A stretch of DNA of 63,963 nucleotides, the filler included, from an uncultured Methanosarcinales archaeon (GTDB taxonomy: Archaea > Nanobdellota > Nanobdellia > Woesearchaeales > CAYZNE01), in the NCBI GenBank assembly GCA_964405295.1. It is 10 parts of 10 records of this genome, joined end to end, with 100 filler letters (N's around TTAATTAATTAA, not from the genome) between each part and the next. Parts side by side here need not be neighbours in the genome. Positions count along the whole stretch, not along the records: positions 29,211 to 35,969 come from CAYONI010000026.1; 9 more parts are not named here. The stretch is one strand, 5' to 3'. Position numbers and translations under genes: made by a program. Shown here one piece after another: positions 1 to 63,963 of this stretch (the first letter of the stretch is position 1; each line of letters opens with the position of its first letter). The notes below the pieces were generated by a model. That model had not been told where the DNA came from, ran no database searches, and saw only the letters and a list, made by a program, of their open reading frames with translations.

Positions 1-3000
1 TTCTAAGCAATGTTTCTGCATTACTTGGTTCCTCTATTCTTCATGCAACAGTTTCAAAACAATTATTAGATTTAACAGATGTTGTTGTCGTTCCATTAAA
101 TGATTCAAATGGAGACCCATTAAAAATAACTGTTGGGACTGGCGAAGAAAGCTCTGTGTATATTGCAAAATCAGAACTAGAAGCTGCGTTTGATGCTTTA
201 AGTATATTAGGAATTACAGATATAAATAATGTGGCTATTGATATAAGTATATTAACTAATTTAGCTGAAGATGGCGACCCTACTGCTTTAGATTCAGTAA
301 AAGCAGATACGTTATTCGCATCAGTGATAATCAATGCTACTTTATCTAAATATATTATTGATTTCTCTTCTGGAGATAATCCTTTCTTAGTTGTTCCTGA
401 TTATGCTCAAAATGGAACTGCAATTACAATAACTGATCCTGCAGATGGAGTAGTAGTTATTACTGAAACTGAGTTAACACATATTTTAAAAGCAATTCTT
501 ATATTAGATATACAGACACTTGATTCAGTAGAAAATTTAGGATTGGATATTATATTAGGGAATGTTTCAACAATTTTAGATTCAAGCATCATGCATGCGT
601 CTATATCTAAACAATTTATTGACCTTGGTACCGAGATTGTCGTTATTCCTGATTACCATGAAAATGACGATCCTCTAACAATTACACAAGGAACTGTTGA
701 ATATATCGATAGAGTTGAATTAGAAGCTACATTTGATGCTTTGAATGTATTAGGCATGACTGATATTGCTAATATGACTGTTGATATTACAAGTATACTA
801 AATAACTTAGGAGAAGAACTTGATCCGACTATTTTAGATAATGCAAAAGCAACTACTCTATTTAGTTCAACAATCCTAAAAGCAACAATTTCTAAATATA
901 TAAATGACTTCTCAGAAGGAGACAGTCCAATATTACAAGTGCCACAAAAGAATGAAGCAGACGACTATATTAAAACTGTAAGTTTAATGGATGGCACTAA
1001 GTACATTTCTCAAACTGAATTAACAAATGTTCTAGGCGCTATTTTAGCGCTAGGATTAAGTGATTTTGACAATGTTAGTACATTATCATTAGCTACAATT
1101 ATTTTAAATAAATCAGTTATCTTAGATTCAGCTATTTTACAAGCAACAGTATCAAAACAACTACTCGACCTTTCAGGAACGGTAATTATACCTGAGGTAG
1201 AAGAAGATAACTTAACTGAAGTATTAGTTACTAGGGGAGATACAGGTAGCGAAATAACCTTTATCGCTCGACTAGAATTAGAAGATCTATTTGATGCTCT
1301 AGAAGTTTTAGGCATTAGTGATCTCGATAGTTTTAGTGGTGGAATAGATTTAGCTGTTTTAGACGAACCTGGAGCTGTTCATACATTAGTACAATCTGCT
1401 ATCCTACAAGCAACAATATCTGATCAAATATTTGATTTAGCTGGTGGCGACGGCGCTACACTTGTTGTAATTCCTTACCAAACTCCCGATGGTTTAACTG
1501 ATTTAAGAATAACTGTTGGTGTAGTACCTGTTGAAATGCTTCAACAAACAGAACTTGAAAACTTAATTGAAGCATTTGTTGCCTTAGGATTCACAGACGT
1601 TAATAATTTGGAATTATCTATTTCAATTAGTACATTAACAGATAATTCAGCAGTTATCTTTGAATCATATACAATTCAAGCAACTGTATCTAATCAAGCA
1701 TTAGAATTAGCATCACCTACAATTATCATTCCTTATTATAATGATGATGTAGTAACCCCTTTAAGATTAAGAAATATTTCAGGTCCAGCATTAACAGAAA
1801 CGGAATACATTGATAAGACTGAGTTAATTGCTTTAATGGCAGCTCTTGATGTATTAATTCCTGAAGGAGAACCTGTTAGTGGTTTTGATGGTTCTGTAGA
1901 TATTACATTACTCTATGATGAAGTACCAAGAACTACGTTACTTAATAGTTATATATTACAAGCAACAATTTCAAAACAAATCGTTGATTTAGGCGCAGCT
2001 ATTGTAGTGCCTGATCTAAGAGATGATACTACAATAGTTAAATTAACAGCTGGAACTATACTAGCTGAACAAAACGAATACATTGTTGTTTTTGAAATCC
2101 ATGCATTATTTGAAGCGCTAGAAGTATTAGGTGTTCTAGGAGATTTATCATCATTCGATGGTAACATTGGATTAACAGCATTGTTCGAATCATCTAATTT
2201 AGATTATGCGTCAAATCAAACAACTGTTCTTGCTAGTGCTATTATTCACGCAACTATGACTGATCAAATTTCAGTATTAAATGGCAATGAATTAGTGGTT
2301 CCATTAACAGATATTACTGGAATATCAATACTCGATATAGTTACTGGCTATACATACTATAAGAAGACAGAAATAAAATTCCTATTAAACGCAATGGATG
2401 TACTAGGAATTAATGGAAACTTATCAGGATTCGATGGAACAATTGACCTTACTGCCTTAGCAGATAGCAATTCTCAAGATACATTGTTATTCTCGGCTAT
2501 TATGCATGCGACATTGTCAGATAAGCTATTTACTTCTGCTTTAGATGTTCCTGATCAAGATATAAATAGAATTGGTGGAGCAGTCGATGTTAGAGTATCT
2601 CAATCGTCTTATGATTTCATAGAAAAAATTGAACTTAAGAAACTTCTAGTTGCTCTTGATGAAATGGGATTAACAGACTTTGGTGCTTTGAGTCCTTCAT
2701 TAACTACAATACTTTCAAAAGATATGGATATAATATTAGACTCAGTTATTATGCAAACAACGGTATCATTTAAATTCTTAACTACAGCGAAGCTTTATGC
2801 AACGGCTGCAAGCGGTGAATTAATTATACCTGATGCCAAACGTGAAGATATAACAGTAGCTACAGTTGCCAAAAAATGGGTAGAAGTTGTTGAGTTGAAA
2901 GCGATAATGAATTCATTAAATGATCTAGGAATAGATTCATTTGATATAACTATTGGTGGCTCAGCATTAAATGGGTATACTGAAGCAGAATTATTGGATA

Positions 3001-3413
3001 TATTTGCATCAGCATCTATATATTTAACAGCTGAGAAGATGATTAAAGAAAATGCCTATATTAATTCATTTATTCCTGATATTACTGGACAAGTTGTAAT
3101 TATAGATTCTATCTATAACTTGACTAACATTGTTAATGTAACTGAAGTAACTAAATTCATATTAGCAATAAATACCTTTGACGGAAGTCTTTCAGGTGAC
3201 TTTAGTTCAACTATATTAGTTGGAATGACGGGCCCAGAACAATTAACAGTAATAGCATCAGCAATTGTGAGAGCTAAGCTAACTCCTGAATTAGAGGCTG
3301 CAATGATTCTTAATGGAACACCATATATTGGAGCGGATTATGAAACAGTAGATACAACTCCACCTATTTGTTTAACAGAAGCAGCAGCTGCAAATGCATT
3401 AGCATTATACTAA
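1..3413 (+). CDS. Large acidic repeat protein (5'-partial), Acholeplasma/Izemoplasma-type ~80-90 aa repeats
   Basis: Frame is open from position 3 (LSNVSALLGSSILHATVSK...). About 13 copies of S-x-I-x-x-A-T-x-S...IP...EL-x-x-L-x-x-AL-x-x-LG; stop at 3413. Confidence 0.75.
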   Translation, partial: LSNVSALLGSSILHATVSKQLLDLTDVVVVPLNDSNGDPLKITVGTGEESSVYIAKSELEAAFDALSILGITDINNVAIDISILTNLAEDGDPTALDSVKADTLFASVIINATLSKYIIDFSSGDNPFLVVPDYAQNGTAITITDPADGVVVITETELTHILKAILILDIQTLDSVENLGLDIILGNVSTILDSSIMHASISKQFIDLGTEIVVIPDYHENDDPLTITQGTVEYIDRVELEATFDALNVLGMTDIANMTVDITSILNNLGEELDPTILDNAKATTLFSSTILKATISKYINDFSEGDSPILQVPQKNEADDYIKTVSLMDGTKYISQTELTNVLGAILALGLSDFDNVSTLSLATIILNKSVILDSAILQATVSKQLLDLSGTVIIPEVEEDNLTEVLVTRGDTGSEITFIARLELEDLFDALEVLGISDLDSFSGGIDLAVLDEPGAVHTLVQSAILQATISDQIFDLAGGDGATLVVIPYQTPDGLTDLRITVGVVPVEMLQQTELENLIEAFVALGFTDVNNLELSISISTLTDNSAVIFESYTIQATVSNQALELASPTIIIPYYNDDVVTPLRLRNISGPALTETEYIDKTELIALMAALDVLIPEGEPVSGFDGSVDITLLYDEVPRTTLLNSYILQATISKQIVDLGAAIVVPDLRDDTTIVKLTAGTILAEQNEYIVVFEIHALFEALEVLGVLGDLSSFDGNIGLTALFESSNLDYASNQTTVLASAIIHATMTDQISVLNGNELVVPLTDITGISILDIVTGYTYYKKTEIKFLLNAMDVLGINGNLSGFDGTIDLTALADSNSQDTLLFSAIMHATLSDKLFTSALDVPDQDINRIGGAVDVRVSQSSYDFIEKIELKKLLVALDEMGLTDFGALSPSLTTILSKDMDIILDSVIMQTTVSFKFLTTAKLYATAASGELIIPDAKREDITVATVAKKWVEVVELKAIMNSLNDLGIDSFDITIGGSALNGYTEAELLDIFASASIYLTAEKMIKENAYINSFIPDITGQVVIIDSIYNLTNIVNVTEVTKFILAINTFDGSLSGDFSSTILVGMTGPEQLTVIASAIVRAKLTPELEAAMILNGTPYIGADYETVDTTPPICLTEAAAANALALY

Positions 3414-3427
3414 ATATTTATAGAAAT

Positions 3428-3458
3428 AGCGGTGATTTAATAATCATCGCTTTTTTTT
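3428..3458 (+). terminator. Intrinsic terminator
   Basis: AGCGGTGATT-TAAT-AATCATCGCT followed by a T run, just after the stop. Confidence 0.8.
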
Positions 3459-3537
3459 ATATTCATCTTGCTTTTAAAGATTATAATAATATAGTATAAT
3501 TGTTTTGAAATACAAAGTTTTACATAAGGAGGAAATT

Positions 3538-6180
3538 ATGTTTTTAGCAACAGATTTAAGTTCTTTAGTCGCGATTAACTATATTTTTTATGTCGTTTTA
3601 GGACTAGCGATTCTAGCTGGTTTAGCTCGCGGATTTAAGAAATCAATCTTCACATTAATAACAATGGCAATATTTTATATTGTCTTTTTCGTAACAATCA
3701 ATCAAGCAGTTGAATTCCTTTGGACATTTGACATGCCTTGGTTAGGAGGGGTAATGGGGAATATAGACCCTAGTTTAAGCAACTTCACAACATTTGAAGG
3801 AAGTTTAAACTCTCTAATGCAAGTCCTGATTGGGGATACGGTTGATATCTCAACTAGTTCAGCTGAGGTTATCGCTTTAGCAACCGGGTTAGTTAAGTTT
3901 GCATTAAAACTAGTTTGGACTATTGCTTACTTTACAGCTATTCTTTTAATCTATAAAATACTTTGTTGGATTTTAGGAGCTATTTTCTTAAAAACAAAGA
4001 AAGGTGCTAACAAAAATCGTGGTTTAGGCGCTGTTATCGGTACGCTAAACGGTTTAATGGCTGTTTTTGTATTACTTATCATGTTGGGCGGTTTAATGTC
4101 TGTAATGGAATCTGCTGCCTCATTACTTGAAGAAAACGAACCAGCACCATTAAGTTATGTTCAAGAAGTTAATCATTCATCTTTAGATAATCCTTTTGGA
4201 GGAGTAATACCTGTTACGTTTTTGGCAGTTGAAGATAATGATTTAGGTGAATATGCAGATGAATTAACAGAAATAGTGGATGCATATAACAAAAACATTT
4301 TTGTTATATTGGCAGATAAAATAACAACAACTTCGACATTGAATCCAGATATAGAAGTTCCATTACATATTGATTTGTTTGATAAAGTATTATCATTCGA
4401 TTACAATGAAAATTCAATTGGATTTAGATATGAATTAGCTGTATTTTCAAGCGCTGCTAAAGTTCTGTTAGATTCAGACTATTATACAACTCAAGAATTA
4501 ACTGATATTACTGGTGATGAAATAAGAGATATATTTAGTAATTTATCAGACTCAATGTTAATCACTAGTCTATTACCAGTAGCTATAGAAGTAGCTGCGG
4601 ATATGTATGAACAAGATTTACCAATATCTACAACTGAATTATATGCTATAGATTTTGAAGAAGAACTTGCTAATCTCGGTTCAATTGCTGGTGCATTGTT
4701 TGATATTCTAAATAATGCTGGTTTCATTGACGGAACTAGTTCAGGAAGTTCAGTAACAATTGATGGAGATTCAGTTAGAGATGTCTTCTCTGACATTGCA
4801 GGGTCTGAAGTTATTCTTTTGTTAACTGATAATCTCTTATTGCCGATGTTAGAAGACCAAGAAGGCGATTTAGCAACTATAATTACAGTACCCGATGATT
4901 TAGATATGGAAGTTGAATATATCGCTATTGGAGAGATATTTGCACAAATTATTGAAACGGATATTGATTTTGCTGATCTAGAAGACGCAGATGTATCAGT
5001 TCTATTAAATGCAGTTAGTCAAGTAGATTTAACTGTTTTACTAGACTCAAAAATAGTTACAGAAGCACTTATTAATATTTTAAGTGGTGATGCTGAAATA
5101 GAAGGATTAGATGTACTTGAAATTCCTACAGGTATTGTATGGAAAGATAATGGTACTGTTGATGGTGAATTAAGAAAGATATTGGTTGCACTTAACGCTT
5201 TAACTAGTGTTACTTCTGATATTGATTTTAATAACTTAGATGTTACACTTTTAACAGATATGGAATATACAGCAATTGATGAATTATTTAATTCTTATGT
5301 CATAAGGGCGACAATATCAGAAATAATAAAAGTCACTAATTTAGGCGACATTCCGCTTGTAATTCCTGATATAGTTTATGATTCTCAAGGATATTTTACA
5401 GAAATCGAATTAGTAAGTATTGTAAAAGGCTTAAAATTAATTCTTGGTTCATCTGAAGGCGTGTTTGATATTATGGAGTCATTAACTTTAACTGATGCAG
5501 AAATGAATATTCTATTATCATCTGAAGTAATCGCTGCGACACTTGGTAAAGAGATATATACCTTAGGAAGCACTTCACTTATAATACCAGCATTTGTCGT
5601 AACTACAGTAACAGTAGATTCAGTAGATGTGAGTGTTATTAATAATACTGAAATAAAGGGCATCTTAAAAGCCTTATCAATATTAGGTATGAGTAGCTTT
5701 GGTGGTAGTATTGATCCTACCATCGTAGAAGGTCTTACTAAAACTCAAATTCTGGATGAAATTTTAGTTAGTGCTACATTCCACGTTACCTTGGATGACA
5801 TGTTAAGTCAAAACCCTACTTTAGGCTTGGTTGTTCCAAATATAGGAAAGGCTATTTATTATGGCTTAGCAAGTCCAATCACGACGAAGGAAGAAGTTGC
5901 CGACCTATTAATAGGTTTTAATATCATTCTTAATGGCGGAAGTTTTACGACTACTTCATTAGATATTATTGATATCCTTAATTTACCACAAGCTCAAAGA
6001 GATATAGCGATAGACTCGCTTACAATTAGACAATTTATTACCCCTGGATTAGAACTTGAAGCTTCATTAGACCCAGGATATACATTTATTCCAGCTACTG
6101 ACTATGAAACAACAGCTTTAGCTGATCCGGATATCTTAAATTACGCAAGTTGTAAAGATGCTTTAGATTATTTCCATTAA
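3538..6180 (+). CDS. Membrane-anchored repeat protein with CvpA-like N-terminal TM region; paralogue of the upstream protein
   Basis: AAGGAGG RBS before ATG 3538. N-terminal TM helices (LAGLARGFKK, NRGLGAVIG), the same repeat type, and a C-terminus similar to the 1-3413 protein. Confidence 0.7.
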   Translation: MFLATDLSSLVAINYIFYVVLGLAILAGLARGFKKSIFTLITMAIFYIVFFVTINQAVEFLWTFDMPWLGGVMGNIDPSLSNFTTFEGSLNSLMQVLIGDTVDISTSSAEVIALATGLVKFALKLVWTIAYFTAILLIYKILCWILGAIFLKTKKGANKNRGLGAVIGTLNGLMAVFVLLIMLGGLMSVMESAASLLEENEPAPLSYVQEVNHSSLDNPFGGVIPVTFLAVEDNDLGEYADELTEIVDAYNKNIFVILADKITTTSTLNPDIEVPLHIDLFDKVLSFDYNENSIGFRYELAVFSSAAKVLLDSDYYTTQELTDITGDEIRDIFSNLSDSMLITSLLPVAIEVAADMYEQDLPISTTELYAIDFEEELANLGSIAGALFDILNNAGFIDGTSSGSSVTIDGDSVRDVFSDIAGSEVILLLTDNLLLPMLEDQEGDLATIITVPDDLDMEVEYIAIGEIFAQIIETDIDFADLEDADVSVLLNAVSQVDLTVLLDSKIVTEALINILSGDAEIEGLDVLEIPTGIVWKDNGTVDGELRKILVALNALTSVTSDIDFNNLDVTLLTDMEYTAIDELFNSYVIRATISEIIKVTNLGDIPLVIPDIVYDSQGYFTEIELVSIVKGLKLILGSSEGVFDIMESLTLTDAEMNILLSSEVIAATLGKEIYTLGSTSLIIPAFVVTTVTVDSVDVSVINNTEIKGILKALSILGMSSFGGSIDPTIVEGLTKTQILDEILVSATFHVTLDDMLSQNPTLGLVVPNIGKAIYYGLASPITTKEEVADLLIGFNIILNGGSFTTTSLDIIDILNLPQAQRDIAIDSLTIRQFITPGLELEASLDPGYTFIPATDYETTALADPDILNYASCKDALDYFH

Positions 6181-6266
6181 AAAAATAGCTAAGAGGACAA
6201 AATTTTGTGTCCTCTTTTCTTTTTATGATATAATATAAAGCTAGACTAAAAAACGGAGGACAACAT

Positions 6267-7501
6267 ATGAAAAAAACACTAATATTTGTAAGTATCTTTC
6301 TATTTGCATTTCTATTTACGAGTTGTAACAATTCAAATTCAGTAACAACTCAATCAACTGCAGAAGGTACAGCAGAAACAACAACTAATTTACAAACTAC
6401 TACAGATGATGTAGTGTATGATAGATATCAAGAAATTAATCTATATTCCATTAATGATTTTCATGGTGGAACATATTCGGATATCGCTAATCTAGAGGAA
6501 ATTGGTTCTTTTTTGAAAGCTGAAAAGGCTAGTAGCGAAAACACAATAATTTTATCTAACGGAGATATTTTTCAAGGAGCAGCTTTATCTAATTATTATA
6601 AGGGTGAACCTATTGTAAAGATATTTAATAACATTGGTCTTGATGGTTTCATAATAGGAAATCATGAGTTTGATTGGGGAATAGATGAAGTACTTAAATA
6701 TAAAGATGGCGTTGATGATGATGAAAATGGAGAAATGAGTTATCCAATCCTAGCTGCTAATATAGTATATAAGGACACGCAACAAATGTTGGAAAATACT
6801 GTTCCGTATATTATTAAAGAAGTAAGTGGTGTACGAGTTGGAATTATCGGATTAATTGGAAATGTAATTAACTCAATATCAGCTTCTATGGTAAATAATA
6901 TTGAGTTTCTAGATGCTGAAGATACTATATATGATTATGCTGGTGAATTAAGAGTAGATGAAAACTGCGATATAGTGGTAGTATATATTCATAATGGATC
7001 AGACATTAATTCTAGTGTAGCTGGTTTTACGGGAGATCACTTTGTAGATGCTGTATTTAATGGACACACTCATTGGGATGAAACTGGTGCAATAAGTAGA
7101 TCAGGTGGATTAAATCCATTGTACTATGCACAAGCAAGAAATAATGAGGAGTCGTTATTTGTGGGAATAACTCTAGTATATGATAGACAAGAAAATGAAG
7201 TTACATCTGGAATCCCTACAACATATGGTTGGAATGATATTGATGATTACTCAGATTTAGAAATATTCACTATTTTATATACTTATCAAAGTGATCAAGT
7301 ATACAGTGATTATGTATCTGAAGTACTAGTTGTATCCGCTGATTACTATGATAGAGATGACTTAACTAAATGGGGAGCATCTGTATTAAGGGATTATACA
7401 GGAGTAGATATCGGCGCGCTAAATAGTGGAGGCTTTAGGAATTCTATGTATTCTGGCGATTTCACTATGGGAGATATGATAGAAATATACCCATTTGATA
7501 A
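6267..7501 (+). CDS. 5'-nucleotidase / calcineurin-like metallophosphoesterase lipoprotein (3'-partial)
   Basis: Lipobox FTSC; motifs NDFHG, GDIFQG, GNHEFD, GHTH, NSGGFR, YPF; cut at the contig end. Confidence 0.9.
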
Positions 7502-7601
7502 NNNNNNNNNNNNNNNNNNNNNNNNNNNNNNNNNNNNNNNNNNNNTTAATTAATTAANNNNNNNNNNNNNNNNNNNNNNNNNNNNNNNNNNNNNNNNNNN
7601 N
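7502..7601. other. Artificial contig spacer
   Basis: N44-TTAATTAATTAA-N44 (stops in six frames). Confidence 0.99.
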
Positions 7602-7627
7602 TTCCCGGCGAGGCATTTTTCTCTACC

Positions 7628-9085
7628 TTAGATTATGGTTAAAGCGTTTTGCCCGTACACGATGTCCAGAATCTTCTTGGCACGGGTGACGGCAACGTAA
7701 AAGTTCCGGTACTCTGAATCTGGATCGAAGAGTGAATTTTCTACACTGCGTTCGCCCATGCCGTTGAGAACCACCACACGATCAGCTTCCCGGCCTTTGC
7801 TGCCGTGGATTGTTGAAAGATGGATGGTTGGTTCGCAAAAAAGACTATACTTCTCTTCGACGGCTTTGAGATACTTGATGTTCTCGTAGATGTCCATGTA
7901 GTGAGGGCCACGAATGATCTTGTCCCATGGCTTGGTAACGAAGCTATAGTCGTCGGCCTGAATCATCCGTTCGTAGCCCATACAGAAGCGCATCAGGTTC
8001 TTCTTCTCATTACCCTTCAGGAAGGTTCGCCCGACGTTCTTATAGTCTCTTGTTGCCTTAATCAGGGACCGCACCGCATGCGCTACAGGAGAATTGAACA
8101 TACCATACTTCCCAGAATCCACGACGTACGGGAGCTGGTTGTTGATCAGCAGATCTTCGAAGATATTCCTCATAGAGTGATTGCGGTATAGAAACAAAAC
8201 GTCGTCTTCGTGCTCCGGAACAGGGAGCGAATAGGCCGAATCATAGCGACGAACCACCCCAGCTTCATCCTTCGGCTGGTACTTCTTCTCAACACGATTT
8301 TTGATGTATCGCACAATCTCTTCGGCCACAATATGTACGGCACGAGGGATTCGGTGGGACTGCCCCAGAATTTTCTTTGCTGATGTATTCTTTTCTTCGA
8401 AGTTATACATACCCTGCGGATCTGCACCACCCCACACATATATGGACTGGTCGTCGTCACCAGCCACAATCACAGACTTGGCGTCGCTGGTCCACTTCCG
8501 GACCAACGCCCACTGAAGTGGTGAAAGATCCTGTGCTTCATCGATATACCACATGTCAAACTTCGGCTTGATGGTTGTTGGCTTCGTCAGAGCTTCGGTG
8601 AGCATATCAGTAAAGTCGAACTTCCCATATGCTTTCTTGAAGGACTCATACGTCTTCACGAAATGGGAGAACTCCTTGGGGGAGCCATCCCGGTTGGAAC
8701 TGTTGAACGTCGTTAACGGGTCGTCGTGCATGAGAGCTTTGTGCAAAGAATATAGCGACAAAAAGATATCCCCCGTACCTAATATTGTCTGCTCTTCAGG
8801 ATTGCCGCCGGTGATTTCGAAACCGGACATCCTCTCAAACATTTTGTACTCCGGACGATTCATGACCTGATCCCGAGAGAGCCCCAATGACCTGAAGGCC
8901 AGACTGTGGATAGTAGAAATACTAACACCGTCCATCCCTGCCCGGTGCATCATCTCCCGTGCTGCCGACCGGGTGAACGAAATAAAACACAGAGAAAGAT
9001 CACCCCCATAATCCTTCTTGATTCTCTTCAGCAATTCTGTCGTCTTGCCAGTACCAGGTGGCCCATAGATAACCTCTGTATACAC
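7628..9085 (-). CDS. Phage UvrD/Rep-family SF1 helicase
   Basis: GPPGTGKTT, STIHS, IDEAQD, GDDDQSIY, STIHGSKGREA, YVAVTRAK. Confidence 0.92.
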   Translation of the reverse strand: MYTEVIYGPPGTGKTTELLKRIKKDYGGDLSLCFISFTRSAAREMMHRAGMDGVSISTIHSLAFRSLGLSRDQVMNRPEYKMFERMSGFEITGGNPEEQTILGTGDIFLSLYSLHKALMHDDPLTTFNSSNRDGSPKEFSHFVKTYESFKKAYGKFDFTDMLTEALTKPTTIKPKFDMWYIDEAQDLSPLQWALVRKWTSDAKSVIVAGDDDQSIYVWGGADPQGMYNFEEKNTSAKKILGQSHRIPRAVHIVAEEIVRYIKNRVEKKYQPKDEAGVVRRYDSAYSLPVPEHEDDVLFLYRNHSMRNIFEDLLINNQLPYVVDSGKYGMFNSPVAHAVRSLIKATRDYKNVGRTFLKGNEKKNLMRFCMGYERMIQADDYSFVTKPWDKIIRGPHYMDIYENIKYLKAVEEKYSLFCEPTIHLSTIHGSKGREADRVVVLNGMGERSVENSLFDPDSEYRNFYVAVTRAKKILDIVYGQNALTII

Positions 9086-9116
9086 GGTCTCTTCCTTTCT
9101 TTTTTATAATTTAGAC

Positions 9117-9148
9117 AGGAGAGCCGGAACATTGAATCCGGCTCTCCT
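9117..9148. terminator. Strong intergenic hairpin (terminator or processing site)
   Basis: AGGAGAGCCGGA-ACATTGAA-TCCGGCTCTCCT, 12-bp perfect stem; no clear U tract on the coding (-) strand. Confidence 0.45.
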
Positions 9149-9161
9149 TTATGTTAAAGGG

Positions 9162-9932
9162 TTAGTATTCCTTCTGCCCTTCCTTCCCTGCCTCGTCCTC
9201 AAAGTCGTTGTCGAAGCTTCGGTCTGCGCTCGCTGCACCGGACCGGATCATTTCATAGACTTTCTCAGCATGTCGGTACAAGGACTCTGTGACGAAACCA
9301 ATATTGCAAATGTCCAGATTAAAGAACTCCTGCCCCTGTTGATTGGCATCTTCTACACCCAACAGCCGATAAACACGACTGAAGCGATCACCACCATTGA
9401 TCCGCACCAGACTGTTGAACTTTCTGGAGATCTTGAGCTTTGATTTGGACATAGAGATCACAACCTCTTCCGATGTGAAGTCTTCCTTCACAAGCAGACA
9501 AAAGTGTTGATGTGTCAAGACCGCTTCCCACTCTTTCGGGGCTTCAAAGCTGGCGATCTCTATCTGTGCTTCCTGTTCAGTGTGGTATGCGCCGCCGAAT
9601 CCGCCGCCCAAAACCTGCTCTCTCCAAACCAGATACTCTTTGACGAATGCTACCGGCACAATGACCACCTGGGTTCCGTATAGCTCCCGTGTCACTGAAT
9701 TGTAAAGCATCCCCTCGTCTGCTCCTTCGATAAACTGGCTGCTGGCTTTCTTCCGGACCTTCGATAAACTCTGCACGACTTCAATTCTGGGGATGACGAG
9801 GTCGTTCTGGTCTACATCTTCAGAACCCCGATTGCCCATACCCTTTAAAAATTCCGGCATCGTGTTAGATGTTGCCACTTCTTTGTTGTCGCTTTTTGGT
9901 GCTGCTTTTTTATTTGCTTTCTTTGCTATCAT
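9162..9932 (-). CDS. Conserved phage replication protein, probable ssDNA-binding protein
   Basis: DLVIPRIEVVQSLS motif, acidic C-terminal tail with a terminal aromatic residue, located between the helicases. Confidence 0.55.
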   Translation of the reverse strand: MIAKKANKKAAPKSDNKEVATSNTMPEFLKGMGNRGSEDVDQNDLVIPRIEVVQSLSKVRKKASSQFIEGADEGMLYNSVTRELYGTQVVIVPVAFVKEYLVWREQVLGGGFGGAYHTEQEAQIEIASFEAPKEWEAVLTHQHFCLLVKEDFTSEEVVISMSKSKLKISRKFNSLVRINGGDRFSRVYRLLGVEDANQQGQEFFNLDICNIGFVTESLYRHAEKVYEMIRSGAASADRSFDNDFEDEAGKEGQKEY

Positions 9933-9968
9933 TCTCGTTCTCCTTGTTTAATGCTTAATGTTTAGCGT

Positions 9969-10490
9969 TTATTTAGTGATCTGCGCCCGTGTGAACGGGC
10001 TTACGTTGAACAATGTTGCCGGTACTTCTTTTCCTTCCGCTAATACTCCTTTCAAAGTTGCTTTAAGGGTTGAGGAGTTGACCGCTTCTTTGATGATATC
10101 GCCCAACCCCTGTTCGATCAACCATTCGTAGGCTGCTTCCTTCTGTCCTTTTTTAACAGATATGTTATAATCCGACAAAAGATAAATTGTGCCGATTCCA
10201 GCAATCGTCGCTTTCTCCGTGTCCTCTCTCTCGAAGACGGCTGGTACCCGAACATAACGGATAAAATCCATGGTCACTTGAAGTTTTTTCTTGATAACGT
10301 CGGCCATTTCGGTCGTTTCCTGTAACTTCCGCTGCAATGATGCCACCTCCGCAATACTCATGTCCTCGGTCGTGCCCTTCATGTTACCGTCGTCGACGGC
10401 TTTAGCTAAATCCTTTTTAACTTTGGTCAGAGTCTTCAACAGGGCCGAAATGCTCTTTTCTTCCTTTCGTACGATCTTTTTTTCTGTCAT
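9969..10490 (-). CDS. Conserved hypothetical phage protein
   Basis: AYEWL..GLGDIIK..VNSSTLKA motif typical of phage replication modules; RBS present. Confidence 0.65.
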   Translation of the reverse strand: MTEKKIVRKEEKSISALLKTLTKVKKDLAKAVDDGNMKGTTEDMSIAEVASLQRKLQETTEMADVIKKKLQVTMDFIRYVRVPAVFEREDTEKATIAGIGTIYLLSDYNISVKKGQKEAAYEWLIEQGLGDIIKEAVNSSTLKATLKGVLAEGKEVPATLFNVSPFTRAQITK

Positions 10491-10492
10491 AA

Positions 10493-10834
10493 TTATTCTC
10501 CTTTCTCGATATTAAATTGGACGGGTATATATCCCCTGCATAAGTTATCCCACTGCAGCAGCGAAATGTACCCCTTTTTCTTTATTCCCAAATGGAAAGC
10601 GTAACCGATCAGGATCGGGCCACCTGTTAAGAGAAGAAAATCTCTACCAGGGTCAAACTGATCCATATACTCTGCTATGATCTGGATAATCTCTTTGTTG
10701 CACAAACTGTTTTTTATGGGAGAATAGTTTTTATTCGTTATAAACACTATATCCCCGAACCGCTCTGCGTCTAAATAGTTGAGCTTGGAATTCTCTTTTA
10801 TAACATAGACTCTTGGTTCTCTATTATTGTTCAT
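10493..10834 (-). CDS. Conserved hypothetical phage protein
   Basis: AGGAG RBS; AERFGDI...DFLLLTG motif; co-oriented in the operon. Confidence 0.65.
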   Translation of the reverse strand: MNNNREPRVYVIKENSKLNYLDAERFGDIVFITNKNYSPIKNSLCNKEIIQIIAEYMDQFDPGRDFLLLTGGPILIGYAFHLGIKKKGYISLLQWDNLCRGYIPVQFNIEKGE

Positions 10835-10856
10835 TTTCTATCTCCTTTCTGTAACC

Positions 10857-10886
10857 ACTATAACACATGGCCTATAGGGTTGTCAA
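10857..10886 (-). promoter_or_regulatory. Sigma70-type promoter
   Basis: TTGACA-18 nt-TATAGT on the minus strand, extended -10 TG. Confidence 0.65.
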
Positions 10887-12620
10887 TGGGTATTTGTCTT
10901 TTAGTTGTTCTTCTATATAGTCAGACAAATCTTGGTGTTGTGCCAAAGCTTTTCGCACATCTTCGTCCGGTGTTCCTGCCATTATAATGTCGGTGTAGAC
11001 GACTTTGTTTATCGTCCCTTTCCGGTGGTTCCTGTCTTCGCTCTGTGCTCTGTCTATAAATTTGTTTGAGTTCGAGATATAAACGACGTCTGAGCTATGG
11101 ATAAAATCCAGACCGGTACCACCAGTTCCCGGCGTCGCAATAAGATGTGGTACTCTGCCGGTCTCGAAGTCGTCCAATGCTTCTATCCTCTCTTCTCGTG
11201 TCATGGCCCCGTGGAACTTGCCGATAGGAAAGCCCTTTTCGTTTAGTAGCTTGTGCACGGCATGAAGTTCCATTAGATGACAGGTCCAGAAGGTGAAAGG
11301 TTTTTTCGGATTGGACTCCAACAAATAAATAAGTTCCTTGTACTTCGGGTTCTTCTCCGGTGGTATGATCCACTGTCTTTGTCTCTTTCCGTCTTCGTCG
11401 TCGTATGAGATAAATCCTGTCGCTACCTGTCGCAACAGGGCATATATTTGCAAAATCTCTTCGACCACAATTTCGAGATTCTCTCCTGAATCCAGTATGT
11501 CGTTAATGATCACGGCTTTCTTCTTCTTTATATCATTGTATATCTTCTTTTGTTCTGCCGTCATCTGCACAATGATTGGTTCCGTAAAAATCTTTGGTGG
11601 TAGGTCCACCATCTCTTCTTTGGAGACCTGAAAAGTCCACGGTCGGAGCAGCGTCATTAGCTCTTCCACATTGTCGTAGCCAACCACTTCTTTGTTTTCA
11701 AAACCCCCCATCACGGCGTACCTGTGCTTGAAGCTGTAATAGTTACCAATACCAACAATATCCTGACTTAAGAACTGGTACTGCGAATAAAGATCTAAAA
11801 GCCCCGCAGGTGACAGCGTCCCGCTTCCAACGTACCGGTGCGTACACATGCCACCAATGGCTGTAATATTCTTTGTGCGGATGGAGCTTGGCGTCTTTAT
11901 CATATGGGACTCGTCTACAAATATAGCTGTTTTGTTTACCGCAACAAAATCCCAAAGGAACTCAAACGCATTTCCTTTCTGTTCCCCCACACTGAAAGAC
12001 TCGATGCCCATAGAAAGGATCTTCAGGATTTCGGGTTGTGAATCGATAAGGGAACGTGCTTCTCTCTTCTTTGGCTTTGAGTTCAGAATCGGCACTACAG
12101 CTGTCCATCTTTTCGCTTCTAACGGACAGTGCTTTCCTACTTCTTTTATGATCTTGTCAGTAACCGTATTCTTTGTCAGGATGACCATAGCTTCAATCTG
12201 CCCGTCCAAAAACAAAGCCGTCCCGGTCTCTATATATACCTTCGTCTTCCCTGTCCCACGATCCATGGCAAAACAGAAGAAGTTTTTCCCCCAGGATTTG
12301 TTCAAAGCTTCCAATTGCTTCTCCATCGGAAAAACAGTTGGCTTAAATCTATACCATGCCGGGAAAGGAATCTCCCGAACGGCTGTCTTCGCTAAAATCT
12401 TCTCGATAAGGTCGTACACCCGGTCGTCGATCTCGATATTGCTGTCTGGGATGATCGTGCTCCTTACATACTCGGCATTTAGCCTGAGCCCCTGCAAGAA
12501 CCATGCCCCTTTCTTCTTCAAAAATCTTCTGCTTGGTGCATGCTGCACCAACGAATTGAGGTGAAAGGGAATCTCTAACAGAAAATTCTCACATTTAGAA
12601 TCCGTCGTTAAAAAGCCCAT
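10872..12620 (-). CDS. SNF2-like superfamily 2 helicase
   Basis: MDRGTGKT, FVDESH, SGT, GGTGLDF, QSEDRNHRKG. Confidence 0.9.
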   Translation of the reverse strand: MGFLTTDSKCENFLLEIPFHLNSLVQHAPSRRFLKKKGAWFLQGLRLNAEYVRSTIIPDSNIEIDDRVYDLIEKILAKTAVREIPFPAWYRFKPTVFPMEKQLEALNKSWGKNFFCFAMDRGTGKTKVYIETGTALFLDGQIEAMVILTKNTVTDKIIKEVGKHCPLEAKRWTAVVPILNSKPKKREARSLIDSQPEILKILSMGIESFSVGEQKGNAFEFLWDFVAVNKTAIFVDESHMIKTPSSIRTKNITAIGGMCTHRYVGSGTLSPAGLLDLYSQYQFLSQDIVGIGNYYSFKHRYAVMGGFENKEVVGYDNVEELMTLLRPWTFQVSKEEMVDLPPKIFTEPIIVQMTAEQKKIYNDIKKKKAVIINDILDSGENLEIVVEEILQIYALLRQVATGFISYDDEDGKRQRQWIIPPEKNPKYKELIYLLESNPKKPFTFWTCHLMELHAVHKLLNEKGFPIGKFHGAMTREERIEALDDFETGRVPHLIATPGTGGTGLDFIHSSDVVYISNSNKFIDRAQSEDRNHRKGTINKVVYTDIIMAGTPDEDVRKALAQHQDLSDYIEEQLKDKYPLTTL

Positions 12621-12632
12621 CTCTTCTCCTTT

Positions 12633-14180
12633 CTAATATTCTGGTTTAATCTCTATATCCGATGGGTCGTGAACACCGGTCAGATCAAGCGGCACATTCC
12701 ACACCTGTCGTGTAGTGTTACCTATCCTTAAACTTCCGTGTGTAACCCCATGTTTCTTTAAAGCGAACCAGAGATTTGGCCCCTTCAAGTCTTCGGCCCG
12801 ATTCTTCTTCAGAAAGCTTACAAAGTCGGAACCCCTGAAGTAAACGATCTTATCTCCGTTCTTTTCCTGCAGAACCGGTACGCCTCGTAGCAGGAGCTCC
12901 CTTGCTGATGTATCCTTCCCATCAGCATCAAGGTCCGCTCTCTGTAGAAAGAGCATCAATTGCTGCCATACGAGCCCATGCGTTGATGCCTCGTCCGGAG
13001 CGTCTATCACTAATGCCGACTCCATCAGTTTTTGCAGAACCACAACCCAACGTTCGTTCTTCATGGTAGGTATGATCTGTGTCAGCTTGTCGGCTACGGC
13101 TTCACGAACTTTCCGGTGGTCCATCAGCTCCGGTGTCGTGACGTTGACCTCAACACCATCTATATCCAGACCCCACTTGACGGGTTCGGTCATGTATTTT
13201 CTTAGCTGATTAAAATTTGGGTGTTTACCCATGTTTAGCTCTGATTTTTCATCCGGCGTGATACCGAACTTTCGCTCTACGCAGACATAAGAGTTGCACC
13301 GAGAGCGGCACGGTTCTTCTTTGCACTTGTACCTGTATTCTCTCCGTGCCACAGACGCTATGGTTTTCTTCGCTTCGCTATGAGCGAGTGGTGGAGAAAG
13401 GACTCTGGCATTCATGTCGAAGGCTTTGTCTCTCCACGTCTCCGGATATGCCTGTTTCAGGTAGATGCTTAAGTTATAGAGTGCGTTGTTCCTCATACCG
13501 ATTGGTACACCTGAAGAGATCATCCGATGTATGCACGGGGGAGCTCCCTCATGATCCCCCTCGCTCTTTTCCACCAGAAGGGGTGCTGTTATCCTTCTTG
13601 ATTCAGCAACCTCAAGGAAATAATCAAAGGTGATCTTCTTTCCGCCCTCTACGGCATAACGTTCGCTCTTGTCACCACCAAAGTAACACAAATTAATCCA
13701 GTTGCCGTACTGTCGCCCCTCTTTCTCTTTGATCAGCTTGTCCTGCTTTGGGAAGACTTCAGCACCAGAATATCCAAGCTGAACAGCCCACTTGTTCATG
13801 ACTGAACGGACTAAGCTGCAGGACACGGGTTCTGTGCAAAAGAGATAAAGATGTGCGCCGCCGGATTTCGACCGGCATAACGTCAGCGGGAGATCCGCTT
13901 CTGTGATCTCTCTTTCGAGTTCATAAAGATCAATGTTGTCGTCTTCCCCGTGAATGTCGATGTCGATTGCCGCCCAGAGGCATGTATTGTCGTCTAAAAT
14001 CGGTACGAGCCCGAGACCCTTTGTCCCTTTGATGTGCTGTTCGAAAAGATCTTTTGTCACCAACTTCTTGACCGAGAACATCTTCTTATCACCCTTATTC
14101 TTCGGGTCAAACACACCATAGCTTCGTGTGTTTGCCTGAAAAAGACGCATGAATCTCTCTATTCTACCAATCTCTGCCAT
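12633..14180 (-). CDS. Archaeo-eukaryotic primase (PrimPol-like) with PriCT-like Cys-rich domain
   Basis: AEP motifs AIDIDIH, SKSGGAHLYLF, EVFPKQ; PPC...RNNAL...YKC...C...C; RBS AGGAG. Confidence 0.85.
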   Translation of the reverse strand: MAEIGRIERFMRLFQANTRSYGVFDPKNKGDKKMFSVKKLVTKDLFEQHIKGTKGLGLVPILDDNTCLWAAIDIDIHGEDDNIDLYELEREITEADLPLTLCRSKSGGAHLYLFCTEPVSCSLVRSVMNKWAVQLGYSGAEVFPKQDKLIKEKEGRQYGNWINLCYFGGDKSERYAVEGGKKITFDYFLEVAESRRITAPLLVEKSEGDHEGAPPCIHRMISSGVPIGMRNNALYNLSIYLKQAYPETWRDKAFDMNARVLSPPLAHSEAKKTIASVARREYRYKCKEEPCRSRCNSYVCVERKFGITPDEKSELNMGKHPNFNQLRKYMTEPVKWGLDIDGVEVNVTTPELMDHRKVREAVADKLTQIIPTMKNERWVVVLQKLMESALVIDAPDEASTHGLVWQQLMLFLQRADLDADGKDTSARELLLRGVPVLQEKNGDKIVYFRGSDFVSFLKKNRAEDLKGPNLWFALKKHGVTHGSLRIGNTTRQVWNVPLDLTGVHDPSDIEIKPEY

Positions 14181-14218
14181 TTCTTCTCCTTTCTTAATTA
14201 TTGTTCATCACTACAGCC

Positions 14219-14247
14219 AGTATACCACAAGTGTCCGCTCGTGTCAA
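14219..14247 (-). promoter_or_regulatory. Leftward sigma70-type promoter for the replication operon
   Basis: TTGACA-CGAGCGGACACTTGTGG-TATACT (17-nt spacer, extended -10). Confidence 0.8.
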
Positions 14248-14477
14248 CATTTATTTGAGATTGCAGCTTCCTTTTTTATAAAAGACGGAAAGCTGTCCAT
14301 ACAGACGGCTTTCCGGAGATATCACTACATCACTACATAGTGCGTTGATGGCTTAAGGGACGGGCCTTCATTATCAGACACCATGTAGTGACCTTAAGTT
14401 GCTGTAACCACTACACACTGTCTCAAGAGACTATTTTTTCTCTTCTTCTAAAAAAGGTTTGTTGTGTCAAATAGGTA

Positions 14478-14506
14478 TTGACACAAGTAGACGCCTGTGG
14501 TACAAT
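14478..14506 (+). promoter_or_regulatory. Rightward sigma70-type promoter with overlapping palindrome
   Basis: TTGACA-CAAGTAGACGCCTGTGG-TACAAT; 9-bp inverted repeat TTGTGTCAA-7-TTGACACAA (14462-14486) covers the -35. Confidence 0.8.
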
Positions 14507-14683
14507 AGTTCTGAATTAAGTACGGACAGAATAAAAGAAATAATTAAATCAGGGGAGTGAGCTGAGGATAAACAGCGCCGCATTCGTGGAAAGGATAAAG
14601 ACATAGGCCATTGTCTCCTCCTAATAAACTCGGACACCAAAAAGCGGTGCCGGTTATTTGAACGTTAGAAGGGTTTATTAATT

Positions 14684-14899
14684 ATGAATAATTGGCAAAA
14701 AATAAATTACAAGTTTTTCCTTGCAAATGACAATCTTACGGATAGTCCAGAGCTACGCGAGGCATATATGTCGGGGTTTAATTTGGCTGAACATATTAGA
14801 ATATATGGATACCCGGACACCCACAAACCTTCTAACAAATCAATACAGACGGACACAGATACCGAGGCAGGACAAGCGGTGCGCCATAACAGGAGTTAA
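14684..14899 (+). CDS. Small hypothetical phage protein reading through an attC-like sequence
   Basis: ORF downstream of the rightward promoter; its C-terminal PSNKSIQTD is a translated attC-like left half. Confidence 0.45.
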   Translation: MNNWQKINYKFFLANDNLTDSPELREAYMSGFNLAEHIRIYGYPDTHKPSNKSIQTDTDTEAGQAVRHNRS

Positions 14900-14973
14900 A
14901 TTAACAGAATGAAAAGATATCTTGATCAATTAATTTTAAAAAATCACGAATCATGGGTGGATGGTATATTTGA

Positions 14974-15073
14974 NNNNNNNNNNNNNNNNNNNNNNNNNNN
15001 NNNNNNNNNNNNNNNNNTTAATTAATTAANNNNNNNNNNNNNNNNNNNNNNNNNNNNNNNNNNNNNNNNNNNN
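14974..15073. other. Artificial contig spacer
   Basis: Same 100-bp N/TTAATTAATTAA linker. Confidence 0.99.
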
Positions 15074-15990
15074 AGTTTAATAAATATAAAGTTACATCAT
15101 TTTCAATTTCCAATTTTGATGAAAATGACAAAATATGTTATTACGATATAGTATTTGAATATATTTATAAAGATACTCCTTTGAAAGTTAACGTTTCCGC
15201 AAAAATACTATTTGAAAATAACAAGATAATTCGTGTTTATGAATTACTTTATAATCCTAAAAATACTAGAGTTAAATGTATAGTTTCTTATGATGGGTCA
15301 GCTTTTTACGGTTTTCAAAAACAACCCAACGAAAGAACAGTTCAAGGAGACATTGAAAAGGGATTGAAATATCTAACAAAAGAAGATATCACAATCCATT
15401 CAAGTGGTAGAACAGATAAAGGTGTTCATGCTTTAAATCAGGTATTTCATTTTGATACTTTGAGCAAAATTGATCCTAATGATTTTTGGAGAGTATTGAG
15501 AAGCTATTTACCTGATACAATTTATATTAAATCAAGTTCAAAAGTTCAAAATACTTTTCACAGTAGATATGATGTTGTTTCAAAAGAATATATGTATGTT
15601 ATTAACTATAAGGAATATGATCCAATAAAGAGAAACTATGAATGGTTTGTAGATGATTTTGATATTGATTTATTTACAAGTGAGCTGAATAAAATTGTTG
15701 GTACACATGATTTTTCAAGTTTTACAAAAGCTATTGTAGATAGAGAGAAAATAAGAAAAATTATTAACGTAAAGATTGAAAAAACAAATTCTCACTTATA
15801 TGTTTCTATAATTGGAAAAGGCTTTTTAAGATATATGGTGAGATATATAATTGGTACATTAATAGAAATTTCTACAGGAAATACAGAACTTTCAATTATT
15901 GATTATATAAATTTGAAAAATCCATCAGAAGTCAAATGGAAAGCTCCAGGCGGAGGGCTATATTTGAAAGAAGTGATTCATGTTGAATAA
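15074..15990 (+). CDS. truA: tRNA pseudouridine(38-40) synthase with N-terminal extension (5'-partial)
   Basis: SYDGSAFYGFQKQ, SGRTDKGVHA, GTHDFSSF, GFLRYMVR, APGGGLYL; frame open back to the contig edge. Confidence 0.93.
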
Positions 15991-16040
15991 TATTATGCAC
16001 ATAAAATTTAACGAAATTAGCAAGATTTAGATTAAAAAAC

Positions 16041-16077
16041 AAAAGATATTCTCATTTAATTGAGAATATCTTTTTTT
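16041..16077. terminator. Bidirectional intrinsic terminator
   Basis: AAAAGATATTCTCA-TTTAAT-TGAGAATATCTTTT between convergent truA and pmbA. Confidence 0.8.
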
Positions 16078-16078
16078 A

Positions 16079-17383
16079 TTAATTTCCAACTATTGTAACA
16101 TTTTTGATTTTTATAATTTTAGGACCAATAAATCCATTGAGTTTTTGAAGTTCTTTTGAGAAATACATCTCTTGTTCAACCTTAGTTGCATTTCCAGTAA
16201 TACTACCCAAAGTTACTGGAGTAGTTGTTTTCCCATCGAAATATAGACCGAGTCTAATTTCTCCACCAAAGTTTCCAGTAAGGGCATCCATTTGGAAATC
16301 TGAGAAATTAAGTAATTTTAAATGGGGATCCTTAGTTAACTCTTCCATTGATTTACTACCTGCTTCTATAATAATATTAGTTATTCCACCAGTTGCTTCA
16401 ATCTTAAGATAATCTGCGTATCTCTTAGTAGCTAGGAATCTAAGTAGTTTTCCATCTTCAACCAGTTTAATTTCTTTTAAGAATAAACCATCTGAATCAT
16501 AATATTTAGAACGAGTAGAATTCTTAATATTTGGGTTCAATCTTCCACTTACTTTGTCTCCAATGATATTTCCAGATTGAATATAATCTCCGATTTTAAC
16601 ATTAGAAATTCCTGTGTAAACTAATTCTGATGATGCTTTTATTCCGTAGTAATTAAAGAAAGTTTTTACGGCCTCTCCTGTCAGAATTATCGGAATATCT
16701 TTAACTGCTATAAGAGGCACAGCTTGAGCTCTAAGTTTTGTTTTGAGTAATGTTTCTTTAACATTTTCCTTTATCCAAAGAGCATCGTAGTCTGAAAAGT
16801 CTAGTACTTCAAATAATTCAACCTCTTCGACTCCTAGTTTAGATTCAGTTACTAATTCAATCTGTCCACTATATGCATCATACTCAACATCTAAACCTTT
16901 TGAATTTGCTATTCTAATATGTTTTTCATTTATGAAGAATTCACAAGAATTAATGTATGCACCTTCAACAACATTATCCTCACTGTATAAATCTTTAACC
17001 AAGTTTGAAATATGTTTTATTATATTACCTTCTCCAAACTTGCTTTCTAGTTTTTTAGGTACATCATTAGTTGGTTCTACAAGATCATAATATTCATTGT
17101 AAACAAATGATGCGGCTAGTGATGCATTATCTACTTTTTTACTTATTTCTTCAAGCGTCATAGTTGGAGAAACTTTTGTATTGCTAGAACCTTTGTATTT
17201 TTTCCCATCTTTTTCAAAGTTACGATAAACTGTTAGGTTAATATGTAAAACATCTTTACCTCTTGTCATATCTAACTTATCTTTAATGAAAAATAATTCT
17301 GTAGATGTAGTCTTGATTTCAGTTATTTTATATTCATCAACATTGTTCTTGCTTTCAAGTAATTCAATAATATTTTTTATCAT
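16079..17383 (-). CDS. pmbA: TldE/PmbA-family metalloprotease subunit
   Basis: YDSDG...LVEDGKL, ATGGITN, TGNFGGEIR; lacks HExxH; ATG overlaps the tldD stop (TAATG). Confidence 0.8.
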   Translation of the reverse strand: MIKNIIELLESKNNVDEYKITEIKTTSTELFFIKDKLDMTRGKDVLHINLTVYRNFEKDGKKYKGSSNTKVSPTMTLEEISKKVDNASLAASFVYNEYYDLVEPTNDVPKKLESKFGEGNIIKHISNLVKDLYSEDNVVEGAYINSCEFFINEKHIRIANSKGLDVEYDAYSGQIELVTESKLGVEEVELFEVLDFSDYDALWIKENVKETLLKTKLRAQAVPLIAVKDIPIILTGEAVKTFFNYYGIKASSELVYTGISNVKIGDYIQSGNIIGDKVSGRLNPNIKNSTRSKYYDSDGLFLKEIKLVEDGKLLRFLATKRYADYLKIEATGGITNIIIEAGSKSMEELTKDPHLKLLNFSDFQMDALTGNFGGEIRLGLYFDGKTTTPVTLGSITGNATKVEQEMYFSKELQKLNGFIGPKIIKIKNVTIVGN

Positions 17384-18813
17384 TATCCTAATCTCCCGAC
17401 TGCTTTGATGTAGGTTCCACCTGTAGAAGTTTTTACCCATTCTTTGTAACCTTTACCACAAGCTCCAGTTCCACTAAGTACCATATCATCATTTGATGAA
17501 ACCATAGAGATAGATTTAAGTAGATCAGGAACATAACCAGTTAACAATACTGGGCTAACTACTTTTCCAGAAAACTTTCCATCAATTATTTCTCTACCTT
17601 TGGCTATCATACATTGAATTCCCCAATTTTTAGGGTCTTCCATACCACTAAAATAGCCTTCTAATATATATCCTTTTTTGATTGATTTTATCATATCATC
17701 TAAAGAATCAGTTCCACCTTCAAAGAAAGTATTAGTCATACGTGCATAAGCTTTTCTTTCAAAGCTTTCTCGTCTTCCGTTTCCAGTTGGAACAGTTCCA
17801 AGCTTAAGCGCACTTAATAAATCACTAATTCCTGATTTTAAGATGCTGTTTTCTATAATTAAAGTATCTGTTCCTAAAGTACCTTCATCATCAAATAAAT
17901 AAGTTCCTACTTCAACAGCACTTTTAGCACCATCATGCATATTTACTTTTTTACCAGCAATTTCTTTACCTAAAAATTCTTCGCCTTTAGAACGATTTTT
18001 TACAAACATATCCATTTCTACACCGTGTCCAAAAGCTTCGTGAGCAATTAAACCACTTACTGCAGGATCACAAATAATATCATATTCACCAGGTTTAATT
18101 CTTTTCGCACCATACAAGCTAATAACGCTGTTAGCTACAACATCAATCTTATCTTTTGCTTGATCGAAAATCTCATAACCTATAAGCCCACTAAATCCTT
18201 CATAGTCATATTTAACTTTTTCATCTTTTCGAGCTATTGCGACAAGAGTCATATTAGTATACAAAATACTTTGTTCTAAGTCTTTTTTATCAGAAATAAA
18301 TATTTTTGATATTTTTACTTCTTCATAACTAACTCTAAAATCTACGAAAAATTCATTTTTCTTGATTCCTTCATTCATTATTTCTGTCATTCGTCCAAGT
18401 TTTTCTTCACTTGAAACTATAAAAGGATCTTGTTCGAATTCAGAATAAAAACTATCTGTTACTTGTTTTTCAGTAATTAGAGGGTATTCACTAAACTTGA
18501 TACCATTCCCTTTTAAAACTGAATAATCTTTTACTGCTATTTCTCTAATTCTGTTTTTAATAGTTTCTATGTCATCTAAAGTGTTAAAAGAATATTCACT
18601 ATAATTGAAACCATTGTATACTCTAATAACAAAACCTCTTTCACTCCAATTTGAATCACCAACACTACTTGAAGTTTTTGATACACTATAAGCATTCCCT
18701 ATTGTGTCAGCTCCTAGAACACTTACATATTTAAATTCATTACTTAAATCAGCTACTAGTTGTTTAATAACTTTTTTCTGTTTAACTAAATAGCTACTTA
18801 ATTTTGCTTTCAT
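17383..18813 (-). CDS. tldD: TldD-family metalloprotease
   Basis: HEAFGHGVE zinc motif, FDDEG, TGNGRRES, RMTNTF, GACGKG. Confidence 0.92.
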   Translation of the reverse strand: MKAKLSSYLVKQKKVIKQLVADLSNEFKYVSVLGADTIGNAYSVSKTSSSVGDSNWSERGFVIRVYNGFNYSEYSFNTLDDIETIKNRIREIAVKDYSVLKGNGIKFSEYPLITEKQVTDSFYSEFEQDPFIVSSEEKLGRMTEIMNEGIKKNEFFVDFRVSYEEVKISKIFISDKKDLEQSILYTNMTLVAIARKDEKVKYDYEGFSGLIGYEIFDQAKDKIDVVANSVISLYGAKRIKPGEYDIICDPAVSGLIAHEAFGHGVEMDMFVKNRSKGEEFLGKEIAGKKVNMHDGAKSAVEVGTYLFDDEGTLGTDTLIIENSILKSGISDLLSALKLGTVPTGNGRRESFERKAYARMTNTFFEGGTDSLDDMIKSIKKGYILEGYFSGMEDPKNWGIQCMIAKGREIIDGKFSGKVVSPVLLTGYVPDLLKSISMVSSNDDMVLSGTGACGKGYKEWVKTSTGGTYIKAVGRLG

Positions 18814-18967
18814 TTTTACACCTCGCTTATGAATAGTATAAACTATATCAGGTTATTGTGCAATACACAGTTAACATTATTTTTGTCATTCTAATTAATA
18901 AAAAAAATGTAATTTTGATGATAAAATTGATATTATAGTGTTATAATTGTTTTAAGAGGTGATTTTT

Positions 18968-20128
18968 ATGAAGAATTTTTATTATTACAATTCAACTAAG
19001 ATATATTTTGGGAAAAATGAAGTTGATAAAATCGGTAAACTTTCCAAAGAATTTGGAGATAAAGTTTTATTAGTTTACGGGAAAAGCAGTATTAAAAGAA
19101 CTGGATTGTATGATAGAGTTATCAAACTATTAAAAGCTGAAAATATTAATGTATTTGAACTAGGAGGCATTGATCCTAATCCTCGTATAGAGTCTATAAG
19201 AGAAGGTGGAGACCTTTGTAAGAAACATAATATTGATTTAGTACTTGGAGTTGGTGGAGGGTCAGTAATTGATGCTTCTAAAGGTATTGCATCAGCTGCA
19301 ATGTATGACGGTGATCCATGGGATTTTTATTCTTACAAAGTTGAATCTAAAGGGGCATTACCTATTGCTTCAATAGTAACATTAGCAGCAACTGGTTCTG
19401 AGATGAATGCTGGAACTGTTGTTACTAATCAAGAAACAAAAGAGAAAAATGGTTGGGGATCTGATTTCACAAATCCTAAGTTTTCTATTTTAGATCCTAC
19501 ACTTACATATACAGTATCTAAACATCAAACTGCATGTGGTATTGTTGATTCTCTAACTCATGTTTATGAGTTTTATTTTAGTAATGAAAAATCATATTTA
19601 AATGATCGTATTTGTGAAGCAATTATGAAAACTGTAATTCATTATGGACCAATCGCTTTTAATGAACCCGAAAACTACGAAGCAAGAGCAAACTTGATGT
19701 TTTCAAGTACATTAGCATTAAATGGTTTAACAGGATTCTCTAAAGATTTTGAAGGATTTAACCATGTTACTGAACATGTATTAAGTGCATATTATGATAT
19801 TGCTCATGCGGATGGGCTTTCAATACTAGCTCCATATTGGATGAAACAAATATTAAGTGAAGAAAATTTAGAAAAGTTTTATGAATTTGCTGTTAATGTT
19901 TGGGGAATTGAACCTGAAGAAAACAAAGCATACGTAGCCGCTTTAGGAATATCAAAAGTATTTGAATTTTATCATTCGCTTGGTATGCCTCGTACGTTGA
20001 GAGCTGTAGGAATTAAAAATCCTGATTTTGAGTTATTAGCTTCTAAAGCAGTAAAAGGGAAAACTTTGGGTAAATTTGTACCATTAACAAAAGATGATGT
20101 TAAACATATATTAATGTTTGCTGAATAG
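18968..20128 (+). CDS. Iron-containing alcohol dehydrogenase (butanol dehydrogenase-like)
   Basis: DPNPR, GGGSVIDASK, TLAATGSEMN, D..TH..E, H..EH..SA.YDIAH. Confidence 0.92.
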   Translation: MKNFYYYNSTKIYFGKNEVDKIGKLSKEFGDKVLLVYGKSSIKRTGLYDRVIKLLKAENINVFELGGIDPNPRIESIREGGDLCKKHNIDLVLGVGGGSVIDASKGIASAAMYDGDPWDFYSYKVESKGALPIASIVTLAATGSEMNAGTVVTNQETKEKNGWGSDFTNPKFSILDPTLTYTVSKHQTACGIVDSLTHVYEFYFSNEKSYLNDRICEAIMKTVIHYGPIAFNEPENYEARANLMFSSTLALNGLTGFSKDFEGFNHVTEHVLSAYYDIAHADGLSILAPYWMKQILSEENLEKFYEFAVNVWGIEPEENKAYVAALGISKVFEFYHSLGMPRTLRAVGIKNPDFELLASKAVKGKTLGKFVPLTKDDVKHILMFAE

Positions 20129-20137
20129 GAGGGTATT

Positions 20138-21208
20138 ATGCTATTAGATAAATTAAGAAAAATAATTAGCAATGAAAAGTATGATGCGATATTGCTCGCA
20201 GGACTTGAAAATCCAAAAGCAGCTAAGAATCTCTATTATGTAACTAAATATACAGGATCTTATGGGTTTGCTATTGTTGGTAAGAATTACCAATATTTCT
20301 TATCTGATTTTAGATACAGAGATCAAGTGCAAAAAGAGGTTCCAAATTTCACATTTATTGAAATCGATGGACCATTTCTTGATGCTTTGGAACAAGTTAT
20401 TAAAAAAGAAAATATAAAGTCACTCGGTTTTGATAAAAAGATTAGATATTCAGATTTTGAAATGTTTTCAAAATTACCATGTGATCTTGTACCAATGGAT
20501 GATGTAGTAGAAAATTTAAGAGTATCAAAGACAAGTGATGAAATTAAATTATTAAAAAAAGCATGTCAAATTACTGACGAGGCTTTAAAATATACTCTTT
20601 CAATTCTAAAAGTAGGAATGAAGGAAAGAGATGTTGAAATCATTTTAAAGAACAAAATGATTGAACTTGGGGCTGATTCTACATGGGAAAGATTTATTGT
20701 AGCTAGTGGAGTAAGAGGCGCAATGCCTCACGGAATGGCTAGTGATAAAACCATTGAAGATGGGGAGCTTGTCACTTTTGATATAGGTTGCTTTTATAAA
20801 GGATATAGCTCTGACATGACAAGAACAGTTGCGATGGGTGAAGTATCTGATGAATTAAAAAATATCTATAGTATTGTTTTAGAAGCTCAAAAAAGAGGAG
20901 TAAAACAAGCAAAAGCTGGAATGACAGGTAAAGAACTAGATAGCGTTACGAGAGATTATATTACTGAAAAAGGATATGGTGAATATTTTAAACACGGTAC
21001 AGGCCATGGTCTTGGGTTAGATGTTCATGAAGCACCTAGAGTTTCACAAACTTATGATAAAGAGTTAGAATTAGGAGCATGTGTTACGATTGAACCAGGA
21101 ATATATATATCCGGTCTTGGTGGAGTTAGAATTGAAGATGATTTGATTCTAACAGAAGATGGTAGTATCGTCTTAAATGAATTTCCAAAAGAACTTATCA
21201 CAATTTAA
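20138..21208 (+). CDS. Xaa-Pro aminopeptidase (M24B)
   Basis: AMPHG, DIG..YKGYSSDMTRT, HGTGHGLGLDVHE, TIEPGIY, GVRIEDD. Confidence 0.93.
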   Translation: MLLDKLRKIISNEKYDAILLAGLENPKAAKNLYYVTKYTGSYGFAIVGKNYQYFLSDFRYRDQVQKEVPNFTFIEIDGPFLDALEQVIKKENIKSLGFDKKIRYSDFEMFSKLPCDLVPMDDVVENLRVSKTSDEIKLLKKACQITDEALKYTLSILKVGMKERDVEIILKNKMIELGADSTWERFIVASGVRGAMPHGMASDKTIEDGELVTFDIGCFYKGYSSDMTRTVAMGEVSDELKNIYSIVLEAQKRGVKQAKAGMTGKELDSVTRDYITEKGYGEYFKHGTGHGLGLDVHEAPRVSQTYDKELELGACVTIEPGIYISGLGGVRIEDDLILTEDGSIVLNEFPKELITI

Positions 21209-21262
21209 AAAGGCTAATTTTTCAACAGTCTGTATTGTTGATAAGGGTAAAAACAAGAAATA

Positions 21263-21289
21263 AAAAAAGGTCTCTGTTGAGACCTTTTT
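21263..21289. terminator. Bidirectional intrinsic terminator
   Basis: AAAAAAGGTCTC-TGTT-GAGACCTTTTT between convergent genes. Confidence 0.8.
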
Positions 21290-21321
21290 GGTTGTTAATA
21301 GTACAAATATATTTTGTGACA

Positions 21322-22113
21322 CTATTTTAATTGATTAATAGATTCGTAAGATTGTCTCCAAGCAATTTGATAATAGTTTTTAAGAATACTTGGGAATATA
21401 TATATACTAGGTAAAGTAAATAAAATTGCTTGAATAGCAACATGCACCGTTATAGCTTCTTTTATATTTATTAGCAGAATTATCGTTAAAATACTTAATA
21501 CAATAGATATTGCTGAGTAAATATAAATCTGTTTCCTTGGACACTTTGTTGTCTTGAAATATTTATAAAGAACATAACTATTCATCAATACTATAACTGA
21601 AAAAGCACTAATAGAACTTGAATCAAAATTTACTAATAAAATGGCCATTATAAAAAATGTATATGTATTGAACAGATATACTCCATCTGTATCATTTGTT
21701 ATTGCTTTTTTATTTTCTTTATAATTGTTATCCCAATGTTTAGTAATACTTTCCTCTGTTAATGATTTTGATTTTATATAACAAACAATATTTGATGAAA
21801 CTATAATTAAACCTAATGATCCGAATATTATGATGCGCAATAACTCATTTACTAATATTTCATCTGGTAAAATTGTATCAAACAAAAATATTAACATTAC
21901 AACTTGGATGATTTTTAAATAATTAGTTACTGTTCTATATGGTTTAATAGTTGTTATTGCTAAGAATATCAAAGATAGCATACTTACAATCAGCATAAAC
22001 CCGATTATTGCACCAATGATTGTTAACAGTGTTGATTTCTCCCATATTGTTTCTTCCATCAGCACACTTGGTAATACTCCAATTAGACCGAATCCAATAA
22101 AGAAAACCATAGA
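21322..22113 (-). CDS. Polytopic membrane protein, unknown function (probably 5'-partial)
   Basis: About 8 hydrophobic segments; runs to the contig edge. Confidence 0.7.
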   Translation of the reverse strand, partial: SMVFFIGFGLIGVLPSVLMEETIWEKSTLLTIIGAIIGFMLIVSMLSLIFLAITTIKPYRTVTNYLKIIQVVMLIFLFDTILPDEILVNELLRIIIFGSLGLIIVSSNIVCYIKSKSLTEESITKHWDNNYKENKKAITNDTDGVYLFNTYTFFIMAILLVNFDSSSISAFSVIVLMNSYVLYKYFKTTKCPRKQIYIYSAISIVLSILTIILLINIKEAITVHVAIQAILFTLPSIYIFPSILKNYYQIAWRQSYESINQLK

Positions 22114-22213
22114 NNNNNNNNNNNNNNNNNNNNNNNNNNNNNNNNNNNNNNNNNNNNTTAATTAATTAANNNNNNNNNNNNNNNNNNNNNNNNNNNNNNN
22201 NNNNNNNNNNNNN
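22114..22213. other. Artificial contig spacer
   Basis: Same 100-bp linker. Confidence 0.99.
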
Positions 22214-22267
22214 TTAACATCATTAACATCATTAACATCATTAACATCATTAACATCATTAACATCA
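22214..22267. repeat. 9-bp tandem repeat (TTAACATCA)x6 encoding (DVN)n
   Basis: Six exact copies at the contig end; a likely cause of the assembly break. Confidence 0.95.
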
Positions 22268-22935
22268 TTATCCGGACCATATCTATTAAAAAGATCTTCT
22301 GGAGAAACCATTTTATCTTCTTTGACAAGTTCTGTTTGAATTTTAGTTGGAATAATATCCTTAACATTAGAAATCTTTTTCTTACTAGATAACTTCTTCT
22401 TATTATAAGTAATGGGCTGCCCTATGACTTTATCTATATTATCAATTAATTTTTCTCTAACTGAAACATATGTCTTTTCAATATTAATAGGCTCATCAAT
22501 TTTGATGTTCTTTTTCTTAATAAAAAGACTCTTAACAAAAGATGTTTTTAATGCGTGTTTAAGCCCGTTTTCAAATAATGAAAGCTGTTCTTTCTCTTTA
22601 ATTAAAGCTTCAACTAATTCCTTAAAATTATTAATTACCGAATGAAAATCAGGATGCTCAACTTCTACACCAGAATATACTTCTTTATTTATACCTATTA
22701 AGAACCCTATTGATTTATTTTTTGTTTCTTCAGTAATATTTCCTTTATCTATATGAGAAATTAAATCCGCAAATGATAATTCATAATCAATTTCGAAATA
22801 GCTCTTAAAAAATAGTTTAATTAATGAATAAACCTCCTTCTCAAGAATGATTTTCTTCGATAATAGATAACCACATTTCTTAATAACAACCTTCTTAAGT
22901 TCTCTAATTAATAACTCTCCCTCTTTTTTTTTCAT
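22214..22935 (-). CDS. Hypothetical Lys-rich archaeal protein (3'-partial)
   Basis: Open frame with an AGGT-type SD upstream; truncated in the tandem repeat. Confidence 0.65.
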
Positions 22936-23007
22936 TTTACTAACCTTTTACTTATTAAATTATATTATGACAATTTAAAAAGCTTTCTCACCTAATATAT
23001 AACTATT

Positions 23008-26000
23008 TTATTTACTTTCATCATTTAATGATTTATGCTCATCCTCAATATTTGCAAATTCAGCTGGTTTCTTTTTTAACATCCATTTTCTTAAGAATAC
23101 AAGACCCAAAACTATGACCAAAATAATTATTCCTAATACCAATAGGATCGTTCTATTATTAAATAAATCTTTTAAAAAATCCCTACCAAAAACCAGACTA
23201 ACACTTCCAGGCTCTTCTTTTATTGATTGTTTATTGTACTCTTCAATCATATGTTTACAACCATTTATTGCAATATCTAAAAGTTTTGAAGTTTCATCTT
23301 TATCTCCTTCTGCTAAACTATCTTCTGCCTGTCTTAATAATTCCACTAGCTCTTGGCATTCACCATTATTATCGAGTAGGTCCCTTGCAAAAGAAAGTTT
23401 TGTTTCAAGAGTTTCACCTTCATTTTTCTCCTCTAATGAATTAATTATTATGAGTGCACTATCCATAAATGAAGGGTCAGAAACATTTGCGTGTATTTCT
23501 AATTCATAACTTCCAGGATCCCTATAATTAATCAATGTTAAGTTAACAAATTCACTTTCTCCTACATAAATAAAATCAACAAAAGTGGAGCTTAATGAAT
23601 ACTCAACATCTCCTTCTTCAGTTTTAATACCCAATGAAACCCCATTCAACGGCCCAGTCCAATTATTCTTTAATTCAATTGGAATAATAATTGTTTGATT
23701 CTGATACATAACAACGCTTTTCGCACTAATAATCTCCAGAGGGAAAGGATCATTATCCCCCTCCAAAGGAAGACTAACTGGGTGCCTAGTTGTTCCTCCA
23801 GCAGGCTCGGTAGGACCTTGATATTTAGCAGTAACATTAACGAACACTTCATTACTATTGACGACACCACCGAAAACATCTTCTGCAGTGAAAACCATAG
23901 AACAATAGCCTTCAGTTAAACCTTTTAGATCAAGAGTATCACCTGTAATAGTAATATTTAGATAAGCATTACAACCAGAGGTATACTCATAAGTTAGATT
24001 TGAAGTTTCATCATCACCTAGCAACCAGTCTTCATTAATATCAAAATCAGGATCATAAAATCTTTGTAACCCTGAACTGAAACTTGGAAGTGTAAAATAA
24101 TCAGGTACCATTATTGAACCATCAACAGAACGGTTTCCAGTAAAATTTGGAAGTGAATTATTTAAAATAGGAAGACGATTAACATTTGTAATATTTAAGT
24201 CCCAAGTCCAATTAACTTCATTAAAAGTATCATCTACTACTTGCAATAATACTTCGTAAGAATCACTACTAAAAAAGTTAAAAGTATAATTAAGAGTATG
24301 ATTACCATCAATTAAACTGGAATCATTTATTAGCTCTCCATTAACAGTCCAATTATAATTTAGTGTTGAATCACTATCTACAGTTGTATGATTAAATATT
24401 ATCGATACATTTTCGTTTTCTACCATCATTGTTGTTCCGCCTGAAGACTGATTTGTGTTATTCCAAGCATAAATGATTTGATAATTATCACTCTCATTAC
24501 CATAAGGGTATATGCTCTCTATTTCTGGAGAACTACTTCTCAGATATATTGTAAAATTAGTATCATAGGTATCATTAACACCTAAAGAATCTGTAAGAGT
24601 GATTGTTATATTATAAGTTTTATTTGCACAATCTGCAACAAAAGTATCAATAGTTACTTCTCCTGTTAACGAATTTATTGAGAATATATCGGGGATTGTA
24701 GGAGTTATGTTAAAACTATAGGTTAAAACTTCTGTTGAACCAATTACATAAAGGTCGTCGTCATCACCAGTTACAACAACACTTGACGAATATGGTATTT
24801 GATAAAATATTCCTTCACTAGAAGCATTAGGGAAAACTATTGGCTTAGTCAATTCAGGATTGTTGTTAGTATTATTTATTGAAAAAATAAATGAATCATA
24901 AATAACAGCCCCTCTTTGGTCTTGAAGGCTTAAGTTTATTGAATAATTACCAACATCTAATTGATTGGGTATAAAATTAATTATTCCGGTTGCTTGAGTT
25001 ATATCAAAAGTAAAAGAAGAGTTTCCAAAACCATTAATTAAACTGACTGATTCTATTGAATAATTAACAAAGTCACCTCCGTCATCATCAGTTCCAGTAA
25101 CATTAAAAGAACAAGCAACATCCTCAGAACAATTAATATTGTCTAAACCATAAACAAAATATGGCACAGTATTATTAAGAACAGTTAATTCTAATACTTT
25201 AAATGCTGATAAAGGTGTTCCTGCTTGGAAATTACTGGTCCCATCATCAGTTAGGGTAATATTAAATAAATAAGTATTATCAACTAACGTATCATTAGTA
25301 CTATGAAAACCAAAGATTCCATCAGTTGAAAGATTAAAATAATCTCCAGAATAATTCATTGTATAGGTTATGTTCTCACCCTCATAAGTAAAATTGTCAA
25401 CATCACTACCGTTAATTACATACACAAAATTTGTATAAAGATAAGCATTAAGATTTGAAATGTTTTGAGAAGTACTAAAGGTATTATTTTGATGGCTACT
25501 ATTATCACTAATTACAGGATAATCATTAGTATTATTAAAAACTGCATTTATAGTTGTGGAATCAGTTGAACCAAACTGATCTTCTACATAAACAATAAAA
25601 TCTCTTTGAACAATATGTGTATTATTGAGTGCAATTATATTAATAGTTGCATTATAATGGCCAACATCATTAATAGTATAATTAATAAAATTTGAAAAGT
25701 TATCTGTAAAAACAGATTGATTTGAAGAAAAGCTCAGATTCTCTCCAACACCAACATCAATATCTGTCGCATGAAATTCTAAAATAAAAGGCTGACCTTG
25801 CACACCATTTATTTGCTGTGTTATTTGAGTTATATTCGGAGCGTGATTTGTGCTATTAATTGTTAAATTATAAACAAAAGTAGTATTAACAGTATTATTG
25901 GTTGAATCTACTGCAGTAATATTTATTGAATAATTACCAAAATCTGCAGGTGCAGCACTACCATCTGATGTATTAAAATATATTTCTTTTGTAGTTTCAT

Positions 26001-26934
26001 TAATTTCAATATAACTTAAACTTCCAGGGCTATCACGATTATTATTAACAACTGAAAGAGTATATGCATCTTCTTCTTCATCAGTAACTGTAAACGCTTC
26101 TGTATAATTTGTATCTGTATTTATATCTACAACAGATTCATTAAGCGTAATAATCGGTGCGTCATTTACAGGTATTAAAGTGAAATCTATAAGTTTATTA
26201 GGAAGCCCCCCCTCATCATTATCAGTTGCTTGAAACTGTGTATCATTTTGGTATTTTGTTGTTTCACTTCCATCAACTTCAGGATCTAAAATAGCATGAT
26301 CAACAAGACAAGTTATTGCCCCTGTATAAGATGCAACAGAACAAATATTTAATAGATTAGTTTCATCTTCAAGTGAATAAATAAGTGTATCATTATCTGC
26401 ATCTGTTGCATTAATTATTAAATCATATTGTATATCTTCATACATAGTAAACGATGAACCAACTTCTCCAACACCATAGTAAATTTTAAGATTAATAGGT
26501 GGAGAATTTTGAACTTCTACACTTACTTCATCAGTAACATTATCTGTTGTATTAAATAAAGTAACATTGCAAGTCCAAGTTTCACCCTTTCTAGTAACAG
26601 AAGAAGATATGGTTTGAGGGCTAGGAAATTCTCCTACAGTTCCTTCAAGTGTTATGTAAAGAACACTGCCATTCAACCATACAATGGTTACATTTATTGC
26701 ATCATCATAATCCCAACTACAATTTAAATCATCGTCAGTATAAACAGAACCCATTGCAGGGTCACCACCATTAAAAGATACTAATCCAGTTAATCTTGAT
26801 AAAGAAAATTCTTCAGGGCCATAACTCACTATTAGGAATGCAAATAATATAAAAAGAGCTACAAAAGATCCTTGTCTTAATAACTCTTCGAGCTTTTTCT
26901 TTTTCTCTTTTTTACTCTTTGGGTCTTTATTCAT
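23008..26934 (-). CDS. Large cell-surface protein with cadherin/Ig-like repeats and C-terminal TM anchor (DPANN-type)
   Basis: N-terminal TM plus LTGLV motif; repeated V/T-N-x-x-P...A-x-D-x-D units; many N-x-T/S sequons; C-terminal TM helix. Confidence 0.8.
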   Translation of the reverse strand: MNKDPKSKKEKKKKLEELLRQGSFVALFILFAFLIVSYGPEEFSLSRLTGLVSFNGGDPAMGSVYTDDDLNCSWDYDDAINVTIVWLNGSVLYITLEGTVGEFPSPQTISSSVTRKGETWTCNVTLFNTTDNVTDEVSVEVQNSPPINLKIYYGVGEVGSSFTMYEDIQYDLIINATDADNDTLIYSLEDETNLLNICSVASYTGAITCLVDHAILDPEVDGSETTKYQNDTQFQATDNDEGGLPNKLIDFTLIPVNDAPIITLNESVVDINTDTNYTEAFTVTDEEEDAYTLSVVNNNRDSPGSLSYIEINETTKEIYFNTSDGSAAPADFGNYSINITAVDSTNNTVNTTFVYNLTINSTNHAPNITQITQQINGVQGQPFILEFHATDIDVGVGENLSFSSNQSVFTDNFSNFINYTINDVGHYNATINIIALNNTHIVQRDFIVYVEDQFGSTDSTTINAVFNNTNDYPVISDNSSHQNNTFSTSQNISNLNAYLYTNFVYVINGSDVDNFTYEGENITYTMNYSGDYFNLSTDGIFGFHSTNDTLVDNTYLFNITLTDDGTSNFQAGTPLSAFKVLELTVLNNTVPYFVYGLDNINCSEDVACSFNVTGTDDDGGDFVNYSIESVSLINGFGNSSFTFDITQATGIINFIPNQLDVGNYSINLSLQDQRGAVIYDSFIFSINNTNNNPELTKPIVFPNASSEGIFYQIPYSSSVVVTGDDDDLYVIGSTEVLTYSFNITPTIPDIFSINSLTGEVTIDTFVADCANKTYNITITLTDSLGVNDTYDTNFTIYLRSSSPEIESIYPYGNESDNYQIIYAWNNTNQSSGGTTMMVENENVSIIFNHTTVDSDSTLNYNWTVNGELINDSSLIDGNHTLNYTFNFFSSDSYEVLLQVVDDTFNEVNWTWDLNITNVNRLPILNNSLPNFTGNRSVDGSIMVPDYFTLPSFSSGLQRFYDPDFDINEDWLLGDDETSNLTYEYTSGCNAYLNITITGDTLDLKGLTEGYCSMVFTAEDVFGGVVNSNEVFVNVTAKYQGPTEPAGGTTRHPVSLPLEGDNDPFPLEIISAKSVVMYQNQTIIIPIELKNNWTGPLNGVSLGIKTEEGDVEYSLSSTFVDFIYVGESEFVNLTLINYRDPGSYELEIHANVSDPSFMDSALIIINSLEEKNEGETLETKLSFARDLLDNNGECQELVELLRQAEDSLAEGDKDETSKLLDIAINGCKHMIEEYNKQSIKEEPGSVSLVFGRDFLKDLFNNRTILLVLGIIILVIVLGLVFLRKWMLKKKPAEFANIEDEHKSLNDESK

Positions 26935-27092
26935 TACTTTCTACTCCGAGATTTATGTCCTTTACTATCTGATTTAAGATTCTTAGTTAATGAAGAAATA
27001 ACAAAGTCTTTTATGGTAATATTATTCATTGCACAATAAACTTTTATTTTTTTATGCAATTCATCAGGAATTTCTATATTTATATTGACCAT
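26934..27092 (-). CDS. Ribbon-helix-helix DNA-binding protein (52 aa; not in ORF track)
   Basis: MVNINIEIPDELHKKIKVYCAMNNITIKDFVISSL...; its TAA overlaps the ATG of the surface-protein gene. Confidence 0.8.
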   Translation of the reverse strand: MVNINIEIPDELHKKIKVYCAMNNITIKDFVISSLTKNLKSDSKGHKSRSRK

Positions 27093-27125
27093 GTTTGTTT
27101 TATCTCATATATTAATATCTGGTTA

Positions 27126-27248
27126 TTATTTGATTTCCTTGGATAGAACTTTAGTAATATATTCTTTAATTGTAAAATTATCTATTGCACACTTAACTTT
27201 CATTTGTTTATGCAATTCATTTGAAATAGCAATATTTACATTTACCAT
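27126..27248 (-). CDS. Ribbon-helix-helix DNA-binding protein (40 aa; not in ORF track)
   Basis: MVNVNIAISNELHKQMKVKCAIDNFTIKEYITKVLSKEIK; AGGTG SD; clear paralogue of the neighbouring gene. Confidence 0.8.
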   Translation of the reverse strand: MVNVNIAISNELHKQMKVKCAIDNFTIKEYITKVLSKEIK

Positions 27249-27539
27249 TTTACACCTACTCCCCTTATAACAAATTATTACACTTACCATTTAATAAGTT
27301 AACTATGTGGAGCTTTAATCTACTAACTTATCTTACTTAACTTACTTTACTAAGTTAGTTAAATTGATTTATTTAGTTTATTTATATTACTTAGATAACT
27401 TATTTATAAAGATTGTGGTAAAAAAGAATATAGCAAAAGCTAGTTTTAGAAAAATACATAGAAAAAATGCTCAATAACAAAAGCTATTGAGATAAAATAA
27501 AAAAAAATGAATCATGCATAAAAAAATTAGACTAAAAAA

Positions 27540-29110
27540 AGATTAAAGCGAACTTATTAGTAACTGCACGCTGAATACCTCGCCGAAGCTTGGTACTTAC
27601 ACGCCAGTCCTATCAAACCCATCTTCTATAGGCGTTCTCATGTCTCTTTTCTAGGTGGGTTTCGTGCTTAGATGCTTTCAGCACTTATCCCTTAAAGCGT
27701 AGCTGCTCAGCTTACCTTATCAGATAACTGATACACCAGAGGCTTCGAACCATCGTTCCTCTCGTACTAAATGGTCCTTCCCATCAGACACTGAACATTC
27801 CCAGTAGATATTAAACAAACTGCCTCACAGCGTTCTGAACCCAGCTCACGATCCCTTTTAATGGGTGAACACCCCCACCCTTGGATGCTTCTGCACATCC
27901 AGGATAGGAAGAGCCGACAGCGATGTAGCAAGCCGCGCCGTCGATATGAGCTCTCGGGCGCGACAACTCTGTTATCCCCGGAGTAACTTTTCGGTCAATG
28001 CTAGCCCCCATCAAGGAGAACTAACAGATCGCTAGACCAGTATTTCTACTTTGGATTTCCACTTATTAGAAACCCAATCAGGCCGACTTTTGCTCTTGCA
28101 CTCTACGGTGGATTTCTGACCCACCTGAGCAGACCTTTGGGCCCCACTGATATCATTTCAGTGGGGTGCCACCCCAGCCAAACTGTCCACCAATTGATGT
28201 CTTTGCATTGCAAATAAGTATCACAGAATTTGAAGAGTGGTGTTACATTGGCGTCTATATTCAAGCTGGCGCCTAAATCATAACAACTCCCACTTACACT
28301 ATACAACAAATCCCGTAACACAACAACAGGCTACAGTAAAGTTTCACGGGGTCTTCACTTCCCACTGGGAATCTCTGGCCTTTGCACCAGAATAGAAAGT
28401 TCGGAGGGTTCTAGTTAGGGACAGCGATGATCTCGTTACGCCATTCATGCAGGCCGTCATTCAAACGGCAAGGCATTTCGCTACCTTAAGAGAGTTATAG
28501 TTACCCCCGCCGTTTATCAGCCCTTCACCCCCTTGAAAGAAGGCTTAAGGTACTGACACTGGGCAGACGTCACCAACTATACACAGCTTTACAGCCTAGC
28601 AGTTGGTTATGTTTTTGTTAAACAGTCGGACCATCCTTGTAATTTCACCCTACAATCGCACCCATGCGGATACAAAAGTAGGGACCCCTTATACCGAAGG
28701 TACGGGGCCAATTTGCCGAATTCCCTTGACTAGATTATCCCTACACACCTTAGGCTTCTCACCTAGGGGCACCTGTGCCGGTTCTGGGTATGAACATTCA
28801 GAATCTATATCAATTCCTTTTTCACGGACTCAAGGCATTAGCAGAATGTACAAATGCACACTGTTCTAAGGTTTAAACAAATTCTCATCATAACAATACT
28901 CCTTTGTTTTATCCTTATTAGCATATTCGATAGAATATGTCTGCCTAGCCCAAAGTGTCAGAAATTGATCTTGCGTTGCCGCACATATCTAAATGGTACA
29001 GGAATATTAACCTGTTTCCCTTTCCCCTCACTCCAATTAGGAGCTGGGTTAGGATCAACTAACCCTCAACTGATTTGCATTGTTGAGGAACCCTTGCCCT
29101 TACGGTGATA
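27540..29110 (-). rRNA. rrl: Archaeal 23S rRNA, 3' part (5'-truncated; 3' end approximate)
   Basis: Minus strand has GGTAACTATAACTCTCTTAAGGTAGCGAAAT, GAAGACCCCGTG, GGGGATAACAGAG, sarcin-ricin loop AGTACGAGAGGAAC; archaeal-type GCTTGCTAC and G2058. Confidence 0.97.
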
Positions 29111-29210
29111 NNNNNNNNNNNNNNNNNNNNNNNNNNNNNNNNNNNNNNNNNNNNTTAATTAATTAANNNNNNNNNNNNNNNNNNNNNNNNNNNNNNNNNN
29201 NNNNNNNNNN
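29111..29210. other. Artificial contig spacer
   Basis: Same 100-bp linker. Confidence 0.99.
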
Positions 29211-29250
29211 CCCTGTCGACCATCACCTCCGTTTAAAAAAGTGATTGGTT

Positions 29251-29314
29251 GATTAGCTGTCTCATCGGCACCGGGAGCTAATCCCCGAATGGACACCCGA
29301 AAGGGCGTTTCGAC
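29251..29314 (-). ncRNA. Type II hammerhead ribozyme with pseudoknot (core variant CCGAUGA)
   Basis: Minus strand: GUC-GAAA-CGCCC-UUUC-GGGUG-UC|-CAUUCGGGGAUUAGCUCCCGGUG-CCGAUGA-GAC-AGCUAAUC. Stems I, II and III form, and the 3' tail AGCUAAUC is complementary to GAUUAGCU at loop I. Confidence 0.8.
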
Positions 29315-29513
29315 TGTGTCCGGTGTATGTGGCGGATCTTGGCCCCCGGTCGGGCTCCCCTCTCACATTCGATTCTGTTCTCACGGCTGTCAGAGTTTCC
29401 CTTAATTGTGCGGTCCCCCCTGCTCGGATCGAATCCCCTGCTATTTGCTGAGGCTGAAATTGTTGGTCTGTCGCATCCACCATCCCCTTGACTCGTCCCT
29501 CAATTTCAACTCC

Positions 29514-29542
29514 ATTATATCATACCAATGGGGGTCTGTCAA
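29514..29542 (-). promoter_or_regulatory. Consensus sigma70 promoter driving the ribozyme-containing leader
   Basis: TTGACA-17 nt-TATAAT with extended -10 TG. Confidence 0.88.
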
Positions 29543-29661
29543 GTATTTTGTTTATAGTACACCAATTGGTACTATGTTTTGTAGTACAATACTATGCTTG
29601 CAAAATACCGTTGGTTAAACACTAATAATTTGTTCTACAATTCTACGGGTTGAACACTGGA

Positions 29662-29731
29662 AATGGCCTTGAGATATCTCAAGGCCATTCAGATATATTT
29701 GACGTACGGTCGGATATATTTGACGTACGGT
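29662..29731. repeat. 28-bp perfect palindrome plus two 19-bp direct repeats
   Basis: AATGGCCTTGAGATATCTCAAGGCCATT (29662-29689); GATATATTTGACGTACGGT at 29692-29710 and 29713-29731. Confidence 0.92.
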
Positions 29732-29853
29732 TGACATACAGTCGGCCCGAGTGGGTTAACCTGCCACTGAGTGGTATTTCACCAGTTCATTTGGTTACTC
29801 CAACACATCCTGTCGGGAACTGATCATCTGTCACTAAGTGGTATTTTGTGGTT

Positions 29854-30222
29854 TTACTTGGGGGTCGGTTCCGGTCTACTGGAAATATCCCGGTTGACAA
29901 TCCGGTCGTCTAAATCCGGCCTGACATCCAATGTGTTGAGAGCTGACAACATGCAAAACATGGCAGCTGCAAGGTGGTGTTTTTCTACCCCGTGCTTCGA
30001 TGCTGCCGGGTCCATATTTTCACCCTTCCAGTAAAATTCCTCGATGTGCCGAAGGGCTGCATCCATCAAAACACTTATTTTGAAGCCCAGTCTCCAACTC
30101 TCCTCCCAATATTTCTTGTTTCCTTCTTCGTATGCTGGTATAAGATATTTTCGCAGCAGGTCCATTGGGAGAAGTGTCATTCGGTCTTTCTTGTCTATCT
30201 CGTTGTTCTTTGGTGCTTCCAT
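29854..30222 (-). CDS. DUF5664 / dATP-dGTP diphosphohydrolase N-terminal-domain-like protein
   Basis: K.RM.LLP...G..KY...SW..G......DAALRH....W.GE..D......HHLAAA pattern. Confidence 0.75.
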   Translation of the reverse strand: MEAPKNNEIDKKDRMTLLPMDLLRKYLIPAYEEGNKKYWEESWRLGFKISVLMDAALRHIEEFYWKGENMDPAASKHGVEKHHLAAAMFCMLSALNTLDVRPDLDDRIVNRDISSRPEPTPK

Positions 30223-30662
30223 TCTTTGTTTGTCTCCTCTTGAATCTTTTCAATCCAGTATGCTTTGTTGTTTGCCTTCTCGCTTCCTATCACGAGACGA
30301 TATTTGGCAAAGTATCTCACTTTATCATCTTTCTCTTCTTCCCATAGAGCAGTATGGTCGAAGAAATACATCCAGTCGAACTCTTTATCCCATACGAGCA
30401 CCCACACTCGGCCAGCCTTTTTCCCCCTGTTGTGTATCCAGTTATATTGTTGTGGTGTCATACTTGGAAGCATTATAGTTTGAAGCTTCATTGGCCCAGT
30501 GACCTTCAGCTCAATCCAACCATGGCCAGCTGGTGTGGTGATGGTGATGTCTGGTATTCCGAGAGCAAGACCCCGTGGTTCTACTCTATCATAAGAGAGA
30601 GTTTGGATCGCCTTTAAAACAGTTTTTACCCGGTTTTTCCACATCCATGCCTCGGGTTTCAT
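30195..30662 (-). CDS. VRR-NUC-like PD-(D/E)xK nuclease / junction resolvase
   Basis: RVE...GIPD...WIELKV...PQQYNW...G.VWVLV. Confidence 0.82.
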   Translation of the reverse strand: MKPEAWMWKNRVKTVLKAIQTLSYDRVEPRGLALGIPDITITTPAGHGWIELKVTGPMKLQTIMLPSMTPQQYNWIHNRGKKAGRVWVLVWDKEFDWMYFFDHTALWEEEKDDKVRYFAKYRLVIGSEKANNKAYWIEKIQEETNKEWKHQRTTR

Positions 30663-31228
30663 ATGATGTCGTCTATATAGGTTTCAGGATCTTCTATCAG
30701 TCGGACCAGTACACCATACACAGCGTCCCAGGCACAACCTGACCAAATCCCCTTTACGGTTTCGATATATTGCTTCATATCTTTATATAGCCTATTATAG
30801 ATCGATACAGCTTGACCGTTCAGCCCTTCCTTTTTCAGATACTTCAAGGCGTCGATATAATCGGCTATTTTTACTACAGCTTTTATGTCACCAGAGATAC
30901 TAATTTCATACTTTTTCAACTTTGGGTCAACCTGTTTTTCGAGTTCATCGAACTTTTCTTTTGCCATCCGTTTTACGGGTGATACGGCGTCACCGATGAT
31001 GACCTCGGGCAGGTCGTGGATCAGAGACCACTGCAGGATATCCAGCTTGTCTTTATCGTCAAAATGTTCTTCACCAATGGCCGCTACGATGTGCAAAGAA
31101 ATCATCGCCACCATGTGGCTGTGCTCGGCCACGGTCTGTTGCCTTGAGGTATGGATGATATGCCACCGCTTCACATGTTGTGCCCGGTAAATGTCGGGCA
31201 AAGAAAGGCTTGTAATGTTAGTCAACAT
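30659..31228 (-). CDS. datZ: HD-domain dATP triphosphohydrolase
   Basis: RAQHVKRWHII, QTVAEHS, HDLPE...GDAVSP, KIAD; AAGGAG RBS before ATG 31228; next to mazZ/purZ. Confidence 0.85.
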   Translation of the reverse strand: MLTNITSLSLPDIYRAQHVKRWHIIHTSRQQTVAEHSHMVAMISLHIVAAIGEEHFDDKDKLDILQWSLIHDLPEVIIGDAVSPVKRMAKEKFDELEKQVDPKLKKYEISISGDIKAVVKIADYIDALKYLKKEGLNGQAVSIYNRLYKDMKQYIETVKGIWSGCAWDAVYGVLVRLIEDPETYIDDII

Positions 31229-31253
31229 ATATTGTTTGCTCCTTATACATATG

Positions 31254-31607
31254 TTAGTCGGCATATCCGTCGTCCTCCTGATCTTCTGGCTTGTAACCAG
31301 ATTCTACGTGGCTCATGATGCCGGTTTTAGAGTTCATGACCCACTTTCGGGCTCTGTTGATCTTCATCTTCTCACGAACAGCAGAAGCAGCGTCGATTCC
31401 CTTCAAATAAGCCAGATCCAGCACCAGAATCAAAATGTCCGCATATTCCATCGGGTCGTTTAGTTCGCTCTTTACGAGCTCCGGAATCTCTTCAAACACC
31501 AGCTTGTTGAATGTGTGTTGTGGTTCCCTGTCGGGCATCACTTTATTGGCCCAGGTAGCAATTTCTTCTTGAAGCTTTTTGATACTCGACAATTTATGTT
31601 TCTGCAT
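31254..31607 (-). CDS. mazZ: MazG-like (d)GTP diphosphohydrolase
   Basis: LQEEIATW..PDR..KL.EEI.EL...DPMEYADILIL.LDLA...KM.INRARKW, closely resembling my recollection of cyanophage S-2L MazZ. Confidence 0.87.
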   Translation of the reverse strand: MQKHKLSSIKKLQEEIATWANKVMPDREPQHTFNKLVFEEIPELVKSELNDPMEYADILILVLDLAYLKGIDAASAVREKMKINRARKWVMNSKTGIMSHVESGYKPEDQEDDGYAD

Positions 31608-31779
31608 CGGTATCCTCCTTTTGTCTCTTTTTCGCTTTATTTCTGTAATACTCCCGATTAGTACTCTTGCTGCACGATTTGCAGATCCAGTCGTACTTCT
31701 TCACTCTGCTTGGGAATATGTTGTCTTCGTCCTTTAACTTCTTTTTGCACAATCTGCAGATCTTCTCTTTGATATCCAT
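31594..31779 (-). CDS. Small basic zinc-finger protein
   Basis: CRLC...CKSC with a basic tail; G-rich RBS. Confidence 0.65.
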   Translation of the reverse strand: MDIKEKICRLCKKKLKDEDNIFPSRVKKYDWICKSCSKSTNREYYRNKAKKRQKEDTDAET

Positions 31780-31788
31780 TTTCCCCCC

Positions 31789-32859
31789 CTACGATTGTTT
31801 TACGACATCCGCACAACTCGGACCGAAGCTCATATATTTGACCGGGTTGATCTTGTCACCGTGAACTGTTCTATACATGTGGTTTATTTTCTCTTTTAGC
31901 TTTTGGGCTTCGTCGTCGTCCAGATAATCACAAAAAGAGAGCCAGATCTCGTCTGGGGCGCAAATTTCGAGAGCTTGCAACGTCTGAACATCAGAGAACG
32001 AAAAAATCCTGCGCTCCAGTTTGGTGACGGTCGTCTTCTCCGGTTTGAACCCTAAGTCCCCCCAATTAAGTTCTGTTTGATCCACATAACCCGGTCCACT
32101 GTAACCAATCATATTTCCTTCTTCGTCATATCGGTTTGCTACCCGAATCGGAAAGGTTCGCATTACACCAATAACCCTATCCACTTTTCGTGCGTTTATC
32201 AGAGTGTCAGACATAATTTGTGCGGGGGAACATTCCCGGCTAGTGCAGTACGGATAAAAACCACTATTTATTCCTAAGCTGAACCCCTGCGCCCCTTCCA
32301 CCACAATTTTATCAGAACAGTCTAAATAAGCCAGCCATTTTCGTGTATCCACTACGTCCACTTTCCTGACGTACCCTTTCAAAATTTGTTCGAGAAATTC
32401 CCTAAATTGCCCTGTTGTGATGTCAACATCCACCTGTCGGCTGAGCTTCCCTATGAGAGCAGCACCGGAACCCTTTTTTGTGCTGCCGATGCCGGTCATG
32501 GTCTTTTCTTCAGTCCTGACGTGATCCTCCTTCAAGAGAGCCGCATTCTCGTGGATAACCAGTACAGCATCTTTTACATATTCATGGCACTCCGTCAACT
32601 CTATGATCAGCCGGTCTACGTCAAGGACCGTACCGGGAGCGACCATGATGGTTTTTAGCTTTGGTGACACAATGCCATTAGCCAGAGCCCGATGTACAAA
32701 CTTTCTTCCTTCGTAATCTACAAAGGTATGTCCAGCATTCGGGCTCCATGCCGTAACCACTGTATCGGGCTCTTCCATCAAAGCCGTATACCCTGCTGCA
32801 GCACCTTTGCCAGTTGATCCGAATTGTAAATCGCAAATAATCGTTACGTTCTTTTTCAT
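31789..32859 (-). CDS. purZ: N6-succino-2-amino-2'-deoxyadenylate synthase
   Basis: Short PurA fold with DLQFGSTGKG (Ser instead of the Asp of PurA GDEGKG), PNAGHT, GSTKKG, EGAQG, YPYCTSR, RTFPIRV, TTVTKLERR; Z-pathway neighbours. Confidence 0.93.
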   Translation of the reverse strand: MKKNVTIICDLQFGSTGKGAAAGYTALMEEPDTVVTAWSPNAGHTFVDYEGRKFVHRALANGIVSPKLKTIMVAPGTVLDVDRLIIELTECHEYVKDAVLVIHENAALLKEDHVRTEEKTMTGIGSTKKGSGAALIGKLSRQVDVDITTGQFREFLEQILKGYVRKVDVVDTRKWLAYLDCSDKIVVEGAQGFSLGINSGFYPYCTSRECSPAQIMSDTLINARKVDRVIGVMRTFPIRVANRYDEEGNMIGYSGPGYVDQTELNWGDLGFKPEKTTVTKLERRIFSFSDVQTLQALEICAPDEIWLSFCDYLDDDEAQKLKEKINHMYRTVHGDKINPVKYMSFGPSCADVVKQS

Positions 32860-32860
32860 C

Positions 32861-33004
32861 CTATACCTCTCCTTTTGTGTAAAATTGTTGTGGATATTTG
32901 TTGCCTTTTAAATCGTTTTCTGCTTGTGGTATTATTCTTAGATTTGTTTCAACATTAAGCCCTGAAACTGTGTCATTCTGTAAAAGGTGATAATGGTCTA
33001 ATAA
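32861..33004 (-). pseudogene. HNH endonuclease C-terminal remnant
   Basis: LLDHYHLLQNDTVSGLNVETNLRIIPQAENDLKGNK...stop; in-frame TGA just upstream and no start codon. Confidence 0.72.
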
Positions 33005-33255
33005 GATATATCATCGTCAAATTTATTTGGGGACAGGGCATCCGCAGGACTCTGCGTCCGCTGGCCTTCTTCAATCGGCGTGACCGACAAAGAAAGGTAT
33101 TTCTCCCCGTCACCTCTCTTGTAATTGGTCCATCCGGACAGGTAGTATTCGGTCCCTTCGATGTCGATCTTTCCCATCACAGTCGGACTCTTGTCGGACT
33201 TCTTGTTGTTGTTGATGAAAAGGACTCCCCGGTTTGTGTTGTCATACTGCGGCAT
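32998..33255 (-). CDS. Conserved small phage protein (DUF736-like, possible SSB)
   Basis: YDNTNRGVLF...GKIDIEG.EY.LSGW...YLSLS, acidic tail FDDDISY. Confidence 0.7.
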   Translation of the reverse strand: MPQYDNTNRGVLFINNNKKSDKSPTVMGKIDIEGTEYYLSGWTNYKRGDGEKYLSLSVTPIEEGQRTQSPADALSPNKFDDDISY

Positions 33256-33311
33256 TCTGTTCTCCTTTCTTTTTCAGTTTATGTTTAATCTTTTCTCCAT
33301 CATCCAGAACC

Positions 33312-33340
33312 ATCCTACCACACCAGACAGCTCTTGTCAA
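33312..33340 (-). promoter_or_regulatory. Sigma70-type promoter upstream of the purZ-mazZ-datZ operon
   Basis: TTGACA-AGAGCTGTCTGGTGTGG-TAGGAT (17 nt, extended -10). Confidence 0.75.
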
Positions 33341-33351
33341 TGGGCGTTTGC

Positions 33352-35220
33352 TTAGTCATGAATCTTCTTTGTGTTTGTGGCTTCCCACCAATTTTTCCCA
33401 GGTTTGCAAAAGTCTATCCTGATTGGTATCCGGAGTTTGGGTGCCCCTGGTCTGGTTTGTACCAATTCTTGTATTTTGTTTAAGGGTGTCTTGGCTCCCT
33501 GTTTTAGCATGGATATGTTTAGTTCGTCATGGATCGATAAGAGAACGTGTGCATCAGGGCATTCAGCCTCTAAATATTCGCAGGTGTTGCAGATGTCCAA
33601 CTTTACAAGGTCGGCAGATGTTCCTTGAAAGATCAGACCGGAAGCTTTGTATGTGAACTCTCCACCGGGAAAGCGAAGATGTCTTCCCATCAAGGTCCTG
33701 ACGTAGCCTCTTGTCTTTGCAACTGATGCGGCATTTCGTGCTAACCCCCTCACGCCCGGAACTGCTTCAAAGTATCGGTCTATCACGTCCTGTGCTTCGG
33801 GTCCCGGCTTTTTAAACTCCCGTATGACACCTTTAAATTCTTTCTCTTCGACGGTGAAAGGAAGGTTCATCTTCTCGGCCAGAGCACCACCGCCCATGTT
33901 GAAGACCATGGCCAAGTTGATTTGTTTAGCATTCGCACCACCGGAGACCTTCGGGTTTCTCGGAAGACCAGTGAGAGCCGCTATCTTCCCGTGAATGTCT
34001 AAATCAGGATCTTCCCGGTAAGCTTGGGTAAGGTCGGGAGCGTTCACATAATGAGCGAAGACCCGAAATTCGTGCTGATCCAGATCGCCGTAGAACCATC
34101 TTTGTCCTTCATCAGGGAGAAATATTGGCCGAACGATGGCAGCAATGTCTTTGTCTCTGCTCGGAATTTGTTGTAAAGCTGGTCTTGTGTAGGACAATCT
34201 GCCTGTGCCGGTCCCTTCATCATTCCCACCGTGACTCGACTTTGTCTGGTTGATGGTCGGGTGCACCCGGTCGCCATGTGCATGTCCCAATATGTGGTTG
34301 TGGATAAATGTGTCACGAGTCTTCATGAGTTTCCTGCAGCGAAGAATCATGGCAGCAGCCGGATGCTGCATCTTTCGGAGTTGGTCGGCTCCAATACTCG
34401 CTTTCCCGGCCTCTGTTTCCGGAAGAAGTGTGCCATCTACAGCTTGCCATTTTCCATCCTTTCCCTTCTTCGGTTCAAAAAGTTTATGGATCGACCCTGA
34501 AGGGTTCGGATTGACCGGAAAGCCAGCCATGTCGTTGATTCCCTTTTGTGTGGACTTGATCTCTTTGGTCAGTCGGTCCGTAGTCCGTGCTGCTTCGTCC
34601 AGATCAACACGAATACCATGTCTCTCCATCCTCAGTCGGTGAGGGAAGAGTCGCATTTCGAGATCCAACACCTGTTGAAGGCCCTGTTTTGCGATCTCTT
34701 CTTCCTGCCACAAATAAAGTTCCAAAGCCACTCGGGTATCCTGCTTGGCGTACGGAGCCACCATAGACTCTGGAGCTCGGTGTAGGTTTTTCATTTGTGC
34801 CGCACGGTTCGCCTTGCCACCAAACATATCGGCTAACTTCTGGTAAATGTCCGTTAGTTTACCTTTATTTTTTCCAAGATATTTCTTTGCGAGAGCGTCC
34901 AGATTGTATTGTAACAAATGTTCATTTATTAAAGCAGCTCGGATCATGGTGCACTGCACTCTTGCTGGGTCGATGTTGATGCTTTTGTTCCAGAGCATGT
35001 GGATATCAAAGCCGATATTCTGGTTGACGATAAGAGGACATTTCGGAACTTCTTCTCTTAACCACGAGAGAACTCTATCATCTGTCCTGATATCAAAATA
35101 ATAGTCATCCGTCATTGTTGAAACGGAGATACCAAAGAGATCTTCGGTTAGCCAGTTGATGCCAGTAGTTTCGGTATCCAGAGCTATGAATGGATGTTCG
35201 CTTATTTTTGGGTAGATCAT
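33352..35220 (-). CDS. dpoZ: Family A DNA polymerase, DpoZ type
   Basis: Exo DTETTG/NIGFD/YAKQD; TGRLS; motif A DLDQHEFR, B KQINLAMVF, C IHDE; ASGLIFQGTSAD; upstream of purZ. Confidence 0.88.
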   Translation of the reverse strand: MIYPKISEHPFIALDTETTGINWLTEDLFGISVSTMTDDYYFDIRTDDRVLSWLREEVPKCPLIVNQNIGFDIHMLWNKSINIDPARVQCTMIRAALINEHLLQYNLDALAKKYLGKNKGKLTDIYQKLADMFGGKANRAAQMKNLHRAPESMVAPYAKQDTRVALELYLWQEEEIAKQGLQQVLDLEMRLFPHRLRMERHGIRVDLDEAARTTDRLTKEIKSTQKGINDMAGFPVNPNPSGSIHKLFEPKKGKDGKWQAVDGTLLPETEAGKASIGADQLRKMQHPAAAMILRCRKLMKTRDTFIHNHILGHAHGDRVHPTINQTKSSHGGNDEGTGTGRLSYTRPALQQIPSRDKDIAAIVRPIFLPDEGQRWFYGDLDQHEFRVFAHYVNAPDLTQAYREDPDLDIHGKIAALTGLPRNPKVSGGANAKQINLAMVFNMGGGALAEKMNLPFTVEEKEFKGVIREFKKPGPEAQDVIDRYFEAVPGVRGLARNAASVAKTRGYVRTLMGRHLRFPGGEFTYKASGLIFQGTSADLVKLDICNTCEYLEAECPDAHVLLSIHDELNISMLKQGAKTPLNKIQELVQTRPGAPKLRIPIRIDFCKPGKNWWEATNTKKIHD

Positions 35221-35243
35221 GGTACTCCTTTGTTATTATAATG

Positions 35244-35513
35244 TTAACACCCATCTATTATTGCAAGATTTCTTCTGTAACCACAAGATGAGCAGGTAAA
35301 CATATAGCACCCAGCTCCGTATGCTGACCCCATACTACATTCGCCTTCGTCCTGTACCTGTGTCCGTTCTAGTGAGTTTTTGAATATGATTTTTTCGTCT
35401 GTAATATATTTCTGTCCATCCAGATTATCCCATGCCCCGTTCTCTCTGCAGTCATCACAGCACGGAATAATATCAATTTTGAATAATGGACAATTACATT
35501 TCTTGCATTTCAT
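35244..35513 (-). CDS. Cys-rich small phage protein
   Basis: CKKC, CCDDC, CSSC; AGGAG RBS. Confidence 0.6.
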   Translation of the reverse strand: MKCKKCNCPLFKIDIIPCCDDCRENGAWDNLDGQKYITDEKIIFKNSLERTQVQDEGECSMGSAYGAGCYMFTCSSCGYRRNLAIIDGC

Positions 35514-35877
35514 TCCAGTTCTCCTTTCGCAGTTTCTGAACCATAAACTCTGCCAATTTTTTATCGCTTTTGACTACGAATTTCCCCTCCCAGAAGAAGT
35601 CTCGAATGTATTGTTTATTTCTTAAGTCATATTTTGGATAAAATACCCGTTTAATGTGTGGACCTATTAATTTTTCAGGTGGTTCAATTTCAATGTTATT
35701 CAGGATAAAAAATTCAGGATTTTCTATTACGTTGGAATCGGTAATCATTACTTCAAAGTAACTTGCTCCCCTTTCCATCTTTTCGATAAAGGTAAATTCA
35801 TCTTGGATAATTTTTTCCGCTTGCCTTTTTGTCAGGTGTTTTTTTATTACTACATTCACAATTGGTTTCCAGTTCAT
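35494..35877 (-). CDS. Hypothetical phage protein
   Basis: AAGGAG RBS; co-oriented and overlapping the next gene. Confidence 0.6.
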   Translation of the reverse strand: MNWKPIVNVVIKKHLTKRQAEKIIQDEFTFIEKMERGASYFEVMITDSNVIENPEFFILNNIEIEPPEKLIGPHIKRVFYPKYDLRNKQYIRDFFWEGKFVVKSDKKLAEFMVQKLRKENWNEMQEM

Positions 35878-35969
35878 TTAAGTTCTCCTTTTCTTATTTT
35901 AATAATGATTTCTACTACCAAAGGCGCCATAAACAACAGCCCAACCAGTTTTGAAAAGATGAATAACGA

Positions 35970-36069
35970 NNNNNNNNNNNNNNNNNNNNNNNNNNNNNNN
36001 NNNNNNNNNNNNNTTAATTAATTAANNNNNNNNNNNNNNNNNNNNNNNNNNNNNNNNNNNNNNNNNNNN
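35970..36069. other. Artificial contig spacer
   Basis: Same 100-bp linker. Confidence 0.99.
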
Positions 36070-36127
36070 CTCCACAGCCAAGCAAGAAGATAAGCAGGAA
36101 GAGCGTGGCAGCTGCCAAACATTAGGC
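36070..36127 (+). mobile_element. attC-like site (left end truncated by the contig edge)
   Basis: CTCCAC...GTGG-C-AGCTG-CCAAAC-ATTAGGC; same layout as the site at 42258-42314. Confidence 0.6.
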
Positions 36128-36215
36128 ACTTTCGTAGTGTTTAATGTTAAATAACTATACAAATAAAAGATGAATAAATAGAAAAGATACAAAAATATTT
36201 TTTAGGGAAGTAACT

Positions 36216-38018
36216 ATGAAATTTAAAGAAAAAGCAAATCTAATTTGGAACGTTGCAGATTTACTGCGCGGTGATTATAAACAATCTGATTATGGAAAAG
36301 TGATTTTACCTCTAACTGTTTTAAGAAGACTTGATTGTGTTCTAACACCAACAAAACAAACGGTTTTAGACTATCTGACAAAAATAAAATCTTCAGCAAC
36401 AGACAGCACAATTGATTTAATCCTAAATAACAAAGCAAAACAAAACTTTCATAACCGCAGTAAATATGATTTTGAAAAGCTTAAAGATGACCCAGATAAT
36501 ATTGCTGCAAATCTAAGAAATTATATTGCAGGTTTTTCTAGCAGTGCCAGAGAAATAATTGAATACTTTAATTTTGACGACCAAATTACACGAATGGATA
36601 ATCCACAAGCTGACATTCTTTTTCAAGTTGTAACAAAATTTGCAGAAATTGATCTATCCGATATGCAAAGTATGGAGATGGGTTATGTTTTCGAGGAATT
36701 GATTCGTCGTTTTTCTGAGCAATCTAATGAAACCGCCGGAGAGCATTTTACTCCAAGAGAAGTTATAAAGCTAATGGTTAATCTTCTTTTTATTGCTGAT
36801 AATGAAATACTAACAAAAGAGGGAATTGTAAAAACACTTTATGATCCAGCTTGCGGAACTGGCGGTATGCTTTCTGTTGCCGAAAAGCATCTAAATGAAT
36901 TTAACCACAAAGCAAAACTTGAAGTTTTTGGGCAGGAAATAAATCCTGAATCTTATGCAATTTGTAAATCTGATATGCTGATAAAATCTCAAAATCCATC
37001 TAATATAAAATATGGAAACACATTTACTATTGATGGTCTGGAAGATGAACAATTTGATTATATGCTTTCCAATCCACCCTTTGGTGTAGATTGGAAAAAA
37101 GCTAGAACTATAATTAAAAGTGAACACGATAATCGTGGATTTTCTGGTCGCTTTGGTGCTGGTTTACCAAGAATTAATGATGGTGCGCTACTTTTCTTAC
37201 AACATATGCTTTCTAAAATGAAACCAACTGGAACTAGAATTGGTATTGTGTTTAATGGTTCTCCACTTTTTACAGGTCAAGCTGGAAGCGGTGAAAGTGA
37301 TATTAGAAAATGGGTAATTGAAAATGATTGGCTGGAAGCAATTATTGCTCTTCCTGATCAACTTTTCTATAATACTGGAATTTCCACTTACATCTGGATT
37401 GTGAATAACCACAAAGTTGATGAGCGAAAAGGAAAAATCCAATTAATAAATGCAACAGGCGCAAAAGATGATGAACTGCTTGCAGAAGGTAAAATTGATT
37501 TTAATAGATTCTACGAAAAAATGACTCGAAGCCTTGGTAATAAAAGAAAGAAAATACCAGAAAATGGCACAGATAAAGGCATTGGCTTGATTACTAAGCT
37601 TTACGGTGATTTTGAAGATAATGAATTTGTGAAAATCTTCCCGAATGAATATTTCGGTTACCAAAGAATAACAGTTGAACAACCACAAAAAAATGAGAAC
37701 AGTGAAATTATAACTGATAAAAAAGGAAAAACAAAAGCTGATACCTCATTGCGAGATTACGAAAATATTCCGTTCTTACGAAAGCAGAAAGATGGTAAAT
37801 TAGCAGAACAAACCATTGCAGAATATTTCCAAAGAGAGGTTACACCACATTTGCCTGAAGCCTGGATTGATGAAAGTAAAACCAAAATTGGTTATGAAAT
37901 AAATTTCACCAAATATTTCTATGAATTCAAAATACTTCGCTCTCTTGATGAAATAAAAGCTGATATTTTGTCTCTTGAAAAAGAAACTTCCGAACTTGAA
38001 AAAGGGATTTTGCTGTAA
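36216..38018 (+). CDS. hsdM: Type I R-M methyltransferase subunit
   Basis: GEHFTPREVI, YDPACGTGGM, SNPPFG. Confidence 0.96.
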   Translation: MKFKEKANLIWNVADLLRGDYKQSDYGKVILPLTVLRRLDCVLTPTKQTVLDYLTKIKSSATDSTIDLILNNKAKQNFHNRSKYDFEKLKDDPDNIAANLRNYIAGFSSSAREIIEYFNFDDQITRMDNPQADILFQVVTKFAEIDLSDMQSMEMGYVFEELIRRFSEQSNETAGEHFTPREVIKLMVNLLFIADNEILTKEGIVKTLYDPACGTGGMLSVAEKHLNEFNHKAKLEVFGQEINPESYAICKSDMLIKSQNPSNIKYGNTFTIDGLEDEQFDYMLSNPPFGVDWKKARTIIKSEHDNRGFSGRFGAGLPRINDGALLFLQHMLSKMKPTGTRIGIVFNGSPLFTGQAGSGESDIRKWVIENDWLEAIIALPDQLFYNTGISTYIWIVNNHKVDERKGKIQLINATGAKDDELLAEGKIDFNRFYEKMTRSLGNKRKKIPENGTDKGIGLITKLYGDFEDNEFVKIFPNEYFGYQRITVEQPQKNENSEIITDKKGKTKADTSLRDYENIPFLRKQKDGKLAEQTIAEYFQREVTPHLPEAWIDESKTKIGYEINFTKYFYEFKILRSLDEIKADILSLEKETSELEKGILL

Positions 38019-39268
38019 TGAGGTACGATAAATATAGAGATAGCGGAATTGAATGGATTGGTGAAATTCCTCAGCAGTGGGATTGTTATAAAATTAAATT
38101 TCTCTATAATTTTTCTATGGGAGCTACTATCTTAAAATCCGATCTGAAAAAAGATGGAAAAATACCTGTTTATAGTGCAACTGAAAGTGATACTATTTTT
38201 GGATATGTTAATGAAACAAATGTAATTCTTGCAGAGAATGATTTTGTTATACCAGCTCGTGGAAATTCAATAGGGCATATTTATCTTGTTAAACATAAAT
38301 CTACTTGTACACAAACTACGATTTATGCTAAAGATAAGAAATCAGATATTGGTGTACCTAAATTTGTTTTTTATTTTCAAAAAGGGTTAAGAAAACATCT
38401 ATTTCAATTTGATAGAACTGCAATTCCTCAAATTACGGTAGAACAAGTTAAAAATAATTTGTTAGTAATCCCACCCAAAACTGAACAAACCGCAATTGCA
38501 AGTTTCCTCGATCAGAAAACATCAGAAATTGATGATTTAATTTCCAACAAAAAAAAACTTCTCAAGCTCTATGAAGAAGAAAAAACTGCAATTATCAATC
38601 AAGCTGTAACAAAAGGGATAAACCCAAATGTAAATATGAAAGATAGTGGTGTGGAGTGGCTTGGTGAAATTCCTGAGCATTGGGAATTAAAAAAGTTAAA
38701 AAGATTTTCAGTAATCAAGCGTGGTGCTTCCCCAAGACCAATTGCTGATCCAAAATATTTTGATGAAAACGGTGAATGGTCTTGGGTTAGAATTGCAGAT
38801 GTGTCTGCTAGTGAAAGATATTTAAAAAGCACGACTCAAACATTATCGGATCTAGGAGCTTCTTTAAGTGTTAAAATGCTTCCCAATGATTTTTTTCTTT
38901 CAATAGCAGGTTCTGTTGGTAAACCAATAATAACTAAGATAAAATGTTGTATTCACGATGGTTTTGTTTATTTCCCAAATCTTAAATTAAATTCTGAATT
39001 TCTTTTTTATATTTTTTCAACAAGTCAACCTTATCAAGGCCTCGGAAAGTGGGGAACTCAGTTAAATCTAAATACAGATACAGTTGGAGGAATATCAATT
39101 CCCAAACCAGATAAAAAAGAAATAACTTCAATTGTAAATTTCCTCGACCAGAAAACAGCAGAAATCGACAAAAAAATATCAAAAACCAAGAAATTAATTG
39201 AATTATTGCAGGAATACAAAACAACCTTAATCAGCGAGGTTGTAACAGGAAAAATAAAGGTGATTTAA
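38018..39268 (+). CDS. hsdS: Type I R-M specificity subunit
   Basis: Duplicated DSG(I/V)EW(I/L)GEIP, two TRDs, EQTAIASFLD, LISEVVTGK; TAATG coupling. Confidence 0.96.
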   Translation: MRYDKYRDSGIEWIGEIPQQWDCYKIKFLYNFSMGATILKSDLKKDGKIPVYSATESDTIFGYVNETNVILAENDFVIPARGNSIGHIYLVKHKSTCTQTTIYAKDKKSDIGVPKFVFYFQKGLRKHLFQFDRTAIPQITVEQVKNNLLVIPPKTEQTAIASFLDQKTSEIDDLISNKKKLLKLYEEEKTAIINQAVTKGINPNVNMKDSGVEWLGEIPEHWELKKLKRFSVIKRGASPRPIADPKYFDENGEWSWVRIADVSASERYLKSTTQTLSDLGASLSVKMLPNDFFLSIAGSVGKPIITKIKCCIHDGFVYFPNLKLNSEFLFYIFSTSQPYQGLGKWGTQLNLNTDTVGGISIPKPDKKEITSIVNFLDQKTAEIDKKISKTKKLIELLQEYKTTLISEVVTGKIKVI

Positions 39269-42249
39269 TGAGTAAAGTAACAACAGAAAACACTTTTGAA
39301 ATGGCAATAGTAGATTCACTAATAAATAGTGGTGGATACACGCTGGGCAGTTCTCAGCAATACTTCCCCAAACTTGGTATGTTCAAATATGAGATCATCT
39401 CATTTTTAGAAGAGACTCAACCAAAAAGCTGGGAAAGATTGGAAGCAATTCACGGTTCGGATGAGATTGGTAATAAGATAATTCAACGAATCTACAAAGA
39501 GATGGATTTAAGAGGCAGCCTTGATGTTATTCGTAACGGTTTTACAGATTATGGGATCAGGTTCAATCTTGCTTTTTTCAAACCTGAAACTAGCTTAAAC
39601 AAAGAAACCGAGGATTTGTATAACAAAAACCAGTTAAAGGTCTATCGTCAGGTTTATTATAGTGATAAAAACAAAAATTCAGTTGATTTGGTTTTAGCTC
39701 TAAATGGGATTCCATTGGTAACAATTGAACTCAAAAATAGATTCACAGGGCAATCTACTTCCAATGCAAAGAAGCAATATAATAAAACCAGAGATTCCAA
39801 AGAACTTCTTTTTAAATTCAAGAAACGCTCTTTAGTACATTTTGCAGTAGATGATGAAGAAATTTATATGACCACCAAAATCTCTGGTAATAAAACTTTC
39901 TGGTTGCCCTTTAATAAAGGTAATAATCGTGGAAAGGGAAATCCTTTAAATCCAAATGGGTATAAAAGCGATTATCTCTGGAAAGAAATTCTAGCAAAAG
40001 ATAGTTTTCTGGAAATTATTAAAAAATTCATCCATTTGCAAATAGAAAATATTGAAATTGAGGGAAAAACATTTCATAAAGAAACTATGATTTTCCCTAG
40101 ATTTCATCAATTGGATGTAGTAAGAAAGATTACTGCCAATGTTAAACAAATTGGTGCTGGCAAAAATTATCTGGTTCAGCATTCTGCCGGTTCTGGTAAA
40201 AGTAATTCAATTGCTTGGTTGGCATATCGTCTTTCTAGTTTGCATAATAAAAATGATGAGAAGATTTTTAATAGCGTAATTGTAGTAACAGATCGTAGAG
40301 TTTTAGATCAGCAATTGCAGAACACAATTTATCAGTTTGAGCATAAAACTGGTATTGTGCAGAAAATTGATAAAAACAGTCAGCAACTTGCAGATGCAAT
40401 TTCGGTTGGTTCTCATATTATTATTACAACTCTTCAAAAGTTCCCATTTGTGCTTGATAAAGTAACCAAATTAACAGATAAAAAATATGCAGTAATAATT
40501 GATGAAGCTCATAGTTCTCAAGGCGGAGAAGCTCATAAAAAGATGAAAGAAGTTTTATCGAATGGTGATGTTGATGCAGAAGAAATTGATTCCGAAGATT
40601 TTATCACCCAAGAAGTGGAAAGATCTGCAAGAGCAAGAGGACAACAAAAAAACCTTTCTTTCTTTGCGTTTACTGCAACTCCCAAGTATAAAACTTTGGC
40701 AATATTTGGTGAAAAAATTGGTAACGAAAAACCGCAACCATTCCATTTATATTCGATGAGACAAGCAATCGAAGAAGGTTTTATTTTGGATGTTCTGGAA
40801 AACTATACAACTTATGAACTATTCTTAAAATTATCTAAAACAATTGAAGATGATCCAAAATTGAATAAAAAGAAAGTCGCACGAGCAATTAGTCATTACA
40901 TCAATTTTCATCCTCATAATTTATCTCAAAAAGCAGAAATTGTAATTGAGCATTTTAAGCAAGTTGTAGCCCACAAAATTGGCGGAAAAGCAAAAGCAAT
41001 GTTTATAACCTCATCACGCAAGCTTGCTAAAAGATATTATGAGGAATTTAATAAATATATCAAATCCAAAGGTTATGACAAAGATATCAAAATTTTAGTC
41101 GCTTTTTCAGGTAAAGTTTTTGATGATAATTATCCTGATGGAGTTAGTGAACCAGATTTAACAGGATTTAGTGAAAAAGAATTACCAAGTGCTTTTAATA
41201 AAGATGAATATAGAATTTTAATTGTTGCGGATAAATACCAAACTGGTTTTGATCAACCAATGCTTCATACAATGTATATTGATAAAAAACTTTCTGGTGT
41301 AAAAGCAGTTCAAACAATTTCACGTTTAAATAGAACCGCTCCAGGCAAAGAAGATACTTTTGTACTGGATTTTGTGAATGATCGTGAAACAATAATGGAA
41401 GCTTTTCAAGAGTATTACGAGCGAACTATCGTAAAAGAAGAACCTAATATTAATCATCTTTATGATTTGAAAGCAAAACTGGATGAAAAGCAAATTTATT
41501 GGGATTCAGAAATAAATGCTTTTGCAAATTATTATTTTAAACCTTCTTTTAATCGTTCTAATAAAGATCAGGCTTTTCTCTATTCATACATCGATCCAGC
41601 AGTTGATAGATTTAAAGCAATTGAGGAAGATGATGCAAAAGATGAATTTAAAAAGAGCTTAAGAACTTGGCTTAATCTATACTCATTTTTAGCTCAAGTG
41701 ATGCCATTTAAAGAAAGTGAATTTGAAAAGTTCTATGCTTATGGTAAACTTTTACAAACAAAATTACCTAAAAATGATATTTCTGAGCAACTTAAACTAA
41801 TTGATGAAATTGCTTTGGAATATTATCGCTTACAAAAAATAAAAGATGGTTCTATTGATTTAACAAAAGATCAAGATGGAGAACTAGACGGTATTTCTGA
41901 AGCTGGTATTAAGCGAGCAAAAGAAGAAAAAGCTCCACTCTCTGAAATCATTGATGTTTTAAATGAACGCTTTGGGACTGAGTTTGAAGAAGCCGATCGA
42001 TTATTTTTTGAGCAAATAGAATCTGAACTTATAAATGATGATAAATTACAAACTCAAGCTCGCGCTAATAAAATGGATACTTTCAAATATGCTTTTGATG
42101 ATATGTTCTTTAATAAACTAATTGAGCGAATGGAACAGAATCAGGATATTTTTGATAAAATTGTAGAGAATAAATCCTTTGGTGGTTTGGTTCGTGAACT
42201 AATGCTTAAAAGTGTATATCGCAAATTGAATACGGAAAGAGTTGAATAG
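39268..42249 (+). CDS. hsdR: Type I R-M restriction subunit
   Basis: D...NGIP...ELK nuclease, QHSAGSGKS, DEAH, FTATP, QTGFD, SRLNR. Confidence 0.96.
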   Translation: MSKVTTENTFEMAIVDSLINSGGYTLGSSQQYFPKLGMFKYEIISFLEETQPKSWERLEAIHGSDEIGNKIIQRIYKEMDLRGSLDVIRNGFTDYGIRFNLAFFKPETSLNKETEDLYNKNQLKVYRQVYYSDKNKNSVDLVLALNGIPLVTIELKNRFTGQSTSNAKKQYNKTRDSKELLFKFKKRSLVHFAVDDEEIYMTTKISGNKTFWLPFNKGNNRGKGNPLNPNGYKSDYLWKEILAKDSFLEIIKKFIHLQIENIEIEGKTFHKETMIFPRFHQLDVVRKITANVKQIGAGKNYLVQHSAGSGKSNSIAWLAYRLSSLHNKNDEKIFNSVIVVTDRRVLDQQLQNTIYQFEHKTGIVQKIDKNSQQLADAISVGSHIIITTLQKFPFVLDKVTKLTDKKYAVIIDEAHSSQGGEAHKKMKEVLSNGDVDAEEIDSEDFITQEVERSARARGQQKNLSFFAFTATPKYKTLAIFGEKIGNEKPQPFHLYSMRQAIEEGFILDVLENYTTYELFLKLSKTIEDDPKLNKKKVARAISHYINFHPHNLSQKAEIVIEHFKQVVAHKIGGKAKAMFITSSRKLAKRYYEEFNKYIKSKGYDKDIKILVAFSGKVFDDNYPDGVSEPDLTGFSEKELPSAFNKDEYRILIVADKYQTGFDQPMLHTMYIDKKLSGVKAVQTISRLNRTAPGKEDTFVLDFVNDRETIMEAFQEYYERTIVKEEPNINHLYDLKAKLDEKQIYWDSEINAFANYYFKPSFNRSNKDQAFLYSYIDPAVDRFKAIEEDDAKDEFKKSLRTWLNLYSFLAQVMPFKESEFEKFYAYGKLLQTKLPKNDISEQLKLIDEIALEYYRLQKIKDGSIDLTKDQDGELDGISEAGIKRAKEEKAPLSEIIDVLNERFGTEFEEADRLFFEQIESELINDDKLQTQARANKMDTFKYAFDDMFFNKLIERMEQNQDIFDKIVENKSFGGLVRELMLKSVYRKLNTERVE

Positions 42250-42257
42250 AAAAAAGT

Positions 42258-42314
42258 GCCTAACATACGTGCCCACCCTCGCAAGCTCGAAGTGGCGCAC
42301 GCCATCCATTATGC
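42258..42314 (+). mobile_element. attC-like integron recombination site (57 bp)
   Basis: GCCTAAC just after the hsdR stop, hairpin CGTGC-CCAC...GTGG-C-GCACG, then CCATCC-ATTATGC. AAAGTGCCTAA is the exact reverse complement of TTAGGCACTTT at 36122-36132. Confidence 0.7.
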
Positions 42315-42361
42315 CCATTTGCTGTTTTAGAGAATTGAAGTTGTTGACCAAAAAATTAAAA

Positions 42362-42461
42362 NNNNNNNNNNNNNNNNNNNNNNNNNNNNNNNNNNNNNNN
42401 NNNNNTTAATTAATTAANNNNNNNNNNNNNNNNNNNNNNNNNNNNNNNNNNNNNNNNNNNN
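42362..42461. other. Artificial contig spacer
   Basis: Same 100-bp linker. Confidence 0.99.
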
Positions 42462-45400
42462 GAACTGTCTTGTTCAGGAACACAATCTGTAGTACTAAAT
42501 GTATCTTCCCAAGTCATATAAATAGTTTGATACGATGTTGTGTGTTCAGGTGCATGAATATAAAAAGAAATACTTCCTGTTTCATTCTCATAATAAATAC
42601 TATTAACATCAATATCAGGATCATACTCCGGAGCACCAACAGCATAAGAATTATAAGAAGTAATAACATCTGAATAGCTTAACCTTTTACTCGTCCAACT
42701 TGTTCCATCGCCATTATTTAAATAAACATTCAAACTATAATCAGGATGATTTTCATAAGAAACAATATAATCTTGATCCCCATCATTATCAACATCATAA
42801 TTGGCACCACCACCATGATCGTAGGAATCAAATACTCGTCCTTGGCTTGTAAATGACCCATCACCATTATTTTTAAATAAATAATGATCTCCACTGCTTC
42901 CTGTTGATTTAATATAATCTGGTTTATTATCTCCTGTGAAATCTGCTGCAGCTAAACTATAACTATCCCAACCATTAGTATCAACAGATGCAGGCGCGTC
43001 GAAAGTTCCGTCACCATTACCATACCAAATATAAGTTGCAGTGCTTCCACCAACAATAAAATCCATATTTCCATCTGAATCAAAATCTGCAGAATCCATT
43101 TCTCTATTAGAACCAGAAGGTTTACTTGTAGGATTTGTCCCCATTATAAAACTACCTGCACCATTATTTTCAAAATATTTTTTAGTGGCAGTATTTCCTG
43201 AAATTACAAAATCATAATCAAAATCATTATCAAAATCAGCAACAGCAACCCCCATAACATAACTTCCATCACCTAAAACATCAACAGCAAGTTCAGTTTG
43301 TGAAAAAGAAAGAGGTCCTGTTTTATTATAATACCAAACATCATTATAACCACCCGTAACAAAATCAAAATCACCATCACCATCAAAATCAGCAACACCT
43401 ACACTTCTAGAATAATGTTCAGGAAAATTTCCAATATATGTAACATCACCAAAACTGCCATCCAAATGAATTTGAGAATAATAAGGCTGTACAGCATCAG
43501 AAAGCAATAAAATATATGGTTCTTGAGGTTCAAGATTTCCTGAAGAATCAGTTCCATTATATACTGACCAAGAATCAACATCAGAATAACTAATTTCTGC
43601 AGTATGTGACCAACCAGCACCTCTTGACTCACCACCCAGAGAATTATCTACCGTTGCAGTATTTTTGTAAGTAAGATTAAAAGAAATATGATCTACAGAA
43701 ACAGATCTCGCTTTAATAGCTGAACATGATTCTGCTGCAGTTTCTGAGCTTAAACCATCTTTTCCTGCTTCCCAAGAAACTGAATCAGAATCTTCTTTAA
43801 TAAATAACCAGCCCTGTACTGCATCATCCAATGGTGCAGTTCCCCAACCATTATAAAAATAATATCCACTACCAGTATCATGTGCCGGGGCTGTAGAACA
43901 ATAACTCGCACAATTACCATCACATCTCAGTCCAAGACCCATTACAGTATCAGAACTGTCCGATGCATCATTATCACCACTAAAACCAACCCTGACATCA
44001 GGACCCCAAGAGTTAAGATCATTAACATAACCAAAACGATGCCATGCACCAGCAGTTGTTCCAGAAGTTCCCTGCTCTATACCCTGTGGTTTTAAATTAA
44101 TAGGCTCCACACCGCAATTTGTCTGCGAACCACAATTCCCAGCCAAAGCCTGAGCCCCAGACATACGAACCTGATTAGCTAAATTCCTAGCCGTATTATT
44201 AATATGATTCCACGAATTCCAATAAGAAGTGCTGCCAAGAGCCAACATACTCTGATTTCCATTTAACGAATAAAACGCCTTTGAAACATAATCCTGATTA
44301 ATAGAAACATTACCAGCAGATGATAAACCACCTGAAGTATCTGTCCAAACACTATTATCATAAACATATGCCGAAGAATCTGAAGTTTGCATTACCATAG
44401 TCCAACCTCCCCCATTCGTATTCATGTCGCAATAAACTTCAAATGCACTATCGCCCCCTACACCATCAGGATCTATCCAATAAACGCCATCAAGTAAAAA
44501 AGAATTCCCTTCATCAAGAATAGGAGTCCCAACTTGAGAATTTGACCAAGAAACATCTGCTCTTACTGCATAATCATCTGGATCTTCTATTGATTCAACA
44601 TCTTGCTGATCTCTACAAACCAGTTCATAATGCCAATCACCTTGAGTGTTTACATCAGGACAACCAGCACTACCAACACCAGCAGAATTAATAGTACAAC
44701 TACAAGCACAACTTGTTCCAGTACATGAACCCCAATCTACAGCATCATAAATTACTCCTTCTTGTGTCCCCCTAAATTGACAATCTTTCATGTATTCTGA
44801 ACTAGCAGTATCAGCATCATAACAAGTTCCAGAAAGAGTTACTGTCTCAGCATCATTAAATAAATAAGGAGACATACTCATAGTTGCAGCATAAGGTTTT
44901 TGATTTGTTTGAGCTGAAAAGTTTAATAAAAATTCATCTGCAATATTTCCAACAGAATCTTTACATCTAATGTATCTATGATATTCATTTCCATCTTGAA
45001 TTCTTAAATTTTGATAATGTAAAGTAATATATTTAGTTGATAATGGCATCATATTTTCATAATTTTCACCAGTAACACTTGAATATCTACATAATGCAGG
45101 TTCGTCAGTTTCTACACTCCAAATAACTTGAAAAGTATTATCAAGATCTACAATAGGGTCACTGTATTCATAATTATTTGTTGCAGGTTCATTTAAAGAA
45201 ATAACTGGATCTTGACTATCAATTTCAAAATTATAATTTGCAATCATTGGTTGGTCATCTTGACTATTATTAAGAACAACTCCTGATGCATCACTTATAT
45301 AAGTATAAACTCTATATATACCATCTGAATTTGTACTTGTATCCCAACGTCCTGCTGTATTCCATAAACCATCTAATTTTATATAACTACCAACACCAAT

Positions 45401-48400
45401 ATTTTGTGAAGATTTATCAACAACAGTTGAAACATCATTCCAATTTCCAGAATTATTTTTCTGAACTTTAATAGTTACATAAGCATCAATTTCTCTTGTT
45501 CCAGAATTATCAACTCTTGATTGTGAAGGAGCATTCATAACTTCTCCTTTAATTATTTTTGGAGCACCAACACCATAAGCTTGAGGATCAGGCATACCAG
45601 AAATTAATAAACTATCACCATAATGATAACCATAATATGAATTACCCGTATAAGTTGCTTCTGGCTGAGCATTAGTGGGACCACTTGATGAATTAAAAAT
45701 TCTTAAATCGTCGATATGAGGGAAAATAACTTCTATTTCGCCATCATCATCAAAATCTCCAAATGCAGAAGTCCAAGAAGAAGAACCATAATCTGCACTT
45801 CTCCATTCAAGAGTATAAGAATTTGTCAAAGGTTCATATTGGTACACACTTGAATAGCCATACCAATTTCCAACCACAAGCTCATTAATACCATCTTGAT
45901 CCCAATCTGCAACAGAAGTTGTTCCAATATAAGGATGACCAACATCAGGAGTTTTAGTAACATCAAAATCTCCTGTTTGTTGATTGTATTCAATAACATT
46001 AATTTGTCCAACATTATCTCCTGTTACTATTTCAACAACACCATCATTATCAGGATCAGAAATACTCATTCCACCATAAGAATAATAATCAGTAGAATAA
46101 GCTTCATGTTCGTAAGTGTCCCCGTCATAAGTCCACATGTTTGAACTATATCCTGTCCATTTTTGAGTTGTAAATTCTGGACTACCATCATTATCAAGAT
46201 CACCAAAAATTCCCATCATTTGATTATCAACTTGTTGAGTTGCTCCTGCAGCATCAGTTACATCCAAATAAGATTCTAAAACATAAGAAGCCCCATTCCA
46301 ACCATAAACATAAGATTTATCCCCTCCATACCCAGGATTAAGAATTTCTATTGTTCCATCTAAATCAATATCTCCCACAGTTAATTGATAAGGATTTCCT
46401 GCCATATCTAATGCTCTTGTTGATCCACCAAATTTATTTTCATATTCACCAGAACTAGAATTATATTCTATAGACCAAACATAACCATTACTGTAATATG
46501 CCATTAAAAGATTAGGTATTCCATTATTATCAACATCAGCAATCGCAATCGCAGGATAAGTTCCCATATCCCAATTATTTCTGTAAACTTGCTCGTAATC
46601 AGTCCCATTCCACTTAATTATTTCAACACCATAATCATGATCAGTAACAACTATTTCCATTTTTCCGTCACCATCAAGATCTGTTTCAGGATAAAAGAAA
46701 ACTTGAGAATTATCAAAAGCGTCAGGTGCAGATTTTTCTCCATTTTCATATTTGTCAAAATAAACATAGAAATATCTTTCAGTTCCTATTGAAGTTGAAC
46801 CATTAAGAACAAAATCTACCCTACCATAAGCATTTGTTTGATTATCATAATTTTGTCCCATGTGAATAAATCTACTTGGTAATTCATATAATAATTCTCC
46901 TGACTCATAATCATATTCAACAATTCTGTAACAATTATCACACATAGTTCCAGAAGTATTCATAGCACTAAACAATTCAGTAAAATTCATATCATTTAAT
47001 TCTATTTTGTAATCATTGACATCATAATCAGTTATATTAACAACTACAGGGTATCTATAACTCCAATTTGATTCCCACCAAGGATCAAGTAAAGCATAAG
47101 AATCAACCTTATCAAGAGTTAAATCTTTTTTAGTTATTTCTTGTTCAATTTGTTGTATAGATAAATTTGAAGAAGTATTAGATTCATTAATTAATTCAGA
47201 TGATTGAGATTTTACAACAACATTCGTTAATAAATTTGATTTTTTATCCTTAATTTTAGGTTCAGTTGTCGTATTTAAATTATTAACTTTTATTATTTTA
47301 TCCTTAACTTTATTTTGAGAAACAGGTATTGCTTCAATCATAAATTCTCCTTTGGTTCCCTCAGGGAATTTTAAAGTAACTTCTAATTCAATAGTTTCAT
47401 AAGGATTAATTATTAAAGAAGGGACTTGCTCTCTTATTTTAAAATTACCAAGTAATTTTGATTTTAATTTTTCTTTTTTAGTTTCTAAATCAGAAATTTC
47501 TTTACTTATTTTATCATCTTGATTATTTTTATTTTTTAATTCATTTTTCTTAGTAACAACTTCTTTAGAAACAGAATCTGATCTTTCTGAGAAAATACCT
47601 TGCATGACGTCAGATTGTTTATTAATTTCTTTTTCAAAATTAAGCTCTGTTTTTTCTTCAACTAATTCGTCATAATTTTCGGTACCTATGAAAACATTTT
47701 GAACACAATTAATTATTGTTTCATCGTTTTCAGATATTGTTTCTGTAAAATCACAATAAGCTAATTCTTTATTATTTGAATAACAAATTAAAGAACTATC
47801 AGAACTTCCAACAGAACAAATATCACTATCATTGACCATACAAGGAACAGAACTATTTGTTTCTAAAATCTCCCAACCTTCTTCACAAATATTATCTTGC
47901 ATTTCATAAATTGGTTTTTCTTTAGTAATAATTTCATAATTTATTTTATTGATTTTTACAACATTACCTTTTTCTTGAAATAAGAATCTAAGATCAACTT
48001 CTTTTTCAAGATTATCAAAATTAGTAATATTAATTTTTGTTCTTGCATTCAATAAACCTGAATAAACTTTTTTATCAGAAGTAATACTCAATCCTTTAAT
48101 TTCAGGTTCGACAATTGCGAAGTCAGTTGTGATAACACCTGAATCCCCTTTTGCATCTGGAGGATCAGTTATCCAAAGAATTTCATTCTGAGCATAATAA
48201 TCTCTAACTGTTCCAATAGATAATTCTGCATTATATGCAGCATATTGACTAACATTCAAGTAACCATGTGAATAATCATAAACAGAAGTTTCTCCATCTG
48301 TCGTATTACACCAAATATAATAAGTTCCTGTAACCCATTCAGAAACATTACAATTTTGAGTTCCATCATTAGCAGTATTTTCAAAACAAGTATAATTAAC

Positions 48401-48718
48401 ATCTTGACCTGAAGAATCAGTATCAGCATAACAAGAAATCAACAAAACATCTTCATCAGGATCAGATGCAGTCCAATTAATATCATAATTTAAATCAACA
48501 ATATTATTTCCAGCAGGAGGAGCAGTAACCTCAATATTGGGTGTAGAATCTTCAATAGTTAGATCATTACTAACAACTACTGCCCCATCTTCATAACCAT
48601 CATTAGTCGTAACAGCAACAGTCCAAGTGTCTGCTTTAGATGTTTCATTTTGAACAATAGTTTCAACTTGATGACCTACAAGACCTTCATTATAATTTGA
48701 ATTAATTTGTTCAGGTGA
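42462..48718 (-). CDS. Giant extracellular protein (partial both ends): two FG-GAP/VCBS clusters, fibrinogen-C-like domain, Ig-like segments
   Basis: Frame spans the contig; D-x-D-x-D-G repeats; DGVYWIDPDG...VYCDM..GGGWT; WW..W.YR motif; many N-x-T/S sequons. Confidence 0.82.
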
Positions 48719-48818
48719 NNNNNNNNNNNNNNNNNNNNNNNNNNNNNNNNNNNNNNNNNNNNTTAATTAATTAANNNNNNNNNNNNNNNNNNNNNNNNNN
48801 NNNNNNNNNNNNNNNNNN
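48719..48818. other. Artificial contig spacer
   Basis: Same 100-bp linker. Confidence 0.99.
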
Positions 48819-49864
48819 TTTCCATCAAAGAATGTTACTGCATCATGTGGATGTACTCCTTCTATATTAAAGGCAATTATTCCTGTGTCTGCATTTTTAT
48901 TATATATAACAATATCTTCAATTTCTTGTAATTTTTCAATTGTATAATCTTTTAATTCTTTTTCATGTTTAGCGATGTTTTCTAATCCAACTTCTTTCAA
49001 ATAATCAATAGCTGCGCCAAGTCCTATTGCACCTGCAATAGGTGGAGTTCCAGTTTCAAATTTATAAGGAACTTCTTTCCAAGATGCATCGTACAAATTA
49101 ACATTGTCATTCATGTCTCCACCAAATTCAATTGGTGGCATTTTATCTAACAACTTTTTCTTTCCGTATAGAACGCCTATCCCAGTTGGACCAAGCATCT
49201 TATGTCCAGAAAAAGCTAAGAAATCACAATCAATATCTTTTACGTCAATCGCAATATGAGGTGCAGCTTGAGCTGCATCAACACTTACAAGTGCTCCTAC
49301 TTCGTGCGATAATCTAATAATTTCTTTTATTGGAGAGATATAACCCATTACATTTGAAATGTAATTCAAGGCTACTATCTTTGTATTTTTATTTAATACT
49401 TTTTTGAAGTTTTCTATCGTTATTCTTCCCTCAGCATCCAAAGGAACATAAATCAATTTAGCTTTTGTAATGCTACTAACATTTTGCCAAGGTAAAACTT
49501 GTGAATGATGTTCTAACTCACTTACGATTATTTCATCTTCACTGGTTAAGTTATTTAGTCCATAACTTGTAGCTACCAAATTCAAAGCACTACTTGCTCC
49601 TCTAGTAAAGATTATTTCAGAGAAATCAGCATTAATAAACTCACTAACTTTTCTTCTAGAACCTTCATAAAGTTCTGTGGCTACATAACTTAAATTGTAA
49701 ACACCACGATGAACATTAACACTATATTTTTCATAGTATTCATCTAGTTTCCTAATTACTTGAATCGGTTTTAAGCTTGATGCTGCTGTATCTAAATATA
49801 CAAGAGTTTCATCACTTAAAACTGGGAAATCTTTCTTTAAGATATATGGATCCATAATTTTCAC
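48819..49864 (-). CDS. sufS: Cysteine desulfurase (3'-partial)
   Basis: YLDTAAS, NVHRG, DAAQ, FSGHKM, FETGTP, HPHD. Confidence 0.95.
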
Positions 49865-50947
49865 CTACAATGTTTTTTTCTCAACGCTTCTTACAAAATC
49901 TTCAATTAATTCTTTTGTTGATAAAAGTTCTGTTACTGGACTTAAGAATCCAGAAATAATTAGCTTTTCAGCATTCTTTAAAGTAAGTCCTCTACTCATT
50001 AAATAGTATAGCTGTTCTTCATCCATTTTACCAATTGCAGCACCATGTGATGCAACAACATCAAACTCATCAATTAGTAATAGTGGGTTTGCATCTAATC
50101 TAGATGTTTTACCAAGTACTATTCCTCTATTTGATTGACGTGCAATACTTCTTTTCATATCTTTATTAATCTTACCTACACCTTCAAATACTAAGAAACT
50201 TGAATTGTTTGATACTCCATAATTTTCAATATATCCTTCAGTATCTGGTGCGTTATGTTCGATTAGTTGTCTAATTTTCATTTCTTGTTCATTAGAAGTA
50301 ATCGCTACTGTTTTTGAAGTTCCAACAGCATATACATCTTGCAATTCAATAAATGTATTTGAGTCTGTTATTCCATCATTTACTTCTGCAATACTATATA
50401 AACTGTTTCCGTATCTTCTTACATAACTATTTCTATTAACAGAAACAATAGCTTTATTATTCAAATTAGATAATCCAGAATATATCAATTTTGCATTTTC
50501 ATTAACAATTGAATTTGATACAAAATTAATACTTGAGTCTGTCATGTTGATTAAATACTCAAAATAAGACAACTCTGAATTCTCTCCAAGAATAATCAAT
50601 GTGTTATTTACTAAATCATTATTTTCTTGAACATAGAACACATGAAGAGTATCTTTTATCACTTTGTTTTTACCTACTTCAATAAATACTCCACTGTTTA
50701 CTTCCTCTAAATTATATTGATAAGCATCACTTTTATATTCTGTCAAAAAAGGATTTTGACTAAAAATCTTTGGTTTATTAGTTATTGTATCTTCTATATC
50801 TTCAATAATTATATTATTATCTTTAACATGATTTTTAATGATATGTCCATCTTTTATTACAAGGTAATTAGTAAGCTCTTCAGTGAAAAATTTATTTAAC
50901 TCACTCGGTATTTTATCATTTAGTAGTTTTGATCTATGAAATTTCAC
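49865..50947 (-). CDS. sufD: Fe-S assembly protein SufD
   Basis: ANPLLLIDEFDVVASHGA, QLYYLMSRGL; between sufC and sufS. Confidence 0.92.
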   Translation of the reverse strand: MKFHRSKLLNDKIPSELNKFFTEELTNYLVIKDGHIIKNHVKDNNIIIEDIEDTITNKPKIFSQNPFLTEYKSDAYQYNLEEVNSGVFIEVGKNKVIKDTLHVFYVQENNDLVNNTLIILGENSELSYFEYLINMTDSSINFVSNSIVNENAKLIYSGLSNLNNKAIVSVNRNSYVRRYGNSLYSIAEVNDGITDSNTFIELQDVYAVGTSKTVAITSNEQEMKIRQLIEHNAPDTEGYIENYGVSNNSSFLVFEGVGKINKDMKRSIARQSNRGIVLGKTSRLDANPLLLIDEFDVVASHGAAIGKMDEEQLYYLMSRGLTLKNAEKLIISGFLSPVTELLSTKELIEDFVRSVEKKTL

Positions 50948-50948
50948 T

Positions 50949-51782
50949 TTATAGACCTAATAATTCTTTTGTAGCGCAAGTTCCAAGCAATATTTTTTCT
51001 TTTTCTTCTTCTACAAATACTCTTTCTTCTACAATACCCAGTTCTTCTTTGATCCAGTCATATCCTTCTGCATCAATTCTCTTAATTAAACTCATATCAC
51101 CAGTTTTTACAATTCTTCCTTGCATCATTACATGAACTAAATCAGCACTAATATAATCTAATAGTCTTTGGTAATGAGTAATAAGCAATAATCCTAAGTC
51201 TTTCGATTTCATGCTAGTTACGTTTTCACCAACAATTTTCAGAGCATCAACATCAAGTCCTGAATCAATTTCGTCTAAAATTGCGATACTAGGTTTAAGC
51301 ATTTTCAATTGAAGAATTTCATTTCTTTTCTTTTCTCCGCCACTAAATCCTTCATTTAAATAACGGTGAGGAAGATCTTCATTCATTTTAAGCTCGGCAA
51401 CTGCTTTATCATACTGAACAATAAACTTGAATAATGATATATTTTTTCCTTCTTCACTTCTTGCGTTCATTGCTGTTTTTACGAAGTCGCTGTTTGTTAC
51501 TCCAGGCACTTCCGCGGGTGATTGCATTCCGAGGAAAATTCCTGCTCTGCTTCTTTCATCAACTTCCATTTTTAAAACGTCTTTACCATCAAGTAATACT
51601 TCACCTTTTGTGACAGTAAATTTTGGATGTCCCATCACGACACTAGCTAGTGTTGATTTACCAGTTCCGTTTGGTCCCATAATTGCGTGAGTCTCCCCAC
51701 CTTTTATCTCTAAATTAACGCCTTTTAAGATTTCTTTTCCATCTACTTCAGCGTGTAAATTTCTAATTGTTAATACACTCAT
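50949..51782 (-). CDS. sufC: Fe-S assembly ATPase SufC
   Basis: GPNGTGKST, NEGFSGGEKKRNE, LDEIDSGLDVD, ITHYQR. Confidence 0.96.
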   Translation of the reverse strand: MSVLTIRNLHAEVDGKEILKGVNLEIKGGETHAIMGPNGTGKSTLASVVMGHPKFTVTKGEVLLDGKDVLKMEVDERSRAGIFLGMQSPAEVPGVTNSDFVKTAMNARSEEGKNISLFKFIVQYDKAVAELKMNEDLPHRYLNEGFSGGEKKRNEILQLKMLKPSIAILDEIDSGLDVDALKIVGENVTSMKSKDLGLLLITHYQRLLDYISADLVHVMMQGRIVKTGDMSLIKRIDAEGYDWIKEELGIVEERVFVEEEKEKILLGTCATKELLGL

Positions 51783-51871
51783 TTTGTATACCTCCTTGGC
51801 TCATTACCATTCTAACAAATAAGAATAATTAATACCAATGATATGATTAATTATTTAATTAAAAAAAGTAT

Positions 51872-51904
51872 AAAAAAAAACGGAATGTTGAGCATTCCGT
51901 TTTA
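51872..51904 (-). terminator. Intrinsic terminator
   Basis: Minus strand AAAACGGAATG-CTCAA-CATTCCG followed by a T run, after the lipoprotein stop. Confidence 0.8.
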
Positions 51905-51918
51905 GTTATAAAATTTTA

Positions 51919-54900
51919 CTATCCTTGAGGATTATAATTTGGGAAAACTTGCACGTTATCAAATGTGATAACACTAGGTAAACTTACTAAGATTAACCCA
52001 TCAACTCCAGCTGTAACTCCACCAAGTTCAAAGTCTAATTTGTTAGCTGCATCATCTTCACCATATGTGAATGTATATGAGTAAGTAACCATTTCTGTAG
52101 TTAAAGAGAACATTTCAGCATATTCTGCTGAACCAATCATTTTTGCATTGATGTCTCTTGCAACAGTACTCATTGCATCAAATACTACTGTGTATGTAAC
52201 TCCTTGAACAAGTGGTAATTCTGCTTGGAATAATTGAATATTCCAATTTTCATCACCAACATTAGTTATATCAATAACGAATGCTCCATCTGCTACTCCA
52301 TAAGTTGCAGCAGTTGTGTTCCAATCTGCCATCCAAACTCCCCATTCAACTGGGAGATCAAATGTACCATTAACTATTTGATTTGTATCAGCAACTACTG
52401 CTGCATCAACAAGTTCTTCAAACATTAAGTTGTCCATTGTAATAGCACTACCAGTAGCAACTGTAATTCCATTTGTTGCTCCACCAAGTTCGAAGTCTAA
52501 TTTTGCATTAACGCTATCAGCAGTAACTAAGAAATCAACAGTGTAAACAGTCATTGTACTAGTTAAAGCAATAGTTTCAACATACTCAGCACCATTATCA
52601 TCAATTAACTTAACATTGATTTCTCTATCTTCAGTACTCATAGCTTCAAATGTTGCTCTATAAGTATTTGTATCTACTAATGCTAAATCTGCTTGGAATA
52701 ATTGAATATTCCAGTTGTCTTCTCCTACATTAGTAATATTAAGTTCAACATATCCGTTTGAATAATCTACTGTAGCAGCAGTTGAATTCCAATCTGCCAT
52801 CCAAGTAGACCATCCTGAAGTCTCAAAATTGCCATTCATTAATAATTCATCTTGTTGTAATAATTCTACCATAACGTTATCAATACGAACGATAGTGTCT
52901 ACTGCAACTCCACCAATTGTACCTAGTTCAAATACTAGTTTACCTTGATCAAGTGTAGTTTCTGCAGTCATTGTAAAGATAATTTCAAATGTTTGCCAGT
53001 CTACAGTTAAATCGATAACTTCAGTAGCCATAAAGTTAGCAAACCAAGGATCTGAATCTAGAGCATCACCTAAATTTACATTCATTTGACGCGCATCATC
53101 AGCCATAGCATCAAATGAAACTTTGTAAGTTTTACCTAATTCAAATGCTAAGTCTTCTTGGTAAACTTGAGTAGCGTAAGAAGCATGAGTATCTAATAAT
53201 CCAACAACTTCAACTTCTAACATTCCATTTGCTGCATCAATTGAAGAAGTAGTAACACCACTCCATTCATCTCCGTACCAAGCACCCCATGAATCTTTAT
53301 TATTTAACATGAAATCGCCATTTAGAATTTGATCAGTTTCAGCAACTACTGCTGCATCAACAAGTTCTTCAAACATTACATTATCAAATGTAACAACACT
53401 TGCTGCAGAAACAGTAATTCCACCCATTGCTCCACCAAGTTCAAAGTCTAATTTTGCATTTTCATTATCTTCAGCAACAACAAAATCAACTGTATAAACT
53501 GTCATTTCACTAGTTAATGCAACAGTTTCAACATATTCAGTTGCTCCAATTAATTTTACATTTACTTCTCTATCAACAGTACTCATAGCTTCAAATGTAA
53601 TTCTATAAGTATTTGTATCTACTAATTCTAAACCTTCTTGGAATAATTGAATGTTCCAGTTGTCTTCTCCAACATCAGCGATATCTAATACTACAGTATC
53701 TCCGTCGTATACAACTGTTGCACTAGTTGAATTCCAGTCTGCCATCCAAGTTCCCCATACACCAGCATTAAATTCTCCATTAACAACTAAGTCTGTAGGG
53801 TCCCATACCATTGCATTTGGTATTGTAACGATTACAACTCTATTAACAACTCTTTCATTTCCAGCAGCATCACTAACTGTATAAGTAACAGTGTAAGAAC
53901 CTACTGTATCAACATCAACAGTATCTCCAGAAACTACTATGTCTTCAGTAACAACACCATCAACAAAGTCATTTGCAACTACACCAAATAGAGGATCAAA
54001 TACATCGCCTACAATAATAGTAACATCTTCTGCTCCAGTTATTGCTGGTGCAGATCCATCTTCTGCTGATCCACCACTAATTGTAAGATCATCAAGCAAA
54101 ATAGTGCAATCAATATCTTCACTACCTTCAATATTTCCCATTTCGAATAATGGTCCACCGTTTACATTGTCAATACCCATTGTAAATGTAAATGTGTAAT
54201 CTGCCCATTCTTCAGTTAACACGAAATCAATAACTACTCCTGGTTTAAAGTCTGTAAACCATGGATCACTTGGTAATAATTCTCCCATTTGGAAATGAAG
54301 AATTTTTCCTTCAACACTTGATTTAGCTCTAAAAGAAACAGAGTAATCAGTTTCATTTTGTAAAGGTACTCCCATATATTCAAATCTAGATTCATAAACT
54401 AATCCACCAGAAATGATATCCATTCTTAAAGTTCCGTCTTCAACAGATTCAGTAACTGAACCTCCACCTGATTCATATTTTGTCCATCCAACTAATGCAG
54501 TTTCATCGTCAAATGTCCAAGTCTTCACTACTAAAGCATTAGGATCAACAGTAACTGTTTCTGCTTCGATAGTTACAGTAATAGATGCTCTAGCCAATTT
54601 ACCTAAAGCAACTACAGAATATTCAATAATACACACTGCTGGAATACCTGTATCTAATGTACCATCAGCATTAATTGTACAATTATCTGAGCTAGCAGTA
54701 ATTAAATCTGTATAATCTACTAAATCACTTCCTGCAGCTTCCGCTTTTGCGAAAACATTAAAAACATCGTCAACCATAATTGATTCATCAGCAAGTCCTG
54801 AAAGTTCAACAGAATCTAGGACGTCAATAATATCCTCTATATCCTCTTTGTTAAGTAAATCACATCCACTAAGTCCTAAAACTAAGACTAAACTAGCAAT

Positions 54901-54921
54901 TAAAATTAAAAACTTTTTCAT
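51919..54921 (-). CDS. Lipoprotein with about five CBM4/9-like modules and a DUF5011-like Ig domain
   Basis: GGAGG RBS, lipobox LSGC; repeated NG.F..W...WNIQL.Q..L.L....Y...F.A...L.FELG...DN modules; APAITGAED...G.Y.VTY.VSD.AGN. Confidence 0.85.
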   Translation of the reverse strand: MKKFLILIASLVLVLGLSGCDLLNKEDIEDIIDVLDSVELSGLADESIMVDDVFNVFAKAEAAGSDLVDYTDLITASSDNCTINADGTLDTGIPAVCIIEYSVVALGKLARASITVTIEAETVTVDPNALVVKTWTFDDETALVGWTKYESGGGSVTESVEDGTLRMDIISGGLVYESRFEYMGVPLQNETDYSVSFRAKSSVEGKILHFQMGELLPSDPWFTDFKPGVVIDFVLTEEWADYTFTFTMGIDNVNGGPLFEMGNIEGSEDIDCTILLDDLTISGGSAEDGSAPAITGAEDVTIIVGDVFDPLFGVVANDFVDGVVTEDIVVSGDTVDVDTVGSYTVTYTVSDAAGNERVVNRVVIVTIPNAMVWDPTDLVVNGEFNAGVWGTWMADWNSTSATVVYDGDTVVLDIADVGEDNWNIQLFQEGLELVDTNTYRITFEAMSTVDREVNVKLIGATEYVETVALTSEMTVYTVDFVVAEDNENAKLDFELGGAMGGITVSAASVVTFDNVMFEELVDAAVVAETDQILNGDFMLNNKDSWGAWYGDEWSGVTTSSIDAANGMLEVEVVGLLDTHASYATQVYQEDLAFELGKTYKVSFDAMADDARQMNVNLGDALDSDPWFANFMATEVIDLTVDWQTFEIIFTMTAETTLDQGKLVFELGTIGGVAVDTIVRIDNVMVELLQQDELLMNGNFETSGWSTWMADWNSTAATVDYSNGYVELNITNVGEDNWNIQLFQADLALVDTNTYRATFEAMSTEDREINVKLIDDNGAEYVETIALTSTMTVYTVDFLVTADSVNAKLDFELGGATNGITVATGSAITMDNLMFEELVDAAVVADTNQIVNGTFDLPVEWGVWMADWNTTAATYGVADGAFVIDITNVGDENWNIQLFQAELPLVQGVTYTVVFDAMSTVARDINAKMIGSAEYAEMFSLTTEMVTYSYTFTYGEDDAANKLDFELGGVTAGVDGLILVSLPSVITFDNVQVFPNYNPQG

Positions 54922-55056
54922 AATAATTTCTCCTCCTATATTTTCTTTATTTTTATCCAAACATAATACAAAATTTCCGCACATAAAACTCTGCGGACAA
55001 TTTATTGAAAGAGAGAATGCAAAATAATTCTTCTTTTCGAGAGTAGTATAGCATAT

Positions 55057-55156
55057 NNNNNNNNNNNNNNNNNNNNNNNNNNNNNNNNNNNNNNNNNNNN
55101 TTAATTAATTAANNNNNNNNNNNNNNNNNNNNNNNNNNNNNNNNNNNNNNNNNNNN
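55057..55156. other. Artificial contig spacer
   Basis: Same 100-bp linker. Confidence 0.99.
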
Positions 55157-55197
55157 CATATTGAATCTTTTCGCACTTGCTTGTATGTTCTCTCTTT

Positions 55198-55476
55198 TCA
55201 TTGTTTTTCATCTCCATTTAATTTATTATATAATCTCTTAAATTTTTCTACTATATAAATCTTTCTACGATTATATAGACCGAATCGATGTACAACATGA
55301 TTTGTAGTGATATATACATCTGCAAGTTCCTCTGTCATTCGCTCCAAATTTATAGTGCTTGGATTGTTCTGATACTTCATCGCTGCTTGTGTAAGCTCTC
55401 CGAGTTCCTCCACCATTTTATTGACCATGTAGGTATCTGTGAAGCGCTTATCACACAGTCTGTAGAAGTCTTTCAC
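55198..55476 (-). CDS. MazG-like NTP pyrophosphohydrolase
   Basis: KMVEELGELTQA...EELADVYI. Confidence 0.8.
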   Translation of the reverse strand: MKDFYRLCDKRFTDTYMVNKMVEELGELTQAAMKYQNNPSTINLERMTEELADVYITTNHVVHRFGLYNRRKIYIVEKFKRLYNKLNGDEKQ

Positions 55477-55551
55477 TTGGGTAGCCCCTGTCTCATCATG
55501 TTTTCCAGTGCATCTGCTATTCTCTTTAGTTGCTTATTAGTCTCCTCTAGC

Positions 55552-55824
55552 TCAGTTGTCAAGGTAATCACCTAGCCCTTCTTCTGTTCCACATAGACTA
55601 CATATCATAGTGTTATTGTCTTTTCTGCTTAATGCTCCCATGCCCGGTTCAATTAATGACTTGCATAATGGACATCTTTCCCAGACTGTGAACTCTTTCT
55701 CTAAATGCGGAAAGCTTAATGCGATTTCCTTAATAGTTCCCACAGGCCCAGTTCTACCGACTCTGTATTCCCTGTCTTCTTTAGGTGTATTCTCTTTAAA
55801 GTATGTTACTCGTTCTAATATCAT
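55552..55824 (-). CDS. Small protein with C-terminal zinc finger
   Basis: CPLC...ALSRKDN..ICSLCG; ATGA overlap with the upstream ORF. Confidence 0.65.
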   Translation of the reverse strand: MILERVTYFKENTPKEDREYRVGRTGPVGTIKEIALSFPHLEKEFTVWERCPLCKSLIEPGMGALSRKDNNTMICSLCGTEEGLGDYLDN

Positions 55825-55955
55825 TTGCAATGCCTCCTGATGATTGACCAGCAATTAAGACAAATACATCGTTGTCTTTGGTCTTCTATTATTGTTTGAT
55901 GTGCTAAAAAGTCTTCTCCACAGATAAGACACATATAACGTCCATTGTTATTCAT
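55821..55955 (-). CDS. Zinc-finger microprotein (44 aa)
   Basis: CLICG...CLNC; GGAGG SD. Confidence 0.6.
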   Translation of the reverse strand: MNNNGRYMCLICGEDFLAHQTIIEDQRQRCICLNCWSIIRRHCK

Positions 55956-56078
55956 TTTTACCCTCCCAGCCTTTGAAACCAGTTGAGCTTAATACTGTTT
56001 TCCAGAACTTAGTCCCGTATTTTCTTTCGATTAATCTAATGATTTCAGCTCTATCTAATGCGATTGTTGTTTCTGTTT

Positions 56079-56363
56079 TCATCTTGCGTATACCTCTTCG
56101 TTATCATCTGGGTCTGAGTTTTGCTCAATCATTTCTTGTTTATACTCTTGAGCCCATTCCCATTCTCGTTCTGCTCTTATCATCTTATCGAACTCTGTTT
56201 TAGCTAATGCAATCTTAGTGTTCATTGCTACTTCAACTTCAAGTTTGAATTCTTCTAAGAACTCGACTAGCTCTGGCCCTTCCAGATGCTTTTTGTCTGC
56301 GATGTCTTTTACTTCTTCCATCGCTTGTTGTAATACTTCATGTAAGTTTTTTATTTCTCCCAT
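56079..56363 (-). CDS. Hypothetical acidic helical protein
   Basis: AAGGAGGT SD; downstream of a TATA-like box. Confidence 0.65.
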   Translation of the reverse strand: MGEIKNLHEVLQQAMEEVKDIADKKHLEGPELVEFLEEFKLEVEVAMNTKIALAKTEFDKMIRAEREWEWAQEYKQEMIEQNSDPDDNEEVYAR

Positions 56364-56523
56364 TTTAATATTTAACCTCCTTAATATATATAATATTCTA
56401 CTACTATATAAATATTACTACGAAGTATCCAGACTTATAGGAATTAATCCTAAGAAACAATTAGAAATTATACTCTTATATATATAACAAATAAAAAAGA
56501 AGCACAGGAACTAAGGTTTACCC

Positions 56524-56745
56524 TTAGTTTGCTTCTTTAATGACTTCAGAAATAGATAGACCATTGTTCGCGAATTTTTCAGTTAGATTGTACGCCTTAT
56601 ACTCTGTAGTCGTCAATCGTTTCTGAGCGTTCATTGTCTTTATTTGTGCTAAAGCATTTGGTACGTCGTCTGTCTTAACGATTTCGCTCATTGGTATTAG
56701 CTTTCTATTGTCAAATTGTTCCCATGTTAGTAAGTAAAAATCCAT
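56524..56745 (-). CDS. Hypothetical protein
   Basis: AGGTGA SD; abuts the upstream gene. Confidence 0.6.
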   Translation of the reverse strand: MDFYLLTWEQFDNRKLIPMSEIVKTDDVPNALAQIKTMNAQKRLTTTEYKAYNLTEKFANNGLSISEVIKEAN

Positions 56746-57069
56746 TTATTCATCACCTAGTTGTTGTGCTGTGCTCTCATCGGAGTCAGTTCTACTGTCT
56801 ACTTTAAGTATCTCGAAGTCTGACTCGGTGTAGAATGCGCTACTGTCGTCTCCTTTTGACTCGATATACTCGACTGCTTTCTTCTTGTCAAATGTCTTAC
56901 GAGTCTGACTAATTAATCTTAATCGTTCTGTATCAGTTTCAAATTTATCGATGTCATTAATCTTGACTTCAATTAGTATGTCTGTTCGTAATTGTTCTTG
57001 TGTTGCTTTTAATTCTTTAATCTTCGCCTTTATCTCGACGAACTCTTTCATTGCTTTTGCTAGTTCCAT
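56746..57069 (-). CDS. Hypothetical viral coiled-coil protein
   Basis: AGGTGA SD; coiled coil followed by a beta segment (RKTFDKKK). Confidence 0.65.
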   Translation of the reverse strand: MELAKAMKEFVEIKAKIKELKATQEQLRTDILIEVKINDIDKFETDTERLRLISQTRKTFDKKKAVEYIESKGDDSSAFYTESDFEILKVDSRTDSDESTAQQLGDE

Positions 57070-57075
57070 TGCTAT

Positions 57076-57195
57076 TCACCTTTTTTGTCTGTTACAATCA
57101 GGACATATTTTACCACGTTTAGCAACAGTAAAATACAATTTACCACATCTTGTACACCATCTTTGATATCGGCTAAATCCTGTTTTGTTATTCAT
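57076..57195 (-). CDS. Zinc-finger microprotein (39 aa)
   Basis: CTRCG...CPDC. Confidence 0.6.
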   Translation of the reverse strand: MNNKTGFSRYQRWCTRCGKLYFTVAKRGKICPDCNRQKR

Positions 57196-57361
57196 TTAAT
57201 ATGCCATTTTCCGTAGTGATGTTTCTCCGCTTTGTTTTTGGTTTCAATTGAGTCAAAATACTGCTCATAAATCTCAGACCAAACTGGCTTGAGTATCTTA
57301 AAAGAAGGGCAATCTCTCATGACATGCAGAATTAACTGCTCTTCAGATGATTGCCACATGC

Positions 57362-57760
57362 TCATTTTTCGTTCTCCCTTAGTCTTAAAATACCCTCTGT
57401 TATCTTGATTGAAGCCATTAACCCATCGAAAGGAATACCAGTAATACCAAACGCTTGGCTCTGTAGTTGCATAAAGTCATTGTGTGCGTCTATAATCTTC
57501 TTACATAAGGCGCATTTTTCATATTCTGTTCCAGGTGGATGAAAGCCCTTTCTCTTGTTCTTCTTACCATTATGAGACATTGGCTGTTCTTCTCTATGTT
57601 GCATAGTAGCTGAACGTCCTAATTGGTTTAACTCAACTAATTTGTCGCTGAACTCTTTGACAGTTAGTGTTATTTTAGGTGGCATCTCAGGTTTTATGTC
57701 TTCGTTGTTCATCATCTGCTTAGCTTGCTCTACTTTCTCGTGTATTTCTTCTTTTTTCAT
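57362..57760 (-). CDS. Hypothetical protein
   Basis: GAGG SD; H-x-P...CALC motif. Confidence 0.6.
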   Translation of the reverse strand: MKKEEIHEKVEQAKQMMNNEDIKPEMPPKITLTVKEFSDKLVELNQLGRSATMQHREEQPMSHNGKKNKRKGFHPPGTEYEKCALCKKIIDAHNDFMQLQSQAFGITGIPFDGLMASIKITEGILRLRENEK

Positions 57761-57895
57761 AGTAATCCTCTCCTTTAGCGGATTTTTACCACCAGTGGTT
57801 CTTTAGCAGGTGTTGTTAGTATTCTAACGCCCCCTATTGTAACTTGCAAAGCATTACTTAAAGTGTATGCTTTATGTTCTTTAATTGACCAGTAT

Positions 57896-58330
57896 TCATA
57901 TTCCATTGTCGTTTTCCTCCAAATATTGTCTTGTTTTTAGATGTAAAGCGAAGATATTCTTAACGTCTCCGTATATTTGGTCGTATAAAACTTCTTTGAC
58001 TCCGGCACTTAATAGTAATTTGCAACATAACATACAAGGAAAGTGTGTTACATATATTGTAGCTCTTTCTAACGATATTCCCTTCTTAGCACATTGGGTA
58101 ATTACATTCTGTTCAGCATGTACTGTTCTAATACAGTGTCCTTCTACCATTAGATGACTAGCCTCAGTGCAATGCGCTAGCCCCTTTGGACTCCCGTTAT
58201 ATCCAGACATGATGATTCTGTTATCTTTAACTGCAACAGCCCCAACCATAGCTCTATCACATGTACTTCGCTTAGCTGTTAACTTAGCTATGTCCATGAA
58301 GTATTCGTCTCTAGTTGGTCTACTTGCCAT
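57896..58330 (-). CDS. dCMP deaminase (ComEB-like)
   Basis: RSTC, GYNG, HAEQN, PCMLC. Confidence 0.92.
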   Translation of the reverse strand: MASRPTRDEYFMDIAKLTAKRSTCDRAMVGAVAVKDNRIIMSGYNGSPKGLAHCTEASHLMVEGHCIRTVHAEQNVITQCAKKGISLERATIYVTHFPCMLCCKLLLSAGVKEVLYDQIYGDVKNIFALHLKTRQYLEENDNGI

Positions 58331-58523
58331 TATCTTGAGCCTCATCGAATACCTCTGAACTTATTTCAACTTCAGAGACTGTTTTACTTACTCTTGCCCT
58401 ATTAATCAATGCAAGTTCTTCAAAGTTTAATGCTTTTAGCATTTTCTTCATTAATGCGTCTGCTACTCTTAAATCCAATGTTGCTAATGCAATATTTACT
58501 ACGATTGTTGTTTCTTCTGTCAT
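58320..58523 (-). CDS. Hypothetical protein
   Basis: AAGGAGG SD; co-oriented. Confidence 0.6.
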   Translation of the reverse strand: MTEETTIVVNIALATLDLRVADALMKKMLKALNFEELALINRARVSKTVSEVEISSEVFDEAQDNGK

Positions 58524-58659
58524 TTAATGTTATCCTCCTTGGATTAACTTAATTTTTATATATAAATATATAGGGTAAATCACTTTGTTTCTTAGGATTA
58601 ATTCCTTATATCTATATGTTAATTCCTTAATATATATTAATATTTTATACTATATAAAT

Positions 58660-58920
58660 TTATCCTCGTTTTAGTGATTCTGCACTATCTGTGTGGATAT
58701 CTTTTAATTGTTGCTCTTGATCGTTATCTACTTCAAAGCCTTCTAATAGACCAACTAAGTAGTCTACATGATTCGCTCTAATCCAGTCTGCTGCTTCTGG
58801 TTCTTTGGCTGAATCTAAGTAATAAGCTACTGTTCCTGGTTGTTGTAACTCTGTCTTAGTGAATATGGTTGAGTTCAATACCTGGTGTATAGCGTTAAAT
58901 ATCTTAGTTGATAATTTCAA
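58660..58920 (-). CDS. Hypothetical protein
   Basis: AGGTGA SD; TTG start overlaps the upstream stop. Confidence 0.55.
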   Translation of the reverse strand: MKLSTKIFNAIHQVLNSTIFTKTELQQPGTVAYYLDSAKEPEAADWIRANHVDYLVGLLEGFEVDNDQEQQLKDIHTDSAESLKRG

Positions 58921-59312
58921 GCTAAATCACCTTCGATTAGCTCGTCTGCCTCATATTCGTATAATTGTTCTGGTTCTTTAATAACATCAAATTCATCGAT
59001 ATGCATAGTCATAGTTAAAGCTTTTGTTTTTTTTGATAATGCAATCTTAAAAGTTGAATGCAAATCTTCGTGTAACTGAAGTAATGCGCCCTGCTTAATA
59101 ATCATACCCATTGGTGTTCTATCTCCGATATAGCCATCAACATAATCACGGTAGTCTTCTTCAGTAGGACAGCCAATGAAATTGATTTCATTAGGTTTTA
59201 TTTCTGTAACTACACCCAGTTCGAATATCTCAGCTGCTAATTCTTTTAAATTGATGAGTATCGATGTTTTATCGATATTTGAGCCTAAAGGCTCCTTAAT
59301 AGTTTCGTACAT
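58917..59312 (-). CDS. Hypothetical acidic protein
   Basis: AAGGAGG SD. Confidence 0.6.
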   Translation of the reverse strand: MYETIKEPLGSNIDKTSILINLKELAAEIFELGVVTEIKPNEINFIGCPTEEDYRDYVDGYIGDRTPMGMIIKQGALLQLHEDLHSTFKIALSKKTKALTMTMHIDEFDVIKEPEQLYEYEADELIEGDLA

Positions 59313-59809
59313 TGTAATATTCCTCCTTCTAATTTTAATATATGATTAGGAAAATATGATTTCATATCTTGTCTATTAATTGATACACGTCCATAGTTAT
59401 CAACCATATTTTTCATTTGATTTATCGGAACCATATAGACTTCTGAGTTGTTCCATCTGCCATCATAGAAAGCAACTACAAAGAATGCACTATTCTTCCC
59501 ATGTATTGCTTCAAAGGCTAATAGGTCGTGCATCTGTTTAAGTCTCTTAAAAGCTAAACGGCCTTTACCAAGTGCTGGTGTTTTACCAGCAGTATCAGTA
59601 AAAGACTGAGACCTTTTGCATGTAACTTGCTTACATTCCATCAGCATGAATTTATGTTCATGATAAACAGAGTCGTCATCTTTCATAGACACTATATAGT
59701 CAGCTGGTGTAGTTTGGTGAGCCAAAGGATTATTGTGTAGCTTCATACCCCATTGGAATTGGTCTTTCTGACTCTTACTAAATAGTTTCTCTAGTTTGTT
59801 ACGAACCAT
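59285..59809 (-). CDS. RecU-like PD-(D/E)xK Holliday junction resolvase
   Basis: TPADYIV...MECK...Q...L...FFVVAF...VYMVPI pattern. Confidence 0.65.
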   Translation of the reverse strand: MVRNKLEKLFSKSQKDQFQWGMKLHNNPLAHQTTPADYIVSMKDDDSVYHEHKFMLMECKQVTCKRSQSFTDTAGKTPALGKGRLAFKRLKQMHDLLAFEAIHGKNSAFFVVAFYDGRWNNSEVYMVPINQMKNMVDNYGRVSINRQDMKSYFPNHILKLEGGILQCTKLLRSL

Positions 59810-59912
59810 TATACACCTGGTTCATTTCTCCACATTTAGTGCACTTGTAAATAGTATCGTAACCTTCTATAGTCTCGGTCAGGTCTTCTCCGCATTTAAA
59901 GCATTTATTCAT
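59799..59912 (-). CDS. CxxCG zinc-finger microprotein (37 aa)
   Basis: MNKCFKCGE...YKCTKCGE; AGGTGA SD. Confidence 0.65.
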   Translation of the reverse strand: MNKCFKCGEDLTETIEGYDTIYKCTKCGEMNQVYNGS

Positions 59913-60052
59913 ATCAATCACCTTTGTTTGATTTCTTACCCTTGATTATCTTCCAAGCATCTGAGAAATCTCCCCAAATACTTCCAAGCATTGCTGCGTC
60001 ATGAAATATGCCATCTTCTTCTTCCCAAACCATTCCGTCTTTGTTGAATACT

Positions 60053-61075
60053 TTACTCATGTTGCCTCACCTCTGAGTTTGATAAATCATCTGGTTCTGT
60101 TTTGTCGTCCCTAAAGCCAATAAACCTTGGGAATCTAATTGAACCAGTCTCGGTAATTTCATTGTATGCTATCTCGACTATCTGTCCGATGAAGTTTGGA
60201 TTTCTTTCTTCTGATAACACTTCAGCTTGTTTAGTTAATTCATCAATCATGTCGTCTGAAAGCCCAGCTCCTACATCTACACTGATAGTTTTGCTCTTAT
60301 CTTGTAAGCAAAGAGACCCAACTTTATTAGCTCTCTTGCCCTCTCCTTGTCGATATGCATAACATAATAGGTCTGCTGTATAGACTTTCTTAAACTTGAA
60401 CATGTGTTTTCTTGAGCCCCTTTCATATGGTGCTCTATCGTTCTTAATAATCAGCCCTTCTTCCCCCCTTTCATTGAGTTCAGTATAGTATTCTTGTGCT
60501 TCCCCTATATGGTTACAAGAATAGTGTTCAGCAAGAACTATATGATTATCTATATTATTAATATTTTTGTTATCCATAAAGTCCGTGATACCTCTAGCTA
60601 TGAATAAACTAACTAGATTATACCATCTATTGATATATGGTAGTTGTTCATCTACTAATAAGTCGAATACTACGTATTTCTTCATTGCAGTTGAATCTTT
60701 ACGGGTTAAGTCTTGGAAAGACCTAGATATTATTTCACCATCTAAGATGATGTTCTCTCCTGCAAACTGTGTAACTAAGGCAAGACAGATCTCTGGATAA
60801 TCTGCTGTTCTGTCTGTTCCTCGCCTACTTGTTAAGATAACTCCGGATTCATTGCCAGAATCAAAGATTTCTGCTTGTAATCTTATCCCGTCATACTTAC
60901 ATTCCATAGAGCAAGGGAACACAACTTTCTTAGCAACATTATCTGCGTTAGCATAAAGGTCAAAGTTCTTAGTCTTAGCACATAGTTGTAATGCAAATTT
61001 ATCTATTGTCTTAAGCCCTAATTCTTTAAATACTGAATTAACTGTTTTAAGTCCTACTCCACATCTGAGATCTTT
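60053..61075 (-). CDS. ATP-dependent DNA ligase (5'-partial)
   Basis: ECKYDGIR, ILDGEI, VFDLL, EGLIIK, KFK, RFPRF..RDDK; upstream frame has DLRCGVG and LQLC. Confidence 0.92.
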   Translation of the reverse strand, partial: KDLRCGVGLKTVNSVFKELGLKTIDKFALQLCAKTKNFDLYANADNVAKKVVFPCSMECKYDGIRLQAEIFDSGNESGVILTSRRGTDRTADYPEICLALVTQFAGENIILDGEIISRSFQDLTRKDSTAMKKYVVFDLLVDEQLPYINRWYNLVSLFIARGITDFMDNKNINNIDNHIVLAEHYSCNHIGEAQEYYTELNERGEEGLIIKNDRAPYERGSRKHMFKFKKVYTADLLCYAYRQGEGKRANKVGSLCLQDKSKTISVDVGAGLSDDMIDELTKQAEVLSEERNPNFIGQIVEIAYNEITETGSIRFPRFIGFRDDKTEPDDLSNSEVRQHE

Positions 61076-61175
61076 NNNNNNNNNNNNNNNNNNNNNNNNN
61101 NNNNNNNNNNNNNNNNNNNTTAATTAATTAANNNNNNNNNNNNNNNNNNNNNNNNNNNNNNNNNNNNNNNNNNNN
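61076..61175. other. Artificial contig spacer
   Basis: Same 100-bp linker. Confidence 0.99.
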
Positions 61176-61663
61176 GAATCATACATCAACGACATCAGCA
61201 TCAAATCGCGTAATCCATAGAGGGTATCCCTTTTAGGCAGACCGAACAGGATTCTCATTTGGTTTTGTGAAAGGTACTCATGTGGGCCGCTGTCCTCTTC
61301 TGGGAACTTGTGGATGTCTGCTATTTTGTTGGCAGAAACAGAAATTGATGCATCCTTGTATTGCAAGAGATAAGTGAAGAAGGTTTTCATAGCAGAAAGC
61401 CGGTTGTTCAGTGTTGCTGCCCCATTTCCCCTTTCGTTCCTACACCAATCAAGAAACCCCACTATAGTGGACTGCGTTATCATTGACGCGCTCATATCGT
61501 AGATTGAACAATTGAGACCGTGCTTTAGATAGGAAACAAACACAGAAAGTGTCGCCTTATATGAGGAGATTGTATTGGGTGAAGAATTTTTGACTTTTGG
61601 TAGGTATGTACCTAGGAAGTCCCGGATTCCCTCGAAAAAGATGGGGTCTGTAAATTTCTTCAT
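61176..61663 (-). CDS. ritC: Tyrosine recombinase RitC (3'-partial)
   Basis: SPNTISSY, ERGN..ATLNNRLSA, YLS..Q..L...P, GLRD...LMYD. Confidence 0.85.
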
Positions 61664-62613
61664 CTTTGGTCACCCCCCAAAGTCGAGTAGACCACATCCA
61701 AAGAATCCCAATCTATCTTGGTGCTGTTGACAAGATTGTTTGGCAGTGTATGCAAATACCACATTGTATCTTCGAACCTCTCATGTCCAAGATGCACCTT
61801 GAGACGGTAAAGCATCTCAACTGAGCTAATCCCTTCGTCGAGCCACTTGAGGATTATCCTTGAAGCTGCAGCATGCCTGAGGTCATATGGCCTGGGTCTT
61901 GGGGCCTCATCAAACAATCCTGCTTTTTTCAGGCATATTTCAAATTGGCTGCGCAACCACGAAGGGGCGTACATGCTTTTGGTCGGGCTTGTAAAAAAGA
62001 ACGGCCTGTCCCCAAAGACATCGTCGTATTCTTTGCACAAGATGAATAGGTCTTCAGACATCCATACCATCCTGTCTTTGTATTTTTTGGATTGCCTGAT
62101 AAAAACAGTGCCGTTGGTGAAGTCAACATCATCCCTTAAAAGGCGGAATGGCTCGCCCGGCCGCAAGGCACAACAGTACATCATCCTAAGCATTACAGGC
62201 ATGACATACTCCCTGTTTGGACATAACCTGAAAACGGGCATGGTATCAGCAGCATGGAAGATGTCAACCAGGTTCTTGTCCGAGAGAATAAAGGGGTTGA
62301 AGTGCTCGCCTCTGGGTATTGCCTCCGGCGGAATATGCAAATCACAGTAATTTGTCTCATTCAGATAACTCAGAAATGTTTTGGTGGTGAAGAGCCTGGC
62401 CCTCTTACCGTTTGGCTTCTCTTCATTCCTACTCTCTGCCCATGTATATATCATTTCAGAAGTGAGCATTGTATGGCTGGGATATTGCTCATAAAGGAAG
62501 CGGTCAAAGGTAGCCGCCCTTTCTTCTAGGCTTTTTCTTGAATAGCCCAATGAACTGCGAAACTCGATGAAATCTTGAATTTGACTTGTAAGAAAGCTTT
62601 TTAGGTTAGTCAT
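61660..62613 (-). CDS. ritB: Tyrosine recombinase RitB
   Basis: ALRPGE, SKKYKDR, PRPYDLRH, LGH, TMWYLH. Confidence 0.87.
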   Translation of the reverse strand: MTNLKSFLTSQIQDFIEFRSSLGYSRKSLEERAATFDRFLYEQYPSHTMLTSEMIYTWAESRNEEKPNGKRARLFTTKTFLSYLNETNYCDLHIPPEAIPRGEHFNPFILSDKNLVDIFHAADTMPVFRLCPNREYVMPVMLRMMYCCALRPGEPFRLLRDDVDFTNGTVFIRQSKKYKDRMVWMSEDLFILCKEYDDVFGDRPFFFTSPTKSMYAPSWLRSQFEICLKKAGLFDEAPRPRPYDLRHAAASRIILKWLDEGISSVEMLYRLKVHLGHERFEDTMWYLHTLPNNLVNSTKIDWDSLDVVYSTLGGDQR

Positions 62614-63838
62614 GGTACACCTCGCTTTGGAGGGGTATCCCTTCAAAATTCAAAGAGCATTTTGCCATCTTTGGATTGGTAGCGATGTACTTGTTTATAG
62701 AACTGAAGGAGGAGTGCCCTAGAAAAAGGGATATTCCATGTGGATCCATATCAATTTCTGAGAGCCAGGTAGCTGCCGAACGTCGCAGACCATGGAATCC
62801 TCTTCCTTCCTTCTTCTCTATTCCAGCACTATTGCAAAGTCGCCAGAACTGCGAGTTAATAGCCCCGCCATGGATTGGTACGGTTTTCCTGGTATGTTGT
62901 AGAAATACCTCATCCATTTGGGTCTCTGTCTCACCACGAAAACAAAGGATGTATTTAGCAACTGCATTACCAACCTCGGGTAACAATGGCAGGTCAACCC
63001 GTCTCCCTGTCTTTTTTTGCCGTATTGCTATTGTTGAATCTTTCCAATCGATGTCTTGTCTTTTTAAAGTGGCAATGTCGCATGCCCTCAGACCTGTTGT
63101 CACTGCAATCAGTATGATAGCCCGGATTCTACATGCCATCTCATTTTCTTGATTGCAGCAGTTGAGCATCTCCTGCACTTCACTTTTAGTGAAACAGGGT
63201 ATTGTCCTTGAGCGGTTTGGAACCCTATAGACTGCAGGATCCATCTTGAATTCTGTACATAATCCTTTTGAATTGAGAAAACCAAGGAATTGCCTTATTG
63301 ATCTGATAACCTGATCCATTGATCCGGGACAGCTCTGTGTAAAATCTTGCACTATTGTATTGAGGGTCTGACTGTCTATTTCAGAGAAAGCAATAACTCC
63401 TTCTGAAGATAGCATATTACAGAATTTCCTTATGACCTGTGAATATACTCTAGCTGTTGTTATTTTGATGCCAAAATCAAGATATACAATCGATGCATAA
63501 AATAGATGACGAAAATTCTGATTTAAAATGCTGGTTTTGGGCTTGCCATTGTTCTTTGCTCCGTCAATGACGCCAGTTTCTAAAAACCCCTGTATCAGGA
63601 ATACGATTCTCAGTTGTATTGCTTGGTATTGTTTTGAATAGTGCTTGCTTTCAATTTCGGGCTCATAGGCCTCAAGTATATTCCCAGAAAGCCCAGATTC
63701 TTGATAAGTCGTGAGGAAAATGGATAGGTTTGAAATCGCTACCCCATATTTTCTCATCGTTTCTGGTTTGTAGTTATATTCACAGATAGTTGCATTGAGT
63801 TGGGTCAATGCTTGTTCAATCATTCTCTTTGTTTCCAT
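62606..63838 (-). CDS. ritA: Tyrosine recombinase RitA
   Basis: TGLRACDI, QKKT, GFHGLRRS, LGH, KY; extended N-terminus. Confidence 0.88.
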   Translation of the reverse strand: METKRMIEQALTQLNATICEYNYKPETMRKYGVAISNLSIFLTTYQESGLSGNILEAYEPEIESKHYSKQYQAIQLRIVFLIQGFLETGVIDGAKNNGKPKTSILNQNFRHLFYASIVYLDFGIKITTARVYSQVIRKFCNMLSSEGVIAFSEIDSQTLNTIVQDFTQSCPGSMDQVIRSIRQFLGFLNSKGLCTEFKMDPAVYRVPNRSRTIPCFTKSEVQEMLNCCNQENEMACRIRAIILIAVTTGLRACDIATLKRQDIDWKDSTIAIRQKKTGRRVDLPLLPEVGNAVAKYILCFRGETETQMDEVFLQHTRKTVPIHGGAINSQFWRLCNSAGIEKKEGRGFHGLRRSAATWLSEIDMDPHGISLFLGHSSFSSINKYIATNPKMAKCSLNFEGIPLQSEVYHD

Positions 63839-63963
63839 TTAGCTGATTCTCCTATAGTTAGACATGTGATATATCTACAATAGGGGAGAAAATGGATGAA
63901 ATGAAAATAAATTATCCCGATAGTGAAAAAACCTTCTTACTGTCTGATAAAGAGTTAGAAGGA

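Follow-up and report, generated by a model that had tools for sequence, protein, structure and literature searches.

A type II hammerhead ribozyme with C at core position 4 on a phage contig carrying predicted Z-genome genes, and the recurrence of this variant in phages

Introduction

The hammerhead consensus treats U4 of the catalytic core as fixed. In the window analyzed here, a stretch of 63,963 nucleotides assigned to an archaeal bin, the minus strand between positions 29251 and 29314 has the look of a type II hammerhead in which that letter is C, and it lies on a contig with genes of the kind that replace adenine by 2-aminoadenine (Z) in phage DNA. The locus therefore raises the question of whether such a ribozyme is genuine, whether its C4 core is peculiar to it or to its Z-genome setting, and what it would do to the transcript that carries it. 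A preliminary description of the locus had proposed a pseudoknotted type II hammerhead with a U4C core in a Z-genome phage, and had inferred that it processes the downstream mRNA at its 5′ end.

Pseudoknotted type II hammerheads occur around prophage genes, where tandem copies cleave (PMC3088659). The U4C change lowers activity in vitro yet suffices in vivo for the infectivity of a viroid (PMC3088659, citing Ambros and Flores 1998), and tertiary contacts likely compensate for variant cores (PMC3088659). A type I Aedes construct labelled with a C4 core was made, and Aedes appears among the inactive examples in a figure legend, which does not establish whether this is the same construct (PMC3088659); the published evidence on U4C activity is mixed. 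Positions U4 and G5 form a sharp turn in the core, and G12 and G8 act in general base-acid catalysis (PMC11300833). The biological role of prokaryotic and phage hammerheads has been called an open question (PMC6155905).

Results

Identity of the ribozyme

The minus strand at 29251 to 29314 combines three stems, a GUC site, a CCGAUGA core and complementarity between loop and tail, which together make up the type II hammerhead signature (Table 1). Its architecture is that of RF02276 (Hammerhead_II), a junction of three stems of which I and III end in loops and II is open, and C3, G5, A6, G8, A9, G12, A13, A14, the A15.1-U16.1 pair and H17 are all as expected for that family; the consensus U at position 4 is replaced by C (29267). 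The Hammerhead_II search suggested in the preliminary description returned a match over the full length of the model (positions 1 to 66, E-value threshold, E = 1.2 × 10−5) whose 35.9 bits lie 1.1 bits below the gathering score of 37, and with Rfam applied at the gathering threshold the window contained no hammerhead match. The ribozyme letters are identical in contigs of two marine runs, X1 (a possible source of this DNA) and X2 (from another study), which cover 29211 to 31200, and in a metagenome contig (L522); because all of these show the same letter, C4 is not an assembly error. A third run, X3, has no coverage of the ribozyme.

Plain minimum-free-energy folding against shuffled sequences was uninformative (z = −0.46). 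The count of pattern matches within the window (1 found, 0.01 expected) was discarded as support because the pattern had been derived from this very copy, which makes the count circular. Its stems, core, GUC and sub-threshold RF02276 match identify the element as a genuine type II hammerhead, a known kind of ribozyme that departs from the consensus at core position 4, as the preliminary description had it, and the predicted cut between 29292 and 29291 falls at the GUC where that description placed it, read on the minus strand.

Table 1. Coordinates (window positions) of the ribozyme, its flanks and the phage genes
Feature	Position	Strand	Evidence or remark
Whole type II hammerhead	29251-29314	minus	RF02276, 35.9 bits, E = 1.2e-5
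Stem II	GUC 29314-29312 with GAC 29261-29259	minus	read from sequence
G12-A13-A14	29311-29309	minus	read from sequence
Stem III hairpin	29308-29293	minus	6 pairs including one G.U, loop UUUC
C17 of GUC	29292	minus	predicted scissile bond 29292/29291, hammerhead consensus
Stem I	29291-29269	minus	7 pairs, bulged U at 29288
Stem I loop, 8 nt	29283-29276	minus	complementary to 3′ tail
Core C3-C4-G5-A6-U7-G8-A9 (CCGAUGA)	29268-29262	minus	C4 at 29267
3′ tail, pseudoknot strand	29251-29258	minus	8 nt complementary to stem I loop
Predicted hairpin with GGAGGTG (29230-29224) and ATG (29223-29221)	29219-29249	minus	ATG opens 8 codons
Competing strand, 6 nt	29316-29321	minus	predicted pairing with 29296-29291
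Leader, ~190 nt	29315-29507	minus	no stable fold, no relatives found
Sigma-70-type promoter	29514-29542	minus	12/12 consensus, 17-nt spacer, extended TG
DatZ-like dATP triphosphohydrolase	30659-31264	minus	phrog_7076, E = 4.6e-31
MazZ-like dATP/dGTP pyrophosphohydrolase	31254-31607	minus	PF04447, phrog_801
PurZ	31789-32859	minus	phrog_1211, E = 2.3e-81
Family A DNA polymerase, DpoZ-like	33352-35220	minus	PDB 7pbk, E = 9.6e-139; Klenow, E = 2e-38

Frequency of C4 and covariation

Next, we looked into how often C occupies position 4 in related ribozymes. A scan of IMG/VR with the stem II of the present copy and a C4 core gave at least 120 loci, with 122 matches listed, 113 of which had both variable stems and represented 68 distinct sequences in 18 clusters. 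Because 47 of these 68 sequences (among the matches listed) belong to a single gut-phage cluster, kinship inflates the C4 counts. The U4 version of the scan yielded 148 structured matches among the 150 listed, in 94 clusters. When any base was allowed at position 4, the 145 sampled IMG/VR matches contained U (113) and C (32) and neither A nor G; counted by cluster in this unbiased sample, C4 occurred in 3 of 59, each time mixed with U4.

Control scans, complete over IMG/VR, returned 15 loci with a changed G5, 3 of them structured and all G5A, and 5 loci with A4 or G4, none of them structured; C4 under the same control pattern gave at least 110 structured matches in 108 loci. Since C4 and G5A are both transitions and C4 is far the more frequent, C at position 4 is likely tolerated by selection rather than a product of decay, kinship inflating its count. 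Both U4 and C4 were found on four otherwise identical stem I and loop sequences, so C4 does not need a fixed compensating letter. The survey of GTDB genomes found 63 loci, of which 13 passed the stem filter and about 11 were convincing (Lachnospiraceae, Streptomyces, Polyangiaceae and others); two loci that passed the filter (L538 and L556) look like chance and were set aside. A looser IMG/VR scan was mostly chance, with 3 of 121 loci past a weak filter and 1 convincing. Several phage contigs (L292, L294, L296 and L297) carry three type II hammerheads within about 1 to 1.5 kb, with more in adjacent loci on these contigs.

The pseudoknot lay outside every selection filter, and we evaluated it on the representatives of the 18 C4 clusters (among the matches listed) together with the present copy. 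At least 5 pairs formed in 10 of 19 pairings of a loop with its own tail, against 21 of 342 crossed pairings. The present loop can pair over 8 nt with the tail of its own ribozyme, against 2 to 3 nt with those of the 18 others, and relative to a sister hammerhead on contig C35 (described below) it shows a compensatory change in loop and tail. The covariation among homologues on which the preliminary description had staked its reading is thus present. That description had also given the pseudoknot as 8 nt: the 8 complementary letters are there, but they fill the entire loop, so that on H-type geometry a pseudoknot of 6 to 7 pairs is likelier. Stems I and III pair in 18 to 19 of the 19 copies, partly by construction through the stem filter; a MAFFT alignment misaligned stem I, and pairs were counted by script instead. 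The A after stem II that marks the pseudoknot type occurs in 15 of 18 C4 clusters and 46 of 94 U4 clusters among the matches listed (P value = 0.009, uncorrected, the clusters being not fully independent). In three of the 18 C4 clusters (L191, L207 and L217), C4 stands in a short-loop type II subclass with no obvious pseudoknot.

The phage contig and its Z-genome genes

The ribozyme lies on contig C26 (window 29211 to 35969), which has 45% GC compared with about 30% for the large contigs. It is phage DNA in an archaeal bin, whose minus strand encodes a family A polymerase, SSB, PurZ, MazZ-like and DatZ-like proteins and one further dATP/dGTP hydrolase domain; we infer a bacterial host and mis-binning. 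The PurZ product matched PDB 6fm1 (E = 2 × 10−77) and 7odx (labelled PurZ, E = 1 × 10−65) far above other adenylosuccinate synthetases, and it carries Ser in the GSTGKG motif. Serine in the PurZ clade replaces the catalytic Asp of PurA. The structure that the polymerase matches far above Klenow, PDB 7pbk, is the DpoZ of phiVC8. The contig thus clusters the genes by which a Z phage is recognized, namely, a PurZ-clade synthetase with Ser, DatZ-like and MazZ-like enzymes and a DpoZ-like polymerase, as the preliminary description had supposed, and this gene content suggests that the phage DNA contains Z.

The gene cluster is syntenic with that of SH-Ab 15497 and PMBT28, and the nearest cultured phages are Acinetobacter phages like SH-Ab 15497 and Salmonella phage PMBT28 (PurZ identity, 48 to 49%). 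Contigs C23, C26 and C35 match consecutive parts of these genomes and appear to be fragments of a single PurZ phage of this type, in whose early region consensus promoters recur and cassettes of small genes can be exchanged. A PurZ-based search of IMG/VR for related loci gave 15 pattern matches, none confirmed. The neighboring contig in the window holds a partial archaeal LSU rRNA (27550 to 29107, minus strand), unrelated to the phage contig.

We also evaluated whether C4 could be an adaptation to a Z genome, for which the presence of ribozyme, PurZ, DatZ and a MazZ-like gene on one contig would speak. Among 31 viral records with a C4 ribozyme (one for each of the 18 clusters and 13 others, out of at least 120 loci), PurZ was found in none, nor in any of the 19 near-complete ones, by a search that detected it in both of two known Z phages used as positive controls. 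Conversely, RF02276 was found in none of five cultured PurZ phages, and the sister hammerhead of what is apparently the same phage has the canonical U4. RNA is in any case expected to contain ordinary A. We therefore give this explanation almost no credence: C4 recurs in many phages without Z genes and is a common variant with no Z-genome specialty, and the Z-genome setting adds nothing to the mechanism. Neither feature that had made the locus seem special has held up, since C4 is widespread in phages and U4C had already been described in a viroid (PMC3088659).

The cultured PurZ phage SH-Ab 15497 (L589) carries an unannotated type I-like hammerhead with a canonical core (24828 to 24875, plus strand), directly past a TATAAT box and with an Rfam HH9 score of only 21.6 bits; about 180 nt beyond it lies an unannotated tRNA (25057 to 25130, 71 bits).

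Transcript context

The promoter about 200 nt upstream of the ribozyme, noted in the preliminary description, is the sole perfect-consensus site on C26, and its position suggests that transcription starts near 29507. We considered the leader as a structured noncoding RNA and rejected this, as it folded no better than expected (z = +0.9 to +1.1), had no other Rfam match and lacked relatives both in the bin and in the set of fetched loci. A doubtful open reading frame of 73 codons (29483 to 29262, minus strand) overlaps the leader and ends with its stop codon on U7-G8-A9 of the core; it has no Pfam match, and its Shine-Dalgarno (SD) sequence is poorly spaced. The leader strand next to stem II is predicted to pair with the nucleotides around the cut, which would sequester the scissile bond in an alternative, inactive structure (−23.9 kcal/mol, against −16.5 kcal/mol for the active fold without its pseudoknot; the isolated pseudoknot duplex is predicted to be worth −4.8 to −8.7 kcal/mol). 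Upstream of the promoter lie a perfect 28-bp palindrome (29662 to 29689) and, adjoining it, two direct repeats of 19 nt placed 21 nt apart (29692 to 29731); these could be terminator, operator or origin elements.

On the other side, the GGAGGTG starts 20 nt past the ribozyme tail, confirming the SD sequence of the preliminary description, with an ATG 2 nt after GGAGG. Contig C26 ends at 29211, before any downstream gene. A metagenome scan gave two contigs, L521 and L522. The latter equals C26 at 99.98% and adds 328 nt. There the ATG frame closes after 8 codons, and about 220 nt beyond the cut, in AT-rich DNA, begins the first gene that has a normal SD. Contig L521 starts within a variant of the ribozyme module of about 120 nt; the variant has three differences, one of which, a C-to-U change in stem I, keeps the pair as U.G, and its ATG likewise opens 8 codons. 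A second consensus promoter follows about 95 nt past the SD, after which L521 continues as C35, and in a further contig (L586) this second promoter is joined to other small genes. Since L521, L522 and L586 differ downstream, the early region either contains repeats or varies among strains, in keeping with the break at the end of C26; the modules of L521 and C26 may be either two copies or strain alleles.

Contig C35 carries the sister type II hammerhead (4385 to 4450, minus strand; L122), which has a CUGAUGA core, lies between a gene of 278 aa and a DUF932 gene and scores 38.4 bits, above the Rfam cutoff of 37. Its position 9 is A in C35 and L586 and G in L521.

Among the matches listed, an SD sequence and an open reading frame of at least 30 codons start 22 to 49 nt past A9 in 17 of 18 C4 clusters, and an upstream frame ends within 10 nt of stem II in 12 of 18. 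By these contexts, the C4 family would normally cut the RNA between neighboring genes, just ahead of an SD sequence. The present copy is atypical, with no upstream gene ending at the ribozyme and no real gene after the SD. The proposed processing of the 5′ end of a downstream mRNA thus agrees with 17 of 18 clusters of the family but is weak at this locus, where the frame following the SD has 8 codons.

Discussion

We put at about two in three (0.68) the probability that the element is a recurrent phage type, a C4 pseudoknotted type II hammerhead, likely able to cleave the RNA that carries it after C17, and probably more slowly than its U4 counterparts. Several points weigh against this reading: a score under the Rfam cutoff that the U4 sister passes, the predicted inactive fold of about equal energy, C4 counts inflated by kinship (3 of 59 clusters in the unbiased sample), the Aedes examples and the atypical gene context. 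Extending the observed sequence, fold signature, covariation, family frequency and context to transcription, cleavage, rate and purpose, we propose that a host sigma-70 polymerase would start near 29507 and that the ribozyme would reach its fold when the loop of stem I is bound by the 3′ tail. Cleavage between 29292 and 29291 would use G12 as the base and G8 as the acid, as in all hammerheads; position 4, at the sharp U4/G5 turn, supplies none of the catalytic groups, and its change is likely compensated by the pseudoknot. The 5′ product would be a leader of about 215 nt, and the 3′ product would begin with a 5′-OH at a structured terminus, made of a hairpin and the pseudoknot, that likely sets the stability of this RNA. 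As the adjacent frame has only 8 codons, a long leader would precede a variable cassette of early genes in the processed RNA.

An alternative, which we consider unlikely, is that the hammerhead is decaying or silent, its partner gene having been lost in a rearranging early region, with U4C near-neutral and the upstream helix causing misfolding. The 8-codon frame after the SD, the different downstream sequences of L521 and L522, the predicted competing fold and the exchange of U4 and C4 on four otherwise identical stem I and loop sequences would all suit this, as would the G at position 9 of the sister in L521, from which it follows that core changes do arise in this population. The remaining core positions, the three stems and the pseudoknot are nevertheless all intact, the L521 variant alters stem I by a change that keeps the pair, and C4 exceeds G5A, a change that arises just as easily, by at least 110 matches to 3 (in clusters or loci, by at least 15 to 3).

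The ribozyme could also be slow or switchable by design, the C4 core and the upstream helix leaving it to a ribosome on the leader frame or to a phage protein to decide whether the cut is made. The active and inactive folds are close in predicted energy, the leader frame has its stop codon within the core, and PMC3088659 suggests that certain conditions or signals may switch on phage variants that cleave slowly. We consider this very unlikely given a leader that lacks a stable fold and homologues among the fetched loci and in the bin, a leader frame that lacks a Pfam match and a well-spaced SD, and a competing helix known from the present copy alone. The broader proposal that position 4 is under selection for pyrimidines only, that C4 defines a rate-tuned subclass, and that core, helix and frame here form a regulated early-transcript switch instead of a constitutive processor is likewise very unlikely.

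The ribozyme resembles the bacterial and prophage type II hammerheads of PMC3088659 (Perreault et al. 2011) and RF02276 in its short, open stem II, its hairpin stems I and III, its tail-loop pseudoknot, its GUC and its intergenic place before an SD; it differs from them in C4, in a promoter-proximal leader of about 190 nt and in having no real gene after the SD. The natural U4C hammerhead of a viroid (PMC3088659) has the same substitution but belongs to a viroid RNA replicon, whereas the present one belongs to a DNA phage, and unlike that viroid case, C4 is found again and again among phage type II ribozymes, in at least 18 clusters. The HHphage element of haloviruses HF1 and HF2, likewise a viral variant-core hammerhead from an early region, carries its insertion near C3 in place of U4C and lies 13 nt before the start codon of a helicase; mapping put the 5′ end of its transcript no more than 3 nt from the cut (PMC3088659). 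The PK hammerhead of PDB 8YDC (Zhan et al. 2024, PMC11300833) shares the C3-A9 turn, the G12/G8 chemistry and a pseudoknot but has a Pistol-like topology, with the pseudoknot in place of helix II.

In a search of the open literature, no description of a C4 subclass in phages came up; “U4C” together with “hammerhead” led to PMC3088659 only, and PMC11014351 had no match to U4C terms. The C4 variant has thus been published for a viroid and is widespread yet apparently undescribed in phages, although phage C4 sequences may already be within the Dataset S1 alignment of PMC3088659.

If C4 pseudoknotted ribozymes cleave, searches with the consensus and Rfam thresholds would miss a sizeable subclass in phages, which in one IMG/VR sample amounted to 32 of 145 matches and 3 of 59 clusters. 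Moreover, the U4 and C4 pairs that are otherwise identical, including two sisters in apparently one phage, would offer a natural test of rate tuning in these ribozymes.

Follow-up and report, generated by a model that had tools for sequence, protein, structure and literature searches.

The window, a 63,963-nucleotide stretch of DNA from an archaeal genome assembly, is a chain of unrelated contigs with N spacers between them. One of these, C26 (29211-35969; 6,759 bp), is a stray contig of an uncultured marine phage inside the archaeal genome bin, and a module for synthesis of 2-aminoadenine (Z) occupies most of it. The features of this contig, and of a second contig from the same phage, are as follows.

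7602..14973, minus strand: contig C23, with the upstream genes of the phage operon found on C26: a primase, an SNF2 helicase, three Pam3 gp32-34-like genes and a UvrD helicase
29662..29689, no strand: perfect 28-nt palindrome, a candidate terminator or binding site, in the non-coding stretch 3' of the operon
29854..30222, minus strand: stand-alone DUF5664 dATP/dGTP diphosphohydrolase, 122 aa (PF18909, 55.3 over a cut-off of 27)
30195..30662, minus strand: Holliday-junction-resolvase-like nuclease, 155 aa (PHROG 2165, E 5e-17; atlas leads Hjc/RecU)
30659..31264, minus strand: datZ, HD-domain dATP triphosphohydrolase, 201 aa (PHROG 7076, E 5e-31)
31254..31607, minus strand: mazZ, unfused (d)GTP diphosphohydrolase of the MazZ-1/DUF550 type, 117 aa (PF04447, 35.9 over a cut-off of 23)
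31594..31779, minus strand: Zn-finger ORF (CxxC...CxxC), 61 aa, overlapping the mazZ start
31789..32859, minus strand: purZ, 356 aa (NF038379; alignments with 6FM1 and 7ODX)
31924..31938, minus strand: donor-base motif codons of purZ, S308-F309-C310-D311-Y312, the same in assembly L059 and in contigs of the marine runs X1 and X2
32998..33255, minus strand: ssb, single-stranded DNA binding protein, 85 aa (PHROG 7364, E 7e-18)
33352..35220, minus strand: dpoZ, phiVC8-clade family A polymerase with a 3'-5' exonuclease domain, 622 aa (NF038380)
35244..35877, minus strand: two small ORFs of 127 and 89 aa upstream of dpoZ, in a variable stretch

All module reading frames are intact and have ribosome sites, mazZ having its own (GGAGGA), and the true start of datZ may be Met13. 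The earlier note had described dpoZ, purZ, mazZ and datZ as co-oriented, and all four lie on the minus strand within 29854-35220; the signatures that it quoted are present in the translations of PurZ (GSTGKG, residues 14-19; TTVTKL, 276-281) and DatZ (RWHII, 33-37; DAVSP, 92-96). Its gene identities and its reading of a Z pathway were borne out as well, in that PurZ and DpoZ exceed their NCBIfam cut-offs and published substrate residues are retained in all four enzymes. PurZ scored 332.8 bits on NF038379 (cut-off 300) and 39-141 bits on five PurA models, all below their cut-offs of 368-700. DpoZ scored 854.4 bits on NF038380 (cut-off 500) and 29.7 bits on the Wayne-type model NF038381 (cut-off 350), and its best PDB match was 7PBK (E 1e-138). 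Its residues R421, L436, F440 and G528 align with phiVC8 R440, L455, F459 and G548, and the signature L455/F459/G548 is thus found; the preference of DpoZ for dZTP over dATP is not accounted for by any single residue (PMC8599892).

MazZ matched 7ODY (E 4.5e-22), with E39, E40, E43, E54, D57, I60, D64, R87 and W89 aligned to S-2L E34, E35, E38, E50, D53, I56, D60, R83 and W85, and it has the four acidic metal ligands and the guanine determinants I60, D64 and R87 (S-2L I56, D60 and R83) that mark MazZ-1. The best PDB match of DatZ was the DatZ structure 6ZPA (E 6e-15), to which the HD motif and specificity residues W34, I36, H48, H83, D84 and D92 could be aligned, W34 and I36 corresponding to S-2L W20 and I22. 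On the one hand, S-2L therefore shares the MazZ-1 and DatZ determinants with the C26 phage; on the other hand, S-2L lacks DpoZ, and phiVC8 has MazZ-2 rather than MazZ-1. With datZ, mazZ and purZ clustered beside dpoZ, the locus has the gene set of Z-genome phages.

The pathway itself is already known, as the earlier note stated, and the order dpoZ, ssb, purZ, mazZ, datZ is that of SH-Ab 15497 and PMBT28, with ssb between the polymerase and purZ in these phages too. Together with C23, the likeness extends over primase, SNF2, small genes, UvrD, dpoZ, ssb, purZ, mazZ, datZ and nuclease, at identities of 56% for DpoZ, 48-49% for PurZ and 51-54% for the primase. We agree that the phage is an uncultured member of this group, the closest cultured PurZ being only 49% identical. 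The extras in the module are the stand-alone DUF5664 hydrolase, the Hjc-like nuclease and the small Zn-finger gene. The earlier note spoke of unusual extras, but most are ordinary for the phage group: ssb is shared, nuclease homologues immediately follow datZ in SH-Ab 15497, PMBT28, L013, L014 and L055, and DUF5664 occurs fused to MazZ in SH-Ab 15497/PMBT28-type phages. In contrast to those phages, MazZ is unfused here, the DUF5664 protein is encoded by itself as the last gene of the operon and shares 31% identity across 74 aa with the N-terminal domain of the fusion protein in SH-Ab 15497, and the Zn-finger ORF forms a gene of its own. This ORF is conserved at 45-54% in L013, L014 and L055; it gave no Pfam match above cut-off and no PHROG match, and the closest clusters in the atlas consist of viral proteins without a name. 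No family above cut-off was found for the 127- and 89-aa upstream ORFs in Pfam, PHROG and NCBIfam profile searches, and one X2 contig omits 186 bases between 35334 and 35521. We also considered that the stand-alone DUF5664 compensates for a PurZ that has stopped using dATP, and rejected any link, since DUF5664 occurs in two of four S-F-C-D phages and in phages of the Asn type as well.

The independent assembly L059 matches C26 at 99.87% identity over the full 6,759 bases and encodes the same PurZ sequence, and the contigs of X1 and X2 have no alternative base at the pocket codons; the sequence of C26 is accordingly not an assembly error. L059 also spans C23 and C26 over a 2,187-base gap, and the gene order of C23 matches SH-Ab 15497, PMBT28, L013 and L014. 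Inside the bin, no link to a host emerged: short matches to C23 or C26 were limited to a 39-nt motif in the phage contig C35, and the scan for arrays turned up a single repeat, of doubtful standing, on C2. A single-sequence scan of IMG/VR yielded 15 candidates, none related. Genome-contig searches gave no stretch with the motif pattern and no relative among 78 candidates of the alignment scan, and thus pointed to no named host or prophage.

In the acceptor site of PurZ, residues F13, S15, V240 and T279 align with Y21, S23, V241 and T276 of S-2L PurZ and with F12, S14, V236 and T265 of phiVC8 PurZ. Judged from these residues, the site is of the dGMP type, Ser replacing Asp13 of PurA. The donor pocket, formed by A20, S308, F309, D311, Y312 and S344 in the residue map, is distinct. 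In S-2L PurZ, N305 and Q308 recognize adenine by its 6-amino group and keep out bases with a 2-amino group; the corresponding adenine-reading residues in phiVC8 are N294 and N297. The C26 enzyme lacks this adenine-reading N-F-x-N/Q arrangement, retaining F and Y and losing both amides, so that N305, Q308 and Gly333 of S-2L become Ser308, Asp311 and Ser344. All 13 cultured PurZ that were checked have N-F-x-N/Q with G (N-F-x-N with G and L in SH-Ab 15497 and PMBT28), whereas the C26 phage has S-F-C-D with S344 and A20. The three substituted residues correspond to T330, D333 and S414 of E. coli PurA, D311 aligning with D333, and Ser or Thr followed by Asp occupies the donor-base positions in 4/4 PurA and 4/4 PurZ0, as in PurZ of C26. 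The PurZ0 motifs are S-M-A-D, S-F-A-D (Ghobes), T-M-L-D and T-M-V-D.

From this correspondence, we consider the pocket to be a guanine-type donor pocket. PurZ0 reportedly uses GTP, a finding attributed to Tong in 2023. However, the one sentence on this in PMC12884076 gives the donor preferences of PurZ and PurZ0 in the reverse order. For PurA, Kang 1994 states in its title that D333N converts GTP use to XTP use. A structure model of the C26 enzyme best matches phiVC8 PurZ (TM 0.87), and the predicted fold (TM 0.84-0.87 to 6FM1 and 7ODX) goes along with the catalytic Ser, the dGMP-site residues and the F/Y stacking pair of the phiVC8 and S-2L enzymes. As regards the geometry of the site, N6 of adenine could still donate a bond to an oxygen of the Asp, and with F309 and Y312 retained for stacking on the adenine ring, ATP may still be used. 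The enzyme differs from cellular PurA (E. coli and archaeal type) in its catalytic Ser in place of Asp13, in Phe in place of Lys331 and in its scores below the PurA cut-offs. The actinophage PurZ0 (Archimedes, PDB 7VF6; Ghobes; Glenn; Spocter) share its catalytic Ser but form a separate clade at about 27-33% identity.

A comparison by phylogeny, also proposed in the earlier note, placed PurZ with SH-Ab 15497 and PMBT28 in the PurZ clade (IQ-TREE support 98/95), and a grouping with PurZ0 was rejected (AU p=0.0006). The S-F-C-D group has an Asn-type sister (support 97/94, IQ-TREE) inside the SH-Ab 15497/PMBT28 clade. Because PurZ nests in the ATP-type clade and not in PurZ0, the guanine-type pocket would represent a reversal. 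The motif S-F-C-D-Y occurs in PurZ of C26 and its nine nearest matches (59-68%), the other 110 of 120 having N or Q. Among 206 PurZ-clade rows, Asp at position 311 was found in 40; S/T at 308 accompanies it in 37/40, against 2/166 of the other rows, and S15 is retained in all 40. The Asp state changed at least 18 times on the FastTree tree, in which many forks are weak. Positions 308, 344 and 20, chosen after inspection of the data, change together with 311: across 12 independent pairs taken from starred branches, the sign test gave a median p of 0.004 for each of them, whereas two control positions did not follow 311 (p 0.22 and 1). Three of the ten nucleotide-pattern matches outside the clade (L056, L060 and L061) were rejected, being a distant T-F-C-D lineage picked up on another reading; L057 and L058 contain no PurZ. 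A literature search whose scope stopped short of Tong 2023 and of Zhou, Sleiman and Pezo 2021 gave no account of an Asp-type PurZ within the PurZ clade.

Taken as a whole, C26 and C23 carry the replication and Z-synthesis operon of an SH-Ab 15497/PMBT28-type tailed phage, binned by accident with the archaeon, and Z is very probably present in its virion DNA. As suggested by family and kept residues, MazZ would convert dGTP to dGMP, PurZ would join aspartate to dGMP, DatZ aided by the DUF5664 hydrolase would remove dATP, and DpoZ would place Z opposite T, while the final steps to dZTP would fall to PurB and kinases of the host. Considering that Ser308, Asp311 and Ser344 match the GTP-using E. 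coli PurA and that the Ser/Asp pair is also found in Ghobes PurZ0, a preference of PurZ for GTP or dGTP as donor is likely, and at its energy step the pathway probably departs from the textbook version. We favor, if somewhat guardedly, a Z-genome phage with a GTP/dGTP-using PurZ, which most likely reverted from an ATP-type ancestor and would thereby have lost the side role of consuming dATP. Against this reading, S-2L MazZ hydrolyses GTP besides dGTP, and such an activity would compete with a GTP-using PurZ.

We regard it as unlikely, though deserving of weight, that the module is an ordinary one whose PurZ still uses ATP/dATP or accepts either purine triphosphate, Ser and Asp being another build of the same site. 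At the stacking positions (F309, Y312 and P347) and at G346, which contributes its backbone, the enzyme does not differ from ATP-type PurZ, the partners (DatZ, MazZ-1 and phiVC8-clade DpoZ) are all shared with ATP-type phages, and the co-variation may be compensation that preserves one function; however, the amide reported to exclude guanine is gone, and PurA/PurZ0 letters have been recreated at three separate positions, repeatedly, in separate lineages. Removal of the Asn/Gln amide, which excludes Z as well as G, would admit both bases, and carboxylates can bind diamino heterocycles. The Asp pocket might accordingly be imagined to fit the 2-amino group of Z and not G, with dZTP as donor or as an end-product inhibitor that limits the drain on dGTP, but Ser308 and Ser344 match the guanine-binding PurA, which was never exposed to Z, and we consider this very improbable.

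A similarly slight chance attaches to partial substitution or a decaying module, in which the genome would retain much adenine. Of the four distinct S-F-C-D phages whose gene context is available, three (L013, L014 and L055, not the C26 phage) have a homologue of a D12-class methyltransferase, a kind of enzyme that normally requires adenine, and in two of the three its gene lies between mazZ and datZ; none was found in G000 or L059, the frames are intact with ribosome sites, and the DatZ W/I and DpoZ L/F/G signatures are retained in the window, L013, L014 and L055. It is extremely improbable that these are genes of the binned archaeon, whether in its chromosome, in a provirus or in a virus that infects it. 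Both are part of one assembly (96.78% complete, 0.36% contaminated), yet the GC of the phage genes is 0.45 against about 0.30 in the main contigs, overlaps or spacer-like matches with other contigs are absent apart from the phage contig C35, many contigs of the bin are foreign, the cultured relatives listed are phages of bacteria, and the bin carries a separate PurA-like gene on C3.

Two groups of Z synthases, PurZ and PurZ0, have been distinguished, with different helper genes for each, and PurZ0 phages carry DutZ/DmtZ and Wayne-type DpoZ (PMC12884076). The C26 phage instead has DatZ, MazZ-1 and phiVC8-type DpoZ, and no dUTPase or NDT domain was found among 16 ORFs scanned in this incomplete phage genome. 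A PurZ-lineage enzyme with a guanine-type pocket in a complete DatZ/MazZ/DpoZ cluster breaks this pairing. In the introduction of bioRxiv 2025.10.22.683976, the shift to ATP/dATP is seen as an adaptation aiding the drain of dATP. Our judgement is evenly divided on a broader proposal, that the donor of Z-base synthesis did not pass once and for all from GTP (PurA, PurZ0) to ATP/dATP (PurZ) but is a two-state switch of about four coupled pocket positions with many flips inside the PurZ clade. About one-fifth of the environmental PurZ sampled would then be of the GTP type, some of them from phages with the whole DpoZ/DatZ/MazZ set; this class has no member among the cultured PurZ checked, and the C26 phage would be a clean recent reversal beside characterised ATP-type enzymes. 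If true, this would be a natural, repeated ATP-to-GTP specificity switch inside a single enzyme family and would let engineers of Z-DNA synthesis choose between donors; if PurZ uses ATP, the phage would amount to another environmental example of a pathway already known. Lastly, avoidance of four-base palindromes, taken as a proxy for Z, proved uninformative: the phage gave observed/expected ratios of 0.84 for GC-only sites and 0.89 for A-containing sites, and the known Z-cluster phages disagree on this measure (SH-Ab 0.67/1.03, PMBT28 1.01/0.97).

We have found that the Z (2-aminoadenine) module of this stretch is real and that its pathway is already known; what is new here is the donor pocket of PurZ, a variant within that pathway. 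The module lies on C26, an N-spaced contig at window positions 29211-35969 (6,759 bases, GC 0.449), which has ten co-oriented ORFs:

minus strand: two small unknown ORFs
minus strand: dpoZ
minus strand: ssb
minus strand: purZ
31594-31779, minus strand: 61-aa Zn-finger ORF
minus strand: mazZ
minus strand: datZ
minus strand: 155-aa nuclease-like ORF
minus strand: DUF5664 gene

PurZ scored 332.8 on NF038379 (cut-off 300) and DpoZ scored 854.4 on NF038380 (cut-off 500). In the alignment, R421, L436, F440 and G528 of DpoZ correspond to R440, L455, F459 and G548, which a section of PMC8599892 names for the phiVC8 clade. For MazZ, alignment with S-2L MazZ (7ODY) shows conservation of the metal ligands and of I56, D60 and R83, the guanine determinants described in a section of PMC8342488. 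DatZ keeps by alignment W20 and I22, which come from the Results of bioRxiv 2025.10.22.683976. The 122-aa protein consists of a DUF5664 domain, and a passage of PMC12884076 states that the Wayne enzyme of this family hydrolyses dATP about 10 times faster than dGTP. In PurZ, Ser replaces Asp13 of PurA, the dGMP-site residues are kept, and the predicted model is closest to phiVC8 PurZ (TM 0.87). All motifs quoted in the earlier note are present in the C26 translations and, since the family cut-offs were passed and the substrate residues of MazZ, DatZ and PurZ are kept, its reading of these genes as a Z pathway stands.

The donor-pocket positions of characterised PurZ correspond in the alignment to S308, F309, D311, G346 and P347 of the window's PurZ. 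In E. coli PurA (numbered without the first Met), the counterparts of S308, D311 and S344 are T330, D333 and S414, the last of which has a role at the guanine. The title of Kang 1994, cited in the references of PMC2120555, identifies D333 as the residue with which PurA reads guanine. The motif S-F-C-D-Y occurs in the top 10 of 120 database homologues, namely the window's protein and nine others at 59-68% identity, whereas the remaining 110 carry Asn or Gln at this Asp position (311). All 13 cultured PurZ that we checked, taken from the 60 listed of 213 matching records, have N-F-x-N/Q. PurZ0, a separate actinophage clade that was reportedly defined by Tong in 2023, uses GTP. The four PurZ0 sequences retrieved have S-M-A-D, S-F-A-D, T-M-L-D and T-M-V-D at the donor-base positions. 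We found no account of Asp-type enzymes (Asp at 311) inside the PurZ clade in the literature searched; Tong 2023 could mention them. PMC12884076 distinguishes two branches of the family, PurZ0 and PurZ, which differ in donor and in helper genes; where it states the donor preferences, ATP and GTP stand the other way round from its introduction. A portion of bioRxiv 2025.10.22.683976 treats ATP/dATP use as an adaptation to Z genomes.

For the phylogeny, 269 proteins were combined with 45 locus translations and 15 references. A length filter of 300-480 aa excluded forms that were intein-bearing, fused or short, and five duplicate or partial loci were also taken out. Thinning to below 70% identity, with nine members of the window's group retained, left 214 rows, 206 of them in the PurZ clade. 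With the motif columns removed, the FastTree tree has the S-F-C-D group nested within Asn-type enzymes, close to SH-Ab 15497 and PMBT28. IQ-TREE (LG+G4; 45 rows hand-chosen from the 214) gave supports of 95/91 for the S-F-C-D group, 97/94 for this group with its Asn-type sister, and 98/95 for the enclosing clade with both phages. Placement of the group with PurZ0 was rejected (p-AU 0.0006). Under parsimony, Asn changed back to Asp in the S-F-C-D group, a reversal and not a retention; a direction of change is arguable where a group is well nested, as here, and not elsewhere.

Across the PurZ clade, positions 311, 308, 344 and 20 of the pocket appear to undergo a recurrent coupled switch. Asp at 311 occurs in 40 of 206 rows, 31 of them outside the window's group. 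Ser or Thr at 308 accompanies it in 37 of the 40 Asp rows versus 2 of the 166 others, whereas Gly at 344 (156/166 versus 5/40) and Leu at 20 (144/166 versus 1/40) mark the Asn/Gln rows. At least 18 state changes at 311 were counted on the FastTree tree, in which many forks are weak. In 12 independent pairs on the starred branches, a change at 311 is matched by each of 308, 344 and 20 about nine times and hardly ever opposed (median p 0.004, for positions picked after the data were seen in a sample centred on the window's PurZ as query), whereas the control positions 310 and 282 do not follow it in the same pairs (p 0.22 and 1). By corrected mutual information, unadjusted for kinship, 308-344 ranks 6th and 308-311 8th among 46,360 pairs. 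Ser15 is kept in all 40 Asp rows, so these are not PurA. In at least one case, L045, an unrelated T-F-C-D enzyme stands in a full dpoZ-purZ-mazZ-datZ cluster.

In the mechanism that we consider most likely, MazZ would supply dGMP, PurZ would join it to aspartate with GTP or dGTP as the donor, host enzymes would complete dZTP, DatZ and the DUF5664 protein would remove dATP, and DpoZ would copy the Z genome. Judged from sequence, a Z genome by itself is very probable, and the whole mechanism, including a GTP- or dGTP-using PurZ, is somewhat favoured. Because F309 and Y312 are retained in the window's PurZ and S-2L MazZ-1 also destroys GTP, the pocket may instead still accept ATP, or both ATP and GTP; we consider this main rival rather unlikely. 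Lesser alternatives are that the pocket senses dZTP, that Z substitution is partial, or that the module is of archaeal origin.

The independent assembly L059 matches C26 at 99.87% across its full length and runs on into contig C23 (window 7602-14973), spanning a gap of 2,187 bases. On C23 are genes for a primase, an SNF2 helicase and a UvrD helicase, together with three conserved small genes; joined with C26, it reproduces the gene order seen in SH-Ab 15497 and PMBT28. C26 DNA is present in two marine metagenome runs, one of which may be its source. Contig C35 (terminase, exonuclease-like gene, small genes) is probably the next piece of this phage, considering its L014-like terminase, a homologue of a protein that follows the Z cluster in relatives, and a 39-nt motif shared with the region upstream of the primase (window 14385-14423, C23 6784-6822). 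In word use, C35 is the closest contig to C26 (0.86).

The bin, G000, has 1.27 Mb with main contigs at GC about 0.30, and a contig neighbouring C26 carries an archaeal large-subunit rRNA; no tie between phage and archaeon was found within it. It scored 0.36% contaminated and contains many foreign contigs. Labelled from translations and not family scans, the window has foreign bacterial operons (e.g. 15074-22113 and 48819-55056), a type I restriction-modification system (36216-42249), a second phage fragment (55157-61075) and integrases (61176-63963). After the Z operon, non-coding 29211-29853 contains a perfect 28-nt palindrome (29662-29689), a short tandem repeat near 29690-29730 and a 19-nt direct repeat at 29761 and 29828; the ends of C26 and of contigs from both marine runs fall within about 30 bases of 29211. 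C23, L059 and C35 together are strongly depleted in CGCG (5 occurrences against 22.6 expected) and CTAG (3 against 23.1), unlike L013 and L014, possibly a trace of restriction systems of the phage's host.

Related loci show further variants. Two close S-F-C-D relatives have a D12-class N6-adenine methyltransferase gene between mazZ and datZ (PF02086 above cut-off; D12-class loci L013:11560-12288, L014:11817-12533 and L054). L055 (14602-14955) and one Asn-type locus (L039:4525-5178) have homologues at other places in the operon, and none was found in the window's phage. In a Z genome, such an enzyme could methylate Z or signal incomplete substitution. The Zn-finger ORF has homologues in another frame that overlaps MazZ at its open linker or N-terminal extension (L002:13541-13642 in SH-Ab 15497, L004:11415-11543 in PMBT28, L078, L013, L014, L015 and L018); in the two phages, the homologue overlaps an annotated DUF5664-DUF550 fusion and is itself unannotated. 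This stretch looks like a conserved dual-coded region, which in the window is split into separate genes. In L056 (also L060 and L061), a PurZ-like gene with the catalytic Ser and a T-F-C-D pocket adjoins, in L056, ThyX, a family B (DNA_pol_B_2) polymerase, a small ATPase and several short beta-type ORFs, and matches to DpoZ, MazZ and DatZ are absent within its 12,952 bases; L056 may be a tailless virus that carries a Z-type synthase. Among PurZ homologues, P0121 and P0229 contain a LAGLIDADG intein (733-743 aa) and, judged by length, P0258 and P0259 probably do too; P0004 of the S-F-C-D group is a PurZ-MazZ fusion, and P0124 is preceded by an HNH domain.

Follow-up and report, generated by a model that had tools for sequence, protein, structure and literature searches.

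A phage PurZ-family enzyme with an Asp-type donor-base pocket and a possible preference for GTP

Donor use in described PurA, PurZ0 and PurZ enzymes

The pathway for Z-genome biosynthesis is said to have progressed from archaeal PurA, which uses GTP, through PurZ0, which reportedly also uses GTP, to PurZ, which uses ATP, and the ATP step has reportedly been interpreted as adaptive, with dATP being consumed as well. In E. coli PurA, a D333N substitution is said to shift specificity from GTP to XTP. A further source outlines the same progression of PurA (GTP), PurZ0 (GTP) and PurZ (ATP), with an ATP step that also drains dATP (10.1101/2025.10.22.683976). PurZ0 is described there and elsewhere as a GTP user (PMC12884076), and the genomes of PurZ0 phages have DutZ/DmtZ with DpoZ-1, without DatZ or MazZ (PMC12884076).

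The contacts of the donor base are described for the ATP-using PurZ of phage S-2L. N305, Q308 and the backbone of G335 bind the adenine N6 (Czernecki 2021, PMC8342488), and the base is stacked by F306 and P336, with a hydrogen bond from the G335 backbone (PMC8342488). Moreover, the amide of S-2L Q308, or of N297 in phiVC8 PurZ, clashes with the 2-NH2 group of G and Z (Czernecki 2021, PMC8342488).

The purZ locus

The window analyzed is a stretch of 63,963 nucleotides, composed of 10 joined parts of the archaeal assembly GCA_964405295.1. One of these parts is a phage fragment with the following features.

29211..35969, no strand assigned: contig C26 (CAYONI010000026.1), phage fragment of 6759 bp; GC content 44.9% vs 31.5% for the genome; continuous with contig C23 (window 7602-14973)
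29854..30222, minus strand: stand-alone DUF5664-type domain (dGTP_diPhyd_N), 122 aa; PF18909, 7e-15
30659..31264, minus strand: datZ-like HD-domain dATP triphosphohydrolase, 201 aa; PF12917 and PF13023; PHROG 7076 ('dATP triphosphohydrolase'), 5e-31
31254..31607, minus strand: mazZ (DUF550 / MazZ-2 type dATP/dGTP pyrophosphohydrolase), 117 aa; PF04447, 9e-09; PHROG 801
31789..32859, minus strand: purZ, encoding a putative PurZ-family dGMP:aspartate ligase of 356 aa (P0001; ORF and translation)
32803..32820, minus strand: P-loop G14-S15-T16-G17-K18-G19 of the purZ product, with Ser15 in place of the PurA catalytic Asp13, a PurZ hallmark
32998..33255, minus strand: small ssDNA-binding protein (SSB), 85 aa; PHROG 7364, 7e-18
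33352..35220, minus strand: family A DNA polymerase with a 3'-5' exonuclease domain (DpoZ-like), 622 aa; PF00476, 8e-50, and PF01612

The purZ product has the family and fold of adenylosuccinate synthetases, and its nearest matches are solved PurZ structures. It matches Pfam PF00709 (3e-29), PHROG 1211 ('2-aminooxy adenylosuccinate synthetase'; 2e-81) and, by HMMER, phiVC8 PurZ 6FM1 (2e-77) and 7ODX (1e-65). The AF2 model (pLDDT 92.3) aligns to solved PurZ in Foldseek with TM 0.87-0.94 (phiVC8, 0.91), and the rmsd is 1.9 A for the matches at TM 0.91-0.94. In addition to this fold, the purZ product shares with the ATP-using PurZ of SH-Ab 15497, phiVC8 (6FM1/6FKO) and S-2L (7ODX) a sequence identity of 42-51%, the G-S-T-G-K-G loop with Ser for PurA Asp13, Phe309, Tyr312 and the G-P stacking loop. 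The P-loop Ser is found in 300 of the 303 aligned PurZ-family rows, and the remaining 3 have a gap in this column.

The resemblance to PurA (E. coli; Pyrococcus horikoshii 5K7X) is more distant. PF00709, a TM of 0.79 to 5K7X and a T/S-x-x-D guanine motif are shared, whereas identity is 25-28%, PurA Lys331 is replaced by Phe, and the purZ product has Ser15 and Thr16 where PurA has the catalytic Asp13 of G-D-E-G-K-G, which points to a dGMP-type substrate site.

The genes around purZ form a Z-cluster with the order DpoZ-SSB-PurZ-MazZ-DatZ. This is the order in Acinetobacter phage SH-Ab 15497, which has a DUF550-type MazZ and an SSB at the equivalent place, and it is also found in two IMG/VR loci (L008 and L009). 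A search for related loci returned 47 with the clade alignment as the query and none with the single protein. Unlike the PurZ0 phages, contig C26 carries both DatZ and MazZ, and no dUTPase or NDT gene was found among the domain and PHROG matches on its 6.8 kb.

The donor-base motif and two pocket states in the PurZ family

The donor-base motif of the purZ product is located as follows.

31927..31938, minus strand: S308-F309-C310-D311, at the end of strand 304-308 (DSSP), aligned to the known PurZ, PurZ0 and PurA motifs

The reverse complement of 31921-31947 reads ATC TGG CTC TCT TTT TGT GAT TAT CTG, or I-W-L-S-F-C-D-Y-L, so both the peptide and the motif position given in the first-pass annotation are exact. 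In the HMMER alignments, L-S-F-C-D-Y-L lies over L-N-F-C-N-Y-L of phiVC8 and L-N-F-A-Q-Y of S-2L, which places S308 and D311 opposite N294 and N297 of phiVC8 PurZ and N305 and Q308 of S-2L PurZ. The N-F-x-N/Q pocket of all characterised, ATP-type PurZ is thus absent, with S-F-C-D in its place. The D311 column also contains D333 of E. coli PurA (L-T-K-L-D-V) and the Asp of PurZ0 from Ghobes (L-S-F-A-D-Q) and from BigMack and Htur (L/I-T-M-L-D-Q); the PurZ0 structure 7VF6 reads L-S-M-A-D-Q at the donor motif.

By alignment, D311 is the positional equivalent of PurA D333 and of the PurZ0 Asp. The correspondence with D333, on which the earlier suggestion of a guanine-reading residue depended, was recovered in three MAFFT runs (308 rows; 95 rows, L-INS-i; 18 rows). 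It comes from MAFFT rather than from a profile or structure aligner, since the profile alignments end before the motif: hhalign of the PurZ profile with E. coli PurA ends at residue 251, and hmmsearch ends at 241 against 5K7X and at 306 against 7VF6. A 9-sequence MAFFT alignment placed D303 under D333; this is a C-terminal misalignment, as the larger and L-INS-i alignments give D311.

The motif is not fortuitous, being conserved in the clade of the purZ product (hereafter the SFCD clade). Each of the 10 nearest protein clusters (59-68% identity, mean column identity 55%) has L-S-F-C-D-Y without variation, as do two IMG/VR relatives, so that S-F-C-D is present in all 12 clade members. Among the 120 best homologues, the other 110 carry [N/G/A]-F-x-[N/Q] without exception.

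Across the PurZ family, the pocket occurs in two discrete states, between which coupled positions have switched repeatedly. The alignment compared has 303 sequences in 134 clusters at 50% identity, and covers the best 150 of about 392 protein clusters at E<=1e-30. N-type pockets have L20, F306, N308, N311 and G344, whereas D-type pockets have mostly A/S/N/Q at 20, mostly a residue other than Phe at 306, S/T308, D311 and S/T/A344. Positions 308 and 311 read N...N in 252 rows, S/T...D in 45 and are mixed in 6. The exact combination D10, T16, G17, L20, F306, N308, F309, N311 and G344 is present in 188 of the 254 N-type rows, and Asp is never found at the donor position in N-type rows. In D-type rows, positions 20, 306, 308, 311 and 344 change jointly toward the residues of PurZ0 and PurA. 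Position 308 was compared in 14 independent pairs with different states at 311: it changes in the same direction in 11, in the opposite direction in none, and is unchanged in 3 (p ~0.001). The pocket positions of the purZ product outside the motif are as follows.

32800..32802, minus strand: A20, directly after the P-loop; Leu in 231/254 N-type sequences, A/S in the SFCD clade, A/N/Q/S/K in other D-type sequences, R/H in PurZ0 and K in PurA
31942..31944, minus strand: W306; Phe in 236/254 N-type PurZ, A/Y/I/V/H in most D-type sequences, W/Y/F in the SFCD clade
31819..31830, minus strand: S344-F-G346-P347, where G346 and P347 are the counterparts of S-2L G335 and P336; position 344 is Gly in 242/254 N-type sequences, S/A in the SFCD clade and S/T/A across D-type sequences

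In the alignment, Ser344 shares a column with S414 of E. coli PurA, in I-S-T-G-P. Relative to ATP-using PurZ, the purZ product thus has Ala20 for Leu, Ser344 for Gly, and Ser plus Asp for the Asn plus Asn/Gln that read adenine N6. With PurZ0 (Gordonia phage Archimedes 7VF6; Ghobes, BigMack, Htur) it shares Asp at the D333 position, Ser/Thr three residues before, a residue other than Leu after the P-loop and Ser for Asp13, and Ghobes PurZ0 has the identical S-F-x-D pattern. The P-loop differs, being G-S-T-G-K-G with Asp10 here vs G-S-E-A-K-G with Gly10 in PurZ0. As the SFCD clade retains Phe309, an aromatic side chain (W/Y/F) at 306 and the PurZ-type P-loop G-S-T-G-K-G, the pocket is only partly PurZ0-like.

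D-type pockets make up 33 of the 134 clusters at 50% identity, so S/T-F-x-D is not rare. N-F-x-N/Q is the motif in each of the 13 cultured-phage PurZ checked, including the ATP-assayed enzymes of phiVC8, S-2L and SH-Ab 15497; none of these 13, out of 62 PurZ-clade records, is D-type, and the other 49 are mostly near-identical Vibrio/Acinetobacter phages. The D-type variant is therefore visible only in metagenomes. A pocket of the guanine type is present in about one quarter of PurZ sequence clusters. No description of Asp-type pockets within the PurZ clade was found in the literature searched; the PurZ0 study of Tong et al. (2023) may already cover such variants. Six other D-type loci all have UvrD, PolA, PurZ and an HD-domain DatZ, and four also have the MazZ domain PF04447. 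A distinct accessory-gene set was not found among these six loci, and the proximity of MazZ, singled out in the first-pass annotation, is not specific to this locus.

State changes forced by the starred branches number at least 14 in the FastTree tree and at least 9 in the IQ-TREE tree. A single origin of the N-type state, in which the D-type sequences would together form a single basal grade, is ruled out by the AU test (log-likelihood difference 512, p-AU 3.7e-73). In both trees, whose groups were named only after the trees were viewed, the purZ product falls within the PurZ crown and PurZ0 forms a separate clade (support 99-100). Identity is 51-55% to N-type PurZ vs 34-37% to PurZ0. The purZ product is on the PurZ side of the tree, and these values and positions speak against the proposal that it is an intermediate between PurZ0 and PurZ. 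The other proposal, a reversion, fared better: in the best trees the SFCD clade lies within N-type PurZ, and this clade most likely regained its pocket from an ATP-type ancestor. The direction is not fixed by the AU test, which does not reject a tree with the SFCD clade placed as sister to the other 39 crown rows (log-likelihood difference 27.8, p-AU 0.16).

Predicted donor use and its possible evolutionary meaning

We infer the pocket geometry of the purZ product from the alignment and the published contacts. Ser308, Asp311, Ala20 and Ser344, in place of the ATP-type Asn, Asn/Gln, Leu and Gly, predict that the enzyme prefers GTP or dGTP to ATP as phosphate donor, a prediction in which we place about even confidence. 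The reaction itself is predicted to be unchanged (dGMP + Asp -> dSMP), with MazZ supplying dGMP and DatZ clearing dATP, as would be expected by analogy with characterised clusters. The D311 carboxylate would pair with guanine N1-H and N2-H2, as in PurA and PurZ0, and Asp at 311 does away with the amide to which the exclusion of the 2-amino purines G and Z is ascribed (per Czernecki et al.). Because the donor 2'-OH is solvent-exposed in known PurZ structures, discrimination between ribo- and deoxy-GTP is not expected, and since MazZ degrades dGTP, cellular GTP is expected to be the working donor.

The same residues allow other readings. The Ser hydroxyl and the Asp carboxylate oxygens could accept hydrogen bonds from adenine N6 in the manner of Asn/Gln, so ATP use is possible. 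The S...D pocket may accept both adenine and guanine nucleotides, with Asp dropping the G-excluding amide while N6 recognition is kept, such that the phage would draw on any available purine NTP. The oxygen acceptors at both positions are consistent with such relaxed use, as are the unchanged adenine-contacting F309, G346 and P347 (contacts in PMC8342488) and the aromatic residue at 306, kept in the SFCD clade unlike in most D-type lineages; together these make the pocket a hybrid, in agreement with the first-pass annotation. However, the five positions move together toward PurZ0 and PurA in many lineages, which suggests discrete specificities rather than loosening, and a single D333N substitution in PurA is reported to alter specificity sharply (Kang 1994). 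On balance, we consider relaxed use somewhat unlikely.

Retention of ATP or dATP use, with Ser/Asp as a near-neutral alternative pair of acceptors for adenine N6, is a further reading that agrees with the ATP-type backbone, P-loop and DatZ/MazZ/DpoZ context and with the 51-55% identity to N-type enzymes. It is unlikely given the tight bimodality at 308 and 311 with no Asp in N-type rows, the co-switching of 20, 306 and 344, and the convergence of the D-state residues on those of GTP-using PurZ0 and PurA. Finally, a 6.8-kb phage fragment co-binned with an unrelated archaeal MAG could be mis-assembled, or the gene a decaying, non-functional fragment with a meaningless motif. Yet the ORF is intact, the AF2 model has a pLDDT of 92, an identical protein is found on 3 contigs, the 11 other clade members, which come from other samples, show the motif unchanged, and IMG/VR contigs of 23-34 kb have a syntenic gene order, all of which makes an artefact very improbable.

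Returning to a preference for GTP, a broader and more tentative interpretation, which we hold at somewhat less than even confidence, is that PurZ donor specificity is an evolutionary toggle, in contrast to a change in a single direction from GTP (PurA, PurZ0) to ATP (PurZ). A five-residue module (20, 306, 308, 311 and 344) would have flipped between adenine and guanine states at least 9 times with the same DatZ/MazZ/DpoZ machinery, about one quarter of the clusters, all of them uncultured, would be GTP-driven, and the SFCD clade would represent a reversion in the ATP-type crown. The guanine-type pocket recurs inside the DatZ/MazZ/DpoZ-type PurZ clade. If D-type enzymes use GTP, evolution of the pathway need not end in ATP use, the purine-balance argument would have to be reconsidered, and the choice of donor may instead depend on nucleotide pools in the host or on what the accessory hydrolases do. 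In addition, the pocket module provides a compact candidate recipe for donor switching, with four or five residues to exchange, which may be useful for dZTP production in vitro or in vivo.

Genomic setting of purZ

The purZ product, P0001, belongs to the PurZ family and is encoded in a canonical Z-cluster; its donor-base pocket shows the Asp state. P0001 matches Pfam PF00709 and PHROG 1211 ("2-aminooxy adenylosuccinate synthetase", 2e-81). Among solved structures, HMMER matched it to PurZ of phiVC8 (6FM1, 2e-77) and S-2L (7ODX, 1e-65), and more weakly to PurZ0 (the GTP-using actinophage variant; 7VF6, 6e-22) and to the adenylosuccinate synthetase PurA. Its P-loop reads Q-F-G-S-T-G-K-G, with Ser where PurA has the catalytic Asp13. 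The AlphaFold2 model (120 homologues as input; mean pLDDT 92.3) resembles PurZ of phiVC8 (TM 0.91–0.94, rmsd 1.9 Å) and S-2L (TM 0.87), followed by Pyrococcus PurA with GTP bound (TM 0.79) and PurZ0 (TM 0.74). The S-F-C-D motif reported by the first-pass annotation was re-read at its coordinates in the reverse-complement translation, in which 31921–31947 (minus strand) encodes I-W-L-S-F-C-D-Y-L.

Features of contig C26 (genes all on the minus strand) and of the end of contig C25
29211–35969: contig C26, bearing purZ (6759 bp)
33352–35220, minus: PolA with 3'-5' exonuclease domain
32998–33255, minus: small SSB
31789–32859, minus: purZ, open reading frame of 356 aa (P0001)
31927–31938, minus: S-F-C-D, residues 308–311 by translation
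Between purZ and mazZ, minus: 61-aa open reading frame
31254–31607, minus: DUF550/MazZ-2-type pyrophosphohydrolase
30659–31264, minus: HD-domain DatZ-like gene
Between the DatZ-like and DUF5664-type genes, minus: 155-aa open reading frame
29854–30222, minus: stand-alone DUF5664-type domain
27550–29107, minus: partial archaeal 23S rRNA (Rfam RF02540, 1434 bits, model positions 1423–2973), at the end of C25, the neighbour of C26 in the window

The gene order of C26 is that of Acinetobacter phage SH-Ab 15497. The window holds 10 contigs of a 98-contig, 1.27-Mb bin, with N runs between them (1–7501, 7602–14973, 15074–22113, 22214–29110, 29211–35969, 36070–42361, 42462–48718, 48819–55056, 55157–61075, and 61176–63963). 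Because the contigs are joined by 100-N spacers, gene adjacency across their borders is meaningless. The 23S rRNA on C25 indicates that the bin is archaeal, with a small AT-rich genome. At 44.9%, the GC content of C26 differs from the 31.5% of the bin, and the tetranucleotide usage of C26 correlates with that of the large contigs at 0.65; about 15 small contigs of the bin, at 42–47% GC, likewise stand apart from the core of about 30% GC. Given this compositional contrast and the archaeal rRNA, C26 is most simply a co-binned phage fragment. The phage contigs may have a real link to the archaeon or may merely have been binned with it.

Comparisons by tblastx with two IMG/VR relatives indicated that C23, C26, C35, and part of C8 follow one another in a single phage genome. 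C23 is the replication module ahead of dpoZ in the same phage as C26; it encodes a UvrD helicase, an SNF2 helicase, and an AEP primase (7628–14180), as well as Pam3 gp32/33/34-like proteins recognized by synteny with the IMG/VR contigs L008 and L009. At the end of C26, downstream of the DUF5664-type gene, lies a candidate type II hammerhead ribozyme (29251–29315, minus strand; RF02276, 35.9 bits versus a gathering score of 37, E 1e-05), which has GAAAC and GUC elements and CCGAUGA in place of the CUGAUGA box.

A two-state donor pocket

For S-2L PurZ, Czernecki et al. (2021; PMC8342488) describe a donor base stacked by F306 and P336, with adenine N6 bound by the G335 backbone together with two side-chain oxygens, those of N305 and Q308. 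HMMER placed the window L-S-F-C-D-Y-L over phiVC8 L-N-F-C-N-Y-L and S-2L L-N-F-A-Q-Y, so that, as aligned, S308 and D311 are exactly the positions of S-2L N305 and Q308.

Aligned donor-pocket motifs
Window PurZ: E-I-W-L-S-F-C-D-Y-L
phiVC8 PurZ: E-V-F-L-N-F-C-N-Y-L
Ghobes PurZ0: V-L-H-L-S-F-A-D-Q-L
BigMack PurZ0: V-V-A-L-T-M-L-D-Q-V
E. coli PurA: G-F-C-L-T-K-L-D-V-L (D333)

The solved PurZ0 7VF6 has L-S-M-A-D-Q. In PurA, D333 is the guanine determinant, and its change to Asn reportedly shifts specificity from GTP to XTP. The first-pass reading depended on the window Asp matching this residue, and D311 aligned with D333 in three agreeing alignments (308 rows, 95 rows by L-INS-i, and 18 rows). 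Residues 304–308 form a beta-strand in the AlphaFold2 model, with the motif at its end. The D311–D333 equivalence rests on the multiple alignments and this shared strand-end position, because the hhalign and hmmsearch alignments to PurA and PurZ0 end short of the motif region.

Among the 308 aligned rows, the motif was N-F-x-N in 234, T-F-x-D in 25, S-F-x-D in 18, N-F-x-Q in 10, G-F-x-N in six, and others in 15. Positions 308 and 311 were tightly paired (303 rows: 252 Asn/Asn, 45 Ser/Thr with Asp, and mixed rows of 4 and 2), and among 14 independent tree pairs differing at 311, position 308 changed concordantly in 11 and discordantly in none, and stayed constant in three (p ~0.001). Sister-clade comparisons and column frequencies indicated that positions 20, 306, and 344 co-vary with both. 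Position 20, just after the P-loop, is Leu in 231/254 rows with the ATP-type pocket (N-type), A/S/N/Q/K in those with the Asp-type pocket (D-type), R/H in PurZ0, and K in PurA. Position 306 is Phe in 236/254 N-type rows and A/Y/I/V/H in D-type; position 344, ahead of F-G-P and aligned with E. coli S414, is Gly in 242/254 and S/T/A, respectively. The exact signature D10 T16 G17 L20, F306 N308 F309 N311 G344 occurs in 188/254 N-type rows. The S-F-C-D clade, to which the window PurZ belongs, has A/S20, S308, D311, and S/A344 and retains an aromatic 306 and a PurZ-type P-loop; "hybrid", the term first applied to this pocket, is thus a fair one.

Distribution and phylogeny of the Asp state

S-F-C-D is present in all of the 10 nearest (59–68% identical) of the 120 best 90%-identity clusters, and [N/G/A]-F-x-[N/Q] in all of the remaining 110. 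L-S-F-C-D-Y is invariant across these 10 at a mean column identity of 55%, and two further clade members lie on L008 and L009. More widely, Asp/Glu occupies 311 in 33 of 134 (25%) usable 50%-identity cluster representatives (from the best 150 of 392 clusters at E<=1e-30, 16 rows being dropped for length), and Asp in 6/46 full-length IMG/VR loci. Asp at 311 was absent from all 13 cultured-phage PurZ sampled from 62 PurZ-clade records (10 host genera), including three enzymes assayed with ATP.

Six D-type IMG/VR loci (L008, L009, L023, L026, L044, and L051) span at least four lineages, and all encode UvrD helicase, PolA, PurZ, and HD DatZ, with PF04447 (MazZ/DUF550) in four and PF18909 in two. 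This accessory machinery is that of phages with ATP-type PurZ and not the DutZ/DmtZ set that PurZ0 phages carry according to PMC12884076. One metagenomic clade member (P0004, 482 aa) is a natural PurZ-MazZ fusion, PF00709 then PF04447. A D12-class (Dam-like) N6-adenine DNA methyltransferase lies between mazZ and datZ in L008 (9560–10288) and L009 (9817–10533), which is odd where 2-aminoadenine is expected to replace adenine; the gene is absent from the same place on C26. Among other metagenomic PurZ, a LAGLIDADG intein interrupts the genes of P0121 (733 aa) and P0269 (743 aa), and P0124 (551 aa) has an N-terminal HNH homing-endonuclease domain.

Trees were built without the pocket columns, and their motif-based groups were defined after the first tree had been seen. 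In FastTree (308 rows), the S-F-C-D clade is monophyletic (support 97) and nested in a 111-row set (support 98), whose remaining members are 98 N-type rows and one D-type row; SH-Ab 15497 PurZ falls in this set, and PurZ0 forms a separate clade (support 100). In IQ-TREE (LG+C20 PMSF, quick search, 95 rows), the clade groups with two N-type rows (support 97), nested in a 46-row set with 36 N-type rows (support 98). Window PurZ is 51–55% identical to N-type rows, at most 46% to other D-type rows, and 34–37% to PurZ0. The S-F-C-D clade is certainly not PurZ0 and, judged by sequence, is nearest to N-type enzymes. The D/N state requires at least 14 (FastTree) or at least nine (IQ-TREE) changes on well-supported branches. 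A single group of all N-type rows was rejected (log-likelihood difference 512, p-AU 3.7e-73). The reversion suggested at first pass is the reading of the best trees, which nest the clade among N-type rows, but is not proven: a constrained tree that grouped the remaining 39 crown rows to the exclusion of the clade was not rejected (log-likelihood difference 27.8, p-AU 0.16).

Predicted donor use

GTP-using PurZ0 is already known. Full-text literature searches found no description of Asp-type pockets among PurZ of the DatZ/MazZ/DpoZ-type clade, of the occurrence of this state in a quarter of sequence clusters, or of its repeated coupled switching.

The pocket residues suggest, at about even odds, that window PurZ prefers GTP as donor. 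The reaction itself, dGMP plus aspartate to dSMP, would be unchanged; the D311 carboxylate would pair with guanine N1-H and N2-H2, as in PurA and PurZ0, in a pocket reshaped to match by Ser308, Ala20, and Ser344, and GTP would be the working donor. Both side chains, Ser and Asp, offer oxygens that could still act as hydrogen-bond acceptors for adenine N6, which is consistent with dual or relaxed use of ATP and GTP, an unlikely outcome in our view, and equally with retained ATP-only use, which we consider slightly less probable again. Under the preferred GTP reading, dGTP may also serve, because known PurZ structures leave the 2'-OH of the donor exposed to solvent, as described in PMC8342488.
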